Assembly (NCBI GenBank): GCA_963815895.1
Contig: CAWFIP010000001.1
Location: 88,519 to 152,518 of the forward strand
Direction: 5' to 3'
DNA length: 64,000 bases
Origin: an uncultured Actinomycetes bacterium
GTDB lineage: Bacteria > Actinomycetota > Thermoleophilia > Gaiellales > Gaiellaceae
Shown: positions 1 to 64,000 of the stretch, piece by piece
Layout: each line of letters opens with the position of its first letter
Numbering within the stretch: the stretch's first letter is position 1
Made by a program: the position numbers and the translations under genes
Notes under the pieces: generated by a model
What the model was told of the DNA's origin: nothing
Database searches by the model: none
What the model saw: only the letters and a program-made list of their open reading frames with translations

Positions 1-1141
1 ACTCGTCGAAGCGGAGCGGGCGGTTGTCGAGCGCAGAGGGCAGGCGGAAGCCGTAGTCGACGAGCGTCTGCTTGCGCGAGCGGTCCCCCTCGTACATGCC
101 GCCGAGCTGCGGCACCGTCTGGTGCGACTCGTCGACGAAGACGACGAAGTCGTCGGGGAAGTAGTCGATGAGCGTGAACGGGTGCGATCCGGCGGGCCGC
201 CCTTCGAGGACCCGCGAGTAGTTCTCGATGCCGTTCGTGAACCCGAGCTCCTTCAGCATCTCCATGTCGTACTCGGTGCGCTGCCGGATGCGGTGCGCCT
301 CGAGCATTCGCCCCTCGGTCTCGAACATCGCGACCTGCTGCTCGAGCTCCGCGCGGATGTCGTCCACGGCGCGCTCGATCGTCGGGCGCGAGGTGATGTA
401 CTCGGTCGCGGGCCAGATCGCGAGGTTGTCCATGCGCGCGTAGACCTCGCCGGTAAGCGGGTCGAAGTGCGTGATCTGCTCCACCTCGTCGCCGAAGAAG
501 GAGACGCGGTACGCGGTCTCCCCGTTCGCCGGCTGGATCTCGACCACGTCGCCCTTCACCCGGAAGCGGCCGCGGCCGAGCACGGTGTCGTTCCGGACGT
601 ACTGGCTGTCGATGAGCATGCGGAGCACCGCGTCGCGGTCGTGCTCCTCCCCCACCTCGAGCACGAGCAGCCGCTCGCGCCACTCCTCCGGCGAGCCGAG
701 GCCGTAGATACACGACACCGACGCGACCACCACGACATCGCGGCGCGTGAGCAGCGACGCCGTCGCGGAGAGCCGCAACCGCGCGATGTCGTCGTTCTGG
801 GACGAGTCCTTCTCGATGTAGAGGTCGGCCTGCGGGATGTACGCCTCGGGCTGGTAGTAGTCGTAGTACGAGACGAAGTACTCGACTGCGTTGTCCGGGA
901 AGAACTCCCGGAACTCGTTGCAGAGCTGCGCGGCAAGCGTCTTGTTGTGCGCGATGACGAGCGCCGGCCGCTGCAGCTTCTCGATCGTCCAGGCCATCGT
1001 CGCGGTCTTGCCCGTGCCCGTCGCGCCGAGCAGCGTCTGAAAGCGATTCCCGCCCTCGATCGACTCCGCGATCTCGTCGATCGCACGCGGCTGGTCGCCC
1101 ATCGGCGCGTACTGGTCGGTGGTCTTGAAGGCCCGCTGCAT
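1..1141 (-). CDS. uvrB: Excinuclease ABC subunit B (UvrB), N-terminal ~380 aa; the 3' end lies beyond the left window edge
   Basis: Own translation of the minus strand from ATG 1141: [103 protein letters not shown]... This carries helicase motif I (GATGTGKT) and the [10 protein letters not shown] signature. It is absent from the ORF track because it runs off the edge. The listed + ORF 122..1156 is its antisense shadow. Confidence 0.95.
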
Positions 1142-1258
1142 CAGCGGCAAGCGTAGCCCGTCGGATAGGGGGTATTCCGTCGCCCTGCAGCGGGTTAGAG
1201 TCCGCGTCGGAGAGGAGGGGTCAGGATTCCGCTATCCCGTCTGGCTGCGGTTCTCGTC

Positions 1259-2506
1259 ATGCTGTTCCTCGCGCTCCCGCTCGGCGCGGAGGGCCGGCCC
1301 GAAGCGGCGTCGATCCACGTCCGCAGCAACGCTGAGTTCGCCGCCGCGGTTGCCAAGCTTCGCTACCGCAGCGGCACGATCCACCTCCGCCGTCACGTCT
1401 ACCGGGGCGAGCTCGTGGTCCCCTCGCGTTCGGCGCGGCAACTCCGAATCGTCGGCGAACGCGGAGTCATCGTCGAGAGCCTGCTCCTCGACCACACCCA
1501 GCACGTGACGGTGAAGGGGCTGACGATCAAACCTGTCACCGAGGACGGCTGGCTGAAGATCTACCGCTCGAAGCACATCGAGCTGAACGACGTACTCGTG
1601 ACCGCAGAGCACACGCGCCTCCGCGCGACCGTCCACATCCCGAACTCGAGCCACGTCCTGATCCGGAACAGCGAGTTCCGACGGTGCGGCGACCGCTCCG
1701 TGCTCTTCTCGAACTGCCTCCACCTGCAGCAGCGCGCGCGGCACATCACTGTCCTGAACAACTGGTTCCATGACTGCCGAGGTTGCGACTTCATCCATGG
1801 CAAGTTCGGCTATGGGCTGACGCTGCGCGGGAACCGCTTCGAGCGCGCGCTCCCGTGCAGGATGAACCGCCACCGCTGCGGCCACCAGGACCTCGTGTCG
1901 CTCTGGTCCGGCAGCAAGCTGCTCGTCGAGGACAACACATTCGGCGTCTACAAGAACGGCGCGGCGCAGCTCTATCTGATCGGTGCCGTCGATCGGGTGA
2001 CGATCGTGAACAACGTGTTCAATGGCACCGACCCACGCGTGCCCGGGTACCACGCTCGCGTCGCGATCATCGTCGGCAGCAAGCGGATGAAACGCGTTCC
2101 GCGGCGCGTCCGGATCGTGAACAACACGGTCCTCACCGGCGCGAAGCGCATCGACGGCTACGCCGGCTCGATCCGCATGAGCGGCGTCTACTGGCGCATG
2201 CAGCGCCACAAGCGGCCGATCCTCGCGAACAACGTCCTCGGTCTGGTCGAGGAGCCGCACTACGTGTGCAGCGTCGCGCGCCTCGCGATCTCCAACGTCG
2301 TGCTGCGTGGAAGCCGGTGCAACGGCATCAACCGCCTCGGCCGGGCTCATCTCGATGCACGAGGCCGTCCCACCGCCGCGTCCTGGCTGCTCATCGACCA
2401 GGCGGACAGACGCTTCGGCGCGCGGCGTGACATCGTCGGGCGGCTACGCGACGAGTGGCCGGACATCGGGGCGTACGAGTACCGCCCCAGCAAGCCGGGG
2501 AGCTAG
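1259..2506 (+). CDS. Right-handed parallel beta-helix repeat protein (pectate-lyase fold), probably secreted
   Basis: 415-aa ORF with repeated ~22-25-aa turns carrying Asn/Ile/Val ladders (HVTVKGLTI, HIELNDVLV, HVLIRNSEF, ITVLNNWF, LTLRGNRF, LLVEDNTF, VTIVNNVF, VRIVNNTV, ILANNVL). The N-terminus is hydrophobic. The frame is open from 1199, so a non-ATG start slightly upstream is possible. Confidence 0.6.
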   Translation: MLFLALPLGAEGRPEAASIHVRSNAEFAAAVAKLRYRSGTIHLRRHVYRGELVVPSRSARQLRIVGERGVIVESLLLDHTQHVTVKGLTIKPVTEDGWLKIYRSKHIELNDVLVTAEHTRLRATVHIPNSSHVLIRNSEFRRCGDRSVLFSNCLHLQQRARHITVLNNWFHDCRGCDFIHGKFGYGLTLRGNRFERALPCRMNRHRCGHQDLVSLWSGSKLLVEDNTFGVYKNGAAQLYLIGAVDRVTIVNNVFNGTDPRVPGYHARVAIIVGSKRMKRVPRRVRIVNNTVLTGAKRIDGYAGSIRMSGVYWRMQRHKRPILANNVLGLVEEPHYVCSVARLAISNVVLRGSRCNGINRLGRAHLDARGRPTAASWLLIDQADRRFGARRDIVGRLRDEWPDIGAYEYRPSKPGS

Positions 2507-2512
2507 CCAGTC

Positions 2513-5488
2513 CTAGCGTAGGTAGCGCTCGCGCTCCTCCGGAGTGAGCTCACGACCCGTCCGCTTCAGCCGTCTGTCGGCAAGTGCGAGGAGGTCGTCG
2601 AGATCACCACAGATCGTGCAGGCGTAGGTACGAACCGTCCCGTCGGCGCCGCCCGTCACGATCGTCCGCCCACCGTCGTCGAAGGCAACGGCGGTGACCG
2701 GCCCCACGTGCCCCTGGAGGCGGATGAGGGGTTCGGCCCCGAATGGGTCCCAGAGCGCCGCCCTCCCCGCCCCGGTCAATAGCCAGCGCCCGTCGGGGCT
2801 GAAGGTGACGTCGCTCACGGCCTGCTTGTGGTGTAGGGCATGACTCTGGCCTGTTGCGACGGTCCAGACACGTACGTCCCCGTCACGGCTCGCGGTCGCG
2901 AGCAATGCGCCGTCCGGCGTGAAAGCGACGGATCGAACGCGATCCCGATGACCTTTGAGGACTCTGGTCTCCTCGTTCGCCCGCAGCACGACGGTACTGC
3001 CGCGAATGGTTGCCGTGACCCCGTCTGGACCGACGACCTGGCGAGAACGAGGCTCGCCCCGCTCAAGGGCGATCGTCTTGCCACTCTTGAGATCGAGAAC
3101 GCGCACTTGACCATCCGACAACGTCGCTCGGATACGACGCCCGTCGCCAACGGCCACATCCGACACCGGCCGTGGGAGCCTCGCAAGTCGGCGCAGGACA
3201 GGCTGGTAGAGACCGTTCCAGATCCTGACCGTCCCATCGAGGCTCGCGGTCACGACCGAACTTCCCTCTCGCCCCGAGAAGGACGCGGACGTAATCCGTC
3301 CGTCGTGGCCGGAGTACGTCAACTGTGTTGCCCCGGTGTCCGCCCACGAGATACGAGCCGACCCGTCCTCGCTTCCGGTCACTACGAGTGCGCCGTCCGT
3401 GCTGAATCCGATGTCCCTGATGCTCGACGCATCGGTCTCGAGCGGCACGATCACCGAACCGCCACGGACGTTCCATAGTCGCGCCACGCCGTCCGAGCTC
3501 GCGCTCGCGATCGAGGTGGCATCGGGGCTGAAGGCGAGCGCGAGGATGTGGCCCTGGTCGATTACCGTGCGCAGCTGTCGACCGCCTGCAAGCCACAGCC
3601 GAATCGAACCATCGCTCGAGCCGGTCGCAATTGTCGTGTTGTCGCGGGAGATCGCCGCCGACTGGACGCCGGGATGTGCGTACCGCTGCAGCAGTCTTCC
3701 CGTACCGACGTCGATCAGGCTCGCACTTCCCTTCGACACGGCAACGAGTCGGGACGCGTCGGACGAAATCTCCGCGGCGATGACACCCGAGGCCCGGGGA
3801 ACCTCGAATGCGTCTCCATCCGGACGGATGACCGACAGCCCACCGTCGCCTTCCGTGAAGAGCGCTATCCCGTTGGCGGCAAACGAGACGTGACGGCCCG
3901 GTTGAGCCCTCCCGAGCGTAGCGAGGTCTCGACCGGTATCGCCGTCCGCGCTCATGAGCTGCCCGCTCGCAGTCGCGACCTCCACCCGGCCGGCGCGTAG
4001 GATCGCGCCAAGGAGCGGCTCACCGACGCGAACGACCGTCCTCACGTTCGACGCGACGATCGCCGACCTCAGGCCGGTCTCCGATGTCTCGGTATCAGCG
4101 ACCCGCGCGGCCTCGCGAGCGAGGACCAAGCTCAGCTCGGGATCCGGCGCAAGCATCGTCGACGAAATCGCCTCGAGTTGATGCGCGCGCGCCTCTTGCG
4201 CTTGCCGCTGCGCCTTGCTGCGCTGGGACAGCGCGAACGCGGTGACAGCGCTCATCAGCGCGAGCGCAACAAGCGCGAGTCCGAAGAGCAGGCGTAGCCG
4301 TCGGCGTCGCCTGCGACCTTCTGCGAGCTCGCGGTCGATCTCGCGGGCAGTTCGGTGCCTCGTGCGCCAGGCCAGCACAGGCTCGGCCAGAACGTCGTGG
4401 AAGATCTCGATCCTCCCCGCCTCGTCCGGGCGCACGATCCTGTGGTCCGAGAGCGTTGCGACCACGGGCGCCGCTGCGGTCTCCTCGACTCCGGCGTATT
4501 CGGCGAGGTCGTGGACCTCGTGAGCGATCTTGGTACCCGACGGCGTGACGAGGTACGTGAAGAGCTGCGCGGCGACGTCGCGCTCGTCGAGCGTCAGGCG
4601 CTCCACCGCGCGCTCGAGATGATCGGCGACGATCTGGCGTGGTCCTCCCAGAGCCTCGAGCGTCGTCGCCCGCAGACGTTCGGAGCCGTCTGAGCGCTCC
4701 TCTTCCCATAGGCGTTGCATGACGAGCTGGAGGTATGGCGCCTCGACCGCATAGGGCCGGCCGTTCCCCTCCACCGACCCGAGGCCGCCGGCCGCCAGCT
4801 CGATCTGCCCCGCACCCACGCCATCCAGCACTTCCTCCACCAGCGGCCGTTCCATTTCCACGCGCTCACCAGTGAGCTCGTTCCACCTCTCGACCGGCCC
4901 GGTGATCGCCATCCGACCGGCCGCCCGATCCATGCGGTCGAGCCTCAGCGAGTTCCCATAGATCGAAGGGATGCGTCGCTTGAACCGATCCAGCCGAGCG
5001 AGCGAGTCCTCACGCAGCGAGAGGAGCACATTCACCCGCAGCGGCTCTCCGACCACGCGCGCCAGTTCCGCCTCGAAGGGAACCTCGTTCGCCTGGTAGA
5101 CGAAGTACTCCTCGACCTGGTCGAGAAGGAGATAGACGTCATGCGACTGCTGCGTCCGCTCGACGACCTCGTGCAGGCCGCTTGCTGCACGCTCGCCGAG
5201 TAACTCGGCAACGTTCGCGGCAAGCTCGCCGGGATCGTCTCCCCAACGGTCGAAGAGGATCACGCGCGGCTCTTCAGGCAATTCCCGCAACGACCGTGCG
5301 ACGGATGCTCGCAGCAGGGATGACTTGCCGACGCCGCTGGGCCCGTAGAGCACCGTGAGGCGCGAGGCGATCAGGTTCGCGACGACGATCTCGCTTTCGC
5401 GCTCGCGACCGAAGAAGAGGAGCGCGTCGAGCTCGGAGTCCTCGAACGCGCTGAGCCCCTTGTACGGTGACGAAGGAACCGTGTTCAT
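2513..5488 (-). CDS. nSTAND/NACHT-like P-loop NTPase - single TM helix - WD40 beta-propeller protein (991 aa)
   Basis: Internal ATG at 5488 gives MNTVPSSPYKGLSAFEDSELDALLFFGRERE. Walker A is LYGPSGVGKSSLL and Walker B is VYLLLDQVEEYF. TM helix: LLFGLALVALALMSAVTAFAL. WD40 blades: SSDGSIRLW, SSDGVARLWNV, SEDGSARISW, SLDGTVRIWN, SRDGDVRVWTV, GADGTVRTY. The ATG overlaps the stop of the upstream gene (ATGA at 5485-5488). The 41-codon extension in the ORF track (to 5611) would lie inside the upstream gene. Confidence 0.85.
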   Translation of the reverse strand: MNTVPSSPYKGLSAFEDSELDALLFFGRERESEIVVANLIASRLTVLYGPSGVGKSSLLRASVARSLRELPEEPRVILFDRWGDDPGELAANVAELLGERAASGLHEVVERTQQSHDVYLLLDQVEEYFVYQANEVPFEAELARVVGEPLRVNVLLSLREDSLARLDRFKRRIPSIYGNSLRLDRMDRAAGRMAITGPVERWNELTGERVEMERPLVEEVLDGVGAGQIELAAGGLGSVEGNGRPYAVEAPYLQLVMQRLWEEERSDGSERLRATTLEALGGPRQIVADHLERAVERLTLDERDVAAQLFTYLVTPSGTKIAHEVHDLAEYAGVEETAAAPVVATLSDHRIVRPDEAGRIEIFHDVLAEPVLAWRTRHRTAREIDRELAEGRRRRRRLRLLFGLALVALALMSAVTAFALSQRSKAQRQAQEARAHQLEAISSTMLAPDPELSLVLAREAARVADTETSETGLRSAIVASNVRTVVRVGEPLLGAILRAGRVEVATASGQLMSADGDTGRDLATLGRAQPGRHVSFAANGIALFTEGDGGLSVIRPDGDAFEVPRASGVIAAEISSDASRLVAVSKGSASLIDVGTGRLLQRYAHPGVQSAAISRDNTTIATGSSDGSIRLWLAGGRQLRTVIDQGHILALAFSPDATSIASASSDGVARLWNVRGGSVIVPLETDASSIRDIGFSTDGALVVTGSEDGSARISWADTGATQLTYSGHDGRITSASFSGREGSSVVTASLDGTVRIWNGLYQPVLRRLARLPRPVSDVAVGDGRRIRATLSDGQVRVLDLKSGKTIALERGEPRSRQVVGPDGVTATIRGSTVVLRANEETRVLKGHRDRVRSVAFTPDGALLATASRDGDVRVWTVATGQSHALHHKQAVSDVTFSPDGRWLLTGAGRAALWDPFGAEPLIRLQGHVGPVTAVAFDDGGRTIVTGGADGTVRTYACTICGDLDDLLALADRRLKRTGRELTPEERERYLR

Positions 5489-7107
5489 GCCGCCGCCAGG
5501 CGCTGCTCGAGCAGCTCGACGTATGCCTGGGGATCGACGTCGAGCGCGGCCACGTCGAAGCTCCGCCAGAACGCCTGCGCGAGCAGGCTCGGCGAGCCCT
5601 GGACCGCCCACGACCGGTAGCCGACAGGACGGTCGCCCCAGATCCGGTGGAGGATGAGCCGCAGGCTCCAGTCGGCCATCTCGTACCCGAGGAACAGGAA
5701 ATGACTACGGCGCAGCTTCGCTGCGAGCGCGACCGGGACGACCGCGCTGAGATCGGAGCTTCCGAGGTACCCGATGTAGTCGTCCTCGGTGATGACGAAG
5801 CTCTCCCACTCCCGCTCGGGAAGCGGATCGACCGCGCCGTGGAGCTTCAACAGGATTGTCCGGCGCTCGAGCGAGAGCTCCGTCGCGTACGTGTTGGGCA
5901 CGTCGATCGGCCGCGGAGCTTCGCCCGGTGGGCGATGCCAGAAGCGGCCGCGGTGCGACCCGCTCGCCACGTACGCGACGATGTCGAGCTCCTCCCCCTC
6001 CTCCTCGAACGCACGCTCGAGAGCCAGGTCGAAGTTCGTGGTCACGATCAGCTGGTGCGGAGCGCCTCTCGCCCGGAGCAGCGCGGGTAACCGGGCGAGG
6101 AAGCGGTGCAGCGGCCCCGGCTCGACAGCGGCCTCGAAGAGCGCATGCAGCTCGTCGTAGAGCGGCCCGAACCCCTGCATCGTCGCCACGTACTGCGAGA
6201 TCCGCGCCAGATCTATGGGCCGGTCGTCGGGCACGTCGAACGCCCGGGCCAGGTGCGCCGCCAGATCTCCGGCGCCGTCGAGACCGATGACCGGGACCAC
6301 GCGACCTGCGACGATCGCCTTCACGATCTCGCCGTCCGCATCGCGGCTGCCGTTGGTGGGAGCGTGCCCGATCGCCGTGTCTTGCCGGAGGATCTCCGCC
6401 TGGAGTCGCCTCAGCTCTGGGCCCGGCTCGATACCTAGCTCGTCGACGAAGCGCGCGCGCGCGTCCTGGTACGCGTCGAGCGCCTCCGCCTGCCGTCCGC
6501 TGCGGTAGAGCGCCAGCATCAGCTGCCGGCGAAACGTCTCGCGCAGCGGATGCTCGCGGACGAGCGACTCCAGCTCGCCGACGACGTCGCCGTGGCGGCC
6601 GAGCTCGAGATCCGCATCGATGCGCTCCTCGAGCGCAACGACACGCAGCTCCTCCAGCCGTCGGATCTCGGGCTCTGCGAAGCGCTCGAACGTGAACTCC
6701 GCGAGCGCGGGGCCGCGCCACAGGCGAAGCGCGCTCTCGAGCAGGTCGCGCCGCGCCTCGGGCGCCGCGCGCCGCGCCGCGCGAAGCTGCGACTCGAACC
6801 GGTTCGCGTCCAGCTGCTCGGGTCGGATCCGGAGCACGTAGCCAGGCGCCTGTGTCGCGAGCACCTCGGGTCCGAGCTCGCGCCTGAGCCGCGAGACCGC
6901 GTTCTGGAGTGAGGTCGTCGCAGTCTTCGGCGCAGCCTCGCCCCACACCTGATCGACAAGACGGTCCGTCGCCACCACACGGCCCGCGTCCAGCACGAGC
7001 ACGGCGAGCAGTGCCCGCTGTCGCAGCCCCCCGACAGCGACCGAGCCGGCAGGTCCTTCGACCTCGAGCGGGCCCAGTATCCGGAAATCAAACGTCACAA
7101 GTGACAC
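5485..7107 (-). CDS. SARP-family regulator (OmpR-type winged helix + BTAD) fused to a C-terminal SIR2_2-like domain (540 aa from GTG 7107)
   Basis: wHTH: FRILGPLEVEG...LRQRALLAVLVLDAGRVVATDRLVDQVWGE...GYVLRI. BTAD: LWRGPALAEF...RQLMLALYRSGRQAEALDAYQDARARFVDELGIEPGPELRRLQAEIL. SIR2_2 landmarks: VVPVIGLDGAGD, LIVTTNFDLALERAF, ILLKLHGAV, FVITEDDYIGY, FLFLGYEMADWSLRLIL. Start chosen at GTG 7107 (alternative GTG 7098), because the longer ORF (to 7287) would swallow the SARP box at 7203..7220 and abut the divergent gene. Confidence 0.8.
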   Translation of the reverse strand: MSLVTFDFRILGPLEVEGPAGSVAVGGLRQRALLAVLVLDAGRVVATDRLVDQVWGEAAPKTATTSLQNAVSRLRRELGPEVLATQAPGYVLRIRPEQLDANRFESQLRAARRAAPEARRDLLESALRLWRGPALAEFTFERFAEPEIRRLEELRVVALEERIDADLELGRHGDVVGELESLVREHPLRETFRRQLMLALYRSGRQAEALDAYQDARARFVDELGIEPGPELRRLQAEILRQDTAIGHAPTNGSRDADGEIVKAIVAGRVVPVIGLDGAGDLAAHLARAFDVPDDRPIDLARISQYVATMQGFGPLYDELHALFEAAVEPGPLHRFLARLPALLRARGAPHQLIVTTNFDLALERAFEEEGEELDIVAYVASGSHRGRFWHRPPGEAPRPIDVPNTYATELSLERRTILLKLHGAVDPLPEREWESFVITEDDYIGYLGSSDLSAVVPVALAAKLRRSHFLFLGYEMADWSLRLILHRIWGDRPVGYRSWAVQGSPSLLAQAFWRSFDVAALDVDPQAYVELLEQRLAAA

Positions 7108-7156
7108 TAACTCCGCCGAAAGCGGTGTGTCCAGGGGTTCTTCGCTTTCTTTGCAT
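7088..7156 (-). CDS. Candidate 22-codon upstream/leader ORF (MQRKRRTPGHTAFGGVSVTCDV) preceding and overlapping the SARP-SIR2 start
   Basis: Minus strand reads GGAAGGAGGgtcgcgcATG: a strong SD (7172-7164), a 7-nt spacer, then ATG at 7156. The ORF is out of frame with the main gene. Its TGA stop (7090-7088) lies 5 nt past the GTG at 7098. It is too short for the ORF track. Confidence 0.3.
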   Translation of the reverse strand: MQRKRRTPGHTAFGGVSVTCDV

Positions 7157-7202
7157 GCGCGACCCTCCTTCCTGATCTGGCTCTTTCCATGAGACGAGAC
7201 AC

Positions 7203-7220
7203 CGCTCAAGAGGCGCTCAA
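7203..7220 (-). promoter_or_regulatory. SARP-type operator box 1: TTGAGCGcctcTTGAGCG (heptamer direct repeat, 11-bp register)
   Basis: Read on the minus strand from 7220 to 7203. It points toward the SARP-SIR2 operon. It is followed by 8 bp (gtgtctcg) and then TCTCAT. The uORF ATG lies 47 nt downstream and GTG 7107 lies 96 nt downstream. Confidence 0.6.
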
Positions 7221-7285
7221 CGGCCGTTGGTGCGCTGTTGGCGCGGTGTGACCGCATGGTTTGGGCGCCCTCCGACGGTGCCGCC

Positions 7286-8344
7286 ATGACTACTTCAGCT
7301 GCACGTCTCGTGAAGAGGGCGCTCCCAGTCCTCGCCGGCTCTCTCGTCTGCCTCCTCGTCCCCGCGGTCGCCGTCCAGGCGGCGCAGCAGGGCGGCTCCC
7401 CCTCAGGATGCTCGGGCGCCTTCGGATGGCCCGTGAAGCCGTTCGACCGGCCGCATCAGATCCGCGGCGCGTTCGGCGACCCGCGAACGCAGTTCGACGG
7501 CCCTCCCACGCTCTCCACCCTCCTCAACGGAGACGGGAAGTTCACGTTCCACGAGGGCGTCGACATCACCGCTCCCGATCGCACTGCGGTGTACCCGGTC
7601 GCATCTGGAACGGTCACGCAGGTCACGGACGAGTGGATCGGCGTCGACTGCGGCAACGGACGCGCGTTCGAGTACTGGCACATCGACGCCCGGGTCCGGA
7701 TCGGCCAGAAGGTCATCGCCGGCAAGACGCTGCTCGGGCGCATCCAGCGCTCCGAGGCCCACGTCCATGTGACGGTGCTGGAGCGGGGACGCGTAGTGAA
7801 TCCGGTCGCGCCGGCCCGCCTGTCGCCGTACCAGGACACGACGATGCCCGAGGTGCTGGACATCGCCGTCCGCCGGGACGAGCGAGGGCCCGACGAGATG
7901 CCGCAGGCCGTTCGCGGCCGCGTCTACCTGATCGCCGAGGCGATCGACACCACGGAGCCGATCGACACGCCCGGCCTGCGCACGCCGACCATCTACCGGA
8001 ACTGGCCCACCACGCCGGCGCGGATCACGTGGCGCGTCGAGCACTGGAACGGCCGGGTCGCCGTTCCCGAGCGCGTCGCACGCGACGTTCGGCAGTCCAT
8101 CCCGTCCGACGACCGCTTCTGGAGCTCATTAGCGCGCGGCACGTATCAGAACCAGTCCGTCTTCGGATCGCACTACTCGTACCTCCAGCACGGCCGTTTC
8201 GTCTTCAAGCTGATGCCGCACCCGTTCGACACGCGCACGCTCCATGACGGCGTCTACGACCTCGTGGTCACGGCGACGGACATCGCCGGACATGGCGACT
8301 CGGCGCGCTTCCGCTTCACGGTCAGAAACGGCGCGGACGTTTGA
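7286..8344 (+). CDS. Secreted M23 (LytM-type) metallopeptidase family protein
   Basis: Signal-like N-terminus MTTSAARLVKRALPVLAGSLVCLLVPAVAVQA from ATG 7286. M23 motifs are HEGVDITAP (HxxxD) and EAHVHVTV (HxH). Confidence 0.8.
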   Translation: MTTSAARLVKRALPVLAGSLVCLLVPAVAVQAAQQGGSPSGCSGAFGWPVKPFDRPHQIRGAFGDPRTQFDGPPTLSTLLNGDGKFTFHEGVDITAPDRTAVYPVASGTVTQVTDEWIGVDCGNGRAFEYWHIDARVRIGQKVIAGKTLLGRIQRSEAHVHVTVLERGRVVNPVAPARLSPYQDTTMPEVLDIAVRRDERGPDEMPQAVRGRVYLIAEAIDTTEPIDTPGLRTPTIYRNWPTTPARITWRVEHWNGRVAVPERVARDVRQSIPSDDRFWSSLARGTYQNQSVFGSHYSYLQHGRFVFKLMPHPFDTRTLHDGVYDLVVTATDIAGHGDSARFRFTVRNGADV

Positions 8345-8367
8345 GCCGATCGTGTCACAGGCGCAAG

Positions 8368-8398
8368 GGGAAGCCCTCTCGCAGCGGAGAGGGCTCCC
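8368..8398. terminator. Hairpin between convergent genes (putative bidirectional terminator)
   Basis: GGGaAGCCCTCTC-gcagcg-GAGAGGGCTCCC: ~12-bp GC-rich stem with a 1-nt bulge. It lies between the stop of 7286..8344 and the stop of 8418..9599. There is no clear U-tract. Confidence 0.5.
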
Positions 8399-8417
8399 AC
8401 CCAATGCGCCGGCGGCT

Positions 8418-9599
8418 CTAGCCCCCCTGTTGAGTCTTGCCGGCGCCGGTTCCGCTGTCGGCCTTCTCGGCCTTCGCGGCCGCTCCCGTTTCCCCCGCGG
8501 AAGCGATGTCGGTCGGTACCTTCGTGAACCGCTCGAAGAAGCCGGAGAAGAACGCGAGGATGCCGTAGTAGGCGTAGTCGCGGTCCACCCCGGGTGTCTG
8601 CGTCTGCAGGATCCCGCTCGCGAGCAAGAGGAACGTCGCGACACCGAAGACCCCACCGACGAAGGGACGGTAGATCCCGAGCCAACGCACGTTGGCCCGC
8701 CCGACCTCGAAGTCGAGTGTGAACTTCGACTCGTCGGTCGAGGCCATGCGCTGCAGCACGCTCAGAAATGCGCCGAGCGCGCCGGCCATGACGCTGATGA
8801 TGAACAGCTGGAGCTCTCCCCAGTGCGCCGGGCCACCGTCGAGGCTGTCGACGGGCCACGTGAGCCCGACGGTCATGGCCGTGACCAGTGCGAGGACGAG
8901 CAGGCCCTGCACCATGCCCCAGAAGAACAGGATCTTCCCCTGCCCCTCGCCGGTGCGCCTGTAGAAGCTCGCGACGTCGGCGAGCTCACTGCGCTGCTCG
9001 TGCACGAACTCCTTGCACTGCGCCTGATGGACCCAGTCCGGCGCTTGCAGCCCGGCGGCCGCGGGCGGTGCTTGACGACCCCACTCGCGGTCGACGTATC
9101 CCAGCAGCTGGCTTGCCACAGCGTTGATGCGGCGCAACGCGATCAGCTCACTCGGGCCGCGCAGGATCTCCTCGACCCGGACGGCAAGCGACTCGCAATC
9201 GTCGAGCGCCCTGGCAACCTCGGGCTCGTCGCGGGTAGCCCAGTCCGTCACGCGGTGAAAGCGCGGGATGTGCTCATGACCCCACAGGCGCACTGTCCTT
9301 CGCCGCTTCTTCACCGAGAACGCGACCGCCGAGGCATCGCGGACCGACCAGTACGCGTTCTTGATCTGGCCGTACTTGTGCTCGAACAGGGCCCACTTGC
9401 GCTTGAAGTCGTCCTCGAGTGTGGAGTCTGACCGGAGACTCTCGCGAGCCCCGTCGTAGAGCTCGAGCTCCCACGCCCGGTGCGCGCGGACGAGATCGGG
9501 AAACGTCACGAACTCGGAAGCATCGTCTCGCCCGGCACCGTTGGTCGCGGCTCCAGGCCCGACCCTCGCCTTCCCCGCGACCGCGGTTCCTGTTGCCAT
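8418..9599 (-). CDS. Hypothetical membrane protein: ~230-aa helical soluble N-domain plus four C-terminal TM helices
   Basis: ATG 9599 is preceded by GGGAGGttcgcgtg. Predicted TM segments: ILFFWGMVQGLLVLALVTAMTVGL, LQLFIISVMAGALGAFLSVL, PFVGGVFGVATFLLLASGIL, YAYYGILAFFSGFF. I recognise no family. Confidence 0.6.
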   Translation of the reverse strand: MATGTAVAGKARVGPGAATNGAGRDDASEFVTFPDLVRAHRAWELELYDGARESLRSDSTLEDDFKRKWALFEHKYGQIKNAYWSVRDASAVAFSVKKRRRTVRLWGHEHIPRFHRVTDWATRDEPEVARALDDCESLAVRVEEILRGPSELIALRRINAVASQLLGYVDREWGRQAPPAAAGLQAPDWVHQAQCKEFVHEQRSELADVASFYRRTGEGQGKILFFWGMVQGLLVLALVTAMTVGLTWPVDSLDGGPAHWGELQLFIISVMAGALGAFLSVLQRMASTDESKFTLDFEVGRANVRWLGIYRPFVGGVFGVATFLLLASGILQTQTPGVDRDYAYYGILAFFSGFFERFTKVPTDIASAGETGAAAKAEKADSGTGAGKTQQGG

Positions 9600-9852
9600 C
9601 ACGCGAACCTCCCACTTGGTCCGCGCCGCATACGGACGAATCGCACGCAGGATAGGCCAGCGACCGTCCAGGCTCAAGAGTTGCTCTGCACGAACGTCTG
9701 CGCGCGCAGGTTGGTGCTGAACACGACCAGCCCTATATCGCGATCTGGACGACCTCTCCACGCGGGTGTGCGCGCGAGATTTCACGGCATGCGCCACGAC
9801 CACTGATCCCCATTCGGGCGCACGAAATTCACAGGTTGAAATTGCACGGCCA

Positions 9853-9892
9853 TTAGCCGCCCGTTAGCCGCCTGTGGCTGCGGCGTTAGCGG
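9853..9892 (+). promoter_or_regulatory. Second 11-bp-phased heptamer array: TTAGCCG (9853), TTAGCCG (9864), degenerate TGGCTGC (9875), TTAGCGG (9886)
   Basis: Direct reading of ccaTTAGCCGcccgTTAGCCGcctgTGGCTGCggcgTTAGCGGtc. It ends 50 nt upstream of the micro-ORF ATG at 9942. Confidence 0.4.
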
Positions 9893-9941
9893 TCGGCCCG
9901 AGCGTGACCGGCGCACCCAAGAACCCGGAAGGAGGGGAACG

Positions 9942-10052
9942 ATGCGCCAGGTCAAGTCACTGCACGCGATGCTGGTCGTGCTTGCGGTTGGTCTGCTCGC
10001 GCTCGCGGCTCCGCTCGTCGCGTATGCCGACGGCGGCCCCAAGGGCGGCTGA
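9942..10052 (+). CDS. Unlisted 36-codon ORF encoding a signal peptide plus a 7-residue tail: MRQVKSLHAMLVVLAVGLLALAAPLVAYA/DGGPKGG
   Basis: Strong SD GGAAGGAGGGG 5 nt before ATG 9942. The N-region (RQVK), H-region and AYA cleavage-type motif are present. TGA at 10050-10052. A 13-bp hairpin follows immediately. It is below the length cutoff of the ORF track. Confidence 0.45.
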   Translation: MRQVKSLHAMLVVLAVGLLALAAPLVAYADGGPKGG

Positions 10053-10073
10053 TGCCACAGCACGAAGCGAGAC

Positions 10074-10102
10074 GAGGGAGGCCCGCATCGCGGGCCTCCC
10101 TC
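10074..10102. terminator. Perfect GC-rich hairpin between the convergent micro-ORF and the SARP-cyclase gene
   Basis: GAGGGAGGCCCGC-atc-GCGGGCCTCCCTC. The right arm overlaps the TAG stop (10104-10102) of the minus-strand gene. Confidence 0.6.
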
Positions 10103-13100
10103 TATGCGGAGACGCTCAGTTCGAGGAGACCTCGCGCGGTCGCGACGCCGACAACGTTGCCCTTTTGTGCGAACAGCGCGATCGCGTCTTCGATGGCTCG
10201 ATTGGCCGCGGCGTGCAACTCGCCAGTGCGCAGTACCTCCGCGAGCGCAAGCCTCGTTGCGGCGATCCGGTTGAGCCCATCGGTCCGATCTGCGAGGCGA
10301 ACGACCTCCTCGGCGAGCTCGCGTGCTTTCTCGACCTCTCCTCTCCGTGCGAGAAGCCTTGCCTCGACCGGGCCGAGCACGAGTTGGACGCTCTGGTCGT
10401 CGCTCGCGGCGTTGGCACGCGCGACGATCATCCACTGTTCAGCCTCGTCGATTCGATCCTGTCTATAGATCGCGTCCGCGAGTTTCGCGGCCCTGACTGC
10501 GAAGTGGCTCAGGTCCTGCGTGCGCTCCAGGTACTCGCATTGGTCACGGAGCGTACGCTCCGCGGCTGGAAGATCGGAGGCGAGCAGCTCGATGTCGGCC
10601 GCCACCGTTCCGCAATGCACGACGGCGGCTCCCGATGCGCCCAACTCCTCGAGTGCATGTCTCGCCTCGGCAATGAGCTCCCGCGCATGGTCGAAGCGGC
10701 CGACCTGCGCATGCAGACCGCCCAGATACGGGATGACCGACGCCCGACCCGCATGCCCGATCGTCTCGTCAGCGAGAAGCCCGGCGCAGCCTTCGATGCC
10801 CATGGTCACAGGAGTTGGCCCCCAATACGTTGCTGCCGCGATTTGTCCTAGACATGTGGCTGGCGGGAATCCGGTGATCCGGTAGTACTCGAGCGCGCGC
10901 TCTTCTGCTTCTCTCCAGGCGGTGTGGTTCCCGTGGATCCCGCCGCGGACGTATCCGAGGAGGAGCCACGCCCGAGCGAGGGAGCGATTGTCCGCTACGG
11001 CCTCGAACACGGGCACTGCCCTTTCGGCCACCTTGATCAGCTCCCGCGCCGCACCTTCGGGCTCAGTGAGAAGGCGCAGGTATGCAGCTTCGATCCTCGC
11101 ACGCAGCTCAACTCGTCGGTGCCCAGCGCGTTCCGCCCCGTCGATTGCCTCGAGCAAGGTCATGTTGCTGGCCTTGGACTGTCCCGCCGCATCACGAGCG
11201 ACGCCGAGTTCGCACATGAGCTCGTAGTGCGCCTCTTGCTCGCGCGGGAGCAACGGAATCGCCCGCTCCAGCAGGCTGATCGTCGCGGGCATGTCGCCGC
11301 GCTTGAGTGCTCGGAAGCCGGCGTCGCCGAGCCGGCGCCCGGCTTCCTCTGCGAGTCGCTTGGTCCTGCGATCGGACTCCCCCAGCTCTGTTCGCAACCG
11401 ATGCGCCTGCTCGAGGTGGTAACCGGCGAACTCATCGAGATCCGCAGGCTCGTCGTCCCGGCCCTCGAAGCGGTCGATGAAGCGCTCGTGCAGGTCCGCG
11501 CGGAGACGCTTCGGGGCCGCGCGGTAGACGGCCTCCTGCACGAGAACGTGGCGGAATCGGAACCGGCCGGGGTCAGACGGCCGCACGAATCCGCGGGCCG
11601 ACAGCGCCTGCATGTGCACCTCGGAGGTTGGCGCCGCCTCAGGCTCGAGCAGCGCGGCAACGTCGTCGAGACGGAACTCCTTCCCGATGACTGCCCCGCG
11701 CTCGAGCACTGCCCGCTCCCCGGGTCCAAGCCGGTCGAGGCGCGCGGCGAGGAGCGCCTGGACCGTCTCCGGAAGCCTTCCCTCGGCGAGCCCGCCTTCG
11801 AGCGCCAGCGCGAGCAGCTGCTCGAGGAAGAACGGGTTGCCCTCGGCAGTCGCGACGATGCGATCGCGTTGATCGGACTCGAGCACGGCCCCGCCGAGGT
11901 GATCGAGGAGCGTATCCGTCTCGTCCGCGGACAAGGCATCGAGCACGAGGTAGTCGGCGCTCGGCAGGCCGTCGAGGAATGCCGGCCGTTCCTCGAGGAG
12001 CTCCTCGCGCGCGATGCAGACGACGAGGATCGGGGCCTCGCCCTTGCCGGCCAGGTGCTCGACGAGCTCGAGGAACGTCGGCTCGGCCCAGTGGACGTCG
12101 TCGAAGACGAGGACGAGCGGCCGCTCGCGGCCCAGCGCCTCGCAGAACTGCCGGAAGAGCCAGGCGATCTCGGGCGCGGGCGGCGGTGTCTCGGCATCGA
12201 GCGCCGCGAGCACGGCGTCGCGTTGCTCGCCTTCCGGGGCATCGGCGAGCACCTCGCGCAGCGGCCAGTAGGTGATGCCCTCCCCGTACGAGAGGCAGCG
12301 ACCCCAGAGTGTCGTCACGTCCTTCGCGCGGCCCGCGAGCTCGGCGACGAGGCGTGACTTCCCCGCACCAGGATGACCGACGACAACCTTCGCGCGGGCT
12401 GTGCCGGTCTCCACGGCTCGCTTCAGCGCTCTGCGGAGCGCCGTCAGCTCGCGCTTGCGTCCGACGAGCGGCGCGTCGAGCCGGCTCTCGAACGCTGGAC
12501 CGACGGGCTCGAGCTCCAGGAGCCGGTACGCACGTACCGGGTCTCGCTTGCCCTTGATCTCGAGCTCGCCGAGCGACTCGAGCTGCGCGGCGTGGTCGAT
12601 CAGCCTGGCGGCCACCTCGCCGACGACGATCTCGCCGTCGCCCGCAGCCTGCTCGAGCTTGGCGGCGATGCCGACCGCCTCGCCGGTGACGAGCCGCTGC
12701 CGGGCGTCGGTCGTCGTCGCGACGACCTCCCCCGACTCCAGGCCGATGCGGACCTCGAGCCCCACTCCGAAGTCCGAGACGAGTCGCTCGTTGAGAACGG
12801 CAAGCCCTGCCCGGACGTCGAGCGCCGCGCGGGCTGCGCGAAGCGCATCGTCTTCGTGGGACACGGGGATGCCGAACGCCGCCATCACGGCGTCGCCGGC
12901 GTACTTCTCGACCGCGCCGCCGTGTCGCGTGATCGCGGCGGACACCGTTTCGAAGTAGCTCTGCAGGACGCGTCCGAGCGCCTCTGCATCGAGCGCTTCC
13001 GCGAGCGCCATCGACTCGACGACGTCACAGAAGAGGATCGTGACGAGGCGCCGGAACTGCATCGACGGCCCGGCGCGCGCGGTCTCCTCGAGCAGCAGGG

Positions 13101-13860
13101 ACTCGTCCTGCCGCAGGATCGCCGACTCCAGCTCCTTGAGCTCGGGCCCCGGATCGAGGCCGAGCTCGTCGAGCAGCGTCTCGCGCGCGGCGCGGAACGC
13201 GGCAAGTGCGTCTGCCTGACGCCCCGACCGGTAGAGCGCGAGCATGAGCTGCCCGCGCGGCCGCTCGCGGAGCGGGTGGGCCTGGACGAGCGCCTCGAGC
13301 TCCGAGACGAGCTCTGCGTGGCGGCCGAGCGCGAGATCGGCGTCGATCCGCTCCTCGAGGACGACGGTGCGCAGCTCCTCGAGGCGGGCGATCTCGTTCT
13401 GCGCGAACGGCTCGTAGACGAAGTCGGCGAGCGCCGGGCCGCGCCAGAGTGCGAGCGCCTCGCGCAGCGACGCCTCGGCGGTCTCCGTGCTCCCGGCCTG
13501 GAGCGCCTCCCGCCCCTCGTCCGTGAGGCGTGCGAACACATGGAGGTCGACCGACCCCCGGTCGAGCTCGAGCGCGTACCCGGGTGGTCGCGTGACGATG
13601 ACGGGCCCCAGCGCCTTCCGGAGCTGCGAGACGTACACCTGGACTGCGTGCGGGGCCGAGTCCGGCGTTTCCCCCGGCCAGAGCGCTTCCACGAGCCGGT
13701 CAGCAGAGACGACGCGACCGAGATCGAGCGCAAGCACCGCGAGCAGCGCCCGCGGCTTCGCGCCCCCGAGCGTGACGAAGCGGCCGTCCTGCACTGCCTC
13801 GAGCGGGCCGAGCAGCCGTAGCTCGAGCTTGCGATCGCCCCCCTGACGCGATCCGCTCAT
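10102..13860 (-). CDS. SARP (wHTH+BTAD) - class III adenylate/guanylate cyclase - STAND/AAA ATPase - TPR multidomain regulator (1252 aa from ATG 13860)
   Basis: wHTH: LRLLGPLEAVQDG...PRALLAVLALDLGRVVSADRLVEALW...GYALEL. BTAD: LWRGPALADF...GQLMLALYRSGRQADALAAFRAARETLLDELGLDPGPELKELESAILRQD. Cyclase: VTILFCDVVESMALAE, KYAGDAVMAAFG, VRIGLESGEVV. Walker A: VVGHPGAGKSRLV. The C-terminus is long, helical and TPR-like. The ORF-track N-extension (to 14115) was rejected. Confidence 0.85.
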   Translation of the reverse strand: MSGSRQGGDRKLELRLLGPLEAVQDGRFVTLGGAKPRALLAVLALDLGRVVSADRLVEALWPGETPDSAPHAVQVYVSQLRKALGPVIVTRPPGYALELDRGSVDLHVFARLTDEGREALQAGSTETAEASLREALALWRGPALADFVYEPFAQNEIARLEELRTVVLEERIDADLALGRHAELVSELEALVQAHPLRERPRGQLMLALYRSGRQADALAAFRAARETLLDELGLDPGPELKELESAILRQDESLLLEETARAGPSMQFRRLVTILFCDVVESMALAEALDAEALGRVLQSYFETVSAAITRHGGAVEKYAGDAVMAAFGIPVSHEDDALRAARAALDVRAGLAVLNERLVSDFGVGLEVRIGLESGEVVATTTDARQRLVTGEAVGIAAKLEQAAGDGEIVVGEVAARLIDHAAQLESLGELEIKGKRDPVRAYRLLELEPVGPAFESRLDAPLVGRKRELTALRRALKRAVETGTARAKVVVGHPGAGKSRLVAELAGRAKDVTTLWGRCLSYGEGITYWPLREVLADAPEGEQRDAVLAALDAETPPPAPEIAWLFRQFCEALGRERPLVLVFDDVHWAEPTFLELVEHLAGKGEAPILVVCIAREELLEERPAFLDGLPSADYLVLDALSADETDTLLDHLGGAVLESDQRDRIVATAEGNPFFLEQLLALALEGGLAEGRLPETVQALLAARLDRLGPGERAVLERGAVIGKEFRLDDVAALLEPEAAPTSEVHMQALSARGFVRPSDPGRFRFRHVLVQEAVYRAAPKRLRADLHERFIDRFEGRDDEPADLDEFAGYHLEQAHRLRTELGESDRRTKRLAEEAGRRLGDAGFRALKRGDMPATISLLERAIPLLPREQEAHYELMCELGVARDAAGQSKASNMTLLEAIDGAERAGHRRVELRARIEAAYLRLLTEPEGAARELIKVAERAVPVFEAVADNRSLARAWLLLGYVRGGIHGNHTAWREAEERALEYYRITGFPPATCLGQIAAATYWGPTPVTMGIEGCAGLLADETIGHAGRASVIPYLGGLHAQVGRFDHARELIAEARHALEELGASGAAVVHCGTVAADIELLASDLPAAERTLRDQCEYLERTQDLSHFAVRAAKLADAIYRQDRIDEAEQWMIVARANAASDDQSVQLVLGPVEARLLARRGEVEKARELAEEVVRLADRTDGLNRIAATRLALAEVLRTGELHAAANRAIEDAIALFAQKGNVVGVATARGLLELSVSA

Positions 13861-13942
13861 CTCCAACCCCACATGTGCCTTTTGGGACGATCTAGCTTCG
13901 CACGCGCAAGCCCCGGCGTCTATCGCGCGGACGATTTCGTGC

Positions 13943-13960
13943 TTGAGCGCTCCTTGAGCG
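13943..13960 (+). promoter_or_regulatory. SARP-type operator box 2: TTGAGCGctccTTGAGCG
   Basis: Lies in the divergent intergenic region. Followed by 8 bp (gcggggtc) and then GACAGT. ATG 14018 is 58 nt downstream. Confidence 0.6.
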
Positions 13961-14017
13961 GCGGGGTCGACAGTGACGTGCATGCACACGAGACCCGCAC
14001 GCCGAAAAGGAGAACTC

Positions 14018-14413
14018 ATGGCTGCCTTCATCGTCCTCCCCGCATCCGCGGGCGAGACGTCTCGCCCAGGAGCTCGGCTCAACATCTTCCCGGGCTCCGC
14101 GACGCCGGCGGTCATGACCGCCGATGCGCCCTTCTGGATCGGCTACGGGTTCGTCCCCGAGCCGAGCGAGCCGGACCCGGAGGGCAGCTGGGCGAGGGAC
14201 GAGGAGACGAGATTCGAACTCCTGGTGGACGCCGACCTGGTGTCGCTCGACACCGATCTGACGGTCGACGGGGAGCGCGCGGTCAGCAAGCTCAGCGTCG
14301 CCATCTTTCCCGATGGGCTCGCGGCGGGCTGGCATCGGTTCTCCGGCCGCTGGTTCGAGGCGGGCTCGCTCGTTCTCACGAGCGAGCGCTCGATCGAGTT
14401 CGTCGAACGTTGA
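14018..14413 (+). CDS. Hypothetical 131-aa protein (no signal peptide seen)
   Basis: AAGGAGaactcATG at 14018: MAAFIVLPASAGETSRPGARLNIFPGS...WFEAGSLVLTSERSIEFVER. I recognise no family. Confidence 0.6.
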   Translation: MAAFIVLPASAGETSRPGARLNIFPGSATPAVMTADAPFWIGYGFVPEPSEPDPEGSWARDEETRFELLVDADLVSLDTDLTVDGERAVSKLSVAIFPDGLAAGWHRFSGRWFEAGSLVLTSERSIEFVER

Positions 14414-14427
14414 GCGCTTCTTGAGCG
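14410..14427 (+). promoter_or_regulatory. SARP-type operator box 3: TTGAGCGcttcTTGAGCG
   Basis: The first heptamer overlaps the TGA stop (14411-14413) of the preceding gene. Followed by 8 bp (ccaccggc) and then GATTAC. GTG 14498 is 71 nt downstream. Confidence 0.6.
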
Positions 14428-14497
14428 CCACCGGCGATTACTTCCTCCGCATGAACAGCATGCACCATGACCCACGCGGAGAGACGGGAGGTCAGTC

Positions 14498-16711
14498 GTG
14501 AAGCACGGAGTCGGACTCTTGCTCGCACTCGGCATCGTGCTCGCGGTCGCGCCGGCGAGCACGGGAAGCACGCTCGCTACGGCGCCGCCGAGCCATGCGG
14601 CCGAGCCGGCACCGGTTGCTTCCCTCGAGCCTGCGAAGACGGAGGCGCTTTGGCGACGCCTCGTCGCAACGCGTGCACGCCGCACGCAGGCGCCCTCGGA
14701 TTGCCGGCCGCTGCGCGGCGTCTTCTATGCGGCAACCGACTACCTGCGCCTCGCGACGAAGCTCGCGGCCACCGCGTCTCCATGCGCCCAGTACTACGTG
14801 TCGGTCCCTCCGATCGTCGCGGACAAGACGAAGCCTCGCCCGAACGCCGCCGGCCGCATCCGCGCGCTCGGCCCGAACTTTCACGCGATGGCCGAGATCC
14901 ACTTCACGACGTGGTCGAGATGGGTTCAGAGCACCGGTTCGAGCTGGTACACGGCCGGCATCACGGCGCGTGAGCGCATGGCTGCCGCCGGCTACGACGT
15001 GGCCAAGGGCGACACCTGGGTGGTCAACGAGCTGAGCACCGCTGTCCGGCGCAACACCGGCAATGCGCGCGCGAACATCCGCGACCTCCTGCGCGGGCTG
15101 TACGAGGGCACCGGCGCACGCGTTCGGGGCGCCGTCTTCGTGGTCGGAGTCGGGCAGCGGACGAGCGACACGTCGCTGCTCCAGACGAACCTCCAGAACT
15201 GGTACTCGGACGCTGCTTTCTGGACGGACATGAGCGCGTACGTCAGCGACTGGGGCCAGGAGGTGTACGGCGACATTCGCAACCACGCCGTTCCCGGGGC
15301 GCCCGAGGCGACGCGTCGCGACTACGTGAACGACTACCTCCAGCATCCGCTGGTGCTCGCGGGCGTCGGCCCTGCGACGATCGAGACGGCCCGTTCGTAT
15401 CTGCAGGCGACCTACAGCCCGTTGGCGAATGCCGCCTGGGAGCGTGAGACGGGCTACGGGTGGACGATGGTGCAGGCCGAGCAGATGGGGGCATACGTCT
15501 CGTCCCAGGTTCACGCCTTGCGGTACTTCAGCGCGACGACCGCGCAGCCGCAAGACCACTGGGGCTTCGCCTGGGCGCCGAGGAACGCCGGAGGAGTTCC
15601 CGCCGGCGAGTTCGCTGCCAAGAGCGGCCTCGTGCTCGACCGCCTCGCCGCGGCGATCCGCGACTCGGCCGAGGTCACCGACCCGACGGATCCGGGAAGC
15701 GCGGCCTGCGGCCCACCGAGTCAGAGCCTCCAGTGCGCGTTCGACGTCGAGGGCGCGACCCTGAACGAGGCCTGGAAGTCGTTCCGCACCTGGACGCAGC
15801 CCGTTCTCGGGTTCGCGACCGCGCCGCAGACGATCACGGCGGGATCGGTGTCCGCGCCGATGAACCTCGCGCTCGTCACGAGCTCTGGGCTCGCCGTGAC
15901 CACGCCGACGGCCCTGTCCATCACTGTCAGCTCGAGCTCTTCGACGGGCACGTTCTCGACGAGCCCGACCGGTCCCTGGTCGCCGACGCTCGCACTCACG
16001 ATCGCAGCCGGAACCCGGACGACCGTCCCCTTCTACTACCTGGACACGAAGGCGGGAAGCCACACGCTGACGTCGGCCGCAGAGGGAGCTACGAACGGCA
16101 CTCAGATCCTGACAGTGCTCCCCGGGCCAATGGCAACGTTCGCCGTGGTGCCCGCGACCGCGGACGTTCCCGCTCGTGGCGTGCAGCGCGTCGCGTCCAC
16201 CGGCGCCGACTCGTACGGCAACGCGTTTCCCGTGGCCGCGAGCTGGTCGCTCGCGCCGACGCCCATCGGGACACTGTCGACCCCGTCCGGGAGTGAGACG
16301 ACGTTCATCGCCGGTCGCACGCTTGGGCCGGCCACGGTCACCGCGACCGCGTCGAACGTCGCGGAGTCGGTGTCCGCGACGGCCTCGCTGCGCGTGGTCC
16401 CCGCCCGGCTCCACATCGAGTCCATCACCTATCGGGCGCAGCGGAACGGCGTGCTCGTGAGCGTGTGGGCCCGGGACGCGGCGGGGAAGTCGATCTCCAA
16501 CGCGATCGTCCGCGGACTAGTCCGCTGGAACGGAGGCGTGTACGTCTCGACGCGTGCCGTGACCGGGCCAGCCGGCCGCACGACGTATCGAATCCCACGG
16601 CCGAAGCTCGGCGGCTGCCTGACGACGACGATCAGGCGCGCGACCGCGAAGGGATTCACCTGGGACGGCAAGACTCCGCGGAACCAGTTCTGCCTGCCCA
16701 AGCCGCGGTAG
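14498..16711 (+). CDS. Large secreted hypothetical protein (737 aa) with an Ig-like/Big-type beta-rich C-terminal region
   Basis: GGGAGGtcagtcGTG start. Signal peptide: MKHGVGLLLALGIVLAVAPASTGS. The C-terminal half is rich in T/S/A beta-strand repeats (ITAGSVSAPMNLALVTSSG, TLTSAAEGATNGTQILTVLPG, VTATASNVAESVSATASLRVVP). Confidence 0.7.
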   Translation: MKHGVGLLLALGIVLAVAPASTGSTLATAPPSHAAEPAPVASLEPAKTEALWRRLVATRARRTQAPSDCRPLRGVFYAATDYLRLATKLAATASPCAQYYVSVPPIVADKTKPRPNAAGRIRALGPNFHAMAEIHFTTWSRWVQSTGSSWYTAGITARERMAAAGYDVAKGDTWVVNELSTAVRRNTGNARANIRDLLRGLYEGTGARVRGAVFVVGVGQRTSDTSLLQTNLQNWYSDAAFWTDMSAYVSDWGQEVYGDIRNHAVPGAPEATRRDYVNDYLQHPLVLAGVGPATIETARSYLQATYSPLANAAWERETGYGWTMVQAEQMGAYVSSQVHALRYFSATTAQPQDHWGFAWAPRNAGGVPAGEFAAKSGLVLDRLAAAIRDSAEVTDPTDPGSAACGPPSQSLQCAFDVEGATLNEAWKSFRTWTQPVLGFATAPQTITAGSVSAPMNLALVTSSGLAVTTPTALSITVSSSSSTGTFSTSPTGPWSPTLALTIAAGTRTTVPFYYLDTKAGSHTLTSAAEGATNGTQILTVLPGPMATFAVVPATADVPARGVQRVASTGADSYGNAFPVAASWSLAPTPIGTLSTPSGSETTFIAGRTLGPATVTATASNVAESVSATASLRVVPARLHIESITYRAQRNGVLVSVWARDAAGKSISNAIVRGLVRWNGGVYVSTRAVTGPAGRTTYRIPRPKLGGCLTTTIRRATAKGFTWDGKTPRNQFCLPKPR

Positions 16712-16728
16712 CGCACCGACCCGCACTC

Positions 16729-16760
16729 GAGAAAGGGCCGCCTCCCGGTGGCCCTTTCTC
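16729..16760 (+). terminator. Intrinsic-terminator-like hairpin directly abutting box 4
   Basis: GAGAAAGGGCCGCC-tccc-GGTGGCCCTTTCTC: 14-bp stem with one G-U pair, 18 nt after the stop at 16711. Confidence 0.6.
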
Positions 16761-16761
16761 G

Positions 16762-16779
16762 TTGAGCGCTACTTGAGCG
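16762..16779 (+). promoter_or_regulatory. SARP-type operator box 4: TTGAGCGctacTTGAGCG
   Basis: Followed by 8 bp (cggccttc) and then GACCAT. SD AAGGAGG and ATG 16815 lie 36 nt downstream. Confidence 0.6.
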
Positions 16780-16814
16780 CGGCCTTCGACCATTGCGGCC
16801 AAGGAGGTGTTCAG

Positions 16815-17663
16815 ATGCACACACAACGAACGAAAAGGCTCGGCCTGGTCGCGGCGGCGCTCGCGGCCCTCGTGCTCGTCGGCGCCCCGGGCGCGCTCGC
16901 GGATCGCAGTTACTCCGATCCAGCAGGCGACTCCGGCTCGGCACCGGACATCACGAGCGTGGCCGTGTCGCACGACGATGTGACGGTGACGTTCACCGTC
17001 ACGACGAACCAGCCCGTGCTCTCACCAGACGCGACCTTCTGGGGGTACATCGATGCCGACTCGAACCCCGCGACAGGGTTCACGGCTCACGGCATCGGGG
17101 CGGAGCACTTCTTCCTCGCTGATGGCAACGGCGGACTGATGGCCCACGTCAACGGCAACATCCTCATGTTCGACTTCCAGTCGAGTCTCACGTCGAGCTA
17201 CGCGAACGGCGTGCTCACCGTTCGCATCGCGCGGAGCGAGCTCGGCTCGATGGAGAGGTTCGCGTTCGCCTTCGAGTCCGACTTGGACGACGCGAACGGC
17301 GACACCATCGCGTCGGACCTTGCTCCGGACGGGCCGCCTTTCTACGCCTACTCCTACGCGCCGCTCACGCTGGCCATCAGCACCCCCGCCGGCGCTCCCG
17401 CCAGGCCGGTGGCAGGCAAGGCCTTCGTGGTCAGCGCAGTCCTGACTCGGAGCGACGAGCAGGCGATCGCGTCCGGTCAGGTCACGTGCAAGGCAAAGGC
17501 CGGCAAGCAGTCGCTGCGCGCGACGGGAAGCCTCGCTGACAGCAGTGCACGGTGCTCGATGCGGATCCCGAAGGGCGCGAAGCGCAAGGTGCTTCGCGGC
17601 TCGATCACGGCGCAAGTCGACGAGGCGACGGTGACGAAGTCGTTCAAGTTCACTGTCCGCTGA
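16815..17663 (+). CDS. Secreted hypothetical protein (282 aa)
   Basis: AAGGAGGtgttcagATG. Signal peptide: MHTQRTKRLGLVAAALAALVLVGAPGALA. I recognise no family. Confidence 0.7.
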   Translation: MHTQRTKRLGLVAAALAALVLVGAPGALADRSYSDPAGDSGSAPDITSVAVSHDDVTVTFTVTTNQPVLSPDATFWGYIDADSNPATGFTAHGIGAEHFFLADGNGGLMAHVNGNILMFDFQSSLTSSYANGVLTVRIARSELGSMERFAFAFESDLDDANGDTIASDLAPDGPPFYAYSYAPLTLAISTPAGAPARPVAGKAFVVSAVLTRSDEQAIASGQVTCKAKAGKQSLRATGSLADSSARCSMRIPKGAKRKVLRGSITAQVDEATVTKSFKFTVR

Positions 17664-17683
17664 GCCAAAGCTGCCCCGTGCAG

Positions 17684-17713
17684 GAGAAAGGCCGCCTCGA
17701 GGCGGCCTTTCTC
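17684..17713 (+). terminator. Intrinsic-terminator-like hairpin directly abutting box 5
   Basis: GAGAAAGGCCGCC-tcga-GGCGGCCTTTCTC: perfect 13-bp stem. Its sequence closely resembles the hairpin at 16729..16760. Confidence 0.65.
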
Positions 17714-17731
17714 TTGAGCGGTTCTTGAAGA
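17714..17731 (+). promoter_or_regulatory. SARP-type operator box 5: TTGAGCGgttcTTGAAGA (second heptamer degenerate)
   Basis: Followed by 8 bp (cgtcgggc) and then GAGCCT. ATG 17796 is 65 nt downstream. Confidence 0.5.
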
Positions 17732-17795
17732 CGTCGGGCGAGCCTCCTTCAACACGGACGACGCGTCGCGATGGCGACGCAGGAAGGAAGGCTCC

Positions 17796-18260
17796 ATGAC
17801 CACCAAGCGATTCAAGCGGCCCAGCCCGGCACTGATCGTGGCGACGGTCGGGCTGTTCGTCGGCCTCGGCGGCACCGCCGGAGCGGTCGTGAACGCGGCC
17901 GTACCGCTCGCCAAGCGGGCCCTGACCGCGGACAACGCGAAGAAGCTCGGCGGCCAGACCTCGCAGCAGATCGCGCAGCAGGCTGCCCAGCTTCCCGGGC
18001 CTGCGAGCTCGGCTGCCGGCCTCGTGACGGTCAAGACCGGCACGTGGTCGCTCGCTCCCGACGGCTACGGCGACTTCACGGTCACATGTGACTCGCCCCA
18101 GAAGGCGGTTGGTGGGGGCTGGGACGACCCGCAGGGCTGGGCGGCCGCATGGGATGACCGGCCGACGGCGGACGGAAGCGGTTGGCGGATGTACCTCACC
18201 CTGTCGCAGAACGCACCCGGAACGCAGACCGGAGGGCTGTATGCCGTCTGCGTCAAGTAG
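17796..18260 (+). CDS. N-terminally membrane-anchored small protein (154 aa), paralog of 19435..19923
   Basis: GGAAGGAAGGctccATG. The sequence KRPSPALIVATVGLFVGLGGTAGAVVNAAVPLAKRALTADNAKKLGGQTSQQI closely matches the N-terminus of 19435..19923. Shared C-terminal landmarks: VTCDSxxKxxGGG and YAxCxK. Confidence 0.7.
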   Translation: MTTKRFKRPSPALIVATVGLFVGLGGTAGAVVNAAVPLAKRALTADNAKKLGGQTSQQIAQQAAQLPGPASSAAGLVTVKTGTWSLAPDGYGDFTVTCDSPQKAVGGGWDDPQGWAAAWDDRPTADGSGWRMYLTLSQNAPGTQTGGLYAVCVK

Positions 18261-18291
18261 GGATGGGCGGAGCCTCACTAGGAGACTCCGC

Positions 18292-19323
18292 ATGACGTTG
18301 CTCGCAGCGGTGCTCGTCGCGAGCGCCGCTGCGACTGGTGCTGCTGCTCCTCGGAGCCTCGACGACCGGGCTGCAAGCGTCGGGTACCTCCTGGCGCAGG
18401 ACGCCGGCGTCCGCCGCAGCACCCCAGTCCGCGCCACTGCGTGGCAGGGCGGTACGTTCACAACGACCACCGGCGAGAGCGTCCGCGTGTTCGTCAGCCC
18501 CTCTTACCCGGACGGCGCGGCGACCGGACAGCGGTGGGCGGAGTTCTTCTCCGCGATGCTGCACGGACCCGAGCTCACGACCGTCAGCGCCTATGTCGTG
18601 ACCCCGTCCGAGATGGCGGACATCTGCAGCGAGTACTCACTCGGCTGCTACGGGGGCAACACGCTGTACTTCATGAACGAGACGGTTCAGGGCGTGACGC
18701 CGGAAGAGGTCGCGCGGCACGAGTACGGCCATCACGTCGCCGCAAGCCGCGCGAACCCGCCGTGGCTCGCCGTTGACACGGGCCCGAAGAACTGGGCTTC
18801 CGTCATGAACGTCTGCCTTCGAGCGAGACAGGGAACGGCGTTCCCCGGCAACGAGGACCGGAACTACACACTCAACCCGGGCGAGGCGTTCGCGGAGACA
18901 TTCCGCGTCCTGAACGAGCTCCGAGCCGGAGCCACCAGCTTCTCGTGGCCGCTCGTCGACAGCTCGTTCTACCCGAATGACGCCGCCCTCAATGCGGCGG
19001 AAAGGGATGTCGCGACCCCCTGGACGGCGCCCGTGGCGCAACAGGTGCGCGCGCGCTTCACGGGCAAGCGGAAGAGCTGGAAGACGAAGGTCTCGACCCC
19101 GCTCGACGGCAACCTGACCGTGTCGCTCGCATTCGCACGGGGTGGGCTGCACGATCTCGAGGTCCTGAGCGCGGACGGGAAGACCGTTCTCTGGACTGGC
19201 CTTTGGGCGGGACGGGCGGAGAAGCGCGTGTCTACCACGGTGTGCGGCGAGCGCTCACTCGTGCTGCGAGTCACACGGCACGGCGTCGGTGGCCCGTTCA
19301 CCGTGCGGGTAACGCACGACTGA
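18292..19323 (+). CDS. Secreted protein with an HExxH zinc-metalloprotease-like motif (343 aa)
   Basis: AGGAGactccgcATG at 18292, 31 nt after the previous stop (operon). Signal-like N-terminus: MTLLAAVLVASAAATGAAA. Motif: EVARHEYGHHVAASR. The ORF-track N-extension (from 18088) overlaps the upstream gene and was rejected. Confidence 0.6.
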   Translation: MTLLAAVLVASAAATGAAAPRSLDDRAASVGYLLAQDAGVRRSTPVRATAWQGGTFTTTTGESVRVFVSPSYPDGAATGQRWAEFFSAMLHGPELTTVSAYVVTPSEMADICSEYSLGCYGGNTLYFMNETVQGVTPEEVARHEYGHHVAASRANPPWLAVDTGPKNWASVMNVCLRARQGTAFPGNEDRNYTLNPGEAFAETFRVLNELRAGATSFSWPLVDSSFYPNDAALNAAERDVATPWTAPVAQQVRARFTGKRKSWKTKVSTPLDGNLTVSLAFARGGLHDLEVLSADGKTVLWTGLWAGRAEKRVSTTVCGERSLVLRVTRHGVGGPFTVRVTHD

Positions 19324-19349
19324 TCTGTGCTGCCTCCTGCCCGCACTCA

Positions 19350-19367
19350 TTGAGCGTTTCTTGAGCA
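19350..19367 (+). promoter_or_regulatory. SARP-type operator box 6: TTGAGCGtttcTTGAGCA
   Basis: Followed by 8 bp (gcaacgcg) and then CAGCCT. GTG 19435 is 68 nt downstream. Confidence 0.55.
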
Positions 19368-19434
19368 GCAACGCGCAGCCTCCACGTGCCAAGGACGCGC
19401 CGGTCTTGCCTCCGGCGCACGAAAGGAGGCAGAA

Positions 19435-19923
19435 GTGCACGTATCACGGATCAAGCGACCGAGCGCTGCGTTCGTCGTCGCGATGATCGCACTCTTCGTC
19501 GCACTCGGGGGAACCGCGGGGGCCGTTGTCACGGCGGCAGTTCCGCTTGCGAAGAAGGCGCTCGTCGCCGAGAACGCGAAGAAGCTCGGTGGCCAGACGT
19601 CGGCGCAGATCGTTGCGTCGGCAGCCGCGAAGGGCACACAGGCTGCGCTGCAGCAGTCGCCCGCGGGCCCGCGGCCCGCGGCGAGCATCGCCGGCCTGGT
19701 GACCATCAAGACGCAGTCGGTGCAGATCGCGGCGGAAGGGGCCAACGGCACCGACGTAACCTGCGACTCAGGTAGCAAGGTGACCGGTGGAGGCCTCACC
19801 TCGGACGGAGCTGTCGTCCTCATCGACAGCTATCCGAAGAGCGACACCACATGGTCGGCCGGAGGTCTCAACCTCGGATCCAGCACGGCGAACGCAACGG
19901 TGTACGCCACCTGCGCGAAGTAG
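19435..19923 (+). CDS. N-terminally membrane-anchored small protein (162 aa), paralog of 17796..18260
   Basis: GAAAGGAGGcagaaGTG. Sequence: KRPSAAFVVAMIALFVALGGTAGAVVTAAVPLAKKALVAENAKKLGGQTSAQI ... VTCDSGSKVTGGG ... VYATCAK. Confidence 0.7.
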   Translation: MHVSRIKRPSAAFVVAMIALFVALGGTAGAVVTAAVPLAKKALVAENAKKLGGQTSAQIVASAAAKGTQAALQQSPAGPRPAASIAGLVTIKTQSVQIAAEGANGTDVTCDSGSKVTGGGLTSDGAVVLIDSYPKSDTTWSAGGLNLGSSTANATVYATCAK

Positions 19924-19933
19924 CCGATCACCC

Positions 19934-19960
19934 GCCGGCGCGGCCCCAGGTCGCGCCGGC
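19934..19960. terminator. Hairpin between convergent genes
   Basis: GCCGGCGCG-gccccaggt-CGCGCCGGC: 9-bp stem, followed by agcaTTTcTg. Confidence 0.45.
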
Positions 19961-19972
19961 AGCATTTCTGTC

Positions 19973-21190
19973 CTAGGTCGGAACGGGCTCGGGCGCCAGA
20001 TCGAACTCGCGGAAGCGGAGCGCGATCGCGGAGAACGACAGCGCGGCGAGCGTCATCCCGACGGCGACGAGCGCAAAGAGGGTCGCGACGCCCCACCGCT
20101 CGAGGACCTGACCCGCAACGAGGAAGCCGAGCGGAGCAGCGAGGGTGTTGATCGCGATCACGGCGGTCATCACCTTCGCGCGCAGTGCATCAGGGGTCCG
20201 TGCGGTGAGAACCGCGAAGAACGGCCCGTTGATGAGCGGGGTGAAGAACATCGCGACGAAAAGCGCGAGGCCGACCAACGGCCAGGGAGGCATGAACGGA
20301 AGCACCCAGATCGGCACGACGAAGGCGAGGATCGCAAGCCCGGCGAGACGCAGCGGCGCCACCTTCCGGACAGCCATCACCGCGACGATGCTTCCCACCA
20401 CAGCTCCCGCCCCGAGCGCCGCATAGAACAGACCGGCGATGCGCGAGCTTCCGTCGAACTCCGCGTACGCGTATACCGGGAGGCCCGCGGACATACCCGA
20501 CGCGAGGAAGCCGAACGCGACGACGATCACGGCGATCGGGGCGAGGAGGCTGTCTCGGAGGAGAAAGCGGACGCCGTCGAGCACGCCGCCCGGCAGCGCT
20601 CCGGCGATGCGCTCGCGGCGAGGGACGAAGACGGCGACCAGGACGAACGCGACGAGGTACGACGCAGCGTCCACGTACAGGACATTTGGGGCGCCGATGA
20701 GCGGGATGAGGAGGCCGGCGAGCGCAGGCCCGATGAGCGCTGCGAAGGCGGTGCCCCCCTCGATGGCGCTGTTCGCCTGCGACATCCGGCGCTCGTCCTC
20801 ACCGACGAGCTCGGGCAGGATGACCCGCTGCGACGCGAAGTAGGGCGGCATGAAGCAGCCGAGCAGCGCGACCAGGCCGAGGAGGAGCGGGAAGCTCAAT
20901 AGGTCTGCCGCGTGGAGGATCGGGATCGACGCGAGAATCGGTGCACGTGCGAAGTCGGCGAGCAGCATCGTGTTCCGTGCGCCGAGCCGCTGAACGAGCA
21001 TTCCGCTGGGGATGCCGAGGATCGCCATCGGAGCGAGCTCGGCCGCGAGGACGAGCGTCATCTTCCCCGGTGACCCGGTCGTGACGAGCACGAACCACGG
21101 GAGCGCGAGGTAGGTCATCCTCGTGCCGAGAACCGAGACGATCTCCGCGCTGATGAGCGCGCTGACCGCGGTCTTCTTCACGTGGCTCAC
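19973..21190 (-). CDS. MFS transporter
   Basis: About 12 hydrophobic segments, e.g. MTYLALPWFVLVTTGSPGKMTLVLAAELAPMAILGIPSGMLVQRLG. Start taken at GTG 21190 (alternative GTG 21181). Divergent from a TetR gene. Confidence 0.8.
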   Translation of the reverse strand: MSHVKKTAVSALISAEIVSVLGTRMTYLALPWFVLVTTGSPGKMTLVLAAELAPMAILGIPSGMLVQRLGARNTMLLADFARAPILASIPILHAADLLSFPLLLGLVALLGCFMPPYFASQRVILPELVGEDERRMSQANSAIEGGTAFAALIGPALAGLLIPLIGAPNVLYVDAASYLVAFVLVAVFVPRRERIAGALPGGVLDGVRFLLRDSLLAPIAVIVVAFGFLASGMSAGLPVYAYAEFDGSSRIAGLFYAALGAGAVVGSIVAVMAVRKVAPLRLAGLAILAFVVPIWVLPFMPPWPLVGLALFVAMFFTPLINGPFFAVLTARTPDALRAKVMTAVIAINTLAAPLGFLVAGQVLERWGVATLFALVAVGMTLAALSFSAIALRFREFDLAPEPVPT

Positions 21191-21202
21191 GCGTGAGAAT
21201 AT

Positions 21203-21221
21203 AAAACGTCCGTACGGTTTT
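21203..21221. promoter_or_regulatory. Candidate TetR operator: AAAAC-N9-GTTTT inverted repeat with a central CCGTACGG palindrome
   Basis: AAAACgtCCGTACGGTTTT lies in the locally AT-rich 50-bp divergent MFS/TetR intergenic region (gagaatataaaacg...). Confidence 0.35.
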
Positions 21222-21240
21222 GTAAAGTGTGACCTAGCCG

Positions 21241-21810
21241 ATGCCCAAGATCTCCGAGGAACGCAAAGCCGAGCGCCGACAGCAGATCCTCGGCGCCGCA
21301 CGCCGCTGCTTCGCCGAGCACGGCTACGAGGGTGCCACGGTCGCGCGCCTCGAGGAGGCGAGCGGCCTCTCGCGCGGCGCGATCTTCAACTACTTCCCCT
21401 CCAAGGAGGAGCTCTTCGTCGAGCTGGCGGTCGAGGACTCGCGGCGCATCTCCGACCTCTGGGTCAACCAGGGGCTCTCCGCGGTCGTCGGCGAGGTGCT
21501 GGAGCTCGATCCTGCGTGGCTCGGCGTCTACCTCGAGCTCGTGCGGCGGGTGCGCACCGATGCGGAGTTCCGCCGGCGCATCGACCAGCGCCAGGAGGAG
21601 GTCGTCCCCGTCAACCGTGCCCGGATCGAGGAGGCGCAGCGAACGGGCGAGTTCCGGGACGACATCGAGGCTCGGGACATCGGGAGGTTCGTGAACCTCG
21701 TCCTGAACGGGCTCGCGCTCGGGCGCGCCAGCGGCGACGAGATGCCTCCCGCCGAGCCTCGTGCTCGCCTGCTCGACGACGCCGTCGGCGGCGACGGTCG
21801 GCCCGGCTAG
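21241..21810 (+). CDS. TetR/AcrR family transcriptional regulator
   Basis: N-terminal HTH: RRQQILGAARRCFAEHGYEGATVARLEEASGLSRGAIFNYFPSKEELF. Confidence 0.9.
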   Translation: MPKISEERKAERRQQILGAARRCFAEHGYEGATVARLEEASGLSRGAIFNYFPSKEELFVELAVEDSRRISDLWVNQGLSAVVGEVLELDPAWLGVYLELVRRVRTDAEFRRRIDQRQEEVVPVNRARIEEAQRTGEFRDDIEARDIGRFVNLVLNGLALGRASGDEMPPAEPRARLLDDAVGGDGRPG

Positions 21811-22355
21811 CTGCTGCGGAGCTCGTCCCGGTACACGCGTTTGTAGAGCCGCGAGAGCTCCAGCACGCGGCTCACGTACTGCCGTGTCTCGGGGAACACG
21901 ATGCCGGCGCCTGTGCGCCGCCACTCGTCGACGTTTCCTTGCCCCGCGTGGTACGCGGCGAGGGCGAGGCGCATGTCGCCGTATCGGCGGTACAGGTGCT
22001 CGAGGTACCAGGTGCCGTAGCGGACGTTGATGTCCGGGTCACGCAGGTCGGCGGTGACGAAGTTCGATCCTCCGGTGCGCAGGGCGATGCCCTCCGCGGT
22101 GTCGGGAAGGAGCTGCATGAGGCCGATTGCGCCTGCCTCGGACTCGGCATTCGGATCGAACCGGCTCTCGACGTAGACCACGGCCGCGACGAGCGCCGGG
22201 TCGAGCTCGTGACTCGCGCCGTGCGTCCTCAAGATCTGCTCGTACTCGAGCGGGTATCGCGCGCGCAGGTACCAGTCGGGCTCCGCTTCGACGACCCACG
22301 CGCCGACCGCGGCCACGGCCAGGACGAGGACGGCTGCCAGGGTCAGGATCCGCAC
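21807..22355 (-). CDS. Lytic transglycosylase (SLT domain), membrane-anchored
   Basis: AAVVYVESRFDPNAESEAGAIGLMQLLPDTA (catalytic Glu, GLMQ motif) ... AAYHAGQGNV. Confidence 0.85.
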   Translation of the reverse strand: MRILTLAAVLVLAVAAVGAWVVEAEPDWYLRARYPLEYEQILRTHGASHELDPALVAAVVYVESRFDPNAESEAGAIGLMQLLPDTAEGIALRTGGSNFVTADLRDPDINVRYGTWYLEHLYRRYGDMRLALAAYHAGQGNVDEWRRTGAGIVFPETRQYVSRVLELSRLYKRVYRDELRSS

Positions 22356-22408
22356 GCGATCAGCTCCCGGAGGGCGTCCACCACCCCAAGTGTCAAATTG
22401 ACACTTGG

Positions 22409-23038
22409 CTACTCACTGCCTGATTCGGGCGACGCCTCCGCGGTCAGGGTAGCCATCACGCCCGCGACCCACGCGTCGAGCTCGTCGGGCGTGCCTGTGT
22501 TCACGTACACGAAGTCGCCGCGCTTCGTCTTCTCACGGTCGGACAGGAGGCGCGACTCGCGGTCGTCCTTCCGGCCGCCCCGCCGCGCCTCGCGCAGCTG
22601 ACGCGGCGCGGTCACGACGACGACCTTGTCGAAGCGCGTCTCGGCGCCGACCTCGTAGAGCAGCGGGACCTCGGTCACGCACACGGCCGGCGGGATCGGG
22701 AGCTTCGCCAGCTGCTCGCGCCAGTCGAGGTACTCCCGCGATACGAGAGGGTGGAGGAGCTTCTCGAGCCAGTCGAGCGCCTCGCGGTCGCGGAACACGC
22801 GGATCCCGATCCGCTCACGATCCGGCGAGCCATCATCGCCGAGGATCTCGTCCCCGAAGCGGTCGACCAGCGCTTGCTTGACGTCCGGATCGGACTTCAG
22901 GAGGTGATGGACGATCTCGTCGCTGGAGACGGTCGCCGCGCCGTGGCGCCGGAACGACGCGAGCGCCGCGCTCTTCCCTGCGCCGATTCCGCCCGTGATG
23001 GCGACGGCCAGCGGCCGCGCCTCGCGGTCCGGCGCCAC
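22409..23038 (-). CDS. coaE: Dephospho-CoA kinase
   Basis: TAAGGAGcccgacgcgGTG: SD then GTG at 23038. Sequence: VAPDREARPLAVAITGGIGAGKSAALASF...SSDEIVHHLL. In the raw sequence this frame is continuous with the rpsA N-terminal frame, giving the 742-aa track ORF 22409..24637. Confidence 0.85.
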   Translation of the reverse strand: MAPDREARPLAVAITGGIGAGKSAALASFRRHGAATVSSDEIVHHLLKSDPDVKQALVDRFGDEILGDDGSPDRERIGIRVFRDREALDWLEKLLHPLVSREYLDWREQLAKLPIPPAVCVTEVPLLYEVGAETRFDKVVVVTAPRQLREARRGGRKDDRESRLLSDREKTKRGDFVYVNTGTPDELDAWVAGVMATLTAEASPESGSE

Positions 23039-23051
23039 CGCGTCGGGCTCC

Positions 23052-24637
23052 TTACGAGTCGGACTGCTCGGGAGAATCGGCTTCGGGCTCGACCGACGAA
23101 GCATGCGCGACCGTGTCCGCGTCCGCCTCGACCGAGACGTCGCCGGCCTCGGGCTCGGACGACTCCTCTGCAAGCTCGTCGACCGCCGCATCTTCGGCAG
23201 CTGCCTCTCGACCGCTGCCTCTTCGACCGTTGCCTCTTCGACCGTTGCCTCTTCGACGGCGGTCTCTTCGATCACCGCGTCTTCGACCACTGCCTCTTCG
23301 ACCGCGGCATCGTCGACGGCTGCGTCTTCGACCACCGCCTCCTCGACGGCTGCCTCGTCGACCGGCGCCTCGCCGGAGTCCTCGACCGGCTCGCCGGCCT
23401 CGACCTCCTCGACGACCTCGTCGGCGACCGCAGCCGCTCCTGACGGGAAGGCCTCCTCGGTCAGCTTGAGATCGGGCATCGTGTGAACCGATTCGGCGCC
23501 GTCCGCACGCGGAACGGGCTGCTCGCCCTCCTCGACGCGCTTCAGCGACAGCGACAGGCGCCGGCGCTCGCCGTCGATCTCGAGGACGCGGACGTTCACC
23601 GCCTGGCCCTGCTGCACGACCTCGCGCGGATTCTCGACGTGATGCGCTGCGAGCTCGGAGATGTGCACGAGGCCCTCGACGCCCGGGAGGATCTCGACGA
23701 AGGCGCCGAACGTGACGACCTTCGCCACCCGACCCTCGACGACGTCCCCCTCGTTGTAGTGGTCGAGCACCTGCTGCCAGGGATCGCTCTGCGTCTGCTT
23801 GAGGCCGAGCGAGATGCGCTGGCGGTCGCGGTCGATGTCGAGCACCTTGACCTTGACCGTCTGCCCGATGTCGAGCACCTCGGACGGGTGGTTCACATGG
23901 CTCCAGGACAGCTCCGAGATGTGGATCAGCCCGTCCATGCCGTCGAGATCGACGAACGCGCCGAAGTCGACGATGTTCGAGATCTGCCCCTCGATGACGT
24001 CGCCCGGGTTCAGGCGGTCGAGGATGGCCTGCCGCATCTCCTTGCGCTCGTCCTCGAGGACGGCGCGACGGGAGAGAACGACATTGTTCCGCGAGCGGTT
24101 CAGCTCGATGACCTTGCAGCGCAGCTCGCGGCCCAGGAACTCGTCGAGGTCCTGGACGCGCCTGATGTCGACGAGGGAAGCGGGCAGGAAGCCGCGCACG
24201 CCGAGGTCGAGGATGAGGCCGCCCTTGACGACCTCGATGACCCGGCCGTTCACCGGCTCGCCGCTCTCGGCAGCCGCCTCGATCGCCTTCCAGGCGAGCT
24301 CGAAGCGAGCGCGCTTCTTGGACAGGATCAGGCGCCCTTCCGTGTCCTCCTTGGTGAGGACGAGCGCATCGATCTCCTCGCCGACGGCGACCTCGTCGGC
24401 CGGGTTGACGGCTCGTCGGATCGTGAGCTCGGCGACGGGAATGACGCCTTCGGACTTGTAGCCGATGTCGACGAGCACCTCGTCCTTGTCCACGCGCACG
24501 ACGGTGCCGTGCACGACCTCGCCCTCGTTTATCTCGGGAAAGGCAGCGTCGTAGTCCGGAACCAGCTCCCCATCGGGGCCGGTCGTCCAAACCCCTTCTT
24601 CGACGGCGGTGGGCTTCTCGGCGGTGTCGTTGGCCAT
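23052..24637 (-). CDS. rpsA: 30S ribosomal protein S1, with an apparent 1-nt deletion near 23208 in the C-terminal acidic repeat
   Basis: Four S1 domains are present (GTVVRVDKDEVLVDIGYKSEGVIP, GRVIEVVKGGLILDLGVRGFLP, GQISNIVDFGAFVDLDGMDGLIHISE, GRVAKVVTFGAFVEILPGVEGLVHISE). After ...VEEATVEEAAVE the frame turns Arg/Ser-rich. The -1 frame continues as an acidic tail, EAAAEDAAVDELAEESSEPEAGD...EADSPEQSDS, ending in TAA at 23054-23052. The length 1586 = 3n+2 is consistent with one missing base. Confidence 0.85.
23198..23362 (-). repeat. Eleven tandem 15-nt (5-codon, V-E-E-A-x type) coding repeats in the rpsA tail
   Basis: Plus-strand units all end in ..tcgac / ..tcgat: cagctgcctctcgac, cgctgcctcttcgac, cgttgcctcttcgac (x2), ggcggtctcttcgat, caccgcgtcttcgac, cactgcctcttcgac, and so on. 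Confidence 0.8.
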
Positions 24638-24679
24638 TCTGAGCCGCGGAGTATAGCCAGGTTGTGGAAAAGCTCCTGC

Positions 24680-25063
24680 TCAGACGTCAGGAACGCCGCG
24701 TGGCGACCCACCACTGGTTGCCCCAGCTGTCGTCGAACGCCGCACGGTGGTCGCCGAAGCTCGTGTCGTGCGGCTCGGCGGCCGAGGTGCGCCCCCCGCG
24801 AGGGCACGCGCATAGACCTCGTCCGCATCCTCGACGTAGACGTGCAGCATCGCCGGGAACCTCTCGCCGCCGCCCTCGCCGACCATGAGCGCGGAGTCGC
24901 CGAGGTCGAGCTCGGCATGCAAGCCGCCGGCTTCTCCTGTCATGCGGCGCCGCACTTCCGTGTCGAAAACGGCCGTGACGAACGAGAGCAGGCCCTCGGC
25001 ATTCTCGACGAGAAGGTACGGGCTGAGGGTGCGGTAACCGTCCGGGACACCGGAGACAGTCAC
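24680..25063 (-). CDS. VOC/glyoxalase-fold (PhnB-like) protein with an apparent 1-nt deletion near 24788-24798
   Basis: GTG 25063 overlaps the polA stop (GTGA). Sequence: VTVSGVPDGYRTLSPYLLVENAEGLLSFVTAVFD...AMLHVYVEDADEVYARALAGG. The tail as read (APRPPSRTTRASATT...) is low-complexity. The adjacent frame gives TSAAEPHDTSFGDHRAAFDDSWGNQWWVATRRS and stops at 24687-24689. The switch occurs at a run of six G/C. Confidence 0.65.
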   Translation of the reverse strand: MTVSGVPDGYRTLSPYLLVENAEGLLSFVTAVFDTEVRRRMTGEAGGLHAELDLGDSALMVGEGGGERFPAMLHVYVEDADEVYARALAGGAPRPPSRTTRASATTVRRSTTAGATSGGSPRGVPDV

Positions 25064-27630
25064 GCTTTCGCCTCGGCCCAGTCGTCGCCGACGCCGATGT
25101 CGACGGCGAGCGGCGGATCGAGCGGGTAGGCGCTCGTCATCTCCTCCCGTACGAGCTCGCGAACGGCGGTGATCTCCGTCTCCGGGACCTCGAGCAGCAG
25201 CTCGTCGTGGACCTGGAGCACGAGCCGGGCCCCTCTCCCCTCGTCGCGCAGCCGCCGGTGGATCGCGACCATCGCGACCTTGATGATGTCCGCGTTCGAG
25301 CCCTGCATGACGAAGTTCACGGCGACGCGCTCTCCGAACCCACGCGTCTGACGGTTCGAGGCGCGGAGCTCGGGGACGGGGCGGCGGCGCCCGAGGAGGC
25401 TGCTCGCGTACCCGTCCTCCGCGGTCTGCGTGATCGTGCGGGCGATGAAGGCCTGTACGCGCGGGAACCGCGCGAGGTAGGCGTCGATGTACTCCTGCGC
25501 CTGGTCCTTCGGGATGTCGAGGTTCTCCGAGAGCCCGAACGCCGAGATCCCGTAGACGATCCCGAAGTTGATCATCTTCGCGATCGCGCGCTCGTTCGTC
25601 GTCAGCGTCCGCGGGTCCTTGCCGAGGACCTCCGCCGCGGTTGCGGTGTGGATGTCCTCGCCGCGGAGGAACGCGTCCTTCAGCTTCGGCTCGCCCGAGA
25701 CGTGCGCGAGGATCCGGAGCTCGATCTGCGAGTAGTCGGCGGACAGCAGCCGGCTCCCCGGCTCCGCGACGAACGCCGACCGGATCTCGCGGCCGAGGTC
25801 GGTGCGGATCGGGATGGACTGGAGGTTCGGGTTCGAGGTCGAGAGCCGCCCCGTCGCGGCGACCGCCTGGTTGATGGTCGTGTGCAGGCGCCCGTCGTCC
25901 CCGAGCAGCGTGGGCAGCGGCTCGAGGTACGTGTTGAGGAGCTTCGACAGCTCGCGCCACTCCTCGATCACGGGAACGATCTCGTGGTCGCCGCGGATCG
26001 CGCGGAGCACCTTCCCGTCCGTCGAGTACCCGGTCTTGCCCTTCCGTCCGGGCGTGAGCTCGAGCTTCTCGAACAGCACGCGACCGAGTTGCATCGGCGA
26101 CCCGATCACGAACTCCTCGCCGGCGAGGTCGTACGCGCGCGCCTCGAGCTCCTCCACACGATCGCGGAGCCGGGCCGTGATCTCGCCCATCCGGTACGTG
26201 TCGATCCGGACTCCAGCCTCCTCCATCGCGGCGAGCACCTCGGTGAGCGGGAGCTCGACCTCGTCGTAGAGCCGCTCGAGACCGCGCTCGCGGACCCGCT
26301 CGCGGAGGATCGGCGCGAGCCGGCGAGCTGCTTCCGCGCGGCGGACGAGCGCGGCCGTCTCCTCCTCGGCAGGCGGCTCGGGCTCGAGCTCGACGCCCTG
26401 CTCGGCGGCCAGGTCCTCCGGCAGGTACTCCGCGCGGCCCGGATCGATGAGGTAGGCCGCGATCATCGTGTCGTCGGTTGCGTGGACGCGCAGCGCTTTG
26501 GCGTCGTGCGCTGCGACGTTCGCCCTGGGATCGAGCGTCAACATGCCACTCGGCCGTGGTGCCACCACGACCTCGCCGGTCCCGTTCGCGACGGCCACGC
26601 GGTCGGCGTCGGCGGCGAGGCCGATGCGGCCTTCGAGCTTCGGCAGGTCTCCCTCGCGCCACACGACCGACTGCGTCTCCGCCTTCGGGAGCTCGGCCGC
26701 GGGGAGCGCCTCGTCGAGCGTGTCGACGCGGCTCAGGAGCCCGCGGAACTCGAACCGGCGGAAGATCTCCTTGAGAGCCGAGCGATCCGGCGGGCGGGAG
26801 ACGAGCTCCGTGGGGTCGACGTCGAGCTCGAGGTCGCGGCGCATGGTCGCGAGGACCTTCGAGGCCCGCGCCTGGTCGGCGTGCTCGATGATGTTCTTCT
26901 TGCGTGCAGGCGATAGGTCGTCCGCGTGCTCGATGACCTCCTCGAGCGAGCCGTACTGCGCGATGAGCTGTCCGGCCGTCTTGTCCCCGATGCCCGGGAC
27001 GCCCGGGATGTTGTCGCTCGTGTCGCCCTTCAGGCCGATGAAGTCCGGAACCTGGTCGGGACGAACGCCGTAGCGCAGCTCGACCCGTTCGGGCGTGTAC
27101 ACGTGCACGTCGGCGACGCCGCGCGGCGTCATCATCAGGCAGACGTTCTCCGAGCAGAGCTGGAAGGCGTCGCGGTCGGTCGAGACGACGCAGGTCTTCA
27201 CAGCCGCGTCGTCCGCCGCCGTCGCGATGGTCGCGATCACGTCGTCTGCCTCCCAGCCCTCGAACTCGAGGTTCTGGTATCCGAACGCCTCGACGATCGG
27301 CCGGAAGTGCGGGAACTGCTCGCGCAGGAGATCCGGCATCGGCCGCCGGTCGGACTTGTACTCCGCCGAGATCTCGGTGCGGTGGACAGGCCTCGTGTCC
27401 CAAGCGACGGCGACCCCGCGCGGCTTGTAGTCGGAGAGGAGCTTGAAGAGCATGTTCGTGAACCCGAGCAGTGCATTCGTGGGCTGTCCCTCGGTCGTCT
27501 GGAGTTCCTCGGGCAACGCGAAGAACGCGCGGTACGCCAGGTTGTTGCCGTCGACGAGGAAGAGCTCCGTGTCCTGGACGGGCGCGTCGTCGAGCTCCAG
27601 CTCCTCGCCCGTGATGGTCTTCGGGCTCAC
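25060..27630 (-). CDS. polA: DNA polymerase I
   Basis: 5' nuclease: LFLVDGNNLAYRAFFA, GWEADDVIATIA, GVPGIGDKTA. Polymerase motifs: LLSADYSQIELRILAH, RAIAKMINFGIVYG, LQVHDELLLE. Start taken at GTG 27630. Confidence 0.93.
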   Translation of the reverse strand: MSPKTITGEELELDDAPVQDTELFLVDGNNLAYRAFFALPEELQTTEGQPTNALLGFTNMLFKLLSDYKPRGVAVAWDTRPVHRTEISAEYKSDRRPMPDLLREQFPHFRPIVEAFGYQNLEFEGWEADDVIATIATAADDAAVKTCVVSTDRDAFQLCSENVCLMMTPRGVADVHVYTPERVELRYGVRPDQVPDFIGLKGDTSDNIPGVPGIGDKTAGQLIAQYGSLEEVIEHADDLSPARKKNIIEHADQARASKVLATMRRDLELDVDPTELVSRPPDRSALKEIFRRFEFRGLLSRVDTLDEALPAAELPKAETQSVVWREGDLPKLEGRIGLAADADRVAVANGTGEVVVAPRPSGMLTLDPRANVAAHDAKALRVHATDDTMIAAYLIDPGRAEYLPEDLAAEQGVELEPEPPAEEETAALVRRAEAARRLAPILRERVRERGLERLYDEVELPLTEVLAAMEEAGVRIDTYRMGEITARLRDRVEELEARAYDLAGEEFVIGSPMQLGRVLFEKLELTPGRKGKTGYSTDGKVLRAIRGDHEIVPVIEEWRELSKLLNTYLEPLPTLLGDDGRLHTTINQAVAATGRLSTSNPNLQSIPIRTDLGREIRSAFVAEPGSRLLSADYSQIELRILAHVSGEPKLKDAFLRGEDIHTATAAEVLGKDPRTLTTNERAIAKMINFGIVYGISAFGLSENLDIPKDQAQEYIDAYLARFPRVQAFIARTITQTAEDGYASSLLGRRRPVPELRASNRQTRGFGERVAVNFVMQGSNADIIKVAMVAIHRRLRDEGRGARLVLQVHDELLLEVPETEITAVRELVREEMTSAYPLDPPLAVDIGVGDDWAEAKA

Positions 27631-27730
27631 GTCGCAACGGTATCGTCCCGCCCGCGGGAGCGGGCATGCGATTCGGCGCGCCCGAGATTCGCGCGTCAGC
27701 GAATCTTGGGCTGCGCATAGATTTCTGCGC

Positions 27731-29231
27731 TTGCGTCGCGTCCCGCTGCTCTCGGGCTCCCGCCTCGTTCTCGTCCCGGTGGCCGAGGACGACGTCGTCC
27801 TCCGTCCGCCCCCGCCACCGAAACAGGTGGTGGACGTTCGTGCCGCGGTTCGTGACGCGCTGCGCTTCCCGCTCTCTGGCCCGTCGCTCGCCGCTGTCGC
27901 GCGCAAGGGAGCTCGCGCGACGATCGTGGTCGAGCCGCCCACGCTCCCGGTCCCGAGCGTCCCGAACGACCCGCGCGCCCTTGCGCTCGCGGCGGTCGTC
28001 CGGGAGCTCGAAGCGTGCGGCATCCCGGACGAGCAGCAGACGATGCTCGTCGCGACCGGGCTCGGCCGCCGCTCGGGCGTACGCGACCTTGCCCGCCTGC
28101 TCCTGCCCCCGCACGCTCGCGCGATCGTTCCGGGGCACCGTGCTCGTCCACGATGCGGAGTCGCCCGATCTCGTGGCCGTGTTGGAGGGCCGCGAGACCG
28201 TCCGCCTGAACCGCGCCGTCGTCGAATCGGACGTCACGGTGGTCGTCGGGGCGGCGGAGACCGTGCTCCACGGCGGCCCCGGCACGCTCCTCGCGGCGGC
28301 CGACGCGCGGACGGTTCGCCGGATCGCGGCCGTGGACTCGCTGCTCGAGGCCGCAGGCGAGCCCGAGTGGGAGCTTGCACGGGCCGTGGAGTCGGTCGTC
28401 TCGAAGCACACGTCGCTGATCGGCGTGTCGCTCGTCCTCGATCTGCCGCGGCTCACGGGCACGTATCGCGGGTACCCGGACGAGCTCGAGGTCGTCGAGC
28501 GTCTCGCCCGCTCGCCGCTCCGCAAGCTCGTCTCGGCGATGCCGGACGTGTTGCGACGCGCCGTGCTCGAACGACAGGGCCGGAGCCTGCAGGCAATCGC
28601 CGCCTATGCCGGCCAACCGTCGGTCGCGCACGCCGAGGCGCTCCTGCGCGGTGTCGCGCTGCGGGACACCGCCCTCGCGGAGCCGCTGGACGCGCTCGTC
28701 GTCGGCGTGCCGTGGACGGGCATCGAGTTCCCGCGCGAGCCGGTCAACCCCGTCACCGCAGCCGCGCTCGCGCTTGGAATCGCCCTGCGCCTCCGCCGCG
28801 ACGCCTTCCCCGTCCGCCCCGGCGGGACGCTCGTGCTCGTGCATCCGCTTCGGCGCACGTTCGCGTCAGGCACGCAGGCGCCCTACGCGGCGATGTTCCG
28901 TGCCCTGCGTGATGCCCACGACGACGAGACGCTCGCCGAGGTCGAGGCGGAGGCGGCGGGGGACGGGCGCGCCCGCGACGCGTACCGCGACGGGTCCGCC
29001 TGCCATCCCCTACTCCCGTTCGCCGACTGGGCGAGCTGCAAGCCCGCGCTCTCGCAACTCGGACGCGTGATCGTTGCCGGGTGCCGTGACGCCACCGCCG
29101 CCAGGACGCTCGGCTTCGTGCCGAGCCACGGGATCGGGAGCGCGCTCGAGATGGCGCACGGCGTCGCGGGCGGACGCGGTCGCGTGGGGATCCTGCTCGC
29201 GCCGCCCTATCCGGCGCTCGTCGTCGGCTGA
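27731..29231 (+). CDS. LarA-like (lactate racemase N-terminal domain / DUF2088-type) protein with an apparent 1-nt insertion near 28106-28125
   Basis: The N-part reads in the frame of track ORF 27443..28912 (VPLLSGSRLVLVPVAEDDVVLRPPPPPKQVVDVRAAVRDALRFPLSGPSLAAVARKGARATIVVEPPTLPVPS...). The C-part reads in the frame of 27666..29231 (FRGTVLVHDAESPDLVAVLEGRETVRLNRAVVESDVTVVVGAAETVLHGGPG...). The length 1501 = 3n+1. The start (TTG 27731) is uncertain and the family call is tentative. Confidence 0.4.
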
Positions 29232-29235
29232 GCCT

Positions 29236-29973
29236 CTACGACTCGCCGAGGTAGGTCTTGCGGACCTGCTCGTTCGTCTTCAGCTCGGAGGCCGGGCCCT
29301 CGAGCGGGATGCGGCCGGTCTCCATGACGTAGCCGCGATGCGCGACGTCGAGCGCCATGAGCGCGTTCTGCTCGACAAGGAGCACCGGAGTGCCCTGCTT
29401 GTTGACCTCGACGACGGTCTCGAAGATCCGCTCGACGAAGATGGGCGCGAGGCCCATCGAGGGCTCGTCGAGGAGCAGGAGCTTCGGCCGCGCCATGAGC
29501 GCGCGCCCGATCGCGCACATCTGCTGCTCCCCGCCCGACATCGTCCCGGCCTTCTGCGTGCGGCGCTCCTTGAGGCGGGGGAAGAGCGTGAACACGCGCT
29601 CCATGTCGTCGGCGAAGTTCTCCTTGTCCGAGCGCTGGAAGGCGCCCATCTCGAGGTTCTCGGTCACGGTCATGCGGGGGAAGAGCCGCCTGCCCTCCGG
29701 GCTCTGCGCGATGCCGCGCTTCACGATCGTGTGCGGTGCCGCTCCGGTGATGTCGTCGCCCTGGAAGCGGATCGAGCCCTGGCGCGGCTTGTTGATGCCG
29801 TTGATCGCCCGCAGCGTCGTGGACTTCCCAGCGCCGTTCGCGCCGATCAGGGTCACGATCTCGCCGGCGCGGACGGTGAGGGAGATGCCCTTCAGCGCGT
29901 GGATCGCGCCGTAGTAGACGTGCACGTCCTCGAGCTCGATGACAGGCCCGGCGGTCGGGGTGCTCTCGCTCAT
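29236..29973 (-). CDS. livF: Branched-chain amino acid ABC transporter ATP-binding protein
   Basis: GANGAGKSTTL, MSGGEQQMCAIGRAL, LLLLDEPSMGLAP. The ATG overlaps the livG stop (ATGA at 29970-29973). Confidence 0.9.
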   Translation of the reverse strand: MSESTPTAGPVIELEDVHVYYGAIHALKGISLTVRAGEIVTLIGANGAGKSTTLRAINGINKPRQGSIRFQGDDITGAAPHTIVKRGIAQSPEGRRLFPRMTVTENLEMGAFQRSDKENFADDMERVFTLFPRLKERRTQKAGTMSGGEQQMCAIGRALMARPKLLLLDEPSMGLAPIFVERIFETVVEVNKQGTPVLLVEQNALMALDVAHRGYVMETGRIPLEGPASELKTNEQVRKTYLGES

Positions 29974-30755
29974 GCCGTCGCTCCGGAGCCGAGATACGCC
30001 TCGATCACGCGCTCGTCCGCCTGGATCTCCGCGGGCGTGCCCTCCGCGATCTTCCCGCCGTACTCGAGCACGGTGATGCGCTCCGACACGCCCATGACGA
30101 CCTTCATGTCGTGCTCGATGAGCAGCACGGTGAGCCCCCTGTCGTCGCGGAGCCGTCGGACGAAGTCGGTGAACTCCGCGGTCTCCTGCGGGTTCATCCC
30201 CGCGGTTGGCTCGTCGAGGAGGATCAGCTTCGGGTCGGTGGCGAGAGCACGTGCGACCTCGAGGCGTCGCTGATCTCCGTACGGAAGGGTGCCCGCGTAC
30301 TCCTCGTGCCGGCGCGGGATCCCGCAGTAGCGGAGGAGCTCCCTTGCCTTCTCTCGCGCCTCGCGCTCCTCCCGCTTGACCCTCGGCGTGCGGAGGATGG
30401 AGCCGAGGATGCCCCCCTTTAGCCGGCAGTGCATGCCGACGAGCACGTTCTCGAGCGCCGTCATCTGTGCGAAGAGCCGGATGTTCTGGAACGTCCGGCC
30501 CACTCCGAGCTCGACGATCGCGTGCGGGGGCTTCCCGACGACCTCGGCGCCGTCGAACACGATCGAGCCGGACGTCGGCACGTAGACGCCGGTGATCTGG
30601 TTGAAGAACGTCGTCTTGCCGGCGCCGTTCGGCCCGATCAGCGCGACGATGGAGCCGCGCGGGATCGTGAAGTCGACGTCGTCGGTGGCGACGAGGCCGC
30701 CGAACTCCTTCCGCACTTGCTCGGCGACGAGGAGGTTGTCCGGCTGGGCGCTCAT
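29970..30755 (-). CDS. livG: Branched-chain amino acid ABC transporter ATP-binding protein
   Basis: GPNGAGKTTFFN, LPYGDQRRLEVARAL, LILLDEPTAGMNP. Confidence 0.9.
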   Translation of the reverse strand: MSAQPDNLLVAEQVRKEFGGLVATDDVDFTIPRGSIVALIGPNGAGKTTFFNQITGVYVPTSGSIVFDGAEVVGKPPHAIVELGVGRTFQNIRLFAQMTALENVLVGMHCRLKGGILGSILRTPRVKREEREAREKARELLRYCGIPRRHEEYAGTLPYGDQRRLEVARALATDPKLILLDEPTAGMNPQETAEFTDFVRRLRDDRGLTVLLIEHDMKVVMGVSERITVLEYGGKIAEGTPAEIQADERVIEAYLGSGATA

Positions 30756-30757
30756 GC

Positions 30758-31957
30758 CTAGTCGTCCGACGGGTTTCGATCGGTGAGCGCACCCTCTGTC
30801 TGGACGTCGTAGAACGGCGTGTCGTGCACGCCCTCCTCGAGCTCGATCTTGTGCCTGCGTTCGGGAATCAAGCCCGTCGGGCGCAAGAGCATCATCGCGA
30901 CGATGATCCCGCCGTAGATGCCGAACTGGTACTTCGTCGGGTCGAAGTCGAGCCCGGCATCCTGCACCTTCGAGCCGATGGTGGCGAGGCCCTCGATATT
31001 GAGATACCCGAGGATCATCCCGCCGACGAACACGCCCCAGATGCTCCCCATGCCCCCGAGGATCACCATGCAGAGCAAGAAGATCGAGAAGTTGAAGTAG
31101 AAGTCCGCCGGGAACGCGCCCGCCTTGTAGCTCGCGTAGAACGCGCCTGCGATCCCGCCGAAGAACGCGCCGATCGCGTACGACCACGTCTTCGTGCGCA
31201 TCAGCGGGACGCCCATCGCCGCGGCCGCCGTCTCGTCCTCGCGGATCGCGATCCAGGCGCGTCCGAGCCTTGAGTCGCGGAGCCGGATGCAGCAGAACAC
31301 GGTGAAGAGCAGCAACCCGACCGCGGCCCAGTAGTAGAGGTCGTCCTTGTTGTCCTGCTCGCGGAAGACGAAGGCTCCGAACGCGAGGGAGTCGATGGGT
31401 GCGATCCCGAACGTGCCGTTCGTCAGGTCGAAGCCGCCGAGGGAGTCCGCGTTGCGCACGAACTGCGGCACGATCTCGCCGAAGCCGAGGGTCACGATCG
31501 CGAGGTAGTCGCCGCGCAGCCGGAGCGTCGGCAGGCCGATGACGATGCCGACGAGCATCGTGAACAGGCCAGCGAGGGGCAGGATGAGCCACATCGAGAG
31601 ATGGATTCCGGGCTGGTCGGAGTTCGCGCTGGACAGGAACGAGAACGAGACGTCCTCGAACTGGAGAGACGCGAGCCACCCGGCGACGTACGCGCCGGCT
31701 GCGTAGAACGCGACGTACCCGAGGTCGAGGAGGCCCGCGTACCCGACGACGATGTTCAACCCGAGCGCCATCATCGTGAACGTGACCATGATCACCATCG
31801 AGCCCGTACGGGGAACGAAGTCCCCGATGAGCGGCAGGTCCTGCAGGGTGTCGACGAGGAACGGGTAGAGCAGCCCGAAGACGACGAGGCCGAAGACGAG
31901 CCACCATGCGCGCTCGGTGCGCGCGCGCGCGGCGAAGGACTGGGCGGCCTCGCTCAT
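30758..31957 (-). CDS. livM: Branched-chain amino acid ABC transporter permease
   Basis: Polytopic protein. Sequences: LNIVVGYAGLLDLGYVAFYAAGAY, GRAWIAIREDETAAAAMGV. Confidence 0.88.
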   Translation of the reverse strand: MSEAAQSFAARARTERAWWLVFGLVVFGLLYPFLVDTLQDLPLIGDFVPRTGSMVIMVTFTMMALGLNIVVGYAGLLDLGYVAFYAAGAYVAGWLASLQFEDVSFSFLSSANSDQPGIHLSMWLILPLAGLFTMLVGIVIGLPTLRLRGDYLAIVTLGFGEIVPQFVRNADSLGGFDLTNGTFGIAPIDSLAFGAFVFREQDNKDDLYYWAAVGLLLFTVFCCIRLRDSRLGRAWIAIREDETAAAAMGVPLMRTKTWSYAIGAFFGGIAGAFYASYKAGAFPADFYFNFSIFLLCMVILGGMGSIWGVFVGGMILGYLNIEGLATIGSKVQDAGLDFDPTKYQFGIYGGIIVAMMLLRPTGLIPERRHKIELEEGVHDTPFYDVQTEGALTDRNPSDD

Positions 31958-31964
31958 GGCGTCG

Positions 31965-33005
31965 TCACGCCCCCTCGGGCGTCCGCTCCCCGAGGATGCC
32001 CTGCGGCCGGAAGACGAGCGTGATGATCAGGATCCCGAAGACGATCGAGCGCGTCCAGTCGCTGCCCGGCGTCCCGTCGAGCCCTTCGTTCGTGGCCTCC
32101 ACGCAGCCGATCACCATCGCCCCCAGCACGGCCCCGGTGAGGTTCCCGATGCCACCGAGCACCGCCGCGGTGAACGCGATCAGCCCGAGCTGGAAGCCCG
32201 TGTCGTAGCGCATGTTGAACTGCAGGAGATACACGAGCCCGGCGACCGCAGCGAGCGCTCCGGCAATGAAGAAGGTCACCGAGATCGTGCGGTTGACGTT
32301 GATCCCCATCATCGCGGAGGCCTCCGTGTCCTGTGCCACCGCACGCATCGCCTTCCCCTGGCGCGTCGAGCGGACGAACCACGTGAGCAGGACGAGGACC
32401 GGGATGACGATGAGGAAGACGGCCAGCTTGTTCCACGGGAAGATCACGCCGCCGATCTCGAACGCCTTCGTGCGCGGGATGAAGTTCGGCACGGACTCGA
32501 AGTCCACGCCGTAGATGGCGAGCGCGATGTTCTGGACGATGAACGACACGCCGACCGCCGTGATCAACGGCGCCAGCCGTGGCGCGTTGCGCAACGGCTT
32601 GTACGCGATGCGCTCGATGCCCGCGTTGATGAGCGCGAACATCGGCATCGTGATCGCCAGGGTGACGAGGAGCCCCACGATGATCGCGATCACGCTCGAG
32701 CTCTCGTCGAGCCCGAACACGGACACGATCAGCGTGCTGGCAACGAGGCCCGAGAGCGCGAACACGTCGCCATGGGCGAAGTTGATGAGCTGGAGGATCC
32801 CGTAGACGAGCGTGTAGCCGAGCGCGACCAGCCCGTAGATGGCGCCGTTCGTGACCCCGATGATCATGACGTTCAGGAAGCGCGTCGGATCCTCGACGAA
32901 CTTGACGAAGAGCCAGACGATGACCGTGGCGAGGAGGAGGAGCCCGATGATGTCGATCAGGCTCGACCCGCGTACGCGCTGCAAAGCCGCCGTCGCCGTG
33001 GCCAT
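31965..33005 (-). CDS. livH: Branched-chain amino acid ABC transporter permease
   Basis: GVTNGAIYGLVALGYTLVYGILQLINFAHGD, GKAMRAVAQDTEASAMMGI. Confidence 0.88.
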   Translation of the reverse strand: MATATAALQRVRGSSLIDIIGLLLLATVIVWLFVKFVEDPTRFLNVMIIGVTNGAIYGLVALGYTLVYGILQLINFAHGDVFALSGLVASTLIVSVFGLDESSSVIAIIVGLLVTLAITMPMFALINAGIERIAYKPLRNAPRLAPLITAVGVSFIVQNIALAIYGVDFESVPNFIPRTKAFEIGGVIFPWNKLAVFLIVIPVLVLLTWFVRSTRQGKAMRAVAQDTEASAMMGINVNRTISVTFFIAGALAAVAGLVYLLQFNMRYDTGFQLGLIAFTAAVLGGIGNLTGAVLGAMVIGCVEATNEGLDGTPGSDWTRSIVFGILIITLVFRPQGILGERTPEGA

Positions 33006-33075
33006 CGGAGGGCGACTCTAAACGCCGAGAGCTGAGAGGGCAATGCCCTCCCAGCTCTCGAGCGCTGTGGTTCCT

Positions 33076-34422
33076 CTACGCCCCAGCCGCCTGAACGGTC
33101 TCAGGCTTGGGAGCGAAGTTGTCCTCCGTCACGAGCTTGTCGGTCGCGACGTACATCGTGAAGCCGACCACGGCGCCAGACGCGTTCGTCGGATCGCCGT
33201 TCTCGTTGAAGTTGAACGAGCCGAGAAGCCCGTCCGTGACCTCCGACGCGAACATCTTCGCGATCACGTCGGAGCGGCTCCCGTCCGAGGCGGCGATCGC
33301 GTCGAGCACGATCTGCGCCGACTGGGCGCCGTAGATCGCGTACGGGTCGATCGTCTTGCCCTTGAGCTCGGTCGCGAGCAGGGAGTCGATGTACTCGGAC
33401 GCCGTTCCGGTGAACGAGTCGATCGGCACACCCGCGACGGACATGAACATGCCCTTCGCGGCCGGTCCGGACTCGTCGATGGTGGCCTGAGTGGTGAAGC
33501 CGTCGGGAGCGAGCAGCTTCACGGCACCGTCGTTCGGGCCGAGGACGGCGACCTTGTCCTTGATGACCTGGGCGCCGTTCTCGTCGATGAGGCCGCCGAG
33601 GAACACGGCGTCCGCACCGCTGTTCTTGATCTTGCCCATGAGCGCCTCGTAGCTCGAGGCCTTCGGATCCCAGGAGTCGAATCCAGCGACCTTGATCCCG
33701 ACAAACTCCGCTGCCTTGCGCGTCGTCGTCGCGACGCCGAGGCCGTAGGCCTCTTTGTCGTTGAGGATGTAGACGCTCTTGATGCCCTGCTTCTGCATGA
33801 ACTCCGCGACGAACGCGCCCTGGTAGTCGTCCGCAGGCGCGACGCGCGCGTAGTTCCGCGTGCCGTTCGGATAGTACTTCGCCGGCTCCGAGGCCTCGCA
33901 TCCGCCCGGCAGGTTCACCGTCAGGCACGGATACGTGTTCGCCGGTGACATCATCGCGATGCCGCCGTCAGGCGCGGCGTTCAGCAGCGGGATGATGATC
34001 TGCGCGCATCCGGAGTTGAACGTCCCGATGACCGCGATCACCGCGTCGTTGTCCGCATACGCGTTGCCGTTCTGCGAGCACTTGCCCGAGTCCCACTTCG
34101 CAGCCTGTGCGGTCGCGTCGTCACACGACTGGAAGCCGATGTTGTAGTCGCCGGCCTTCCAGCCGCGTTCACTGAGCTCGTGCCGGATCGCGGCGACGAT
34201 CTGCTCGGTCTGCGTGCGCGACGAGCCCTGGAGCGGGAAGTCGGAAGCGAGGATGTAATCCGGATCGCCGTCGCCTTCGAACTCGAGCCCCGTGCACGAC
34301 GACGACGGAAGGGCCTCGACGTCCCCGCCGCCACCGTCACCGCCGCCGCAGCCCGCGGCGACGAGAGCGAGAGCCGCGATGAGCAGCGCAAACGCTGCGA
34401 GCGCGCTCTTTCTCACACTCAA
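33076..34422 (-). CDS. ABC transporter substrate-binding lipoprotein (branched-chain amino acid / LivJ-like type)
   Basis: GAGGAGG SD. The start is ambiguous (GTG 34425, TTG 34422 or GTG 34416). Lipobox: LALVAAGCGG. Periplasmic-binding-protein-like body. It sits at the head of the livHMGF cluster. Confidence 0.8.
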   Translation of the reverse strand: MSVRKSALAAFALLIAALALVAAGCGGGDGGGGDVEALPSSSCTGLEFEGDGDPDYILASDFPLQGSSRTQTEQIVAAIRHELSERGWKAGDYNIGFQSCDDATAQAAKWDSGKCSQNGNAYADNDAVIAVIGTFNSGCAQIIIPLLNAAPDGGIAMMSPANTYPCLTVNLPGGCEASEPAKYYPNGTRNYARVAPADDYQGAFVAEFMQKQGIKSVYILNDKEAYGLGVATTTRKAAEFVGIKVAGFDSWDPKASSYEALMGKIKNSGADAVFLGGLIDENGAQVIKDKVAVLGPNDGAVKLLAPDGFTTQATIDESGPAAKGMFMSVAGVPIDSFTGTASEYIDSLLATELKGKTIDPYAIYGAQSAQIVLDAIAASDGSRSDVIAKMFASEVTDGLLGSFNFNENGDPTNASGAVVGFTMYVATDKLVTEDNFAPKPETVQAAGA

Positions 34423-34535
34423 CACTGTCCTCCTCAGTTGGATTGCGCAGGTGCACACCGGGGAAGCCGGCGCCCCGGCAGTATCGGGGCTTGCGCCGCA
34501 GGGCGCAAATGAGAGCGGTCGGCGGGGAGGGGCGA

Positions 34536-34619
34536 TGCCGGAGGTGGGGATCGAACCCACACGTCCCAGGGGACACAGGATTTTGAGTCCTGCGCGTCTG
34601 CCAGTTCCGCCACTCCGGC
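34536..34619 (-). tRNA. tRNA-Leu (anticodon CAA), 84 nt, CCA not encoded
   Basis: Minus strand: GCCGGAGTGGCGGAACTGGCAGACGCGCAGGACTCAAAATCCTGTGTCCCCTGGGACGTGTGGGTTCGATCCCCACCTCCGGCA. Acceptor stem GCCGGAG/CTCCGGC, anticodon loop CTCAAAA, long variable arm, T-loop GGTTCGATCC. Confidence 0.93.
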
Positions 34620-34668
34620 GCGTGCACAGGGTACTCGGCGCGGCCACCGTCGTTAGGCTGCCGCCTAC

Positions 34669-35817
34669 ATGCGACTCGGCGTGCTCACAGGCGGCGGCGA
34701 CGTCCCCGGGCTCAACCCGTGCATCAAGGCGTTCGTCAACCGGGTCGACGATGCCGGGCACGAGGTCGTCGGCATCCGCCGCGGCTGGGCAGGGCTGCTC
34801 GAGTACGACCTCGACGACCCGTCCTCGGGCACGGACAAGGTGGCGCCGCTCGACCCGTCCAGCGTTCGAACGATCGATCGCACGGGCGGCACCGTCCTAC
34901 ACACGTCGCGCACGAACCCTGGCAACGTGCGCGCGGGCGACGTCCCGGCGTTCCTCGCCGACCAGGCGACGGGCGAGGGCCCGTTCGACTTCACGGAGCA
35001 CGTCCTGCGCGTGATCGAGCACCTCGGGATCGACGCTCTGGTGCCGATCGGCGGGGACGACACGCTCTCGTACGCGCTCCGCCTCCACGACGAGGGTGTG
35101 CCGGTGATCGCGATCCCGAAGACGATGGACAACGACGTCCACGGCACGGACTACTGCATCGGCTTCTCGACGGCGGTCACCCGCGGCGTCCAGTTCATCC
35201 ACAACCTCCGCACGAGCTCCGGGAGCCACGAGCGCATCGCGGTCGTCGAGCTCTTCGGGCGCTACAGCGGCGAGACATGCCTCATCACCGCCTACCTTGC
35301 CGGCGTCGACCGCGCGGTCATCTCGGAGGTCCCGTTCGACGTCGACCGGCTCGCCGAGCTGCTCATGGCCGACAAGCGAGCAAACCCGTCGAGCTACGCG
35401 ATGGTGACGGTCTCCGAGGGCGCGACCGCGGCGAGCGGCGAGCTCGTCCTCTCGGGCGAGGCCGACGCGTACGGGCACCGCAAGCTCGGCGGGATCGGGC
35501 TGCTCCTCGGGGAGGCCCTGAAGGAGCGCACGGGGGAGGACATCATCTACCAGCAGGTCGCGTACCTCATGCGCTCGGGAAGCCCCGACTCGCTCGACCT
35601 CATGGTGGCGACGAACTACGCAGTCACGGCTGCCGACCTGGCGCTCGAGGGAGACACCGGTCGCATGGTCTCGCTGCGGAACGGCTCCTACACGACCGTT
35701 CCGATCACCGCTGTCCGCGAGGGCGTCAAGCGCGTCGACGTCGACGAGCTCTACGACGCGGCGCACTACCGACCGAAGGTGCGTCACGTCCTCGGCAAGC
35801 CGATGTTCCTCTACTGA
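34669..35817 (+). CDS. 6-phosphofructokinase, PPi-type signature (GGDDT / PKT)
   Basis: [39 protein letters not shown]. Confidence 0.85.
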
Positions 35818-35824
35818 GACGGCC

Positions 35825-36862
35825 GTGAGCACCTTCGGAGTCCTAACGGGAGGCGGCGACTGCCCCGGCCTCAACGCGGCCATCCGCGCGATCGTTCGCG
35901 GCTCGCTCGCTGCGGGCCATCAGGTGCTCGGCATCCGCGAAGGCTGGCACGGGCTCGGCGGGCGCGGGGCGGACGCCCTTGACCGCCGAGCGGTCGCAGG
36001 CATCCTTCCGCGGGGCGGAACGATCTTGGGGTCATCGGGCTGGAACCCCTTCCACGAGGAAGGCGGCATCGAGACCGTGCTCGCGACGACGCGGGCCCTC
36101 GAGCTCGAGGGCGTCGTGGCGATCGGCGGGGAGGGGACGCTCGGCATCGCCCATCGCCTCCACACCGAGCATGGCTATCACGTGGTCGGCGTCCCGAAGA
36201 CGATCGACAACGACCTCGCCGGCACGGACGTCACGATCGGGTTCGATACGGCCGTCCAGATCTGCACCGAGGCGATCGACCGCCTGCACACCACGGCCGA
36301 GTCGCACAACCGGGTGATGGTCGTCGAGGTAATGGGACGGAACACGGGCTGGATCGCGGCCGAAAGCGGCACGGCGGGAGGCGCCGACGTCATTCTCGTG
36401 CCGGAGCGGCCGATGCCCATCGAGGACGTCTGCGACGAGCTTCGGCTCCGGCATGAAGAGGGCCGCGACTTCTCCATCGTCGTCGTCGCCGAGGGGTACA
36501 CGCTGACTCGTCGCTCGGGCGAGCAGGGCATGCCCGTGATGCAGGGTGTCGACCCGTACGGGTACGCGCGTCTCGGCGGCATCGGACACGTGGTCGCGGA
36601 AGAGGTGACCCGGGCGACCGGCTACGAGACCCGCGTCACCGTGCTCGGACACGTCCAGCGTGGCGGAACCCCGACGGCACGGGACCGATTCCTGGCGACG
36701 AGGCTTGGCCTGAAAGCAGCAGTGCTCGCGTCCTCGGGGACGTGGGGACGCATGGCGGCAGTCCAGGGGAACGACATCGTCGACATCTCGCTCGAGGAGG
36801 CGACGCGCTCTCCTCGACCCGTCCCGAACGCCTGGATCGCGGCGAGCGGGACGGTCGCGTAG
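35825..36862 (+). CDS. pfkA: 6-phosphofructokinase, actinobacterial ATP-type signature (GGEGT / PKT)
   Basis: GTG start. Sequences: [57 protein letters not shown]. Confidence 0.88.
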   Translation: MSTFGVLTGGGDCPGLNAAIRAIVRGSLAAGHQVLGIREGWHGLGGRGADALDRRAVAGILPRGGTILGSSGWNPFHEEGGIETVLATTRALELEGVVAIGGEGTLGIAHRLHTEHGYHVVGVPKTIDNDLAGTDVTIGFDTAVQICTEAIDRLHTTAESHNRVMVVEVMGRNTGWIAAESGTAGGADVILVPERPMPIEDVCDELRLRHEEGRDFSIVVVAEGYTLTRRSGEQGMPVMQGVDPYGYARLGGIGHVVAEEVTRATGYETRVTVLGHVQRGGTPTARDRFLATRLGLKAAVLASSGTWGRMAAVQGNDIVDISLEEATRSPRPVPNAWIAASGTVA

Positions 36863-36867
36863 ACCTC

Positions 36868-37416
36868 CTAGACCTCGGGCGGCTCGGCCGGAACGAGTGC
36901 TGCGACGTCGTGTGAGGTCACGAGTACCGCGTCGACGCCGGCCCGCTCGAGCTCGGCGACCTCGTCCGCCGACGCATCGCGCAGCTCCGCGATCGCAAGC
37001 TTCCCGGCCGGAACGTCGTGCAGCAGCGCGAGCAGCGATTCGAGCTCGTTTTCGTCGGATCCCGGCTCGGTGCTGAGCAGGAACACCTCTGGATCAAGCT
37101 CCTCGAGCGCGCGCTCGAGATCCTCGGCGGCAGCAACCCGGACGACGCAGTCGATCCCGAGGCCCTGGGCGCGATCCCACGCCTCGGCATCCGGAGGGAC
37201 GACGACAGCGTCGGCCGTCACTCCTGAGGACTCGACGGGGTTCTCGAGAAGAAGCACCGGGAGCTGCGATCCGTCGCCGAGATCGATCGCGCCGCGCGCG
37301 ACCGCGAGCGCATCTGCGCCCTGCAGCTCCGCAGCCGCGGCCTCGCTGCCGTCCGCGACCTCGACCAGCACCGAGATGCCGTCGCCTTCGGCTATCGCCT
37401 GACTCAACCTGCTCAA
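36868..37416 (-). CDS. Hypothetical protein, degenerate indole-3-glycerol-phosphate-synthase-like TIM-barrel fragment
   Basis: 182 aa. LGIDCVVRVAAAEDLERALELDPEVFLLS and ELERAGVDAVLV resemble IGPS strands. The KRASPS-type catalytic segment is replaced by VEVADGSE. Weak call. Confidence 0.35.
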   Translation of the reverse strand: MSRLSQAIAEGDGISVLVEVADGSEAAAAELQGADALAVARGAIDLGDGSQLPVLLLENPVESSGVTADAVVVPPDAEAWDRAQGLGIDCVVRVAAAEDLERALEELDPEVFLLSTEPGSDENELESLLALLHDVPAGKLAIAELRDASADEVAELERAGVDAVLVTSHDVAALVPAEPPEV

Positions 37417-37474
37417 CCCGGCGGATGCTACTCAGCCAACCGACGTGCGCGCTGGGACGTCTAGGGTGCAGCGA

Positions 37475-39025
37475 ATGCGTGTCCCGGTCGTCGTGCTCAC
37501 GCTGCTCGTGCTCTTCGCCGGCGTGGGGGCCGCAAGGACGATCGAAGGGACGAACCGGAACGACCATCTCGTCGGAACGCCGCGTGCCGACGTGCTGTTC
37601 GGTCGCGGCGGCGCAGACCAGCTGGTCACTCTCGCGGGCGCCGACTTCCTGAGCGGCGGGCCCGGTCGCGACCGGCTCGTCGCGGGACCCGGGGTCGACC
37701 GGATCTCGGCCGAGTACGACGGCGCCCGGGACCGCGTCCTCTGCGGCTCAGGGCTCGACGTCGTGAACGCCGACCCGCTCGACGTCGTCGCGCGCGACTG
37801 CGAGATCGTCGGGAGGCGGCTCTCCCGCGATCCGTACACGACGACGACGGGCCAGCACGAGACGGAGGTCGAGCCCGACAGCCTCACCGTGGGACGGACG
37901 ACCGTGGTGACCTATCAGGTCGGCCGCCGCGTCGACGGTGGCGCGGACAACATCGGCTTCGCGGTCTCGAGCGACGACGGACGCATGTGGCGGAGCGGGC
38001 TCCTACCCGCCCTCACGCAGGAGAGCGTGCCGGCCGGCCCACACGTGCGCGCGAGCGATCCGGTCGTCGCCTACGACGCCGGGACGCGCACGTGGCTCAT
38101 CTCTACGCTCGCGATCCAGGACCAGATCACGCGCCTCACCGTCAGCCGCTCGAGCGACGGCTTCACGTGGGGCAACCCGGTGATCGCGATCGAGGGCGGC
38201 CACCCGACCGGCATCACCTTCGACAAGAACTGGATCACCTGCGACAACGGCGCCACGAGCCCGAAGCGCGGCCGGTGCTACCTCGCCTACACGGACACGG
38301 TCCGGAACGGGAGCATCGCGGTCCTGACCTCGACCGACGGTGGCCTGAGCTGGTCGGGCCCGGTCGCCATCGCCGTCGCCGACGCGGTCGGGGCCTTTCC
38401 GGTCATCCGGCCGACGGGAGATCTCGTCGTGATCTTCAACTGGGGCGGGAGGCGAATCGGCTCGTCGGTCTCGCGCGACGGGGGCCTGAGCTTCAGTCCC
38501 GTTGCGCAGGTCGCGGAGATCCACGTGAGCTCCATTCGCGAGCTCCGTTTCTTCCCTCTGCCCTCGGCCGACGTCGATCCGTCGGGTCGCGTGTGGGTGA
38601 CGTGGCACGACTGCCGGTTCGACCCCGGCTGCGACGCGAACAGCGTGCTCGTCGCGACGTCGGCGGACGGCACCTCGTGGAGCACTCCTGTCGCGATCAC
38701 CTCCCGCAGGAACGCGTTCATCCCGGCGATCGGCATCCATTCAGGAACGGGGCGCGTCGCCGTCGCGTACTACGTCGTCCGTCCGGGCGGGATCGACGCC
38801 GAGCTCGTCGAGTCCACCGGAGCCGCGACCGGCTTCGGGGCTCCGCGCCGGCTTTCCGCCCAGAGCATGCGCCCACGCTGGCTGCCGAACACCGTCTCGG
38901 GACGCATGCTCGCCGACTACATCTCGGTGCACTACGCCGGCAACCGTCCGCTCGTAGCGTGGGTGCTGGCATCGGAGCCCGTGGCCTCGCGCTTTCGCCA
39001 GGCCGTGTACGCGACGCGCGGCTAG
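37475..39025 (+). CDS. Secreted BNR/Asp-box (sialidase-fold) repeat protein with an N-terminal RTX-like calcium-binding repeat segment
   Basis: Signal peptide: MRVPVVVLTLLVLFAGVGAA. RTX-like segment: GTNRNDHLVGTPRADVLFGRGGADQL..GGPGRDRLVAGPGVDRI. Asp-boxes: SSDDGRMW, SRSSDGFTW, STDGGLSW, SRDGGLSF, SADGTSW. Confidence 0.75.
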   Translation: MRVPVVVLTLLVLFAGVGAARTIEGTNRNDHLVGTPRADVLFGRGGADQLVTLAGADFLSGGPGRDRLVAGPGVDRISAEYDGARDRVLCGSGLDVVNADPLDVVARDCEIVGRRLSRDPYTTTTGQHETEVEPDSLTVGRTTVVTYQVGRRVDGGADNIGFAVSSDDGRMWRSGLLPALTQESVPAGPHVRASDPVVAYDAGTRTWLISTLAIQDQITRLTVSRSSDGFTWGNPVIAIEGGHPTGITFDKNWITCDNGATSPKRGRCYLAYTDTVRNGSIAVLTSTDGGLSWSGPVAIAVADAVGAFPVIRPTGDLVVIFNWGGRRIGSSVSRDGGLSFSPVAQVAEIHVSSIRELRFFPLPSADVDPSGRVWVTWHDCRFDPGCDANSVLVATSADGTSWSTPVAITSRRNAFIPAIGIHSGTGRVAVAYYVVRPGGIDAELVESTGAATGFGAPRRLSAQSMRPRWLPNTVSGRMLADYISVHYAGNRPLVAWVLASEPVASRFRQAVYATRG

Positions 39026-39049
39026 GACGCCGAACGCGCCGCGGCCAAC

Positions 39050-39847
39050 CTAGAGCCCTATCGGGTGCCAGACGGTCTTGAGCTCGACGAACGAGGCGAT
39101 CTCCCACGGGCTCTGGGCGTCTGCCGTGGAGCGAACGACGCGCTTCACGTTGTCGGCCGCGAGGCGCTCGAGCTCCGCGAGGTCGCCGTCCGCTCCGGTG
39201 AGGTCGATCGCGTTCACGTCCATGTGCGCGGCGAGCCACGGCGCAAGCTCCTCGCGGAAGCCGGTGAGGATGTTGACTGCTCCCCCGGGCACGTCCGACG
39301 TCGCGAGCGCCTCCGCGAGCTCGATCGCCGGCAACGGGTGCTCCTCCGATGCCACCACGACGACCGCGTTTCCGCCGACGAGCGCCGGAACGATCCGCGA
39401 CACGATGCCGGCGAGGGGCGGCTCGACCGGGGCGAGCACGGCGACGACGCCGGTCGGCTCCGGAACGGTGAAGTCGAAGTACGGGCCGGCGACGGGATTC
39501 GATCCGCCGAGCACCTGGGACAACTTGTCCGACCAGCCCGCGTACCAGACGACGCGATCGATCGCAGCCTCGACCTCCTTCCGCCCGCTGCAGACGGCGG
39601 CGAGGTCCGTCGCACGCGCCTCGAGCATCTCCGCGAGCCGGTACAGCACCTGCCCACGGTTGTACGCGGTCATCCCCGACCAGACGGGGAATGCGGCACG
39701 CGCCGCGCGGATCGCGTCGCGAACGTCCTTCCGCGAGGCGCGGGCGACGTTCTGCCCCTCGGCCTCGTACGTTCGCCCGGACTCCGACCGCGGGAACGCC
39801 CCGCCCACATAGAGCTTGTACGTCTTCTTGACGGGTAGCCGGGTCAC
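39050..39847 (-). CDS. Truncated aldehyde-dehydrogenase-like protein (N-terminal/cofactor half only, no catalytic Cys region)
   Basis: KTYKLYVGGAFPRSESGRTYEAEG...AVLAPVEPPLAGIVSRIVPALVGGNAVVVVAS...GGAVNILTG. It ends at ~265 aa. Start is GTG 39847 or ATG 39883. Confidence 0.6.
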   Translation of the reverse strand: MTRLPVKKTYKLYVGGAFPRSESGRTYEAEGQNVARASRKDVRDAIRAARAAFPVWSGMTAYNRGQVLYRLAEMLEARATDLAAVCSGRKEVEAAIDRVVWYAGWSDKLSQVLGGSNPVAGPYFDFTVPEPTGVVAVLAPVEPPLAGIVSRIVPALVGGNAVVVVASEEHPLPAIELAEALATSDVPGGAVNILTGFREELAPWLAAHMDVNAIDLTGADGDLAELERLAADNVKRVVRSTADAQSPWEIASFVELKTVWHPIGL

Positions 39848-40021
39848 GCACGGCCCCCGTTCGGCGCGGCGCTGTGAACACATCGGCGCACCTTCGGCAC
39901 GAATGCGTGCGCGTTTCGCGAATGGTTCGCGTTACGCTCGACAGCGGGTGGAGGGTGGCCCAGCACCCCACCCAGGGTGGGGCGTGCGCTGTGCGCGCGT
40001 CGCGAACACCCACTGCGGCGC

Positions 40022-41500
40022 TCACTCGAGCCTCAGGTACGGCTCGAGCCCGTGGCGGCCGCCCTCGCGCCCGAAGCCCGACTCCTTGTAGCCGCCAAAC
40101 GGCGAAGACGGGTCGAAGCGGTTGAACGTGTTCGCCCACACGACCCCCGCTCGCAGGCGCTCGACCATCCACAGGATCCGCGACCCCTTTTCGGTCCATA
40201 CGCCCGCCGACAGCCCGTACGGCGTGTTGTTCGCCTTCTCGACCGCCTCCTCGGGCGTCCGGAAGGTGAGCGTCGAGAGAACCGGCCCGAAGATCTCCTC
40301 CTGCGCGATGCGGTAGCTCTGCGCGACGTTCGTGAAGAGCGTCGGGCGGAACCAGTAGCCCCGCTCCGGCAGGCGGCACTCGGGCTGGAAGATCTCCGCG
40401 CCTTCCTCCTCCCCGCTCGCGACGAGCTCTGTGATGCGCTTCAGCTGCTCGCTCGAGTTGATGGCGCCGACGTCGGTGTTCTTGTCCAGCGGGTCGCCGA
40501 CCCGGAGCGTCGAGAGGCGGAGCTTCAGCTTGTCGATGAGCTGCTCGTAGATCGACTCCTGCACGAGCAGCCGCGACCCCGCACAGCAGACGTGGCCCTG
40601 GTTGAAGTAGATGCCGTTCACGATGCCCTCGACCGCCTGGTCGAGCGCCGCGTCGTCGAACACGATGTTCGCGGCCTTCCCGCCGAGCTCGAGCGTCAGC
40701 TTCACGCCGCGCCCGGCGAGCTCGCGCATGATCAGCTTCCCGACTTCCGTCGACCCGGTGAATGCGAGCTTGTCGATGCCCTCGTGCTTGACCAGGTGCG
40801 CGCCGGTCGTACCGTCGCCCGTGACGATGTTGACCACGCCCGGAGGCAGCTCCGCCTGGCGGCAGACGTCGGTGAAGAGGAGCGCGGTCAACGGCGTCGT
40901 CTCCGCGGGCTTCAGGACGACGGTGTTGCCGCATGCGAGCGCGGGCGCGATCTTCCACGAGAGCATGAGCAGCGGGAAGTTCCATGGGATGATCTGCGCC
41001 GCGACGCCCAGCGGCGTCGGCTTCCGGTTCGGGAACGCGTACTCGAGCTTGTCCGCCCAGCCGGCGTAGTAGAAGAAGTGCGCGGCCGCAAGCGGGAGAT
41101 CGACGTCGCGCGACTCCTTGATCGGCTTCCCGCCGTCGAGCGACTCCGCGACCGCGAACTCGCGCGAGCGCTCCTGGAGGATCCGCGCGATGCGGTAGAG
41201 GTACTTCGCGCGCTCGGATGGTGCGAGCTTCGCCCAGCCGTCCTCGTAGGCGTCGCGCGCGGTCGAGACCGCAAGATCGACGTCCTCCGCGCCGGCGAGC
41301 GCGAACTCGTAGAGCGACTCCTCGGTCGAGGGCGACACCGACTCGAGCGTCTTGCCGGACCTCGGCTCGACCTCCTCACCGCCGATGAAGAGCCCGTAGC
41401 GCGGCTTGATCTCGACGATGTCGCGCGCCTCCGGAGCCGGCGCGTATTCCCACTCCATGGGAGCCGGGACGGCGGCGGAGCGCTTTTCGACCTGCGCCAT
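40022..41500 (-). CDS. NAD(P)-dependent aldehyde dehydrogenase
   Basis: IIPWNFPLLMLSWKIAPALACGNTVVLKPAE, LELGGKAANIVF, YFNQGHVCCAGSRL (catalytic Cys), EEIFGPV. ATG 41500 shares one nt with the deoC stop (TGATG). Confidence 0.9.
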   Translation of the reverse strand: MAQVEKRSAAVPAPMEWEYAPAPEARDIVEIKPRYGLFIGGEEVEPRSGKTLESVSPSTEESLYEFALAGAEDVDLAVSTARDAYEDGWAKLAPSERAKYLYRIARILQERSREFAVAESLDGGKPIKESRDVDLPLAAAHFFYYAGWADKLEYAFPNRKPTPLGVAAQIIPWNFPLLMLSWKIAPALACGNTVVLKPAETTPLTALLFTDVCRQAELPPGVVNIVTGDGTTGAHLVKHEGIDKLAFTGSTEVGKLIMRELAGRGVKLTLELGGKAANIVFDDAALDQAVEGIVNGIYFNQGHVCCAGSRLLVQESIYEQLIDKLKLRLSTLRVGDPLDKNTDVGAINSSEQLKRITELVASGEEEGAEIFQPECRLPERGYWFRPTLFTNVAQSYRIAQEEIFGPVLSTLTFRTPEEAVEKANNTPYGLSAGVWTEKGSRILWMVERLRAGVVWANTFNRFDPSSPFGGYKESGFGREGGRHGLEPYLRLE

Positions 41501-42438
41501 CAGTCGATCGTGAAGTAGTCGCCGGACTGATAGCGCCCCGTGCGCTCCTTGCGGATCTGCATGAGCACGTCGTTCAGGAGCGTGGATGCGCCGAAGCGGA
41601 ACAGGTCGGGTGTCATCCACTGCACACCGAGCGTCTCGTAGAGGACGACGAGGTACTGCACGGCCTGCTTCGACTGCCTGATCCCGCCGGCCGGCTTGAT
41701 GCCCACGATGCGGCCCGTCTCGGCGTGCACGTCGCGGACGGCCTCCATCATGCAGAGCGTCACCGGGAGCGTCGCCGCCGGGCTGACCTTTCCGGTCGAG
41801 GTCTTGATGAAGTCCGCCCCGGCCGCGATCGCGAGGAGCGACGCGCGACGCACGTTGTCGTAGGTGCCGAGCTCGCCCGTCTCGAGGATCACCTTGAGGT
41901 GGACGTCGCCACACGCCTCCTTCACCCTCACGATCTCGTCGTAGACCTTCGCGTAGCGGCCCGAGAGGAACGCTCCGCGATCGATGACCATGTCCACCTC
42001 GTCGGCCCCGAGCTCCACGACGGCACGCGTCTCCGCGACCTTGATGTCAGTCGGAGACTGGCCCGAGGGGAACGCGGTCGCGACGGAGGCGACCTTCACG
42101 CCGCTCCCGCCCAGCCGCTCCTTCGCCGTCGCGACGAGGTTCGGGTAGACGCACACCGCCGCGACCGAAGGCACGCTCAGGTCGACCGGATCGGGACGGA
42201 TCGCCTTCGAGCAGAGCGCCGCGACCTTTCCGGGCGTGTCCTGCCCTTCGAGCGTCGTCAAGTCCATCATCCGCACGGCGAGGTCGAGCGCCTGGAGCTT
42301 CGACTCCCGCTTGATCGAGCGTTTCGCGAGCGAGGCGGCGCGCTCCTCGAGCGCGACCGCGTCGATCGACCCGATGCGCGGCAGGCGCGGCTCGAGGGGG
42401 AGCTCGAACCCGCCTACGAGTGCAGGCGCCTTGGCCAC
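41500..42438 (-). CDS. deoC: Deoxyribose-phosphate aldolase (long actinobacterial form)
   Basis: MDLTTLEG, VAAVCVYP, DEVDMVI, GADFIKTSTGK (Schiff-base Lys), GIKPAGGIR. Confidence 0.9.
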   Translation of the reverse strand: MAKAPALVGGFELPLEPRLPRIGSIDAVALEERAASLAKRSIKRESKLQALDLAVRMMDLTTLEGQDTPGKVAALCSKAIRPDPVDLSVPSVAAVCVYPNLVATAKERLGGSGVKVASVATAFPSGQSPTDIKVAETRAVVELGADEVDMVIDRGAFLSGRYAKVYDEIVRVKEACGDVHLKVILETGELGTYDNVRRASLLAIAAGADFIKTSTGKVSPAATLPVTLCMMEAVRDVHAETGRIVGIKPAGGIRQSKQAVQYLVVLYETLGVQWMTPDLFRFGASTLLNDVLMQIRKERTGRYQSGDYFTID

Positions 42439-42514
42439 CGTGCGAGTGTAGCCCTGTCGTCCCGTCCGCCGACCTCGCGCTATCCGACGTCGGCGTCGAC
42501 GCGGATCGCCGAAC

Positions 42515-42874
42515 TCAGTTGGACCGGCGCGCGTTCTCGATCACGGTCGCGACATCTTCGGGAGCCGGAACCTCGATCGCCACGACGTCGTAGGGCGCGC
42601 CGCGGGAGCGGTCGCCGTCGAGGACGAGGACGGGGTCGCGCCGCCCGAAGCTCACGAACTCCCGGCGTCCGTCCTTGCGGAAGCGGCCGGCACGGACCTC
42701 CGTGAACGGAACCGACGTGCCTCCGACACGCCAGCCTTCCCCGTCGAACCGGCCGACACGCACGGACACGATCGCGTCGAGCGGGATCCGGAGCTCACGC
42801 TTGAGCGCCCAGACTGCGTCCCAGCCGCCGAGGCGCACGACGACGTCCGGCCCCTCGACGACGACGTCTCGCAA
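42515..42874 (-). CDS. Hypothetical 119-aa protein (possible bacterial PH-like fold)
   Basis: The ORF sits immediately downstream of era (3-nt gap). I recognise no motifs. Confidence 0.5.
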   Translation of the reverse strand: MRDVVVEGPDVVVRLGGWDAVWALKRELRIPLDAIVSVRVGRFDGEGWRVGGTSVPFTEVRAGRFRKDGRREFVSFGRRDPVLVLDGDRSRGAPYDVVAIEVPAPEDVATVIENARRSN

Positions 42875-42877
42875 TGC

Positions 42878-43738
42878 CTACAAGCCCAGCCGCTCGAGGA
42901 GCTTCGGATCACGCCGCCACTTCGGCCGCACCTTCACCTGCAGCTCGAGGTAGACAGGATGTCCGACGAGTGCCTCGACCTCGGGCCTCGCACGCGTGCC
43001 GATCTCGCGGATCATCGCGCCCTTCTTCCCGACGAGGATTCCCTTCTGCGACTCCGTCTCGACGTAGACGAACGCGCGCACGACCTTCTCCGCGATCTCG
43101 TCCACCTCCACGTAGACGGCGTGCGGCACCTCCTCACGCGTCAGCTGGAGGGCCTTCTCGCGGATCACCTCGGCTACGCGCTCCTCCACCGTGAGATCCG
43201 TCCGCTGCTCGAGCGGGAAGAGCTGAGGACCCTCCGGCATGAGCGAGACGAGGTCGTCGCGGAGCTCGCCGATCCCGTCCTTCGTCTTCGCGCTCACCGG
43301 GTGCAGCGCATGGAAGTCGCCCAGCCGTGCGGCCGCCTGCATCTGCGACGCGACATGCCCCGGCTTGAGCCGGTCGACCTTGTTCACGACGATGATCACC
43401 GGCTTCCCGAGCGCGAAGACGCGGCTCGCGACGAACCGGTCGCCGGACCCGATGTGCGCGCGTGCGTCGACGACGAGGAGGACGGCGTCGACGTCCTCGA
43501 AGGACGAGTCGACGGTCGCCTGCATCCGCTCCGTCAGGGCGTCGAGCGGGCGTTGGAAGCCCGGCATATCGACGAGCGCGAGCTGGTAGTCCGGGCCGTT
43601 CGCGACGCCGAACACGCGGCGCCGCGTCGTGTTCGGCACGCTCGACGTGATCGCGACCTTCTCGCCCGCGAGCGAGTTGACGAGGGTGGACTTGCCGACG
43701 TTCGGACGGCCGGCGACTGCGACGACGCCGCTCTTCAC
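42878..43738 (-). CDS. era: GTPase Era
   Basis: GTG 43738: VKSGVVAVAGRPNVGKSTLVN (G1), DMPG (G3), NKVD (G4), KH-domain tail ESQKGILVGKKGAMIREIG. Confidence 0.92.
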   Translation of the reverse strand: MKSGVVAVAGRPNVGKSTLVNSLAGEKVAITSSVPNTTRRRVFGVANGPDYQLALVDMPGFQRPLDALTERMQATVDSSFEDVDAVLLVVDARAHIGSGDRFVASRVFALGKPVIIVVNKVDRLKPGHVASQMQAAARLGDFHALHPVSAKTKDGIGELRDDLVSLMPEGPQLFPLEQRTDLTVEERVAEVIREKALQLTREEVPHAVYVEVDEIAEKVVRAFVYVETESQKGILVGKKGAMIREIGTRARPEVEALVGHPVYLELQVKVRPKWRRDPKLLERLGL

Positions 43739-43740
43739 CT

Positions 43741-44127
43741 CTAGCCCTTCGGCAGCTCGAACGACTCGGGCAGGAGCTCGTCGGGCGTCAGGACGACGAC
43801 GCGGCCGCCGTTCCGGAACACCACCCGACCGACGCCCATCTCGAGCAGCCACTGCCTGCAGCCGCCACACGGCGACGCCGTGATCGCCGCGGCGACGAAG
43901 TCGCCTGGCCTGTAGCCCATCGCGATCGCGCGCGCGAACGCGGTTCGCTCCGCGCAGATGCCGAGCGGGTATGCAGCGTTCTCGACGTTCACGCCCTCGA
44001 CGACCTTCCCGTCGCCGGTGAGGACCGCGCACCCGACGTCGAACGAGGAGTACGGGGCATACGCACGCTCGGCCACTGCATCCGCGGCGGCGAGCAGCTC
44101 CGCGTCCGTGAGCGGTTCGCCGCTCAT
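43741..44127 (-). CDS. cdd: Cytidine deaminase
   Basis: CAERTAF (zinc/catalytic Glu), SPCGGCRQWL. ATGA overlap with the dgkA stop. Confidence 0.9.
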   Translation of the reverse strand: MSGEPLTDAELLAAADAVAERAYAPYSSFDVGCAVLTGDGKVVEGVNVENAAYPLGICAERTAFARAIAMGYRPGDFVAAAITASPCGGCRQWLLEMGVGRVVFRNGGRVVVLTPDELLPESFELPKG

Positions 44128-44846
44128 CCGAACGCCTGGAACAGCGCCAGGGTGATGAGCGCTCCGAGGGCGCCGCCGGTCGCGACCTCGGACGCCGAGT
44201 GGACCCCGCTCTCGACACGGGTCTGGGCAACGAGGAGGGCCATGATGAAGGTCAAAGTCGAGACGAGGAAGTGGTGGGACGAGTCGTCGAGCACGAGCGT
44301 AACGGCCATCCACCCCGCGAACGCGACCGCGGCATGCCCTGAAGGAAGGCCGCCCCGGAGCGGCGTCCCCCGGCCCGTGACCGCCTTGACGGCGATCACG
44401 ACGATGATCGTCACCGCGAGAGCGACGAGCGTCAGCTCCTCGGGGACGTCGGCGAGGCGGTCGAGGAACTTCGAGCTGCGGTCGGCGACCGCCCCGGAGA
44501 ACACGAGATACCCGACGGCGACGGCGTTCAGCGCCGCAATGAGCACGGCGCCCGCCGCGATGTCCTTCGCGAGCTTTGCCATCGGATCGAACGAGGTCGA
44601 GGCCACGTCGACCGCGGCCTCGATCGCGGTGTTCACGAGCTCCGCGACGAGGACGAACGTGATCGCGAGCAGCAGGAGCATCAGCTCGATCCTCGAGACG
44701 CCGAACGCGAGCGCCGCGACGAGGACGCCGGCCGCGATCGTGAAGTGGATCCAGAGGTTCCGCTGCGTGCGAAGCGCGTGGATCACGCCCTCGGCCGCGT
44801 AGTTGAAGCTGTCGAGGATCGACGGGCTGCGCTGGCGCGAGCTCAC
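44124..44846 (-). CDS. dgkA: Diacylglycerol/undecaprenol kinase (DgkA) fused to a PAP2-type phosphatase domain
   Basis: DgkA half: FNYAAEGVIHALRTQRNLWIHF...LVAELVNTAIEAAVD...AKDIAAGAVL. PAP2 half: LPSGHAAVAF and TRVESGVHSASEV (PSGH and SRxxxxxHxxxD-like motifs). Confidence 0.75.
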   Translation of the reverse strand: MSSRQRSPSILDSFNYAAEGVIHALRTQRNLWIHFTIAAGVLVAALAFGVSRIELMLLLLAITFVLVAELVNTAIEAAVDVASTSFDPMAKLAKDIAAGAVLIAALNAVAVGYLVFSGAVADRSSKFLDRLADVPEELTLVALAVTIIVVIAVKAVTGRGTPLRGGLPSGHAAVAFAGWMAVTLVLDDSSHHFLVSTLTFIMALLVAQTRVESGVHSASEVATGGALGALITLALFQAFG

Positions 44847-45232
44847 TGCACACGCTCCTCGGCGTGCCGCTGCTCCCTAGCCTCCATCTCGGCCCCGTGG
44901 TCGTAGCCGAGCAGGTGCAGGAGGCCGTGCACGAGCGGCGGCCGCCAGTTCTCGCCCGTCACCTGCGGGCAGAGCACGACGTCGCCGAGCGCCCGCGGCT
45001 CGCCCGCGGGCAGCTCGTCGAGCCCGTCCAGCGGGAACGAGAGCCCGTCCGTCTCCTCGTCGATGCCCAGGTGCTCGCCCTTCAGCTCGCGGATCTCGTC
45101 CGGCCCGACGAACGTGATCCCGAGCTCGCCGTCGTGGACGCCCTCCGCCTCGAGCACGCGGCGCGCGAACTGGACGGCCGCGCCCTCGTCGACCTCCGCG
45201 CCGCTGCGATTCGTCGTCTCGACCGAGATCAC
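44843..45232 (-). CDS. ybeY: rRNA maturation endoribonuclease YbeY
   Basis: LVHGLLHLLGYDH zinc-binding motif. ATGA overlap with the dgkA start. Confidence 0.9.
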   Translation of the reverse strand: MISVETTNRSGAEVDEGAAVQFARRVLEAEGVHDGELGITFVGPDEIRELKGEHLGIDEETDGLSFPLDGLDELPAGEPRALGDVVLCPQVTGENWRPPLVHGLLHLLGYDHGAEMEAREQRHAEERVQ

Positions 45233-45235
45233 GGC

Positions 45236-46198
45236 TCAGCGCCGGCGCGCGGTGCCGGTCTCCTCGGCGTGGCGCTTGTACGCCTCGACGATCCGCTGCA
45301 CGAGCTTGTGCCGGACGACGTCCTCGTGCCCGAACTCGACGAAGGAGATGCCCTCGATACCCGCGAGGATCTCGCGCACCTGGATGAGCCCTGACGCCTG
45401 GTCGCGCGGGAGGTCGACCTGCGTGATGTCGCCGGTCACCACCATCCTCGACCCGAAGCCGAGGCGAGTGAGGAACATCTGCATCTGCTCCGGCGTCGTG
45501 TTCTGCGCCTCGTCGAGGACGATGAAGGAGTCGTTCAGCGTCCTCCCACGCATGAACGCGAGCGGGGCGACCTCGATCGTCCCGCGCTCCATGTAGCCCG
45601 CGAGGCGCTCCGGGTCGAGCATGTCGTAGAGCGCGTCGTAGAGCGGCCGCAGGTACGGGTCGACCTTTGCGAGCATGTCTCCCGGGAGGAACCCCAGCCG
45701 CTCGCCAGCCTCGACCGCGGGGCGCGTGAGGATGATGCGGCCGACCTCGCCTTCCGAGAGCGCCGCGACCGCAAGCGCCATGGCGAGGTACGTCTTGCCG
45801 GTGCCGGCCGGGCCGACCGAGAACGTCACCGTCCCCCCGCGGATCGCGTCGACGTAGCGCTTCTGGTTGACGGTCTTCGGCGTGATCTTCTTCCCGCGGT
45901 GCCGCCAGACGACGTCCTCGAAGACGTCGCGAACGTCCTCGGCCTGGTCGAGCGCCGTCAGCACCGCGCCGACCGTGTCGGGGCCGACCTGGTGCCCCCC
46001 TTCGACGAGCTCGACCAGCTCGTCCACGACCGCCCGCGCGGCCGCGACGTGCTCGCCGTCGCCCGCGAGCGTCAGCCTGTTCCCGCGCAGCGAGATCGAG
46101 CACTGGAGCCGCTCGCGGAGCGCGTCGAGGACGCCGTCCTCCACGCCCGCGAGCTCCGCAGCCACCTCGTTCGATACGTCCAGAACCTCTTGAGGCAC
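45236..46198 (-). CDS. phoH: PhoH-like ATPase
   Basis: GPAGTGKTYLAMA (Walker A), FIVLDEAQN (Walker B), VTGDITQVDLP. Confidence 0.92.
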   Translation of the reverse strand: MPQEVLDVSNEVAAELAGVEDGVLDALRERLQCSISLRGNRLTLAGDGEHVAAARAVVDELVELVEGGHQVGPDTVGAVLTALDQAEDVRDVFEDVVWRHRGKKITPKTVNQKRYVDAIRGGTVTFSVGPAGTGKTYLAMALAVAALSEGEVGRIILTRPAVEAGERLGFLPGDMLAKVDPYLRPLYDALYDMLDPERLAGYMERGTIEVAPLAFMRGRTLNDSFIVLDEAQNTTPEQMQMFLTRLGFGSRMVVTGDITQVDLPRDQASGLIQVREILAGIEGISFVEFGHEDVVRHKLVQRIVEAYKRHAEETGTARRR

Positions 46199-46208
46199 CG
46201 GGGTCAGT

Positions 46209-46568
46209 CTAGGCGGGCCAGCTGTTGCGCACCCGCGTCGCGGCGGCTATGAGCAAGGCCACCACTCCTGCGAGGAGGAAGGCCGCAGCGAGCGCGGCGC
46301 TTGCACGGCCTTTGCCGTGCGAGTCCGGGTCGTCTGAACTTGTGCTCTCACTCGCATGTACCGGATCCAGAGAGCGAATCGAGCTCTGGTCCACGGCACC
46401 CTCCCGCGCATCGAACGAGATGGGTCGCTGCCGATCGAGGTCGACCGAGGCGGTGATCGTGGCCGTGTTCTGTACCCGAACGTCGGCCGATGCCGTGGCC
46501 GCGCCGGACGCCCAGGCTGCGAGAACAGCAGTCAGCAGGAGGACCCGCACAAGAGGCAGTCGCCGCAT
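46209..46568 (-). CDS. Hypothetical secreted protein with a C-terminal TM anchor (119 aa)
   Basis: Signal peptide: MRRLPLVRVLLLTAVLAAWASGAATASA. C-terminal sequence: AALAAAFLLAGVVALLIAAATRVR. Confidence 0.5.
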   Translation of the reverse strand: MRRLPLVRVLLLTAVLAAWASGAATASADVRVQNTATITASVDLDRQRPISFDAREGAVDQSSIRSLDPVHASESTSSDDPDSHGKGRASAALAAAFLLAGVVALLIAAATRVRNSWPA

Positions 46569-46624
46569 GCCTCGGATATCGGCCGCACCGCGACATTCCA
46601 CGAGTGCTTCGGCGACCGCTCGCT

Positions 46625-47068
46625 CTAGGCCAGCTTCTCCTTCACGAGCTGATTCACGGTCGAGCCGTCCGCGCGGCCGGAGACCTGGTGCATGACTCCC
46701 GCCATCACGCGCCCCAGGTCGCGGATGCTCGTCGCTCCGACCTCGGAGATGACGTCGTCGATGATCTCCTCGATCTCCTCCTCGGAGAGCTGCTCGGGCA
46801 TGTAGTCCTCGAGGACCTCGAGCTCGAAGTCCTCGTCGTCTGCCTGCTCCTCCCGGCCCGCCGCGCGGAATGCCTCCGCTGCTTCGACTCGACGCTTCCG
46901 CTCGCGCTGAAGCACCTGCAGCTCTTCCTCCTCGGACAGCGGGCGCTGGAGCTCCTTCTCCGCCGCCTTGAGCGAGCTGAGTAGCAGGCTGAGCGCGTCG
47001 CGCAGGTCGTTGTCCCGCGCGAGGCGGGCGGCCTTGAGGTCGGACTCGATGCGCGCGATGAGGCTCAT
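46625..47068 (-). CDS. yqeY: GatB/YqeY domain-containing protein
   Basis: MSLIARIESDLKAARLARDNDLRDALSLLLSSLK...EIIDDVISEVGATSIRDLGRVMAGVM. ATGA overlap with the HIT gene stop. Confidence 0.85.
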   Translation of the reverse strand: MSLIARIESDLKAARLARDNDLRDALSLLLSSLKAAEKELQRPLSEEEELQVLQRERKRRVEAAEAFRAAGREEQADDEDFELEVLEDYMPEQLSEEEIEEIIDDVISEVGATSIRDLGRVMAGVMHQVSGRADGSTVNQLVKEKLA

Positions 47069-47457
47069 GGTGGCCCCGCATCGTCGCCGGTGGAGGTTGC
47101 CGGCGCAAGCGCGCTCACGATCTGGCCCGCGTCCATTCGCCCGCCGAGTACGTGCCAGTGGAGGTGGAAGACCGTCTGGCCGGCCCTTGCACCGACGTTC
47201 ACGAGCACGCGGTAGTCCTCGAGCCCTGCCTTCTTCGCCGTCTCCGCGACGAAGCGGAGCATGCGTCCCGCCTCCTCGTCCGGGAACTCCGCGACGTCCC
47301 TGAACGTGTCCACGTGACGCTCCGGAAGCACGAGCAGGTGCGTCTCCGCGACCGGCTTGATGTCGCGGATCGCGACGAAGCCGTCCGCGGCGTGTACGTG
47401 GTCGCCCTCCGCGACGAGGCGGCAGAAGAGACACGACTCCTCACGCTGCGACGGCAA
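47065..47457 (-). CDS. HIT family (histidine triad) protein
   Basis: CLFCRLV ... HLLVLPERH ... GQTVFHLHWHVLGG. Start proposed at TTG 47457, after GGAGGAGGGG. Confidence 0.85.
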   Translation of the reverse strand: MPSQREESCLFCRLVAEGDHVHAADGFVAIRDIKPVAETHLLVLPERHVDTFRDVAEFPDEEAGRMLRFVAETAKKAGLEDYRVLVNVGARAGQTVFHLHWHVLGGRMDAGQIVSALAPATSTGDDAGPP

Positions 47458-48634
47458 GGATCCCCTCCTCCGACAGCCCGACGGCACGGGCACGGACGAG
47501 CTCGCCGACGGGCGCCTCGACGAGCCACGGTGTGTAGTCGTCGCCGTAGCCGCGCCCGGGCCGGTCGACGAGCACCCGGTCGGTCGTCCCGAGCTTCGAC
47601 TCCCAGCGCCGGCGGCACAGCTCGTCGGACAGCCCGCGCAGCCTCGCACCGCGCTCCTTCTTCACCTCGGGTGGAACCGTGTCCGCGGCCGCGGTCACGG
47701 TGCCGGGCCTGGGCGAGTACGGAAAGACGTGGACCTTCGTGATGCCCGCGGCACGAACGACGTCGAGCGTCCGCTCGAACGCGTCGTCGTCCTCGCCCGG
47801 AAAGCCGACGATGACGTCGGTCGTGAGGTTGTAACCGGAGAGCGGCTCGACGCGGGCGAGGTACTGCTCCGCGCTGTAGCGGCGCTGCATCGCGCGGAGG
47901 ATCCGGTCGTCGCCGGACTGGAGGGGGACGTGGACGTGGCTGGACACCACCTCCGTGCTCTCGAGCGCGTCGACCAGGTCGGACGTCACGTGATTGACCT
48001 CAATGGACGAGAGGCGAAGCCGGTCGACTCCCGGTAACGAGCCCGCCTCACGCACGAGCTGCGGAAGGCCGTACCCGGCATCCCGATCGCGGAAGCAGCC
48101 GAGGTTGACACCCGTGAGCACGATCTCGCGGTGTCCCTGGGACACGCGGCGCCGGATCTCGGCGAGCACGTGCTCTGCACGCCGGCTCCGCGTGCCGCCG
48201 CGGACGAGCGGGATCACGCAAAACGCGCACGAGAACGAGCAGCCGTCCTGGATCTTCACGAACGCCCGCGTGCGCTCGAGCCGGGGCTCGCTCTGGACGC
48301 AGCCGACCGCGCCGACGTCGCCGGCGACCGTCGCGGCTGCCTCCTCCCCGGTCCGTGCGACGACGTGCACGTTCTCGGGCAACCCCGCGAAAGCATCCGC
48401 GAGGTTCGCCGCGCAACCGGTGACGTACACCCGGTCATGGGTGCGCGCAGCCCGTGCCACAGCCTGCCGCGACTTGGACACCGCCTCGTGCGTCACGCAG
48501 CACGAGTTCACGACCGCGACGTCCGCCGCACCGTCCCGCTCAGCGTGCCCGTCTGCGAGCAGCCGCTCACGAGCCAGCTGCGCATCCGCGAAGGACACCT
48601 TGCAGCCGAGGAAGCGCACGGAGAAGGACGCCAT
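47441..48634 (-). CDS. mtaB: MiaB-like radical-SAM tRNA methylthiotransferase (MtaB type)
   Basis: ATG 48634: MASFSVRFLGCKVSFAD...VVNSCCVT (N-terminal cluster), IQDGCSFSCAFCVIP (CxxxCxxC), C-terminal TRAM-like region. Confidence 0.8.
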   Translation of the reverse strand: MASFSVRFLGCKVSFADAQLARERLLADGHAERDGAADVAVVNSCCVTHEAVSKSRQAVARAARTHDRVYVTGCAANLADAFAGLPENVHVVARTGEEAAATVAGDVGAVGCVQSEPRLERTRAFVKIQDGCSFSCAFCVIPLVRGGTRSRRAEHVLAEIRRRVSQGHREIVLTGVNLGCFRDRDAGYGLPQLVREAGSLPGVDRLRLSSIEVNHVTSDLVDALESTEVVSSHVHVPLQSGDDRILRAMQRRYSAEQYLARVEPLSGYNLTTDVIVGFPGEDDDAFERTLDVVRAAGITKVHVFPYSPRPGTVTAAADTVPPEVKKERGARLRGLSDELCRRRWESKLGTTDRVLVDRPGRGYGDDYTPWLVEAPVGELVRARAVGLSEEGILAVAA

Positions 48635-48686
48635 CGGAGCCGAGAAGCTTAGAGCCAGCGCGGACGGCGCGACCCGAGCCGCCTCA

Positions 48687-49376
48687 TCAGGCTGCCCGGA
48701 AGACGTGCGCAGCCCAACCTTCGAGCTCGATCGACTCGACGGCGATCCAGCCCGGCGCGCGCGGGAGCTCACCCGCGAGGTATCCCGACGTGATCGCATG
48801 AGCCGCGGGACGCCGGAAGAGCAGCGACTCGACGATCCCGAGCTCGATGTTCGCGACGACGAGATCTGCGCTCGGTAGCGGGTCGGCGAGCGCATCGAGC
48901 AGCTGGGCGTCGATCCTGACGCCGTTTCGGGCCGCGTTCTCCTTCGTCACCTCGACCGCCACCGGGTCTGAGTCCACGGCGATGACGGGCTCGAAGCCGA
49001 GCAGCGCCGCCGCGATCGAGATGACACCCGAACCGCAGCCCGCGTCGAGGAGGCTCGACGGCGCCCGGGGCGTGAGGAGCTCGAGACACGCTCGGGTCGT
49101 TGGGTGCGCACCGGTGCCGAAAGCACGGCCCGGGTCTATGACGACGGAGGGCTCACCCGCGGGCGGCAGGTCCCATGGCGGGCCGACCCAGAGACCGCCG
49201 GCGCGCACCGCATGGTGGAACTCGCGCCAGCGCTCCTCCCAGCCTGGCTCGACCGGCGTGGAGATCGAACCCGGGAACGCATTCCGGATCGCCGACGCCC
49301 CCACGTCGTCCGTGTATGCGACAAGCTCGACGGTGCCGGGTCGCTCGAGTTCCTCGAAGCCGGCGGGCGCGAGCAC
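48687..49376 (-). CDS. prmA: Ribosomal protein L11 methyltransferase; true start probably upstream of 49376
   Basis: IDPGRAFGTGAHPTTRACLELL, LLDAGCGSGVISIAAALLG, VVANI. The same frame stays open upstream (PVAKLLRVSLHVATEDAESARARLL) but contains no ATG, GTG or TTG. Confidence 0.8.
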   Translation of the reverse strand: MLAPAGFEELERPGTVELVAYTDDVGASAIRNAFPGSISTPVEPGWEERWREFHHAVRAGGLWVGPPWDLPPAGEPSVVIDPGRAFGTGAHPTTRACLELLTPRAPSSLLDAGCGSGVISIAAALLGFEPVIAVDSDPVAVEVTKENAARNGVRIDAQLLDALADPLPSADLVVANIELGIVESLLFRRPAAHAITSGYLAGELPRAPGWIAVESIELEGWAAHVFRAA

Positions 49377-49444
49377 GAGCAGCCTGGCGCGAGCGCTCTC
49401 CGCGTCCTCCGTTGCGACGTGCAGCGAGACGCGAAGGAGCTTCG

Positions 49445-50575
49445 CTACCGGAGCGCGCTCTTCAGGCGCCGGAAGAACCCTTCGTCCTCGTCGTCCGACG
49501 CATACGCGGTCTCGTCGGTCGCGCGATCGAACTCCTCGAGCAGGCCGCGCTGTTCGTCGTTGAGCCGCGACGGCACGGCAACGTCGAGCCGGACGTAGAG
49601 ATTGCCGCGACGCGAGCCGTGCAGCGAGGGCATCCCCTCTCCGTGAAGCACGAGGACCTGACCCGGTTGCGCGCCGGCCGGAACCCGCAGCTCGACCTCG
49701 CCCTCGAGACCTGGAACGTCGAGCGCGGTTCCGAGCGCGGCACCCGTCATCGTCACGCGCGCGGCCGTGTGCAGGTCGTCTCCGTCACGGAGAAGCTGCG
49801 CGTGGGGCCGCACCCGAACTGTGGCATACACGTCGCCTCGCTCGCCGCCCCGGAAAGCGGCGTGTCCCCGCCCGCGCATCCGAATCGTCTGGCCGTCGTG
49901 GATGCCGCGCGGGATCTCCACCTCGAGCTGCTGCCGCGAGACCGTCCGGCCGTCGCCGTCGCAGCTCCGGCAGGGAGCCTCGAGCACGTGACCGCGTCCA
50001 CCGCACTGCGGACAGGTCCGTTGGCTGACGAACTCGCCGAAGACGTTCCGCGAGATCCGTCGGAGCACTCCGCTTCCTCCGCACGTGCTGCAGGACGCCG
50101 TTCCCGTCCCGGGCTCCGAGCCCGCTCCGCCGCAGGTCTCGCACTGCGCCGCGACGTCGACGGATAGGGGAACCGTCACGCCCGTGAAGGCGTCCTCGAG
50201 CTCGATCTCGAGCGCGACCTGGATGTCTCCGCCGCGGGCCGGCCCGCGGTCGCGCACACCCGCACCGAAGAGGTCCTCGCCGAAGAACGCCGTGAAGACG
50301 TCGGCGATGTTCCCGAAGTCGGTGAAGGTCGGCTGGAACCCGCCGCGCCTCAGTCCCGCGTGGCCGAAGCGGTCGTAGGTCGCTCGGCGCTCCGGGTCAG
50401 ACAGGACCTCGAACGCTTCGGCGACCTCACGGAAGTCCTTGTCCGCCTCCGGGGCGCTCGAGACGTCCGGGTGCAGTTCGCGCGCGAGCTTTCGGAATGC
50501 CCGCTTGATATCGGCGTCGCCCGCGTCGCGGGGAACGCCGAGCACCTCGTAGTAGTCGCGCTCGCGCGTCGCCAT
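49445..50575 (-). CDS. dnaJ: Molecular chaperone DnaJ
   Basis: J-domain: DYYEVLGVPRDAGDADIKRAFRKLARELHPD. Four CxxCxGxG zinc motifs: CETCGGAG, CSTCGGSG, CPQCGGRG, CRSCDGDG. Confidence 0.93.
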   Translation of the reverse strand: MATRERDYYEVLGVPRDAGDADIKRAFRKLARELHPDVSSAPEADKDFREVAEAFEVLSDPERRATYDRFGHAGLRRGGFQPTFTDFGNIADVFTAFFGEDLFGAGVRDRGPARGGDIQVALEIELEDAFTGVTVPLSVDVAAQCETCGGAGSEPGTGTASCSTCGGSGVLRRISRNVFGEFVSQRTCPQCGGRGHVLEAPCRSCDGDGRTVSRQQLEVEIPRGIHDGQTIRMRGRGHAAFRGGERGDVYATVRVRPHAQLLRDGDDLHTAARVTMTGAALGTALDVPGLEGEVELRVPAGAQPGQVLVLHGEGMPSLHGSRRGNLYVRLDVAVPSRLNDEQRGLLEEFDRATDETAYASDDEDEGFFRRLKSALR

Positions 50576-50580
50576 CGGGG

Positions 50581-51609
50581 TCAGTCGTCCTCGTAGACGT
50601 CTTCGACGAAGCGGGAGAGCTCGAATGCGGCTGCCCGCACGGAGCGGATCGCCTTCTCGTAGTCCATGCGAATCGGGCCGATGAGCCCCACCGCGCCGAG
50701 CGCGCGGTGCTGGAGACCGTAGGTCGCGCCGACGAGCGACAGGTCGTGGAGCTGGCCGTCGTCGAGCTGCGGGCCGACGTGGACGACGGGGCGCAATGGC
50801 TCCAGGGCCTCGCTCACGAGAGCGAGCACGGCGGCACGGCGCTCGAGCAGCTCGAGCAGGCGAAGCGTCGCCTCGAGCTCTTCGGCCCGGGCCTCCTCGA
50901 GCAGCCCGGGCGCCCCGCCGACGAAGACCTGCGGGCCGTCCTCGGCACCCGCCTCGAGGATCGCGGAGCCGAGCAGCGAGAGGAACTCGCGCTCGCGTGG
51001 TGCCAGCTCCGGCGCCTGGAGTCGGCGCCGGGCACTGCTCGAGCCGATCCGGATTCCCGTCAGACGGTCGTTCAGGTACTCGCCCGCCCACGAGACGAGG
51101 CCGGGATCGACCGCGTGCTCGAGACGAAAGACGCGCTTCGTCACGCCGCCGGTGGAGGTGATCGCGACGACCATGACGCTCGTAGGCTGCAGCGCGAGCA
51201 CCTCGACGTGGCGGATCGTCGCCGTCCCGAGCGACGGCGCGGACACGAGCGCGAGGAGGCGTGTCCCCCGCGAGAGCATGTCGGTCGTCGCGCGCAGCGC
51301 GTCCTCGAGCTCGTCTCGCATCGCGCGCAGGTCGACACCGAGTGCATCCGGACGCCCTTCGAGCGACGCCACGAGCTCCTCGGTATACAACCGGTAGCCG
51401 CTGTCGGTGGGAAGGCGGCCAGCCGACGTGTGCGGATGCATGAGCAGCCCGAGCGTCTCGAGCTCCGCCAGCTCGCCCCGTACCGTGGACGACGAGACAT
51501 TCAGCCCGGACCGCTCCACGAGCACCCGCGAGCCGACGGGTTGCCCCGTCGCGACGTACTCCTCGACGACGTGCCGGAGGATCTCCCTCTTCCTCGGCGA
51601 GAGCTGCAT
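50581..51609 (-). CDS. hrcA: Heat-inducible transcription repressor HrcA
   Basis: ATG 51609: MQLSPRKREILRHVVEEYVATGQPVGSRVLVERSGLNVSSSTVRGELAELETLGLLMHPHTSAGRLPT. Confidence 0.92.
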   Translation of the reverse strand: MQLSPRKREILRHVVEEYVATGQPVGSRVLVERSGLNVSSSTVRGELAELETLGLLMHPHTSAGRLPTDSGYRLYTEELVASLEGRPDALGVDLRAMRDELEDALRATTDMLSRGTRLLALVSAPSLGTATIRHVEVLALQPTSVMVVAITSTGGVTKRVFRLEHAVDPGLVSWAGEYLNDRLTGIRIGSSSARRRLQAPELAPREREFLSLLGSAILEAGAEDGPQVFVGGAPGLLEEARAEELEATLRLLELLERRAAVLALVSEALEPLRPVVHVGPQLDDGQLHDLSLVGATYGLQHRALGAVGLIGPIRMDYEKAIRSVRAAAFELSRFVEDVYEDD

Positions 51610-51709
51610 CTCGGTCCGATGGTACCCGGGTGCCCAGCCGTTTCCAGGGCGCCGACCCCGCGCGGCGGGCGCCCACACGGTTCCCTTCGGGCCCCGCGGG
51701 CCGACGCGC

Positions 51710-52849
51710 TCAGTCGGCGCCGAGCGTCATGAGCTCCGCGCTCACGCCGCCCGCGAGAAACCGTCCGCGCCGCGTGAGCTGCATCTGGTCGCCGCTCCGG
51801 CTTCCGTTGGGGATGACCTCGACGAGCCCGCCTGCGACGAGCCGCTCGGCCGCCTCGTAGTCGAGTGCGTCCGCGACGTCTTCGAGAGCCAGCGGCTCGT
51901 CGAGCCGGAGGCCGAGCAGCAGGCGCTCGCGCGTGCGCGTCGCGTCGTCGATCGTCTCGAGCTCCGAGGGAGGCCTCGTGCCCGCTCCCGACGCCCGCAC
52001 GTACGCGGCCAGACCAGGCGCGTTGCGCCTGCGCACGCCGTCGACCGTGGAGACGGCGCCGATCCCGATCCCGAGGTAGTCGCGGCCGAGCCAGTAGCCG
52101 AGGTTGTGCCGGGCCCGCAGGTCGCGGCCGCCCGCCCGATCGGGCTCGACGCAGAAGTTCGCAGTCTCGTACCAGCGGTAGCCGGCACTCGTCAGCGTGT
52201 CGACGACGCACTCGTAGTAGCCCTCCATCGCCTCGGCCTGCCGCACGAGCTCGTCGCCGTGCGCGTAGGTGAACCGCGTCCCCGGCTTCGCCTCGAGCTC
52301 GTACCACGACATGTGCTCCGGCCCGAGAGTCAGCGCCTCCGCCAGGTCGCGCTCGAGGTCGGAGGTGCTCTGACCCGGGACGCCGTAGAGGAAGTCGAGG
52401 GAGACGTTGTCAAATCCGGCATCACGAAGAAGGTACACAGCTCGCCGGACGTCGTCGGGGCCGGCGCGGCGCTCGAGAACCGAGAGGACGTGGGGCTGGA
52501 GGCTCTGTGCACCGAGCGAGACGCGATTGACGCCGCCCCGCTGGAGGATCCGCGCCAGCTCCGCCGTCACGGTCTCGGGATTCGCCTCGACCGTGACCTC
52601 CTCCGCGGCAGGGAAGGCGTCGAGCATGTGCGCGAGCGCATCGCTCTCCGTGAAGGTCGGCGTCCCACCGCCGACGAAGACCGTCTCGAGGTGCTCGGAG
52701 AGGACGCCGCGCTCGAGATCGAGCTCCGCGAGCAGCGCCTCGACGTACGCGGCGTGCTCACCGCGGCGGCCGGTCACGGTGACGAAGTCGCAGTAGCCGC
52801 ACCGGTGCACGCAGAACGGCAGGTGCACGTAGAGATGCCGAACGCCCAT
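51710..52849 (-). CDS. hemW: Radical SAM family heme chaperone HemW
   Basis: LYVHLPFCVHRCGYCDF (CxxxCxxC), VFVGGGTPT, NRVSLGAQS. ATG 52849 shares one nt with the lepA stop. Confidence 0.9.
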   Translation of the reverse strand: MGVRHLYVHLPFCVHRCGYCDFVTVTGRRGEHAAYVEALLAELDLERGVLSEHLETVFVGGGTPTFTESDALAHMLDAFPAAEEVTVEANPETVTAELARILQRGGVNRVSLGAQSLQPHVLSVLERRAGPDDVRRAVYLLRDAGFDNVSLDFLYGVPGQSTSDLERDLAEALTLGPEHMSWYELEAKPGTRFTYAHGDELVRQAEAMEGYYECVVDTLTSAGYRWYETANFCVEPDRAGGRDLRARHNLGYWLGRDYLGIGIGAVSTVDGVRRRNAPGLAAYVRASGAGTRPPSELETIDDATRTRERLLLGLRLDEPLALEDVADALDYEAAERLVAGGLVEVIPNGSRSGDQMQLTRRGRFLAGGVSAELMTLGAD

Positions 52850-54639
52850 CAGCGCTTCTTGTCGTCCCCGAGGTTGAGGACGGCGAGGAAGGCCTCCTGC
52901 GGAACCTCGACCCCGCCGACCTGCTTCATCCGCTTCTTGCCCTTCTTCTGCTTCTCGAGCAGCTTCCGCTTGCGCGTGATGTCGCCGCCGTAGCACTTCG
53001 CAAGCACGTCCTTCCGGCGTGCCTTGATCGTCTCGCGCGCGATCACCCTGGAGCCGATCGCGGCCTGCACCGGCACGTCGAACATCTGTCGCGGGATCTC
53101 CTTACGCAGACGTTCGACGAGCTGACGTCCGCGTTCGTACGCCTCGTCGCGATGGACGATGAGCGAAAGCGCGTCGACCTGCTCCCCGCCGACGAGGATG
53201 TCCACGCGCGACAGGTTGCCGGGCTGAAAGCCCGCGACGTCGTAGTCGAAGCTCGCGTACCCCCGCGTGCGTGACTTCAGCTGGTCGTAGAAGTCGAGCA
53301 CGATCTCGCCGAGCGGCAGCTCGTAGGAGAGAAGAACGCGGCCTTCGCTCAGGTACTCCATGTGGTCGAAGCGACCGCGGCGCTCGGTCGCGAGCTCCAT
53401 GACGGGCCCGACGAAGTCCTTCGGAACGATGACCGACGCACGGATGTACGGCTCCTCGACGAGCTCGACCTCGCTCGGCATCTCGGCCGGGTTGTGCACC
53501 TCGACTACCTCGCCGGTGCGCTTCGTCGCGCGGTACGCGACGGTCGGCGCGGTGATGAGCAGGTCGAGGTCGAACTCCCGCTCGAGACGCTCACGGACGA
53601 TCTCCATGTGGAGGAGCCCGAGGAAGCCGCAGCGGAAGCCGAATCCAAGCGCCTGCGACGTCTCCGGCTCGTAGAAGAGCGACCCGTCGTTGAGCTTGAG
53701 CCGCTCGAGGGCATCGCGGAGCTCCGGGTACTCGTCGGAGTCAGTCGGGAAGATGCCGGCGAAGACCATCGGCTTCACGTCCTGGTAGCCGGGAAGCGGC
53801 TCGGCTGCAGGACGGCGCCGCGAGGTGAGGGTGTCCCCGACACGAAGCCGTGACACGTCCTTGAGGCCGGTCACGACGTAGCCGACCTCGCCGGCGGTAA
53901 GCGAGTCGACCGGGACTCGGGCAGGCGACATCACGCCGAGCTCCTCGGCCTCGAACTCGGTTCCCTGCGCCATCGCGCGAAGCGGCTCGCCGGGCTCGAA
54001 ACTGCCGTCGACCACACGGACGAACGCGAGGACGCCCCGGTACTGGTCGTACGACGAGTCGAAGATGAGCGCACGGGCGGGCGCGTCGGGCTCGCCGGCC
54101 GGCGCCGGAATCCGCTCGACGATGGCGTCGAGAACCGCTTCGACTCCGAGCCCGGTCTTCGCCGAGATCCTGAGGACGTGCTCGGGAACGTCGCCGAGCA
54201 GCTGAGCGAGCTCCGCCGCGGCGCCGTCGGCATCTGCCTGCGGGAGGTCGATCTTGTTCGCGACGGGGACGATCTCGAGCTCGTTGTCGAGCGCGAGATA
54301 CGCGTTGGCGAGCGTCTGCGCCTCGATGCCCTGCGCGGCGTCGACGAGGAGGAGCGCGCCCTCGCACGCCTGGAGCGAGCGCGAGACCTCGTACGTGAAG
54401 TCGACGTGGCCAGGCGTGTCGATGAGGTTCAGCTCGTGGCCCTTCCAGAGCACACGCACCGCCTGCGCCTTGATCGTGATGCCGCGCTCCCGCTCGAGCT
54501 CCATCGAGTCGAGGATCTGCTCGCGCATCTCGCGCTGCGGGACGGCGTCGGTCAGCTCGAGGACGCGATCCGCGAGCGTCGACTTGCCATGGTCGATGTG
54601 CGCGATGATCGCGAAGTTGCGGATCCGTTCCTGCTTCAT
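52849..54639 (-). CDS. lepA: Elongation factor 4 (LepA)
   Basis: [35 protein letters not shown]-terminal [23 protein letters not shown]. Confidence 0.95.
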
Positions 54640-54654
54640 GAAAGTGGGACGGCG

Positions 54655-56274
54655 CTACTCGACAGGCTCGTCGCGCCGGGCACGCAACAGTAGCAACGTG
54701 TTCAGCTCGCGAACCCCGAGCGCCCGAGACGCGCCGACGTAGGCCAGCGTCGCGGCGGCGAGGCCGCCGGAGACCGAGATCAGCTGCCCGAAGAACTCGG
54801 TGCCGAGCGCCTTGTCGAGCCCGTACCAGACGCCGAGCGCAGCGAGCGCGGCGGCGGTCGAGGCGACCGTGATGCGGAGGACGACGCCACCGGTCCGAAG
54901 GACGCGCTCGAGCCCGAGACGGCGGCGCATCATCACGAAGAGCGTCGAGGCGGCGAGGATGTTCACGGATGCGGTCGCGAGCGGGATACCCCAGATTCCG
55001 AGCCGGTAGAAGACGGCGTCGAGAGCGGCATTGAGCGCGAGCGCGCCCACGGCCACAGCGGTCGGGATCCAGTTCGACTGCACCGCGTAGAAGCTCCGGT
55101 TGAGGATCAGCATCCAGCCGTTGAAGGCGAGCCCGATGGAGAACGCCTGGAGGCACTGGGCGACGATCGTCGTATCCTCGGCCGTGAACTCGCCGCGCTC
55201 GTAGACGAGTCGGACGATCGGCTCCGCGAGCGCGATCGTGACGAGGGCCGCCGGGACGAGGAGGAACGCGATCTGGCGGATCCCACCGTCGAGCGCACGC
55301 CGGAGCCCCGCGTCGTCCCGCCGCGCCGCGAGGCGCGCGAGCGTCGGGAACATCACGGTGGTCACGGCAACCGAGAAGATCCCCTGCGGGAGCATGTAGA
55401 GGCGGAACGCCTTGTCGATCGCAGCCGGCGCGAGCTCTGGATCGAGCAGGCGCGACGCGAAGAGCGTGTCGACGACGAAATTGACGTTGATCAGCCCGAT
55501 GGTCAGCGTCACCGGGAGCATCAGGACGAGCACGCGCCGCACGGCCGGATCGCGCCAATCGAGCACCATCGTCAGGCGGCCGTCGAGACGGCGGAGCCAC
55601 GGAAATGGAAGCAGCAACTGCACGAGCGTCCCGAGAACGACCACGCCGGCATAGAGGTAGAGCTGTGCGTTCTCGTCGTCGATCCGTGGCACGCCGAGGA
55701 CGAGGCCGAGGACGATGACGAGGTTCCATGCGACCGGCGTGAGCGCCGGGACTGCGAACTGGTGATACGTGTTGAGGATCCCGACCACGATCCCCGACAG
55801 CCCGAGCAGCACGACGATCGGGAAGAGCACGCGCGACAGTCCGACGGCGAGGTCGAAGTCGCCGCCCGGGTCCCCGAAGGGCCGCATGAGCAGCGGCGCC
55901 AACAGAATGAAGAGCGCCGTGACGCCGCCGAGGACGAGCATCGTCAGCCAGAAGAGCGTGGACGCGACGCGCCAGGCGCGCTGCTTCTCGCCCTTCTCCA
56001 GCAGCTCACTGAAGACGGGGACGAAGGCGCCGGTGAGCGCCGCATCCGCGACCAGCGCACGGACGAGGTTCGGGATCTGGATCGCGACCGTGAAGGCGTT
56101 GATCTTCCCGCTGATCCCGAAGTAGTACGCGACGACGATCTCCCGCAAGAGGCCGAGCCCCCGCGAGATCGCGGTAGCGACCGAGAAGATCGCGGTCGAC
56201 CGCGCGAGCCGGTGGCGGTGGTCCAGCTCCTCGACCGCGGGCAACGTGTCCGGGATCTCGGACGGGCTCGTCAC
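54655..56274 (-). CDS. murJ: Lipid II flippase MurJ (MviN family)
   Basis: 14-TM-type protein. Sequences: SRGLGLLREIVVAYYFG, FTVAIQIPNLVRALVADAALTGAFVPVF. Confidence 0.88.
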   Translation of the reverse strand: MTSPSEIPDTLPAVEELDHRHRLARSTAIFSVATAISRGLGLLREIVVAYYFGISGKINAFTVAIQIPNLVRALVADAALTGAFVPVFSELLEKGEKQRAWRVASTLFWLTMLVLGGVTALFILLAPLLMRPFGDPGGDFDLAVGLSRVLFPIVVLLGLSGIVVGILNTYHQFAVPALTPVAWNLVIVLGLVLGVPRIDDENAQLYLYAGVVVLGTLVQLLLPFPWLRRLDGRLTMVLDWRDPAVRRVLVLMLPVTLTIGLINVNFVVDTLFASRLLDPELAPAAIDKAFRLYMLPQGIFSVAVTTVMFPTLARLAARRDDAGLRRALDGGIRQIAFLLVPAALVTIALAEPIVRLVYERGEFTAEDTTIVAQCLQAFSIGLAFNGWMLILNRSFYAVQSNWIPTAVAVGALALNAALDAVFYRLGIWGIPLATASVNILAASTLFVMMRRRLGLERVLRTGGVVLRITVASTAAALAALGVWYGLDKALGTEFFGQLISVSGGLAAATLAYVGASRALGVRELNTLLLLRARRDEPVE

Positions 56275-56368
56275 GCCGCGGATTGTCCCAGCGGGTCCTG
56301 CTGGGGAGCCCGCGCCGGCGACTTGCTACCATCGCGCGGGCCCGCACGCAAGCGGGCGTTCTCTCGAT

Positions 56369-56638
56369 ATGGCGAACATCAAGCAGCAGAAGAAGCGCGT
56401 ACGGATCCAGGAGCGCCAGCATGGCGAGAACCTGTGGTACCGGTCGACGATCAAGACGCTCACGAAGCGCCTCGAGTCAGCCGTCGCCGAGGGTGACGCG
56501 GAGCTGGTCGCTACCGAGCACCGTACGCTCGTGCGAACGATCGACCGGGCGACCAGCCGTGGCGCGCTGCACGCGAATACCGCGGCGCGCAAGAAGTCGC
56601 AGGCGGCGAAGATCGTCACCGGGCAAGCGGCCACCTAG
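56369..56638 (+). CDS. rpsT: 30S ribosomal protein S20
   Basis: MANIKQQKKRVRIQERQHGENLWYRSTIKTLTKR...HANTAARKKSQAAK. Confidence 0.93.
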   Translation: MANIKQQKKRVRIQERQHGENLWYRSTIKTLTKRLESAVAEGDAELVATEHRTLVRTIDRATSRGALHANTAARKKSQAAKIVTGQAAT

Positions 56639-56683
56639 CCGGCGGAACCTCTGAGCGACGCGAGGCGGGCGGAGACCCGTCTC

Positions 56684-57703
56684 CTATGCGTGTCGCGAGG
56701 AGCCCCCGTTTCGTGTGAGGTCGACGAGCGCGCGCTGCACCTCGAGGTCGGGCGCGAGCTTGCTCCCGCCCTTCAGCGCGCCGTCGAGCTCAGAGAGCCT
56801 TACGACGGCGTCGCGTAGCTCGTCGTTCGAGAAGCCCTCGGCCTGGGCGAAGACCTTCTCGGCGTAGTACGGGTGCATGCGGAGCCTGCCCGCAGCATCT
56901 CGTGCACGAACGCCCTCCGCCGCGAGCCGTTTGATCGAGCGGAGCTTCCCGAAGTGACTGCCGAGGGTCGCCGCGAGGCGGCTCGCCGTGTCGCGGCGGG
57001 GCTTTGCGCTTCGCTCGAAGATCGTCTCGCTCGCCGCGAGGGCACGCCCCGTGTTGTGCGCCCCCCACGCGTCCGTCAACGCGAACGTCGGCTCGCCGGC
57101 GGCCGGCGATGCGAGTGCCTCGACCTCGCGCTCGCCGATCGGCTCCCCGTCGGCCCAGACCGCGAGCTTGTCGACCTCGAGCGCGAGCGCATGCAGGTCG
57201 TCTCCGACGAGCTGGATCAGCATTGTGATCGCCTCGGGCTCCGCCTGAACGTCCCGCTGCCTGAACTGCTCCGCGACCCAGCCCTGGAGCTTGTTCTTCG
57301 CGACGCTGTATTCGAGGATCTCGCCCGCTTTCGCGCACGCCTTCGCCAACGGGGTGGACTTCTTCACCTCTTCACCGACGAGGCAGAGGACCGTGGCAGG
57401 AGCAGGGCTGGCGAGGTAGGCGGCGACCGTCGAGACGTCGGCGGCCTTCCAGCCGCCCTTCAGACGGCCGTCCGAGTCGCGGCGCCCGTCGACGTTCTCC
57501 ACGACGACCAGGCGTGCATCGCCGAAGAGGCTTCCCGCGTTGCACAGGGCGACGGCCGCGTGGCCTGGCGTGTCGGGAGCGCTCACGATCTCGGCGGCTT
57601 CGCCCGGAAATCGCCCGCGGAGGCGCGCAAGCGCAGTCTCGATCTTCGGCCGGTCGCTTCCCGTGAGGAGGTAGACGGGCTTCAGCTCGCGTTCCGACGC
57701 CAC
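56684..57703 (-). CDS. holA: DNA polymerase III subunit delta
   Basis: 339 aa. Sequence: KPVYLLTGSDRPKIETALARLR...SLFGDARLVVV. It holds the conserved position after comEC and convergent with rpsT. Confidence 0.8.
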   Translation of the reverse strand: MASERELKPVYLLTGSDRPKIETALARLRGRFPGEAAEIVSAPDTPGHAAVALCNAGSLFGDARLVVVENVDGRRDSDGRLKGGWKAADVSTVAAYLASPAPATVLCLVGEEVKKSTPLAKACAKAGEILEYSVAKNKLQGWVAEQFRQRDVQAEPEAITMLIQLVGDDLHALALEVDKLAVWADGEPIGEREVEALASPAAGEPTFALTDAWGAHNTGRALAASETIFERSAKPRRDTASRLAATLGSHFGKLRSIKRLAAEGVRARDAAGRLRMHPYYAEKVFAQAEGFSNDELRDAVVRLSELDGALKGGSKLAPDLEVQRALVDLTRNGGSSRHA

Positions 57704-57712
57704 TCGGCAACT

Positions 57713-60055
57713 CTAGCCTCCGGTCCGCACGCGAAGCCCGACGCCGTCGGACTCCACGACGACGCGCCCGTCTCGGTCCGTCCGGTAGACCGCGAGCCCG
57801 GGCACGGTGGCGAGCGCGGCGAGAGTCTCCGGCCGCGGATGTCCGTACTCGTTGTTCCTCCCCGCCGAGATCACGGCGATCTGCGGCCTCAACGTCCGGA
57901 GCTCGTCCTCGAGGCCCGGATCCGCAGAGCCATGGTGGGCGACCTTGAGGATCTCGACCGCGCGGAGCGGGAGACGAGCGGTCACCTCCGACTCCGCGTC
58001 TGCGGGAAGGAACACGTCGAGCTCGCCGTACGACGCAACGATCACGGCCGCGTTGAGGTTCGGATTCTCCGAAGCAAGACCGGGGTCGTCCGGCGAGAGC
58101 ACCCGGAGCACGAGCCCTCCCGCCTTGAACACCGAGCCGGCGCGGATCCGCCGAACAGGGATGCCTCGCTCTCGAGCGGCAGCCACGGCCTCGTCGTGCT
58201 CGGGACCGGTGGCCGCGAGCTCTGGATCGAGCACGGTTCCGACGCGAAGCCGCCGAAGGACGCTCTCCGCTCCACCGACGTGGTCGCGCTCCGGGTGTGT
58301 GAGGACGACCGCGGACAGCGACCGCACGCCGAGACGGGAGAGCTGGCCTGCGACATCGGCTTCCGGTGGCCCTTCGTCCACGAGTACCCGCGCCGATGCG
58401 GTCTCGAGCAGGACCGCGTCTCCCTGTCCGACGTCCAGGAAGGTCGCACGGAAGCCCGACGGCGGGTGCCAGGCGGGTGGCGCGCGAAACGACCACGCGA
58501 CCGCAGCGCCGAGGGCGACGCAGGCGACGCCGAGAAGCGGAACCGCGCCACCACCGCCGGAAAGCCGACGCCAGCGGAGATGCTCAGGGCTCTGCCGGAG
58601 CACGACCACGCCGGCGACCGCCGAGCCGAGCAACACCAGCGCCGCCCTCGGCCCGATCTGGGCACCGGGGAGCGCGGCGGTGACACGCGCGACGAGCTCG
58701 ATCCAGGCGGCCGCCCAGCCGGCGAGCCAGGCGAGTGCGGTAGCAGCCGCCGGTGAGACCGGGTCGGCAGCAGCTGCGATGAGCCCGAGCCCGAGCACGA
58801 GCGGAGGCGCGGGCGCCGCGAGCGCGTTCGCGGGAACCGTGTAGAGCGGCGCCGCGCCGAACTGCAGGAGGACGATCGGCGCGGTGACGAGGCCGCACAC
58901 GAGCGCGATGCCGAGCGCCTCGGCGACGCCGCGCGGGATCGGGTATCCGTCGGAGAGAGCGCGGACGCGGGGAAGCGCGAGGAAGATCCCGGCGACGGCG
59001 GCGAACGAGAGCTGGAAGCCGGGCTCGAAGAGGGTTGCCGGAGTCCAGGCGAGGAGGATCAACGCGCCCACCGCGAGGAAGTGCCAGCGGTCGCTCGGCC
59101 GTGCGAGGAGCCACGCGAGCGACACGAGCGCGCCCGCGACGCCGGCGCGCACGACGGACGCCTGCCAACCGACGGCGAGGACGTAGAACGCGATCGCAGC
59201 GAGGATGACGAGCTCGCGCCAGACACGCGGCAGCCGCACGAGCCAGGCCAGCCCGTAGATCCCGCCGGCGATGAACGCGATGTTCTGCCCGGAGACGGCG
59301 AGCAGGTGCGCGAGCCCCGAGGCTCGAAAGTCGTCGCGGACGCCTTCGGAGAGACCCTCGTCCTCACCGAGCACGACGCCGAGCACGAGCGCCCGGCGCA
59401 ACCCCGTCGTACCGCGTCCGACCGCGGTCTCGATGCGGTCGCGTAGCACGTCGCCGAGGCCAGCCATCCCGCCACGCGACCCGATCTGGTCCCAGGATCG
59501 CGCCCTCGCGACGACATGGATTCCCTGGCGCGCGAGCCATCCCCGCTCGTCGAAGCCGCCGTCATCGGGGGCGCGAGGCTCCGTGATGCGGACGCTCGCA
59601 TCCAGGATCGCGCCGCGTGGCGGCGACCTCCCGAGCGGCAGGACGAGCAGGACACGCTCGCGGAGGCGACGCCCATCGAAGGCAACGACCTCCGCAGGGA
59701 CGCGAACCGCCCATGACGTCTGCCGCGCACTGCCGACGACGACGAGCTCCGCGCGCGCCTGGTTACCGATCTCGGCCGACAGGGGGCTCCGTGCGAGCGC
59801 GTCGAGGCGAACCGTCCCCCAGAAGAGACCGAGGACGACGAGCGCCAGACAGAGCGCGACGAACCGACGGGCGCCGTCCCAGAAGCACATCGCGACGAGG
59901 GCGGAGACGAGAACGCAGGCGAGAAGCGGGCGCGCCGGCAGCCCGCTCGCGGACATCAGAGGAACGTCGGCGTGCACCCAGTTCGACCCCGCGAGGCCCG
60001 CACATGCGGATCCCGCGAGGAGCGCCGGCCAGTGCAGCTCGACGACTCGCCTCAC
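57713..60055 (-). CDS. comEC: DNA internalization competence protein ComEC/Rec2 (competence domain + metallo-beta-lactamase domain)
   Basis: GLAHLLAVSGQNI, polytopic core, FLDVGQGDAVLL, VLTHPERDHVGG, HHGS. GTG 60055 overlaps the comEA stop (GTGA). Confidence 0.88.
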   Translation of the reverse strand: MRRVVELHWPALLAGSACAGLAGSNWVHADVPLMSASGLPARPLLACVLVSALVAMCFWDGARRFVALCLALVVLGLFWGTVRLDALARSPLSAEIGNQARAELVVVGSARQTSWAVRVPAEVVAFDGRRLRERVLLVLPLGRSPPRGAILDASVRITEPRAPDDGGFDERGWLARQGIHVVARARSWDQIGSRGGMAGLGDVLRDRIETAVGRGTTGLRRALVLGVVLGEDEGLSEGVRDDFRASGLAHLLAVSGQNIAFIAGGIYGLAWLVRLPRVWRELVILAAIAFYVLAVGWQASVVRAGVAGALVSLAWLLARPSDRWHFLAVGALILLAWTPATLFEPGFQLSFAAVAGIFLALPRVRALSDGYPIPRGVAEALGIALVCGLVTAPIVLLQFGAAPLYTVPANALAAPAPPLVLGLGLIAAAADPVSPAAATALAWLAGWAAAWIELVARVTAALPGAQIGPRAALVLLGSAVAGVVVLRQSPEHLRWRRLSGGGGAVPLLGVACVALGAAVAWSFRAPPAWHPPSGFRATFLDVGQGDAVLLETASARVLVDEGPPEADVAGQLSRLGVRSLSAVVLTHPERDHVGGAESVLRRLRVGTVLDPELAATGPEHDEAVAAARERGIPVRRIRAGSVFKAGGLVLRVLSPDDPGLASENPNLNAAVIVASYGELDVFLPADAESEVTARLPLRAVEILKVAHHGSADPGLEDELRTLRPQIAVISAGRNNEYGHPRPETLAALATVPGLAVYRTDRDGRVVVESDGVGLRVRTGG

Positions 60056-60666
60056 GGGGTCACGAGCTCGCGCAGTTGCTCGATCCGCGCAGGGCCGATG
60101 CCGGGGACAGCGTCCAGGTCGTCGACCGAGCGGACAAAGCCGTGCTCGGCTCGATAGTCGAGAATCTTCTGCGCGGTGACCGGCCCCACCCCGGGGAGCT
60201 CGTCGAGCTGCTCGGCCGTCGCGGTCGAGAGGCTCAGCTTCTGCGTCGGGGCCGCGCCCGCGGCTGTCCCCGGCACACCCGTTGCGGACGACGCGCCCCC
60301 GGGCGCCGCGCCGGGCACGATTTGCACCCGCGCGGGCACGACGACCTGCGCACCGTCCACGAGCGGCGCCGCGAGGTTGAGCCCGCCGAGATTCGCACGT
60401 CGTGATGCGCCGCCCGCACGCCTCACCGCGTCGGCGATGCGCGATCCGTCGCGCAGCCGGTACAGGCCCGGATGCCGCACCGCGCCCACGACGTGCACGA
60501 CGACGTGTTGAGGTGCCGCCGCGGCTACAGGCTCGAGCGGGGCAGCGACCTCCGGCTCGTGCGCCGCACCGGCGCCCGCGAGGCGATTGCCGACGAGCAC
60601 GAGCAGGGCGAGCACGACGCTCACGAGGACGAGTGCGGTCGGGCGCGAGACCGAGATCGACGGCAT
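60052..60666 (-). CDS. comEA: ComEA family DNA-binding protein (SLBB + helix-hairpin-helix)
   Basis: TM anchor, VVHVVGAVRHPGLYRL, LNLAAPLVDGAQVVVP, AEQLDELPGVGPVTAQKILDYR. Confidence 0.88.
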   Translation of the reverse strand: MPSISVSRPTALVLVSVVLALLVLVGNRLAGAGAAHEPEVAAPLEPVAAAAPQHVVVHVVGAVRHPGLYRLRDGSRIADAVRRAGGASRRANLGGLNLAAPLVDGAQVVVPARVQIVPGAAPGGASSATGVPGTAAGAAPTQKLSLSTATAEQLDELPGVGPVTAQKILDYRAEHGFVRSVDDLDAVPGIGPARIEQLRELVTP

Positions 60667-60770
60667 GTGGCCATCGTTCCGGGGAACCGGTCACGGATGG
60701 GGAACGGCTTCGTGCCGAGTGCGTGTCTCTTCGCGCCTCGCCCACCTCGGGCCGGCGGCACGGAGACGGG

Positions 60771-63200
60771 TTACGAGGACGTCACGAAGTTGACGAGCTT
60801 GCCGGGAACGACCACCGTCCGGACGACCTCGGCCCCGTCGAGGTGTGCGTGGACGCGTTCCGACTCCTGCGCGAGCGCGACGAGCTCCTGCTCGGACGTG
60901 TGCGGGGAGACGTGCAGCCGATCGCGGACCCGCCCGTCGACCTGCACGACGACCTCGACGGTCTCCTGCTCGAGCATCGCGGGATCGGCCACGGGCCAGC
61001 TCGCCTCCCACAGGCGCTCGTGCCCGAGGCGCTCCCACAGCTCCTCGGCAACGTGCGGCGCATACGGCTGGATCAGGGACACGGCGGTCTCGGCCGCAAG
61101 GCGCGCGTCGCCACCCGCTCGGTCCCTCGAGAGCTCGTTGACCAGCTCCATCACGGCCGCGATCGCCGTGTTGAACGCGTACCTGCGACCGATGTCGTCC
61201 GTGACCTTCGCGATCGTCGCGTGCGCCTTGCGCGCAAGCGGGCCACCCTCGGCCGGACCCTCCGGCGCCGTCTCGGCCACCTCGCCGACGACGCTCCACA
61301 GCCGCCGGACGAAGCGGTTCATCGCCTCGACGCTCGTCTCCGTCCACTCCATGTCCTCGTTCGCGGGGCCGAGGAAGAGGATGTTCAGGCGGCACGCGTC
61401 CGCGCCGTAGCGCGCGACGGACTCGTCCGGCCCGACGACATTGCCCGCCCGCTTCGACATCTTCGACTTCCCGAGCGTGACCCAGCCGTTGGAGAAGAAG
61501 CTTGCGAACGGCTCGCGGAAGCCGACGAGGCCGAGCTCGTTCAGCACCTTGATCCAGAACCGCGCGTAGATCATGTGGACGGTTGCGTGGTCGACGCCGC
61601 CGATGTACAGGTCGATGGGATTCCAGTAGTCGACGGCGCCGCGATCGAACGGCGCCTGGTCGTTGTGCGGGTCGCAGTAGCGCAGGAAGTACCAGGACGA
61701 GTCGACGAACGTGTCCATCGTCTCGACCTCGCGGCGGCCAGGCCCTCCGCAGCGCGGGCAGGGCACGTTCACCCAGTCCTCCGCCTGCGCGAGCGGAGGC
61801 TGACCCTTCGGCTTGTAGTCCTCGATCTCGGGAAGCACGACGGGGAGGTCGACCTCCGGAACGGGAACGATCCCGCAGTCGTCGCAGTACACGACGGGGA
61901 TGGGGCAGCCCCAGTACCGCTGTCGCGAGAAGCCCCAGTCGCGGAGGCGGTAGTTGACGGCAAAGCGACCGCGTCCCTCGGTCTCGAGCTTCTCGACGAT
62001 CCGCCGCCCTCCGTCGGTCGCCGGCATGCCGTCGAACTCGCCGGAGTTGACGAGGATCTCGTCTTCGGTGTGCTCGACGTACGCGGTTGCCTCGTCGACG
62101 TCCGCGTCCCGAGGTCGGACCACGTGCCTCACGGGCAGGTCGAATGCCCGTGCGAACTCGAAGTCGCGCTCGTCGTGGGCCGGGACGGCCATGATCGCCC
62201 CGGTTCCGTAGTCCGTCAGAACGTAGTCGGCGACGTACACGGGCAAACGCTCGTCGTTCACCGGGTTGACGGCATGCAGGCCGGTGAAGACGCCCGTCTT
62301 CTCCGTTGCCGCGGCGCGGTCCGCGGTCTTCTTCGCGCCTGCGCGGCGCACATAGTCCTGAACCTCTTCGGACTCGATCCGCGCGACGAGCTCATGCTCC
62401 GGCGCGAGGACGAAGAACGTCGCCCCGTACAGCGTGTCGGGCCTCGTCGTGAAGACCGGTACGTCCTCGTCGAGCTCTTCGATCCGGAAGAGGATCTCTG
62501 CGCCCTCCGAGCGGCCGATCCAGTTCCGCTGGCGCGCCTTGATCGACTCCGGCCACTCGAGCGCCTCGAGGTCGTCGAGCAGCGCCTGTGCGTAGTCGGT
62601 GATCCGGAAGAACCACTGGTCCATGAGCCGCGACTCGACCTCTGCTCCACAACGCTCACAGCGGCCCTCGCGGACCTGCTCGTTCGCGAGCACGGTCTGG
62701 TCGTTCGGGCACCACTTGACGGGCGCCGCCTTCCGGTACGCGAGGCCGCGCTCGTAGAACCGCAGGAACTGCCACTGCTGCCAGCGGTAGTACTCGGGCT
62801 CGTGCGTCGATACGAGCCGCTCCCAGTCGATCGCCCAGCCGATCCGGCGCATCGACTCGCGGATGCTCGCGATGTTCCGCTCCACGGTCTCGCGCGGGTG
62901 CAGCCCCTCGCTGATGGCAGCGTTCTCAGCGGGCAGGCCGAACGCGTCGAAGCCTTGCGGGTGCAGGACGCGCGCGCCGCTGCGGCGGCGGAAGTGCGTG
63001 ACGACGTCCCCGATCGTGTACACGAGCATGTGCCCCATGTGCAGCGACCCGGACGGGTACGGCAGCATCTCCAGCACGTAGTTCTTCGGCTCGGCAGCCG
63101 ACTCGGCTCCTGGCTCCGGGTTCGGCACCGCGAAGGCGTGCGCGTCCTCCCACACGCGCTGCCACTTCGCCTCGATTGTCTTGGGCTCGTACCGCTCCAT
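60771..63200 (-). CDS. leuS: Leucine--tRNA ligase
   Basis: ATG 63200 is preceded by GAGGcaggac. Sequence: MERYEPKTIEAKWQRVW, PYPSGSLHMGH (HIGH-type), KMSKRAGN (KMSKS). Confidence 0.95.
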   Translation of the reverse strand: MERYEPKTIEAKWQRVWEDAHAFAVPNPEPGAESAAEPKNYVLEMLPYPSGSLHMGHMLVYTIGDVVTHFRRRSGARVLHPQGFDAFGLPAENAAISEGLHPRETVERNIASIRESMRRIGWAIDWERLVSTHEPEYYRWQQWQFLRFYERGLAYRKAAPVKWCPNDQTVLANEQVREGRCERCGAEVESRLMDQWFFRITDYAQALLDDLEALEWPESIKARQRNWIGRSEGAEILFRIEELDEDVPVFTTRPDTLYGATFFVLAPEHELVARIESEEVQDYVRRAGAKKTADRAAATEKTGVFTGLHAVNPVNDERLPVYVADYVLTDYGTGAIMAVPAHDERDFEFARAFDLPVRHVVRPRDADVDEATAYVEHTEDEILVNSGEFDGMPATDGGRRIVEKLETEGRGRFAVNYRLRDWGFSRQRYWGCPIPVVYCDDCGIVPVPEVDLPVVLPEIEDYKPKGQPPLAQAEDWVNVPCPRCGGPGRREVETMDTFVDSSWYFLRYCDPHNDQAPFDRGAVDYWNPIDLYIGGVDHATVHMIYARFWIKVLNELGLVGFREPFASFFSNGWVTLGKSKMSKRAGNVVGPDESVARYGADACRLNILFLGPANEDMEWTETSVEAMNRFVRRLWSVVGEVAETAPEGPAEGGPLARKAHATIAKVTDDIGRRYAFNTAIAAVMELVNELSRDRAGGDARLAAETAVSLIQPYAPHVAEELWERLGHERLWEASWPVADPAMLEQETVEVVVQVDGRVRDRLHVSPHTSEQELVALAQESERVHAHLDGAEVVRTVVVPGKLVNFVTSS

Positions 63201-63226
63201 GTCCTGCCTCGTTCGATTCCGGATAC

Positions 63227-63250
63227 AAAAAAGCCTCTCTGACGAGAGGC
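63227..63250 (-). terminator. Canonical intrinsic terminator inside the leuS 5' leader (candidate attenuator)
   Basis: Minus strand reads GCCUCUC-GUCA-GAGAGGC-UUUUUU. The U-tract ends 26 nt before the leuS ATG. No minus-strand gene lies upstream of it, because lysA is on the plus strand. Confidence 0.6.
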
Positions 63251-63344
63251 CTGGAGGGAACGCCACGGCAGTGCCGCGTACCGCTCCCAGTCCTATGCAA
63301 GCAGCTGCTTCATGAGGTCTCAGGGTAACAGTCAGAATCGCCGG

Positions 63345-64000
63345 ATGCTCGATCTGTTCCCGGATTCGGCGCGCATCGAAAACGGCGTCCTCGTGCTCGG
63401 CGGGGCGGCCGCACCCGAGCTCGCCGAGCGGTTCGGGACGCCGCTCGTCGTCTACTGCGAGGAGACGCTGCTCGCTCGTGCGCGCACGCTCCGCGAAGCG
63501 GTCGGCGAGGGCGGACGCGTCTTCGTCGGGACCAAGGCGTTCCCGAACGTAGCGCTGCTCCGGCTCTTGCACGATGAGGGCATCGGCGCCGACGTCGCGA
63601 CGGCCGGCGAGCTCGCGTTCGCCCGGGCGGCGGGGCTCGGCGGCGGGCAGCTCGTCGTGCACGGGAACAACAAGGACGAGGCCTTTCTCCGCGAGGCGGC
63701 GGCCGAGAGCGCACCCGTCGTGCTCGACGCTCCCGACGAGCCCACGCTGGCTGCCGCAGCCGGTGTCAGGCAGGTCCTCGTCCGGGTCACGCTCGGCGTC
63801 GACGCCGACACGCACGAGGCCATCGTGACCGGGCATCACGGCTCGAAGTTCGGCCTGCCGCCCGAGCAGGCGCAGCAGGCAGTCGCCGACGCGCTCGAGC
63901 TCGGCCTCGACGTGCTCGGCGTTCATGTCCATGTCGGCTCGCAGCTTCCCGACTTCACCGCGCAGGCAGAGACGATCCGGCGCCTCGCGGGCTTCGCCGC
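63345..64000 (+). CDS. lysA: Diaminopimelate decarboxylase (N-terminal ~218 aa; continues beyond the right edge)
   Basis: Own translation: MLDLFPDSARIENGVLVLGG...FGTPLVVYCEETLL...VFVGTKAFPNVALLRLL...HGNNK...GSKFGLP...LGVHVHVGSQL. This fits the fold-III PLP decarboxylase family, with the K-A-F Lys and the HxHxGSQ motif. Confidence 0.85.
   Translation, partial: MLDLFPDSARIENGVLVLGGAAAPELAERFGTPLVVYCEETLLARARTLREAVGEGGRVFVGTKAFPNVALLRLLHDEGIGADVATAGELAFARAAGLGGGQLVVHGNNKDEAFLREAAAESAPVVLDAPDEPTLAAAAGVRQVLVRVTLGVDADTHEAIVTGHHGSKFGLPPEQAQQAVADALELGLDVLGVHVHVGSQLPDFTAQAETIRRLAGFA

Follow-up and report, generated by a model that had tools for sequence, protein, structure and literature searches.

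Introduction

Two cytoplasmic roles are known for STAND/NLR proteins, as immune sensors and as transcription regulators, and SIR2_2 domains are known as effectors that destroy NAD. In Avs5 these two kinds of module work together, the SIR2 and NOD domains co-assembling on activation (PMC11897194), and in ThsA the NADase activity needs both Asn112 and His152, the N112A variant being inactive and having lost NAD binding along with catalysis (PMC7272460). Among transcription regulators, SARP proteins recognize direct repeats spaced 11 or 22 bp (PMC10936776), PimR binds heptameric direct repeats, and the current SARP classes are small, medium, AfsR-like and SARP-LAL, none of which has the architecture described below. 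Here we analysed a 64,000-nucleotide stretch of DNA from an uncultured Actinomycetes bacterium (the window), in which a SARP-headed SIR2 gene is joined to an nSTAND1 gene, a pair that is apparently both widespread and undescribed.

The gene pair and its domains

5485..7098, minus strand: gene 1, SARP-SIR2 protein, 537 aa from GTG 7098, stop TGA 5487-5485 (ORF and start codon checked)
6838..7023, minus strand: OmpR-type winged-helix DNA-binding domain, Trans_reg_C (Pfam PF00486, E=1e-9)
6388..6813, minus strand: BTAD domain, full length (Pfam PF03704, E=2.7e-48)
5488..6351, minus strand: SIR2_2-type module, defence-type sirtuin fold (Pfam PF13289, 5.1e-20; AF2; Foldseek)
5485..5488, minus strand: ATGA stop/start overlap of genes 1 and 2, translational coupling (sequence GCGGCGGCATGAACACG)
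2513..5488, minus strand: gene 2, nSTAND1-TM-beta-propeller protein, 991 aa (ORF, Pfam; orthologs 990-1005 aa)
4316..5467, minus strand: nSTAND1 NTPase domain, residues 8-391 (Pfam PF20703, 1.8e-45)
5344-5321, minus strand: Walker A motif GPSGVGKS (sequence; invariant in 52 orthologs)
4226..4294, minus strand: single TM helix RLLFGLALVALALMSAVTAFALS, residues 399-421, preceded by RRRRRR (hydropathy)
2621..4045, minus strand: about 14 WD40-type beta-propeller blades, predicted to be extracytoplasmic (Pfam WD40 2.7e-54; AF2)

The stop codon of gene 1 (TGA, 5487-5485) overlaps the start codon of gene 2 (ATG, 5488-5486) as ATGA, and both the overlap and the single operon proposed in the first-pass annotation were borne out, the former on the minus-strand sequence and the latter by an NTGA overlap of 4 nt at 55 of the 56 related junctions where the partner start could be assigned. 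Judging from the sequence, gene 1 likely starts at GTG 7098 and encodes 537 aa. An alternative start at ATG 7287 was rejected, the resulting 600-aa ORF being too long because homologs measure 537-565 aa (with the identical three Pfam domains) and because its first 63 codons cross the promoter region.

According to Pfam, gene 1 consists of a winged helix, a BTAD domain and a SIR2_2 domain; the first two, in this order, place it in the SARP family, and its N-terminus also matches the AfsR SARP region of NCBIfam (4.6e-60). Gene 2 combines an nSTAND1 NTPase, one TM helix and about 14 propeller blades, and its membership of the nSTAND1 family follows from the model match together with intact Walker A and Walker B motifs (the latter VYLLLDQVEE, of which LLLDQVEE is invariant in 52 orthologs). 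The TM segment is the one strong hydrophobic helix of the protein (Kyte-Doolittle 2.4), falls within a long helix (401-445) of the AF2 model (pLDDT 84) and is found in 60 of 61 partner proteins, with the N-terminal flank more basic in 58 of the 61; in one of them (L078) it is followed by PT-rich linkers. Only 7 WD40 repeats are scored by Pfam, while the AF2 model gives about 56 strands with pLDDT >90, which corresponds to the 14 or so blades. The domains assigned to both genes by the first-pass annotation thus all proved right, the NTPase, single TM helix and WD40 blades of gene 2 included. Identity among 15 close orthologous pairs is 83% for SIR2, 70% for BTAD, 62% for the NTPase and 39% for WD40, making the propeller the most divergent part of the system and SIR2 its most conserved domain.

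The SIR2 module and its NAD site

6265..6300, minus strand (coordinates provisional, from residue numbers): first beta-strand and degenerate Gly-rich loop VVPVIGLDGAGD (alignment)
6034..6036, minus strand: catalytic-position Asn of TTNFD, equivalent to ThsA Asn112 (HMMER alignment to 6LHX; codon checked)
5839..5841, minus strand: catalytic-position His of KLHG, equivalent to ThsA His152 and DSR2 His171 (alignment; codon checked)

The significant Pfam match confirms that gene 1 carries a SIR2_2 domain, and its AF2 model (pLDDT 89, pTM 0.89) is predicted to adopt the Rossmann fold of defence-type sirtuins such as ThsA and DSR2; the top Foldseek matches of the model are KomC, ThsA, DSR2, Avs5, SIR2/HerA and SPARSA, all of them defence SIR2 proteins. 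The first-pass annotation had made its reading depend on the TTNFD Asn and the KLHG His aligning with catalytic residues, and the two align exactly with N112 and H152 of ThsA. The glycine-rich loop is a different matter: at the position of the family consensus VVPFLGAGVNL (to whose LGAGVN the FVGAGVS of DSR2 aligns) the window protein reads VIGLDGAGD, with about 25 residues deleted, so that it departs from the canonical GAGV(S/N), and the loop varies even inside the subclade of the window.

The Asn has been lost in 30 of 59 SARP-headed loci (29 keep it) but is kept in all 23 non-SARP loci, which are either headless or have an enzymatic head (p=4.5e-6). Among representatives it is lost in 8/11 SARP-headed and 4/4 XRE-HTH-headed proteins and kept in 66/71 headless ones; taken by head type, 3 of 15 with DNA-binding heads keep it versus 100 of 111 others (p=2.4e-8). 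Several kinds of loss are seen, in separate lineages; the window's own subclade (20 sequences) retains Asn, Asp and His. The earlier view of the protein as an NAD-consuming enzyme is therefore favoured by the residues kept in the window and weakened by the loss of Asn in the SARP-headed loci and by the degraded loop; from the sequence, NADase activity of the window protein is uncertain, and an NAD-consuming effector role for the SARP-headed clade as a whole is doubtful.

Distribution and genomic context of the family

Of 81 assessable loci, drawn from at least five phyla, 80 have an nSTAND1-TM gene directly after a SIR2 gene of the window's subfamily; Actinomycetota, Chloroflexota, Acidobacteriota, Gemmatimonadota and deltaproteobacteria are represented. 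The genomes of the census include many long-read metagenome bins that contain frameshifts. Because the partner is conserved to this extent, the pairing on which the first-pass annotation had staked its proposal stands. In one locus (L053) SARP, SIR2, nSTAND1, TM and WD40 form a natural in-frame single ORF, and other in-frame fusions (P0385 and nSTAND1-HEAT-SIR2 proteins) have arisen independently and in both domain orders. Most family members are headless, and the heads of others are of the cyclase, CHAT, kinase or XRE-HTH type, which leaves no room for the SARP head as the defining part of the system: as read from these sequences, the conserved unit is SIR2 plus nSTAND1-TM-(WD40), and the SARP head is a lineage-specific addition. 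Paralogous or tandem copies are present in several genomes (L045, L016/L019, L034/L035).

Genes neighbouring the pair in the window encode an M23 peptidase, a beta-helix protein and, 3 kb away, a SARP-cyclase-ATPase-TPR regulator (10102-14115); chromosomal synteny near uvrB is conserved, without defence or mobile genes nearby. The neighbourhoods examined contained no defence-island, plasmid or phage context to suit the conflict or antiphage parallel drawn earlier; the family had no members in the plasmid and phage collections searched and hardly any in viral contigs. PADLOC matched no system model to the locus, Avs models included, and gave only weak ThsA SIR2-domain matches; no description of the gene pair was found in the literature searched, in keeping with the earlier remark that no described system was known to have this composition.

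The repeat array and the divergent peptidase gene

7199..7253, minus strand: five-unit 11-nt direct-repeat array, putative SARP binding site (GTCACACCGCG / GCCAACAGCGC / ACCAACGGCCG / TTGAGCGCCTC / TTGAGCGGTGT)
7170-7164, minus strand: strong Shine-Dalgarno sequence AAGGAGG (sequence)
7156-7088, minus strand: 22-codon leader ORF, its stop overlapping the start region of gene 1 (sequence)
7286..8344, plus strand: secreted M23 metallopeptidase gene, divergent (Pfam PF01551; signal peptide, HxxxD and HxH motifs)

The SARP-type box noted at 7203..7220 proved to be real, family-wide and part of something larger, TTGAGCG-N4-TTGAGCG (7220-7203) being the 3' end of an array of about five units (7253-7199). 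Exact 7-mer repeats with 11-nt spacing were found in 17 of 42 SARP-headed loci versus 0 of 16 headless ones (p=0.0025); each other spacing in the SARP-headed loci accounts for 0-4 loci, except for 22 nt (7 loci) and 32 nt (5 loci). The 11-nt spacing agrees with that known for SARP sites, at which the 3' repeat lies about 8 bp from the -10 element. In the window, TCTCAT sits 8 bp downstream of the last heptamer and is a poor -10 match, and a simple promoter scan gave no promoter. An equivalent Shine-Dalgarno/ATG position exists in four other loci (L001, L012, L013 and L008). The array may alternatively be a site for the SARP-cyclase-ATPase protein encoded nearby, yet repeats also occur where no such neighbour was detected.

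The M23 gene shares the repeat-bearing intergenic region with gene 1, and 38 of 49 SARP-headed loci have an M23 homolog in the divergent upstream position, as does L002. This arrangement makes the peptidase gene a candidate co-regulated target.

Discussion

The first-pass annotation was right about the operon, the domains, the partner and the box; it does not hold in treating the SARP head as the core or the pair as a split AfsR, and its NAD effector is doubtful. The explanation we propose, to which we give about an even chance, is that the locus is the SARP-headed branch of a two-gene SIR2/nSTAND1 module, in which an Avs5-like module has become an autoregulated transmembrane signalling pathway. 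Gene 2 would encode a membrane protein whose NTPase faces the cytoplasm and whose propeller of about 14 blades faces outward, a topology we infer because there is a single TM helix and it obeys the positive-inside rule. By analogy with STAND biology, the fast-evolving propeller would bind an extracytoplasmic cue, upon which the NTPase would switch or oligomerise. Coupling of the SIR2 protein to the STAND protein is established by their conserved adjacency, the NTGA junction and the natural fusions; its physical mode may be that the SIR2 fold of gene 1 serves as a coupling module, docking on the NTPase and co-oligomerising with it in the manner of SIR2 and NOD in Avs5 filaments.

The SARP heads would in this way be brought side by side on the 11-nt repeats in the operon's own promoter region, leading to autoregulation and probably also to regulation of the divergently oriented gene for the secreted M23 peptidase; the repeats themselves and the conserved trio of gene 1, gene 2 and M23 gene are read directly from the DNA. 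The STAND protein could either activate the regulator or retain it at the membrane until a signal arrives. A membrane-tethered DNA-binding complex would be plausible by the logic of ToxR and CadC. The ancestral headless form resembles an Avs5-type effector system for NAD depletion whose parts are divided between two genes, and in lineages with DNA-binding heads the output would have shifted to transcription while the NAD site decays. Since the window protein keeps both Asn and His, residual or regulatory NAD-dependent activity is possible in this pathway, though not required. Several points run counter to the signalling reading: the window subclade, keeping Asn, Asp and His, could remain a working NADase; the standing of SIR2 as the most conserved domain also fits an enzyme; the -10 match beside the array is poor and the promoter scan was empty; the nearby SARP-cyclase-ATPase protein may be what binds the repeats; and many genomes of the census are frameshifted bins.

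The strongest competitor, although on the whole unlikely, is the reading of the first-pass annotation, an NAD-depleting conflict or antiphage system, in which the STAND protein senses an invader and triggers the SIR2 NADase, leading to growth arrest or death, with SARP serving only feedback expression or localisation. In its fold and in its catalytic Asn and His the SIR2 module agrees with validated defence NADases, both residues are kept in the window subclade, and Avs5 is itself a SIR2-STAND NADase; nSTAND1 was moreover defined in conflict systems (PMC8195603), the CHAT, cyclase and kinase heads resemble conflict-system effector sets, the sensor evolves fast, and several genomes have paralogous or tandem copies. 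Such a system sits poorly, however, with the loss of Asn in about half of the SARP-headed and in all four XRE-HTH-headed proteins, with a GAGV(S/N) loop degraded and variable within the window subclade, with PADLOC matches confined to weak SIR2-domain ones, with stable synteny and ordinary neighbours, and with the lack of members in plasmid and phage collections and their scarcity in viral contigs; an extracytoplasmic sensor is also unlike known phage-sensing STANDs.

Distinctly less probable still is that the SIR2 domain is a ligand-sensing input, binding but not turning over NAD, ADP-ribose or a related nucleotide, and tuning SARP to the metabolic state, with STAND-WD40 as a second, independent input. 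Strong conservation of the His and the fold alongside a variable Asn and Gly loop is typical of an enzyme fold turned binding domain, and the SARP-cyclase-ATPase-TPR gene of the window, like PimR-type regulators, joins nucleotide-handling domains to SARP heads. But Asn-less forms may fail to bind NAD, because ThsA N112A loses NAD binding (PMC7272460), and the near-absolute NTGA coupling to the STAND gene and the natural fusions are left unexplained. Adjacency without functional link, unrelated genes overlapping by chance, can point only to overlaps of 4 nt being generally frequent in compact genomes and is scarcely credible for a pair kept across phyla in nearly every assessable locus, with the same overlap and with independent fusions in both domain orders.

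A bolder form of the signalling pathway can be put forward tentatively, at less than even confidence: the family would be a large and undescribed class of membrane-spanning STAND receptor with a rapidly diversifying propeller on the outside and, as signalling partner, a SIR2-fold protein coupled to it in translation, and in Gaiellales-type Actinomycetota that partner would have been domesticated into a pseudo-enzymatic oligomerisation adaptor that loads SARP heads on the repeats and switches on a secreted peptidoglycan hydrolase. If true, this would be a natural case of an immune effector becoming a coupling device for a transcription factor, and a convergent route to AfsR-like regulators.

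The SIR2/nSTAND1 family thus links the worlds of immune effectors and transcription regulators, and because the same core occurs with an intact NADase site (headless) and with a decaying one (DNA-binding heads), the change from effector to regulator can be studied inside one family. The predicted STAND protein with its sensor outside the membrane would, if true, extend the sensing range of bacterial NLR-like proteins, and an unrecognised class of SARP regulators is added in abundant but uncultured soil Actinomycetota. DNA binding at the array, membrane topology, NADase activity and control of the M23 peptidase are all directly testable predictions.

Comparison with known systems

Avs5 (AVAST type 5; PDB 9jap, 9nc9) resembles the present module in tying a defence-type SIR2 fold to a STAND NTPase with a repeat sensor, and single-chain versions of the module do exist (L053, P0385). 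In the window, unlike in Avs5, the module is spread over two polypeptides whose genes meet at a conserved NTGA junction. Its NTPase is of the nSTAND1 type and is separated by a TM helix from the WD40 propeller, which probably lies outside the cell; gene 1 has a SARP head, and in the clade with such heads the NAD site is being eroded. Defence-island context and a PADLOC Avs match are both wanting. ThsA, DSR2 and KomC are the closest folds to the modelled SIR2 module (TM-score about 0.6-0.66, probability 1.0) and share its TTNxD and K-x-H-G motifs, but sequence identity to the window protein is only 14-22% and its Gly-rich loop is degraded. Gene 1 further lacks the SLOG domain of Thoeris ThsA, and the locus lacks a TIR-domain ThsB partner, the DSR2 C-terminal sensor and a KomB partner.

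With the nSTAND1 conflict systems of multicellular bacteria (Kaur et al. 2021, PMC8195603) the module shares the NTPase clade and a general plan in which a regulatory NTPase is combined with effector or adaptor heads and with repeat sensors, both of them variable. In the systems described, EADs or effectors are N-terminal on the NTPase and the sensors are of the FGS or lectin type; the description includes neither a SIR2 gene of its own joined at an NTGA junction, nor a TM helix after the NTPase, nor a SARP head. SARP-LAL regulators such as PimR likewise join a SARP head to a nucleotide-handling domain and a STAND-like ATPase, but PimR is one cytoplasmic polypeptide with a cyclase-like domain in place of SIR2 and without TM helix or WD40.

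The large AfsR-type SARP of Streptomyces (SARP-NB-ARC-TPR) is alike in having an N-terminal SARP under the control of a STAND NTPase that has a repeat sensor, and in its direct-repeat target sites at 11-bp spacing, those of the window being putative. Here, unlike in the single AfsR polypeptide, a SIR2 fold lies between SARP and NTPase, and the NTPase is on a separate membrane protein. Origin by splitting of an AfsR-type protein, as the first-pass annotation had supposed, was rejected because the NTPase belongs to nSTAND1 rather than NB-ARC and because a WD40 sensor, placed behind a TM helix, stands where AfsR has TPR; the likeness to AfsR is convergent.

Gene organization and translational coupling

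Gene 1 lies within a long minus-strand ORF (5485-7287) closed by a TGA at 5487-5485, and this stop codon overlaps the ATG of gene 2 (5488-5486; junction sequence GGCGGCATGAACACG), as the first-pass annotation had reported. The domains that it had named in both proteins were all recovered by Pfam searches, namely a winged helix (Trans_reg_C, 1e-9), BTAD (2.7e-48) and SIR2_2 (5.1e-20) in gene 1, and nSTAND1 (1.8e-45, residues 8-391) and WD40 (2.7e-54) in gene 2; the NCBIfam AfsR SARP region was also matched by gene 1 (4.6e-60). Given the length of its homologs (537-565 aa), gene 1 most likely starts at the GTG at 7098 (537 aa), and the 63 codons that precede it in the long ORF are then promoter DNA. 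Two features lie around and beyond this start:

7088-7170, minus strand: near-perfect Shine-Dalgarno sequence AAGGAGG (7170-7164), followed by a 22-codon candidate leader ORF (ATG 7156, TGA 7090-7088)
7286-8344, plus strand: gene for a secreted M23 metallopeptidase with a signal peptide and HxxxD and HxH motifs, divergent from the repeat region

The 22-codon ORF (MQRKRRTPGHTAFGGVSVTCDV) is in the +1 frame relative to gene 1, and its stop codon falls 8 nt beyond the likely GTG. A Shine-Dalgarno sequence and ATG occur at the same position in census loci L001, L012 and L013, where they open separate short ORFs encoding unrelated peptides, and in L008, where they are in frame with the gene. The ORF may be a coupling leader, and the start of gene 1 is somewhat uncertain. 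An Rfam search of the leader returned no match, and a simple scan of window positions 2300-7400 for sigma-70 promoters and terminators found nothing.

Conservation of the pair across genomes

A search with the SIR2 module alone against 1.84 billion cluster representatives retrieved 2,794 representatives, of which 643 scored below 1e-30. The majority are proteins of ~320 aa consisting of the SIR2 module only (headless), and in others the same module is found C-terminal to SARP, Ser/Thr kinase, XRE-HTH or CHAT(-TPR) heads, or after nSTAND1-HEAT; a cyclase is a further type of head. Scanning one genome per GTDB species yielded at least 80 loci (45-88% identity) in Gaiellaceae and other Actinomycetota, Chloroflexota, Acidobacteriota, Gemmatimonadales and deltaproteobacteria, which together with two further loci gave 82, all annotated with local HMMs, a census biased toward similarity to the query and drawn mostly from metagenome bins, some with frameshifts.

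An nSTAND1 gene is located directly downstream on the same strand in 80 of the 82 annotated loci, so the STAND partner first noticed in the window is conserved beside homologs of gene 1; of the two remaining loci, one stops at a contig edge and the other (L048) is frameshifted. Stop and start codons overlap by four bases (ATGA, GTGA or TTGA) in 55 of the 56 junctions with an assignable partner start, across phyla. Two real fusions were accepted: cluster representative P0385, with SIR2 immediately N-terminal to nSTAND1, and locus L053 (9239-13612), where one uninterrupted ORF (1458 aa stop to stop) encodes SARP-SIR2-nSTAND1-TM-WD40, both window genes being naturally joined and the catalytic His replaced by Leu. 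Most cluster representatives that seemed to join SIR2 and nSTAND1 in one protein were discarded, since their junctions consist of Arg/Pro-rich sequence read out of frame, which marks them as frameshifted gene calls. Adjacency, junction and fusions leave little doubt, at the level of sequence comparison, that the SIR2 protein and its STAND partner act together. Judged by the same comparisons, the core unit is the pair of SIR2 and nSTAND1-TM-sensor proteins, with SARP just one head among several.

Locus L045 (3170-14799) contains two tandem SARP-SIR2 and nSTAND1-WD40 pairs, with the catalytic His replaced by Arg in both, and two metagenome bins carry two separate copies apiece (L016/L019 and L034/L035); paralogous expansion therefore occurs. 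An N-terminal class III nucleotidyl cyclase apparently replaces SARP on the SIR2 protein in loci from Chloroflexota and deltaproteobacteria, as confirmed by Pfam in L057 and L058, whose N-terminal motif recurs in L064, L078 and L079, every NAD-site motif being intact.

The predicted membrane STAND partner

Gene 2 encodes a single strongly hydrophobic helix (residues 399-421) preceded by six arginines, and such a helix lies C-terminal to the NTPase in 60 of 61 scorable partners. Its N-terminal flank is the more basic in 58 of the 61 (mean Lys/Arg 5.6 vs 2.9 on the C-terminal side), which by the positive-inside rule would place the NTPase in the cytoplasm and the C-terminal region outside. One partner without WD40 carries long Pro/Thr-rich linkers beyond the helix, a trait typical of exported proteins. 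Modelled with AlphaFold2 (pLDDT 83.6), gene 2 comprises the NTPase (residues 1-390), a long helix (401-445) that includes the TM segment, a helical linker, ~14 blades (482-956, pLDDT >90) and a helical tail. No variation is seen in the Walker A and Walker B residues across 52 orthologs.

On the same contigs, identity to the window protein is 77-92% for gene 1 orthologs and only 50-62% for gene 2 orthologs. The propeller is the variable part, matching expectation for a ligand-binding sensor.

Per-domain identity in 15 close orthologous pairs
SIR2: 83%
BTAD: 70%
NTPase: 62%
wHTH: 61%
WD40: 39%
Post-TM linker: 35%

The tail C-terminal to the propeller (residues 957-991; window 2516-2620, minus) is conserved, with 53% identity vs 39% for the propeller, and contains an invariant CxxC (C957, C960) and a helical ...RLxxTGRELTxxERERYL motif. 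Some partners replace the post-TM WD40 region altogether, with TPR repeats in L080, a long coiled coil and a small domain of no known type in L068 and L076, and Pro/Thr-rich linkers with Cys-containing domains of no known type in L078.

The SIR2 module and erosion of its NAD site

The first-pass annotation had proposed the Asn of TTNFD and the His of KLHG as catalytic, and both align by phmmer to catalytic residues of B. cereus ThsA (Asn112 and His152, respectively), whose NADase activity is lost when either is mutated (PMC7272460). The best PDB matches to an AlphaFold2 model of the module (input of 33 diverse family members; pLDDT 89.3, pTM 0.89) are all defence-type SIR2 NADases: KomC, ThsA, DSR2, Avs5, SIR2/HerA and SPARSA (probability 1.0, TM-score ~0.6-0.66).

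Retention of the site differs with the type of head. In the census the Asn is kept in 17/17 headless, 5/5 cyclase-type long-head and 1/1 CHAT-headed loci, vs only 29 of 59 SARP-headed loci (replaced by Ser in 17, Ala in 6, Arg in 6 and Gly in 1; Fisher p = 4.5e-6, SARP-headed vs others), and 6 of the 59 have another residue in place of the His. In an independent set of representatives, proteins with DNA-binding heads likewise keep the Asn less often than all the rest (Fisher p = 2.4e-8).

Catalytic Asn kept in the independent representative set
Headless: 66/71
Other heads: 21/22
CHAT: 6/8
SARP: 3/11
XRE-HTH: 0/4

Neighbour-joining ordering places replacements of several kinds in separate lineages; the deep-branching SARP-SIR2 proteins retain all motifs, making the erosion a derived state. 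The Gly-rich loop, LGAGVN in the family, lines up with FVGAGVS in DSR2, a validated NADase, and is shorter and altered in most SARP-headed proteins (VIGLDGAGD in the window), varying even inside the window's own subclade (e.g., GLDSAAD, GVEGAGE). A ~25-residue gap after strand 1 had been taken as harmless, the loop being short in ThsA too; because of the DSR2 alignment and the variability within the subclade, this was dropped in favour of NAD-site degradation.

That the window protein is nevertheless an NADase effector is a serious alternative, since its Asn and His are intact; Asn, Asp and His are all kept throughout its subclade (20 sequences), which makes activity possible but uncertain. 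Against it stand the loss of the Asn in 30 of 59 SARP-headed loci, the altered loop of the window protein itself and the result of PADLOC, which did not recognise a defence system at the locus, matching no system model and giving only weak SIR2-domain matches to ThsA models.

Upstream repeats and genomic neighbourhood

A SARP-type box had been marked at 7203..7220; the repeat is present, but TTGAGCG-N4-TTGAGCG (7220-7203) is only the 3' end of an array of five 11-nt units (7253-7199). In a scan for exact 7-mer direct repeats at spacings 7 to 33, covering the 300 nt ahead of each of 42 SARP-headed genes, 17 loci had them at spacing 11, 7 at spacing 22 and 0-5 at every other spacing; spacing-11 repeats were found in 0 of 16 headless loci (p = 0.0025 vs SARP-headed). 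Arrays mostly comprise 3-6 units, whose cores (e.g., TCACGG, CAACGG or TAACGG) change from lineage to lineage at constant spacing. Known SARP sites consist of repeats 11 or 22 bp apart, bound by side-by-side protomers, one per repeat (PMC10936776), and the arrays upstream of the SARP-headed genes, judged by their spacing, have this architecture, to which the SARP heads would bind.

The array occupies a short divergent intergenic region, opposite which the M23 gene starts (ATG 7286). In 38 of the 49 SARP-headed loci with enough sequence, an M23 homolog lies upstream in divergent orientation (within 600 nt in 22 of the 38), and the peptidase gene is therefore probably either a third member conserved with the pair or a target of its regulation. 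Synteny between the window and its close relatives extends over uvrB and the genes for a polysaccharide deacetylase, a beta-helix protein and a SARP-cyclase-AAA-TPR regulator. The last of these (10102-14115, minus; 1337 aa, SARP-Guanylate_cyc-AAA_16-TPR) recurs in many Gaiellaceae loci, 2-6 kb upstream of the pair, and resembles PimR and SARP-LAL regulators, a parallel design with a nucleotide-handling domain between SARP head and ATPase. A 461-aa ORF without a Pfam match (8418-9803, minus), with hydrophobic stretches in its C-terminal half as judged by eye, has homologs near the pair in five related loci, and a right-handed beta-helix/NosD-like gene (1259-2506, plus), convergent with gene 2, has homologs downstream of the pair in six.

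A defence-island setting for the ancestral headless form was rejected, ten sampled flanking genes being ordinary (MFS transporter, M16 peptidase, PAS histidine kinase, epimerase, TPR proteins). With the SIR2 module as query, tblastn against plasmid and phage collections gave no match, and a viral-contig scan gave one distant match only (32% identity).

Interpretation and relation to known systems

By analogy, the headless form resembles an Avs5-type NADase system divided between two translationally coupled genes, with the sensor placed outside the membrane; in Avs5, filaments of co-assembled SIR2 and NOD turn the NADase on (PMC11897194). Members of the SARP-headed clade would keep the SIR2 fold mainly for assembly dependent on contact with the STAND protein, which would line up SARP heads along the tandem repeats and so give a transcriptional output, control presumably running in that direction; by this output the operon would regulate itself and probably also the M23 peptidase. 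The finding is robust and broadly distributed, and its predictions are directly testable.

The first-pass annotation knew of no described system of this composition, and our literature searches (nSTAND1+SIR2, BTAD+SIR2, SIR2+STAND+WD40) agree, having found neither the pair nor the SARP-SIR2 fusion described in the library searched; AfsR-like regulators were surveyed in a 2026 census, which also lacks the SARP-SIR2 architecture. Among described systems the nearest are Avs5, AfsR-type SARPs, the SIR2_2 effectors ThsA, DSR2 and KomC, nSTAND1 conflict systems and SARP-LAL regulators, from each of which the pair differs in defining features. The locus joins two known kinds, a SARP regulator and a STAND whose partner is a SIR2 protein.

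Follow-up and report, generated by a model that had tools for sequence, protein, structure and literature searches.

Six copies of an 18-bp direct repeat, TTGAGCG-N4-TTGAGCG, lie within one island of a 64-kb stretch of DNA (the window) from an uncultured soil actinobacterium. We consider it probable that these boxes are the operators of SARP-dependent promoters in a small regulon of secreted proteins that would also drive a second SARP gene, and that the large SARP encoded between them is most likely the activator. The motif is real and is kept in relatives, but the mechanism it points to is an already familiar one, that of the SARPs.

Results

We analysed the significance of the motif against 100 dinucleotide-preserving shuffles of the window. 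The pattern TTGAGCGNNNNTTGAGCG, with ≤1 mismatch, matched 5 times in the 64 kb, against a mean of 0.03 in the shuffles, none of which (0/100) reached 5. The lone TTGAGCG heptamer, in contrast, was not enriched in the window (14 observed, 10.2 expected), so that what stands out is the tandem arrangement at 11 bp. The weakest box, at 17714 (TTGAGCGgttcTTGAAGA), has 3 mismatches and is not significant taken alone; it was accepted because good boxes stand before members of the same gene family, at orthologous positions, in the related loci L001 (13183) and L032 (13121). All six lie in non-coding DNA, which makes up just 7.3% of the island, and all are co-oriented with the next gene, which has a ribosome-binding site (genes were called by GC3 frame analysis, RBS and Pfam). 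A first-pass annotation of this DNA had reported the boxes as non-coding and pointing at the adjacent gene, one of them on a stop codon, all of which we confirmed together with coordinates and strands. Its distances to the start codons, 36-71 nt and 47 nt for the minus-strand copy, match, given the counting convention, the 57, 70, 35, 64 and 67 nt and the 46 nt (to ATG 7156) that we measured. Outside the box, the flanks of the six copies have no similarity.

Exactly 8 bp past the second heptamer every box has the -10-like, NANNNT-type hexamer listed in that annotation. Taken together, the 23 boxes of the window and of six related loci have the layout TTGAGCG-nTyC-TTGAG(c/g)n-N8-[G/C/T]ANNNT, with A at position 2 of the hexamer in 20/23 and T at position 6 in 21/23; both are present in 18 of the 23, against a background of 2.1%. 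The promoter hexamers of the second SARP gene (TCTCAT, TGAACT and TGATCT) have no A at position 2. The hexamers, all weak, are putative -10 elements, assigned from sequence alone. A sigma-70 scan found no -35/-10 pair of that type in the box-bearing intergenic regions.

Box 1 (7203-7220, minus strand; TTGAGCGcctcTTGAGCG) points at the gene for the second SARP, with TCTCAT (7194->7189) 8 bp downstream, and a box is also found upstream of the orthologs of this gene in L015 (3612-) and L087 (2141+). The other five boxes, their downstream genes and the hairpins described here are on the plus strand. Box 2 (13943-13960; GACAGT at 13969-13974) lies between the divergent genes for the large SARP and for a 131-aa protein (14018-14413), and is the invariant block of a five-genome alignment of this intergenic region, in which the A and T of the hexamer are likewise invariant. 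The 131-aa protein, encoded by the first target gene, has no signal peptide and belongs to no known family; its gene is always beside the large SARP. Box 3 (14410-14427; GATTAC at 14436-14441) covers the TGA (14411-14413) with which the 131-aa gene ends, and lies before the gene for a 737-aa secreted protein (14498-16711), which has an N-terminal alpha/beta domain of no known family and three C-terminal Ig-like domains; the box is conserved in L015, L001, L032 and L004. Box 4 (16762-16779; GACCAT at 16788-16793) comes right after a terminator-like hairpin (16728-16761; 15-bp stem, -33.6 kcal/mol, z -6.0), which ends 1 nt before it, and precedes the gene for a 282-aa secreted protein of no known family (16815-17663); its syntenic counterparts are at 12221 in L001 and 12253 in L042. 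Box 5 (17714-17731; GAGCCT at 17740-17745), with the degenerate second heptamer TTGAAGA, follows another such hairpin (17681-17716; 16-bp stem, -37.9 kcal/mol, z -7.4), the 3' arm of which runs into it. It precedes a two-gene unit (17796-19323) encoding a 154-aa membrane-anchored protein (17796-18260) and a 343-aa protein (18292-19323), a pair that recurs in L001, L142 and L164. Box 6 (19350-19367; TTGAGCGtttcTTGAGCA; CAGCCT at 19376-19381) precedes the gene for a 162-aa paralog of the 154-aa protein (19435-19923), an arrangement that recurs in the metagenome contigs L164, L098, L197 and L130. No biosynthetic cluster was found within the 64 kb.

As proposed earlier, two SARP-domain proteins are encoded in the island. 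Both have the wHTH and BTAD by Pfam (BTAD E 1e-48 for the island's SARP domains), and by this domain content they are bona fide SARPs. The large SARP (10102-13860, minus strand) combines, by Pfam, a Trans_reg_C wHTH, BTAD, a class III cyclase-like domain, an AAA_16 ATPase and TPRs, which as a predicted architecture is of the SARP-LAL type, as in PimR; its AfsR/EmbR match has an E of 2e-51. The second SARP (SARP-SIR2; 5485-7107, minus strand), the proposed target of box 1, is a wHTH-BTAD fused to SIR2_2 (Pfam), and its recognition helix (TSLQNAVSRLRRE) is distinct from that of the large SARP (HAVQVYVSQLRKA), which is conserved. The SARP-SIR2 gene may in reality start at ATG 7156. What had been called a uORF on the minus strand is probably a frame artefact, namely the true SARP-SIR2 N-terminus displaced by a 2-nt difference, because in L015 it shares the reading frame of the SARP. 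The SARP-SIR2 gene forms an operon with the next gene, for an nSTAND1 NTPase and WD40 protein (Pfam; 2513-5488, minus strand), which is probably co-transcribed with it because ATG 5488 overlaps the SARP-SIR2 stop. Beyond these two SARPs, the 64-kb window showed no OmpR-type wHTH.

We compared the island with 80 loci (1.55 Mb) around homologs of the 737-aa gene. Fourteen boxes were found in this sample at ≤1 mismatch, all at syntenic positions and all confined to six related Gaiellales MAG loci, and a large SARP ortholog is present in four of the six. As can be seen from the orthologous intergenic regions, the box is a conserved block within otherwise diverging sequence. Large SARP orthologs adjoin boxes in L001, L012, L015 and L032. 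All loci with an adjacent ortholog (4/4) carry 3-5 boxes (≤2 mismatches), whereas the remaining 76 have at most one each (≤1 mismatch); the Fisher p for this co-occurrence, about 1e-5, is indicative only, as orthologous boxes are not independent observations. L004 and L042, with one box each and no large SARP within 10 kb, count against the SARP reading. The recognition helix H(A/S)(V/I)QVYVS(Q/E)LRKA is kept in box-adjacent SARPs despite an overall identity of 48-83% (the domain diverging to 48-50%). The SARPs divergently adjacent to boxes in L105, L130, L133, L140, L159 and L169 are closer to the large SARP than to SARP-SIR2, and have the large-SARP-type helix with the exception of L133, where it differs (HAVEVNISKLRS), and L169, where the match ends before the helix.

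A scan of high-GC metagenome contigs for the exact box pattern gave NANNNT at +8 in 33/60 boxes, 24 of these 33 being followed by a ribosome-binding site and an ORF whose N-terminus is typically signal-peptide-like. The contigs often have 2-4 boxes in 1-3 kb, plus homologs of island genes or of the large SARP. The 'local regulon' of the first-pass annotation is thus too narrow a description, as in metagenomes the box recurs before many other genes for secreted proteins, and it is also met in the context of a kdp promoter.

That annotation had also found no further tandem copy in the window. This holds for TTGAGCG, of which we found no other tandem at ≤2 mismatches, but two related heptamer arrays, at 9853-9892 and 7227-7266, had been missed. 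The former, on the plus strand, comprises TTAGCCG at 9853 and 9864 and TTAGCGG at 9886, at spacings of 11 and 22 bp, with the -10-like GAGCGT (9900-9905) 7 bp past the last heptamer. This putative second operator class (9853-9905) precedes a small plus-strand gene (9942-10052; MRQVKSLHAMLVVLAVGLLALAAPLVAYADGGPKGG) with a strong RBS, encoding a 36-aa hydrophobic or secreted peptide. It is conserved, next to the 3' end of the large SARP gene, in L001, L012, L015 and L032. The weaker array (7227-7279, plus strand) has TTGGTGC at 7227, TTGGCGC at 7238, TTTGGGC at 7260 and, after 7 bp, GACGGT at 7274-7279, just 6 nt from the ATG of an M23 peptidase gene (7286-8344), which implies a leaderless transcript. 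In L087, two M23 genes have this layout in front of them.

Discussion

By analogy with AfsR, two adjoining SARP domains would each occupy one of the 11-bp repeat units, which together span roughly -38 to -17 relative to predicted transcription start sites. The upstream heptamer would take the place of a poor, over-spaced -35, and the downstream protomer would sit 8 bp from a weak -10 (SANNNT). The SARP dimer could then activate transcription by recruiting RNA polymerase holoenzyme via 'sigma adaptation', with the C-terminal cyclase-like, ATPase and TPR modules of the large SARP gating this activity in response to a presumed signal. Each target would be an insulated unit, in which a terminator is directly followed by a box. 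The targets would comprise the 131-aa protein, predicted to be cytoplasmic, four or five secreted or membrane-anchored proteins, and the operon of SARP-SIR2 and nSTAND-WD40, the last of which would make a two-tier cascade. The earlier proposal of a SARP operator is thereby supported in each part that this kind of analysis can test, in geometry, regulators, conservation and co-occurrence. Both SARP heads had been named as candidate binders; the large SARP appears the likelier one, and the SARP-SIR2 gene is more likely a target. We infer this choice between the two solely from co-occurrence within ±10 kb.

The island has two SARPs and two operator classes, and SARP-SIR2 might bind the TTGAGCG boxes and autoregulate via box 1, with the large SARP binding something else, such as the TTAGCCG triple. 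Three genomes, those of the window, L015 and L087, have a box ahead of SARP-SIR2, which is compatible with autoregulation. We nevertheless find such an assignment decidedly unlikely: a SARP-SIR2 ortholog is lacking within ±10 kb in L001, L012 and L032, which have 3-5 boxes and a large SARP, the TTAGCCG triple is present in these loci as well, and, across wide divergence, box-adjacent SARPs resemble the large SARP more than SARP-SIR2. A duplicated -35-like element read by a sigma factor without an activator, or a promoter cassette spread by duplication without a dedicated regulator, is very improbable. TTGAGC does match TTGACA at 4/6 positions, and the very similar terminator hairpins before boxes 16762 and 17714 could hint at duplication of a terminator-promoter cassette. 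However, the -10-like hexamer follows the second TTGAGC after 9 bp and the first after 20 bp, in both cases outside 16-18 bp, the sigma-70 scan gave nothing at the box regions, and the six flanks are dissimilar beyond the box. A dimeric DNA-binding protein is favoured, because both heptamers, the TyC spacer and the 11-bp register are strictly conserved over diverged genomes.

It is also conceivable, though unlikely, that the boxes are operators of a KdpE-type regulator of the OmpR/PhoB family encoded elsewhere, which would place the island genes in a two-component (K+/turgor) regulon, or that KdpE and the SARP share the site, competing or cooperating there like PhoP and AfsR of Streptomyces. 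The exact 18-mer is found at or just after the stop of a KdpE-like gene in L084, L110, L122, L124, L126, L148, L160, L161 and L168, and L153 and L189 carry the same kdp module. Since the identical 18-mer follows kdpE in these 11 other high-GC contigs, a KdpE-type regulator could also read the box. In this context the KdpE-like protein has Response_reg and Trans_reg_C domains, its gene is preceded by that of a DUF4118-HisKA-HATPase kinase, and the box is followed by a small ORF, a receiver protein and kdpA. The helix of the KdpE-type regulator (HYVHVYVSQIRRK) is similar to that of the large SARP; KdpE helices, HY[V/L/I]HV[Y/H]V[S/A]..[I/L]RRK, have H, V, VYVS and R in common with it (HAVQVYVSQLRK). 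Operators made of 7-bp direct repeats and 4-bp spacers are known for OmpR-family regulators too (PMC4832192), and AfsR and PhoP of Streptomyces are a precedent for a shared site (PMC10972967, PMC7040171). The KdpE-like gene is, however, absent from the window, and multi-box islands track an adjacent large SARP and not the presumably widespread kdp, more than one box being found in 0/76 loci without a large SARP. Even the long kdp-type contigs L160 (11.8 kb) and L189 (14.9 kb) have a single box each, and in the kdp context the -10-like hexamer comes about 47 bp after the double box, and the only heptamer at 7 bp from that hexamer is a degenerate TTGGnnn.

The operators of OmpR/PhoB regulators (the pho box, M. 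tuberculosis PhoP repeats and E. coli KdpE half-sites) are, like the island boxes, 7-bp direct repeats with a 4-bp spacer, bound by a tandem wHTH dimer (PMC4832192, PMC3264566), and the site shared by AfsR and PhoP, one sequence read by a SARP and a response regulator (PMC10972967), matches the kdp-context boxes. Unlike in those systems, no response regulator gene is present in the window, and it is a SARP gene that the boxes accompany; the half-sites of E. coli KdpE, AT-rich repeats of 6 bp (PMC3264566), do not resemble TTGAGCG.

The SARP-LAL regulators PimR, SanG, PolR, FilR and PteR (PMC5930380, PMC3367932, PMC10972967) resemble the island in that their operators are heptamer direct repeats with 4-bp spacers, in doublets or triplets, and the regulator gene is often divergent from its target, as in the island. 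As in SARP-LAL proteins, the cyclase-like domain of the large SARP is probably non-catalytic, with Asn->Gly and Arg->Lys at transition-state positions. The PimR-type heptamer is CGGCAAG, in an operator that does not overlap the -35, whereas TTGAGCG is in the classical -35-overlapping position; and PimR has one target, the pathway regulator inside an antibiotic cluster, in contrast to the six or more promoters of the island.

In published SARP promoters the direct repeats recur at 11 or 22 bp, and 8 bp separate the 3' one from the -10 (PMC10936776, PMC7040171). For AfsR at the afsS promoter of Streptomyces coelicolor, the transcription initiation complex has been seen by cryo-EM (PMC10936776, PMC11301090). 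There, as in the island, a pair of 11-bp direct repeats extends over the -35 region and the spacer, the upstream one falling on a poor -35 with an over-long spacer, and a weak -10, CACTGT, is 8 bp from the 3' repeat (PMC10936776), comparable to GACAGT, CACGCT and similar hexamers here. AfsR is likewise a large SARP with ATPase and TPR modules, although the candidate activator of the island has a cyclase-like domain between the BTAD and the ATPase. The afs box unit is CGTT(T/C)ATCGNN (PMC10972967) rather than TTGAGCG, and in place of afsS the predicted targets of the island are secreted proteins plus a second SARP, in a lineage (Gaiellales/Thermoleophilia) other than Streptomyces.

Results

Gene content of the island

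Genes were called from third-position GC, ribosome-binding sites and Pfam matches in the window, which has a G+C content of 69%. The island that carries the boxes is flanked by uvrB on one side and by MFS, TetR, SLT, rpsA-coaE and polA genes on the other. Its minus strand encodes an nSTAND1 NTPase with WD40 repeats (2513-5488), a SARP (Trans_reg_C and BTAD) fused to a SIR2_2 domain (5485-7107; SARP-SIR2), a membrane protein without an assigned family (8418-9803) and a large SARP composed of Trans_reg_C, BTAD, Guanylate_cyc, AAA_16 and TPR domains (10102-13860). On the plus strand lie genes for a secreted M23 peptidase (7286-8344), a 36-aa hydrophobic peptide (9942-10052), a 131-aa protein without signal peptide (14018-14413), secreted proteins of 737 aa (14498-16711) and 282 aa (16815-17663), a membrane-anchored 154-aa protein (17796-18260), a 343-aa protein (18292-19323) and a 162-aa paralog of the 154-aa protein (19435-19923). 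The 64-kb window holds no biosynthetic genes or cluster.

Searches with the target proteins against Pfam, NCBIfam, PADLOC and PDB sequences returned no family, and an exact-protein look-up with the 737-aa product returned no record. The 737-aa protein is a member of a very large family that lacks annotation (more than 1600 database matches, the best of them 60-87% identical), and its N-terminal alpha/beta domain has numerous invariant residues (His, Asp, Glu, Cys and Trp). The AlphaFold2 model (pLDDT 69) was partly confident in this domain and confident in three Ig-like domains; a profile search of the PDB matched the LigB Ig-like domain alone. Ig-like repeats also dominate the Foldseek matches to the PDB, which leaves the N-terminal domain without an assignable function. 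Full-length Foldseek matches to glycoside hydrolases were weak and are not considered reliable.

Six boxes with tandem heptamers

The first-pass annotation had listed six copies of the 18-bp box TTGAGCG-N4-TTGAGCG, and all six were found. Four are exact (7220 to 7203 on the minus strand, and 13943, 14410 and 16762 on the plus strand); the copy at 19350 has one mismatch and that at 17714 has three, every one in the second heptamer. Good boxes at the orthologous positions of two related loci (L001 13183 and L032 13121) validate the weak copy at 17714. With up to one mismatch allowed, the window contains five matches versus 0.03 expected from shuffles, none of which reached five. As the single TTGAGCG heptamer was not enriched in the window (14 versus 10.2 expected), the signal resides in the tandem 11-bp arrangement. 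The spacer is constrained as well (nTyC), and the heptamers are exactly 11 bp apart in all six window boxes and in 17 boxes of related loci.

Placement was also as proposed: all six boxes are non-coding, although the non-coding share of the island is only 7.3%, and the one at 14410 shares bases with the TGA that ends the 131-aa gene. Each points towards the adjacent gene, with a start codon preceded by a ribosome-binding site 35-70 nt further on. A mobile or duplicated cassette was considered and rejected, the flanks of the copies being unrelated. A permissive Rfam search of 5000-21500 gave a single sub-threshold match, to a terminator hairpin, indicating that the boxes do not belong to a known RNA family.

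The 23 boxes from the window and its relatives stack as TTGAGCG-nTyC-TTGAG(c/g)n-N8-[G/C/T]ANNNT. In the hexamer 8 bp past the second heptamer, a putative -10 by its sequence, A occupies position 2 in 20 of 23 and T position 6 in 21 of 23; both occur together in 18 of 23 versus 2.1% in the background, figures that are indicative only, because the sites are partly orthologous. Taking the hexamers as -10 elements, the boxes would span about -38 to -17. A sigma-70 consensus scan of the six intergenic regions found no promoter or hexamer pair at the boxes, and a canonical -35 appears weak or absent there, as in SARP-dependent promoters.

Two of the boxes start directly after very stable hairpins, which the rule of our terminator scan misses and which were folded separately: 16728-16761 (plus; -33.6 kcal/mol, z -6.0), directly before box 16762, and 17681-17716 (plus; -37.9 kcal/mol, z -7.4), abutting box 17714. 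This arrangement makes the genes separate terminator-then-promoter units. The hairpins are very similar, GAGAAAGG(G)CCGCC...GG(C)GGCC(C)TTTCTC, and look like terminators of the bidirectional type that would insulate each target gene.

The box at 7203 stands in front of an unusual operon, the translationally coupled SARP-SIR2 and nSTAND1-WD40 genes (2513-7107, minus). PADLOC weakly matches the SIR2_2 domain to the SIR2 region of ThsA. A uORF had been proposed downstream of this box, where an ATG at 7156 (minus) opens a 22-codon frame ending at 7088; a leader peptide is improbable. The homologous ATG of L015, the closest of the related loci, shares the reading frame of the SARP, and just past this ATG the window is 2 nt shorter. 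The in-frame residues conserved with L015 (LD...LVS.VTFDF) suggest that the ATG at 7156 is the true SARP-SIR2 N terminus, displaced by an indel. A frameshift at 7088-7158, real or derived from the assembly, is thus probably the better explanation.

Conservation in relatives and metagenomes

Scanning one genome per species for homologs of the 737-aa protein yielded 80 loci (1.55 Mb), exclusively from Gaiellaceae, Gaiella, Thermoleophilia or unclassified actinomycete MAGs; the closest, L015, has 92% identity. Boxes with up to one mismatch numbered 14 in the 1.55 Mb and were confined to six loci (L001, L004, L012, L015, L032 and L042), where they were always syntenic with the window boxes and co-oriented with the genes. 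In the alignment of the intergenic region between the large SARP and the 131-aa gene, the invariant columns comprise the box together with the hexamer's A and T, while the flanks diverge. In the 74 loci that lack TTGAGCG boxes, the region before the 737-aa homolog showed no other consistent heptamer repeat with 11-bp spacing. Four distant Gaiella loci (L043, L048, L057 and L073) carry a different 11-bp-spaced direct repeat, CCTCACAgctcCATCACAGC, at the beginning of the 737-aa homolog or just before it; this repeat may be coding sequence or the site of another regulator.

An exact metagenome scan for TTGAGCGNTYCTTGAGCG returned at least 120 loci. Among the matches listed, NANNNT lay exactly 8 bp downstream in 33 of about 60 boxes on high-GC contigs, and 24 of these 33 were followed within 38-194 nt, mostly 38-79 nt, by a ribosome-binding site and an ORF; the N termini of the encoded proteins were typically signal-peptide-like, and many of these contigs also carried homologs of island genes or of the large SARP. 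Two to four boxes within 1-3 kb were present on at least 12 contigs. The relatives add RTX-repeat, PKD, PD40 beta-propeller and subtilase proteins to the target families, and M23 peptidase genes adjoin boxes in several metagenome contigs. Other matches were coding, chance, or members of unrelated low-GC repeat families. Two such lower-GC families hold the same 18-mer in longer conserved sequences (tatttttgcgcTTGAGCGATTCTTGAGCGatttcccaGAGCTT... and tacgcaaagcccTTGAGCGATTCTTGAGCGtt...); one has a GC of 0.46-0.51 (contigs L090, L094, L103, L127, L134, L149 and L193), the other of 0.54-0.59 (L083, L086, L089, L104, L117, L118, L137, L144, L182, L187 and L192).

A variant promoter, TTGAGCG-N4-TTGAGCG-N14-TTGAGGG-N8-CACTCT, was seen in three metagenome contigs (L105 694-746, L140 and L159) next to more distant SARPs (about 50% identity). 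Here the double box is distal, and a third heptamer lies 8 bp from the -10.

Putative three-heptamer operators

The first-pass inventory had overlooked related operators. The clearest, at 9853-9892 (plus), consists of TTAGCCG, TTAGCCG and TTAGCGG spaced 11 and 22 bp apart (class B, as opposed to the class A boxes), followed after 7 bp by GAGCGT, a strong ribosome-binding site and the gene of the 36-aa hydrophobic or secreted peptide. This unit (9853-10052) shows 85% DNA conservation and recurs in L001 (with two peptide copies), L012, L015 and L032, in every case adjoining the 3' (TPR) end of the large SARP gene. With the sites aligned at their -10, one base separates TGAGCGG, the class A heptamer, from TTAGCGG, the third heptamer of class B, so the same protein could bind both kinds of site.

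A weaker array at 7227-7279 (plus; TTGGTGC, TTGGCGC and TTTGGGC) stands back to back with the box at 7203; it is followed by 7 bp, GACGGT and, 6 nt on, the ATG of the M23 gene (7286-8344), a spacing that implies a leaderless mRNA. The same layout, with heptamers of the TTAGCCC/TTAGGCG/TTGGAGG type, precedes two M23 genes of metagenome contig L087 (2133 and 1094, both minus). In addition, a 1-kb contig (L170) has divergent three-heptamer arrays with 11-bp spacing (367-395 plus and 103-75 minus).

The candidate regulator

Two SARPs are encoded in the island, as the first-pass annotation had noted. Their orthologs adjoin boxes in relatives. The two proteins share 53% identity over their SARP domains. 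Of the 80 loci, four encode an adjacent large-SARP ortholog (61-82% identity), and all four carry three to five boxes (up to two mismatches), versus one box at most (up to one mismatch) in each of the remaining 76. An ortholog of SARP-SIR2 was found in L015 only, where it is also preceded by a box. The recognition helices differ (HAVQVYVSQLRKA in the large SARP and TSLQNAVSRLRRE in SARP-SIR2). AfsR contacts bases through T88 and R92 (PMC10936776); the counterpart of T88 is V in the large SARP but N in SARP-SIR2, and that of R92 is Q in the former and R in the latter. SARPs beside boxes in four metagenome contigs (L130, L105, L140 and L159) keep the helix H(A/S)(V/I)QVYVS(Q/E)LRKA with domain identity down to 48-50%. 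From the co-occurrence and the conserved helix we assign the boxes to the large SARP as their predicted binder; through the box at 7203, it would also control the SARP-SIR2/nSTAND1-WD40 operon.

The large SARP matches Trans_reg_C (E 5e-10) and BTAD (E 2e-49) in Pfam, and AfsR (E 2e-51) and EmbR (E 2e-44) among structures. Its C-terminal half contains Guanylate_cyc (E 2e-18), AAA_16 (E 1e-22) and a trace of TPR_12; a Pfam search found no LuxR/GerE HTH in the protein. In an alignment to 2w01, the cyclase-like domain (12500-13060, minus; class III homology) keeps the metal-binding Asp residues and the Lys and has Gly and Lys at the catalytic Asn and Arg positions. Given these replacements, the domain is probably a non-catalytic module rather than an enzyme.

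The main rival, or co-reader, for the island boxes is a KdpE-type regulator that may read the same sequence. The identical 18-bp box lies at, or just past, the stop of a gene for a KdpE-like response regulator in at least 11 other high-GC contigs (L084, L110, L122, L124, L126, L148, L153, L160, for example at 3675-3692 minus, L161, L168 and L189), in the order KdpD-like kinase, KdpE-like gene, box, small conserved ORF, receiver protein and kdpA. Moreover, the KdpE helix, HY(V/L/I)HV(Y/H)V(S/A)..(I/L)RRK, resembles that of the large SARP, and in Streptomyces one site is common to PhoP and AfsR (PMC10972967). However, the window has no response regulator or KdpE-like gene, the cognate two-component system adjoins the box in the kdp-type contigs only, and the co-occurrence data favour the SARP at the island boxes. 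The kdp-type boxes, which represent a second context of the motif, lack the -10-like hexamer at +8. Conserved CCTCTTGG, with CTC-TTGGnnn, lies 24-25 nt past them, and TTGGnnn is followed by 7 bp, SACNNT and, after 6-9 nt, a start codon; this arrangement looks like a degenerate heptamer in the proximal position and a leaderless start. The low-GC matches were checked for a relation to kdp and showed no such link. A literature search for an actinobacterial KdpE operator gave nothing usable.

Discussion

The interpretation of the boxes as SARP operators is supported by geometry, conservation and co-occurrence, as far as sequence analysis goes. We consider it likely that the six boxes are operators through which a SARP-LAL-type regulator, with the large SARP as the candidate, controls a regulon of secreted proteins in uncultured Gaiellales. 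Wietzorrek and Bibb reportedly described SARP heptamers of the TCGAGNN type in 1997, in agreement with the first-pass annotation. SARPs have, to our knowledge, been studied almost exclusively as antibiotic-cluster switches in Streptomyces. The present set comprises a precise conserved operator, a candidate regulator and defined targets for such a protein in uncultured soil Gaiellales; the targets are secreted or surface proteins (in relatives RTX, PKD, PD40, subtilase and M23 proteins) and a second SARP, without a biosynthetic pathway, which would broaden the expected range of SARP control. The candidate activator-dependent promoters, in terminator-insulated units, form a set usable for heterologous testing.

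The occurrence of the box at kdp promoters as well suggests a testable case in which a SARP and a response regulator use one operator. In a broader scheme, which we think improbable, one operator would be common to KdpE and the SARP-LAL regulator in the Thermoleophilia lineage, read by KdpE at the kdp promoter and by the SARP-LAL regulator at the secretome island; the SARP-LAL helix HxVxVYVSxLR would be KdpE-like by convergence or retention. These promoters would then integrate potassium or turgor signalling with the signal to which the SARP itself responds, and AfsR-PhoP cross-talk would have a counterpart outside Streptomyces. A further possibility, also improbable, is a peptide-TPR autoinduction loop, in which the conserved 36-aa secreted or membrane peptide could be the cognate signal of the large SARP.

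The known mechanism of SARP action is left unchanged by these findings. In published SARP promoters the direct repeats are spaced by 11 or 22 bp, and 8 bp separate the 3' repeat from the -10. The AfsR complex has two SARP protomers, which sit next to each other on a 22-bp box that overlaps a poor -35 and adapt sigma region 4; the neighbouring -10, CACTGT, is suboptimal (PMC10936776; PMC7040171). The boxes of the window are predicted to occupy essentially the same promoter position as the afs box (-38 to -17), and the heptamers of the three-heptamer variants here lie 11 and 22 bp apart. In its domain plan the large SARP agrees with SARP-LAL regulators such as PimR, SanG and PolR (PMC5930380; PMC10972967). 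Unlike regulators of the PimR type, which are cluster-situated antibiotic activators, it would have secreted-protein targets, and the system, which lacks a biosynthetic cluster, further departs from known SARP cases in its lineage, the sequence of its heptamer and how many promoters it has.
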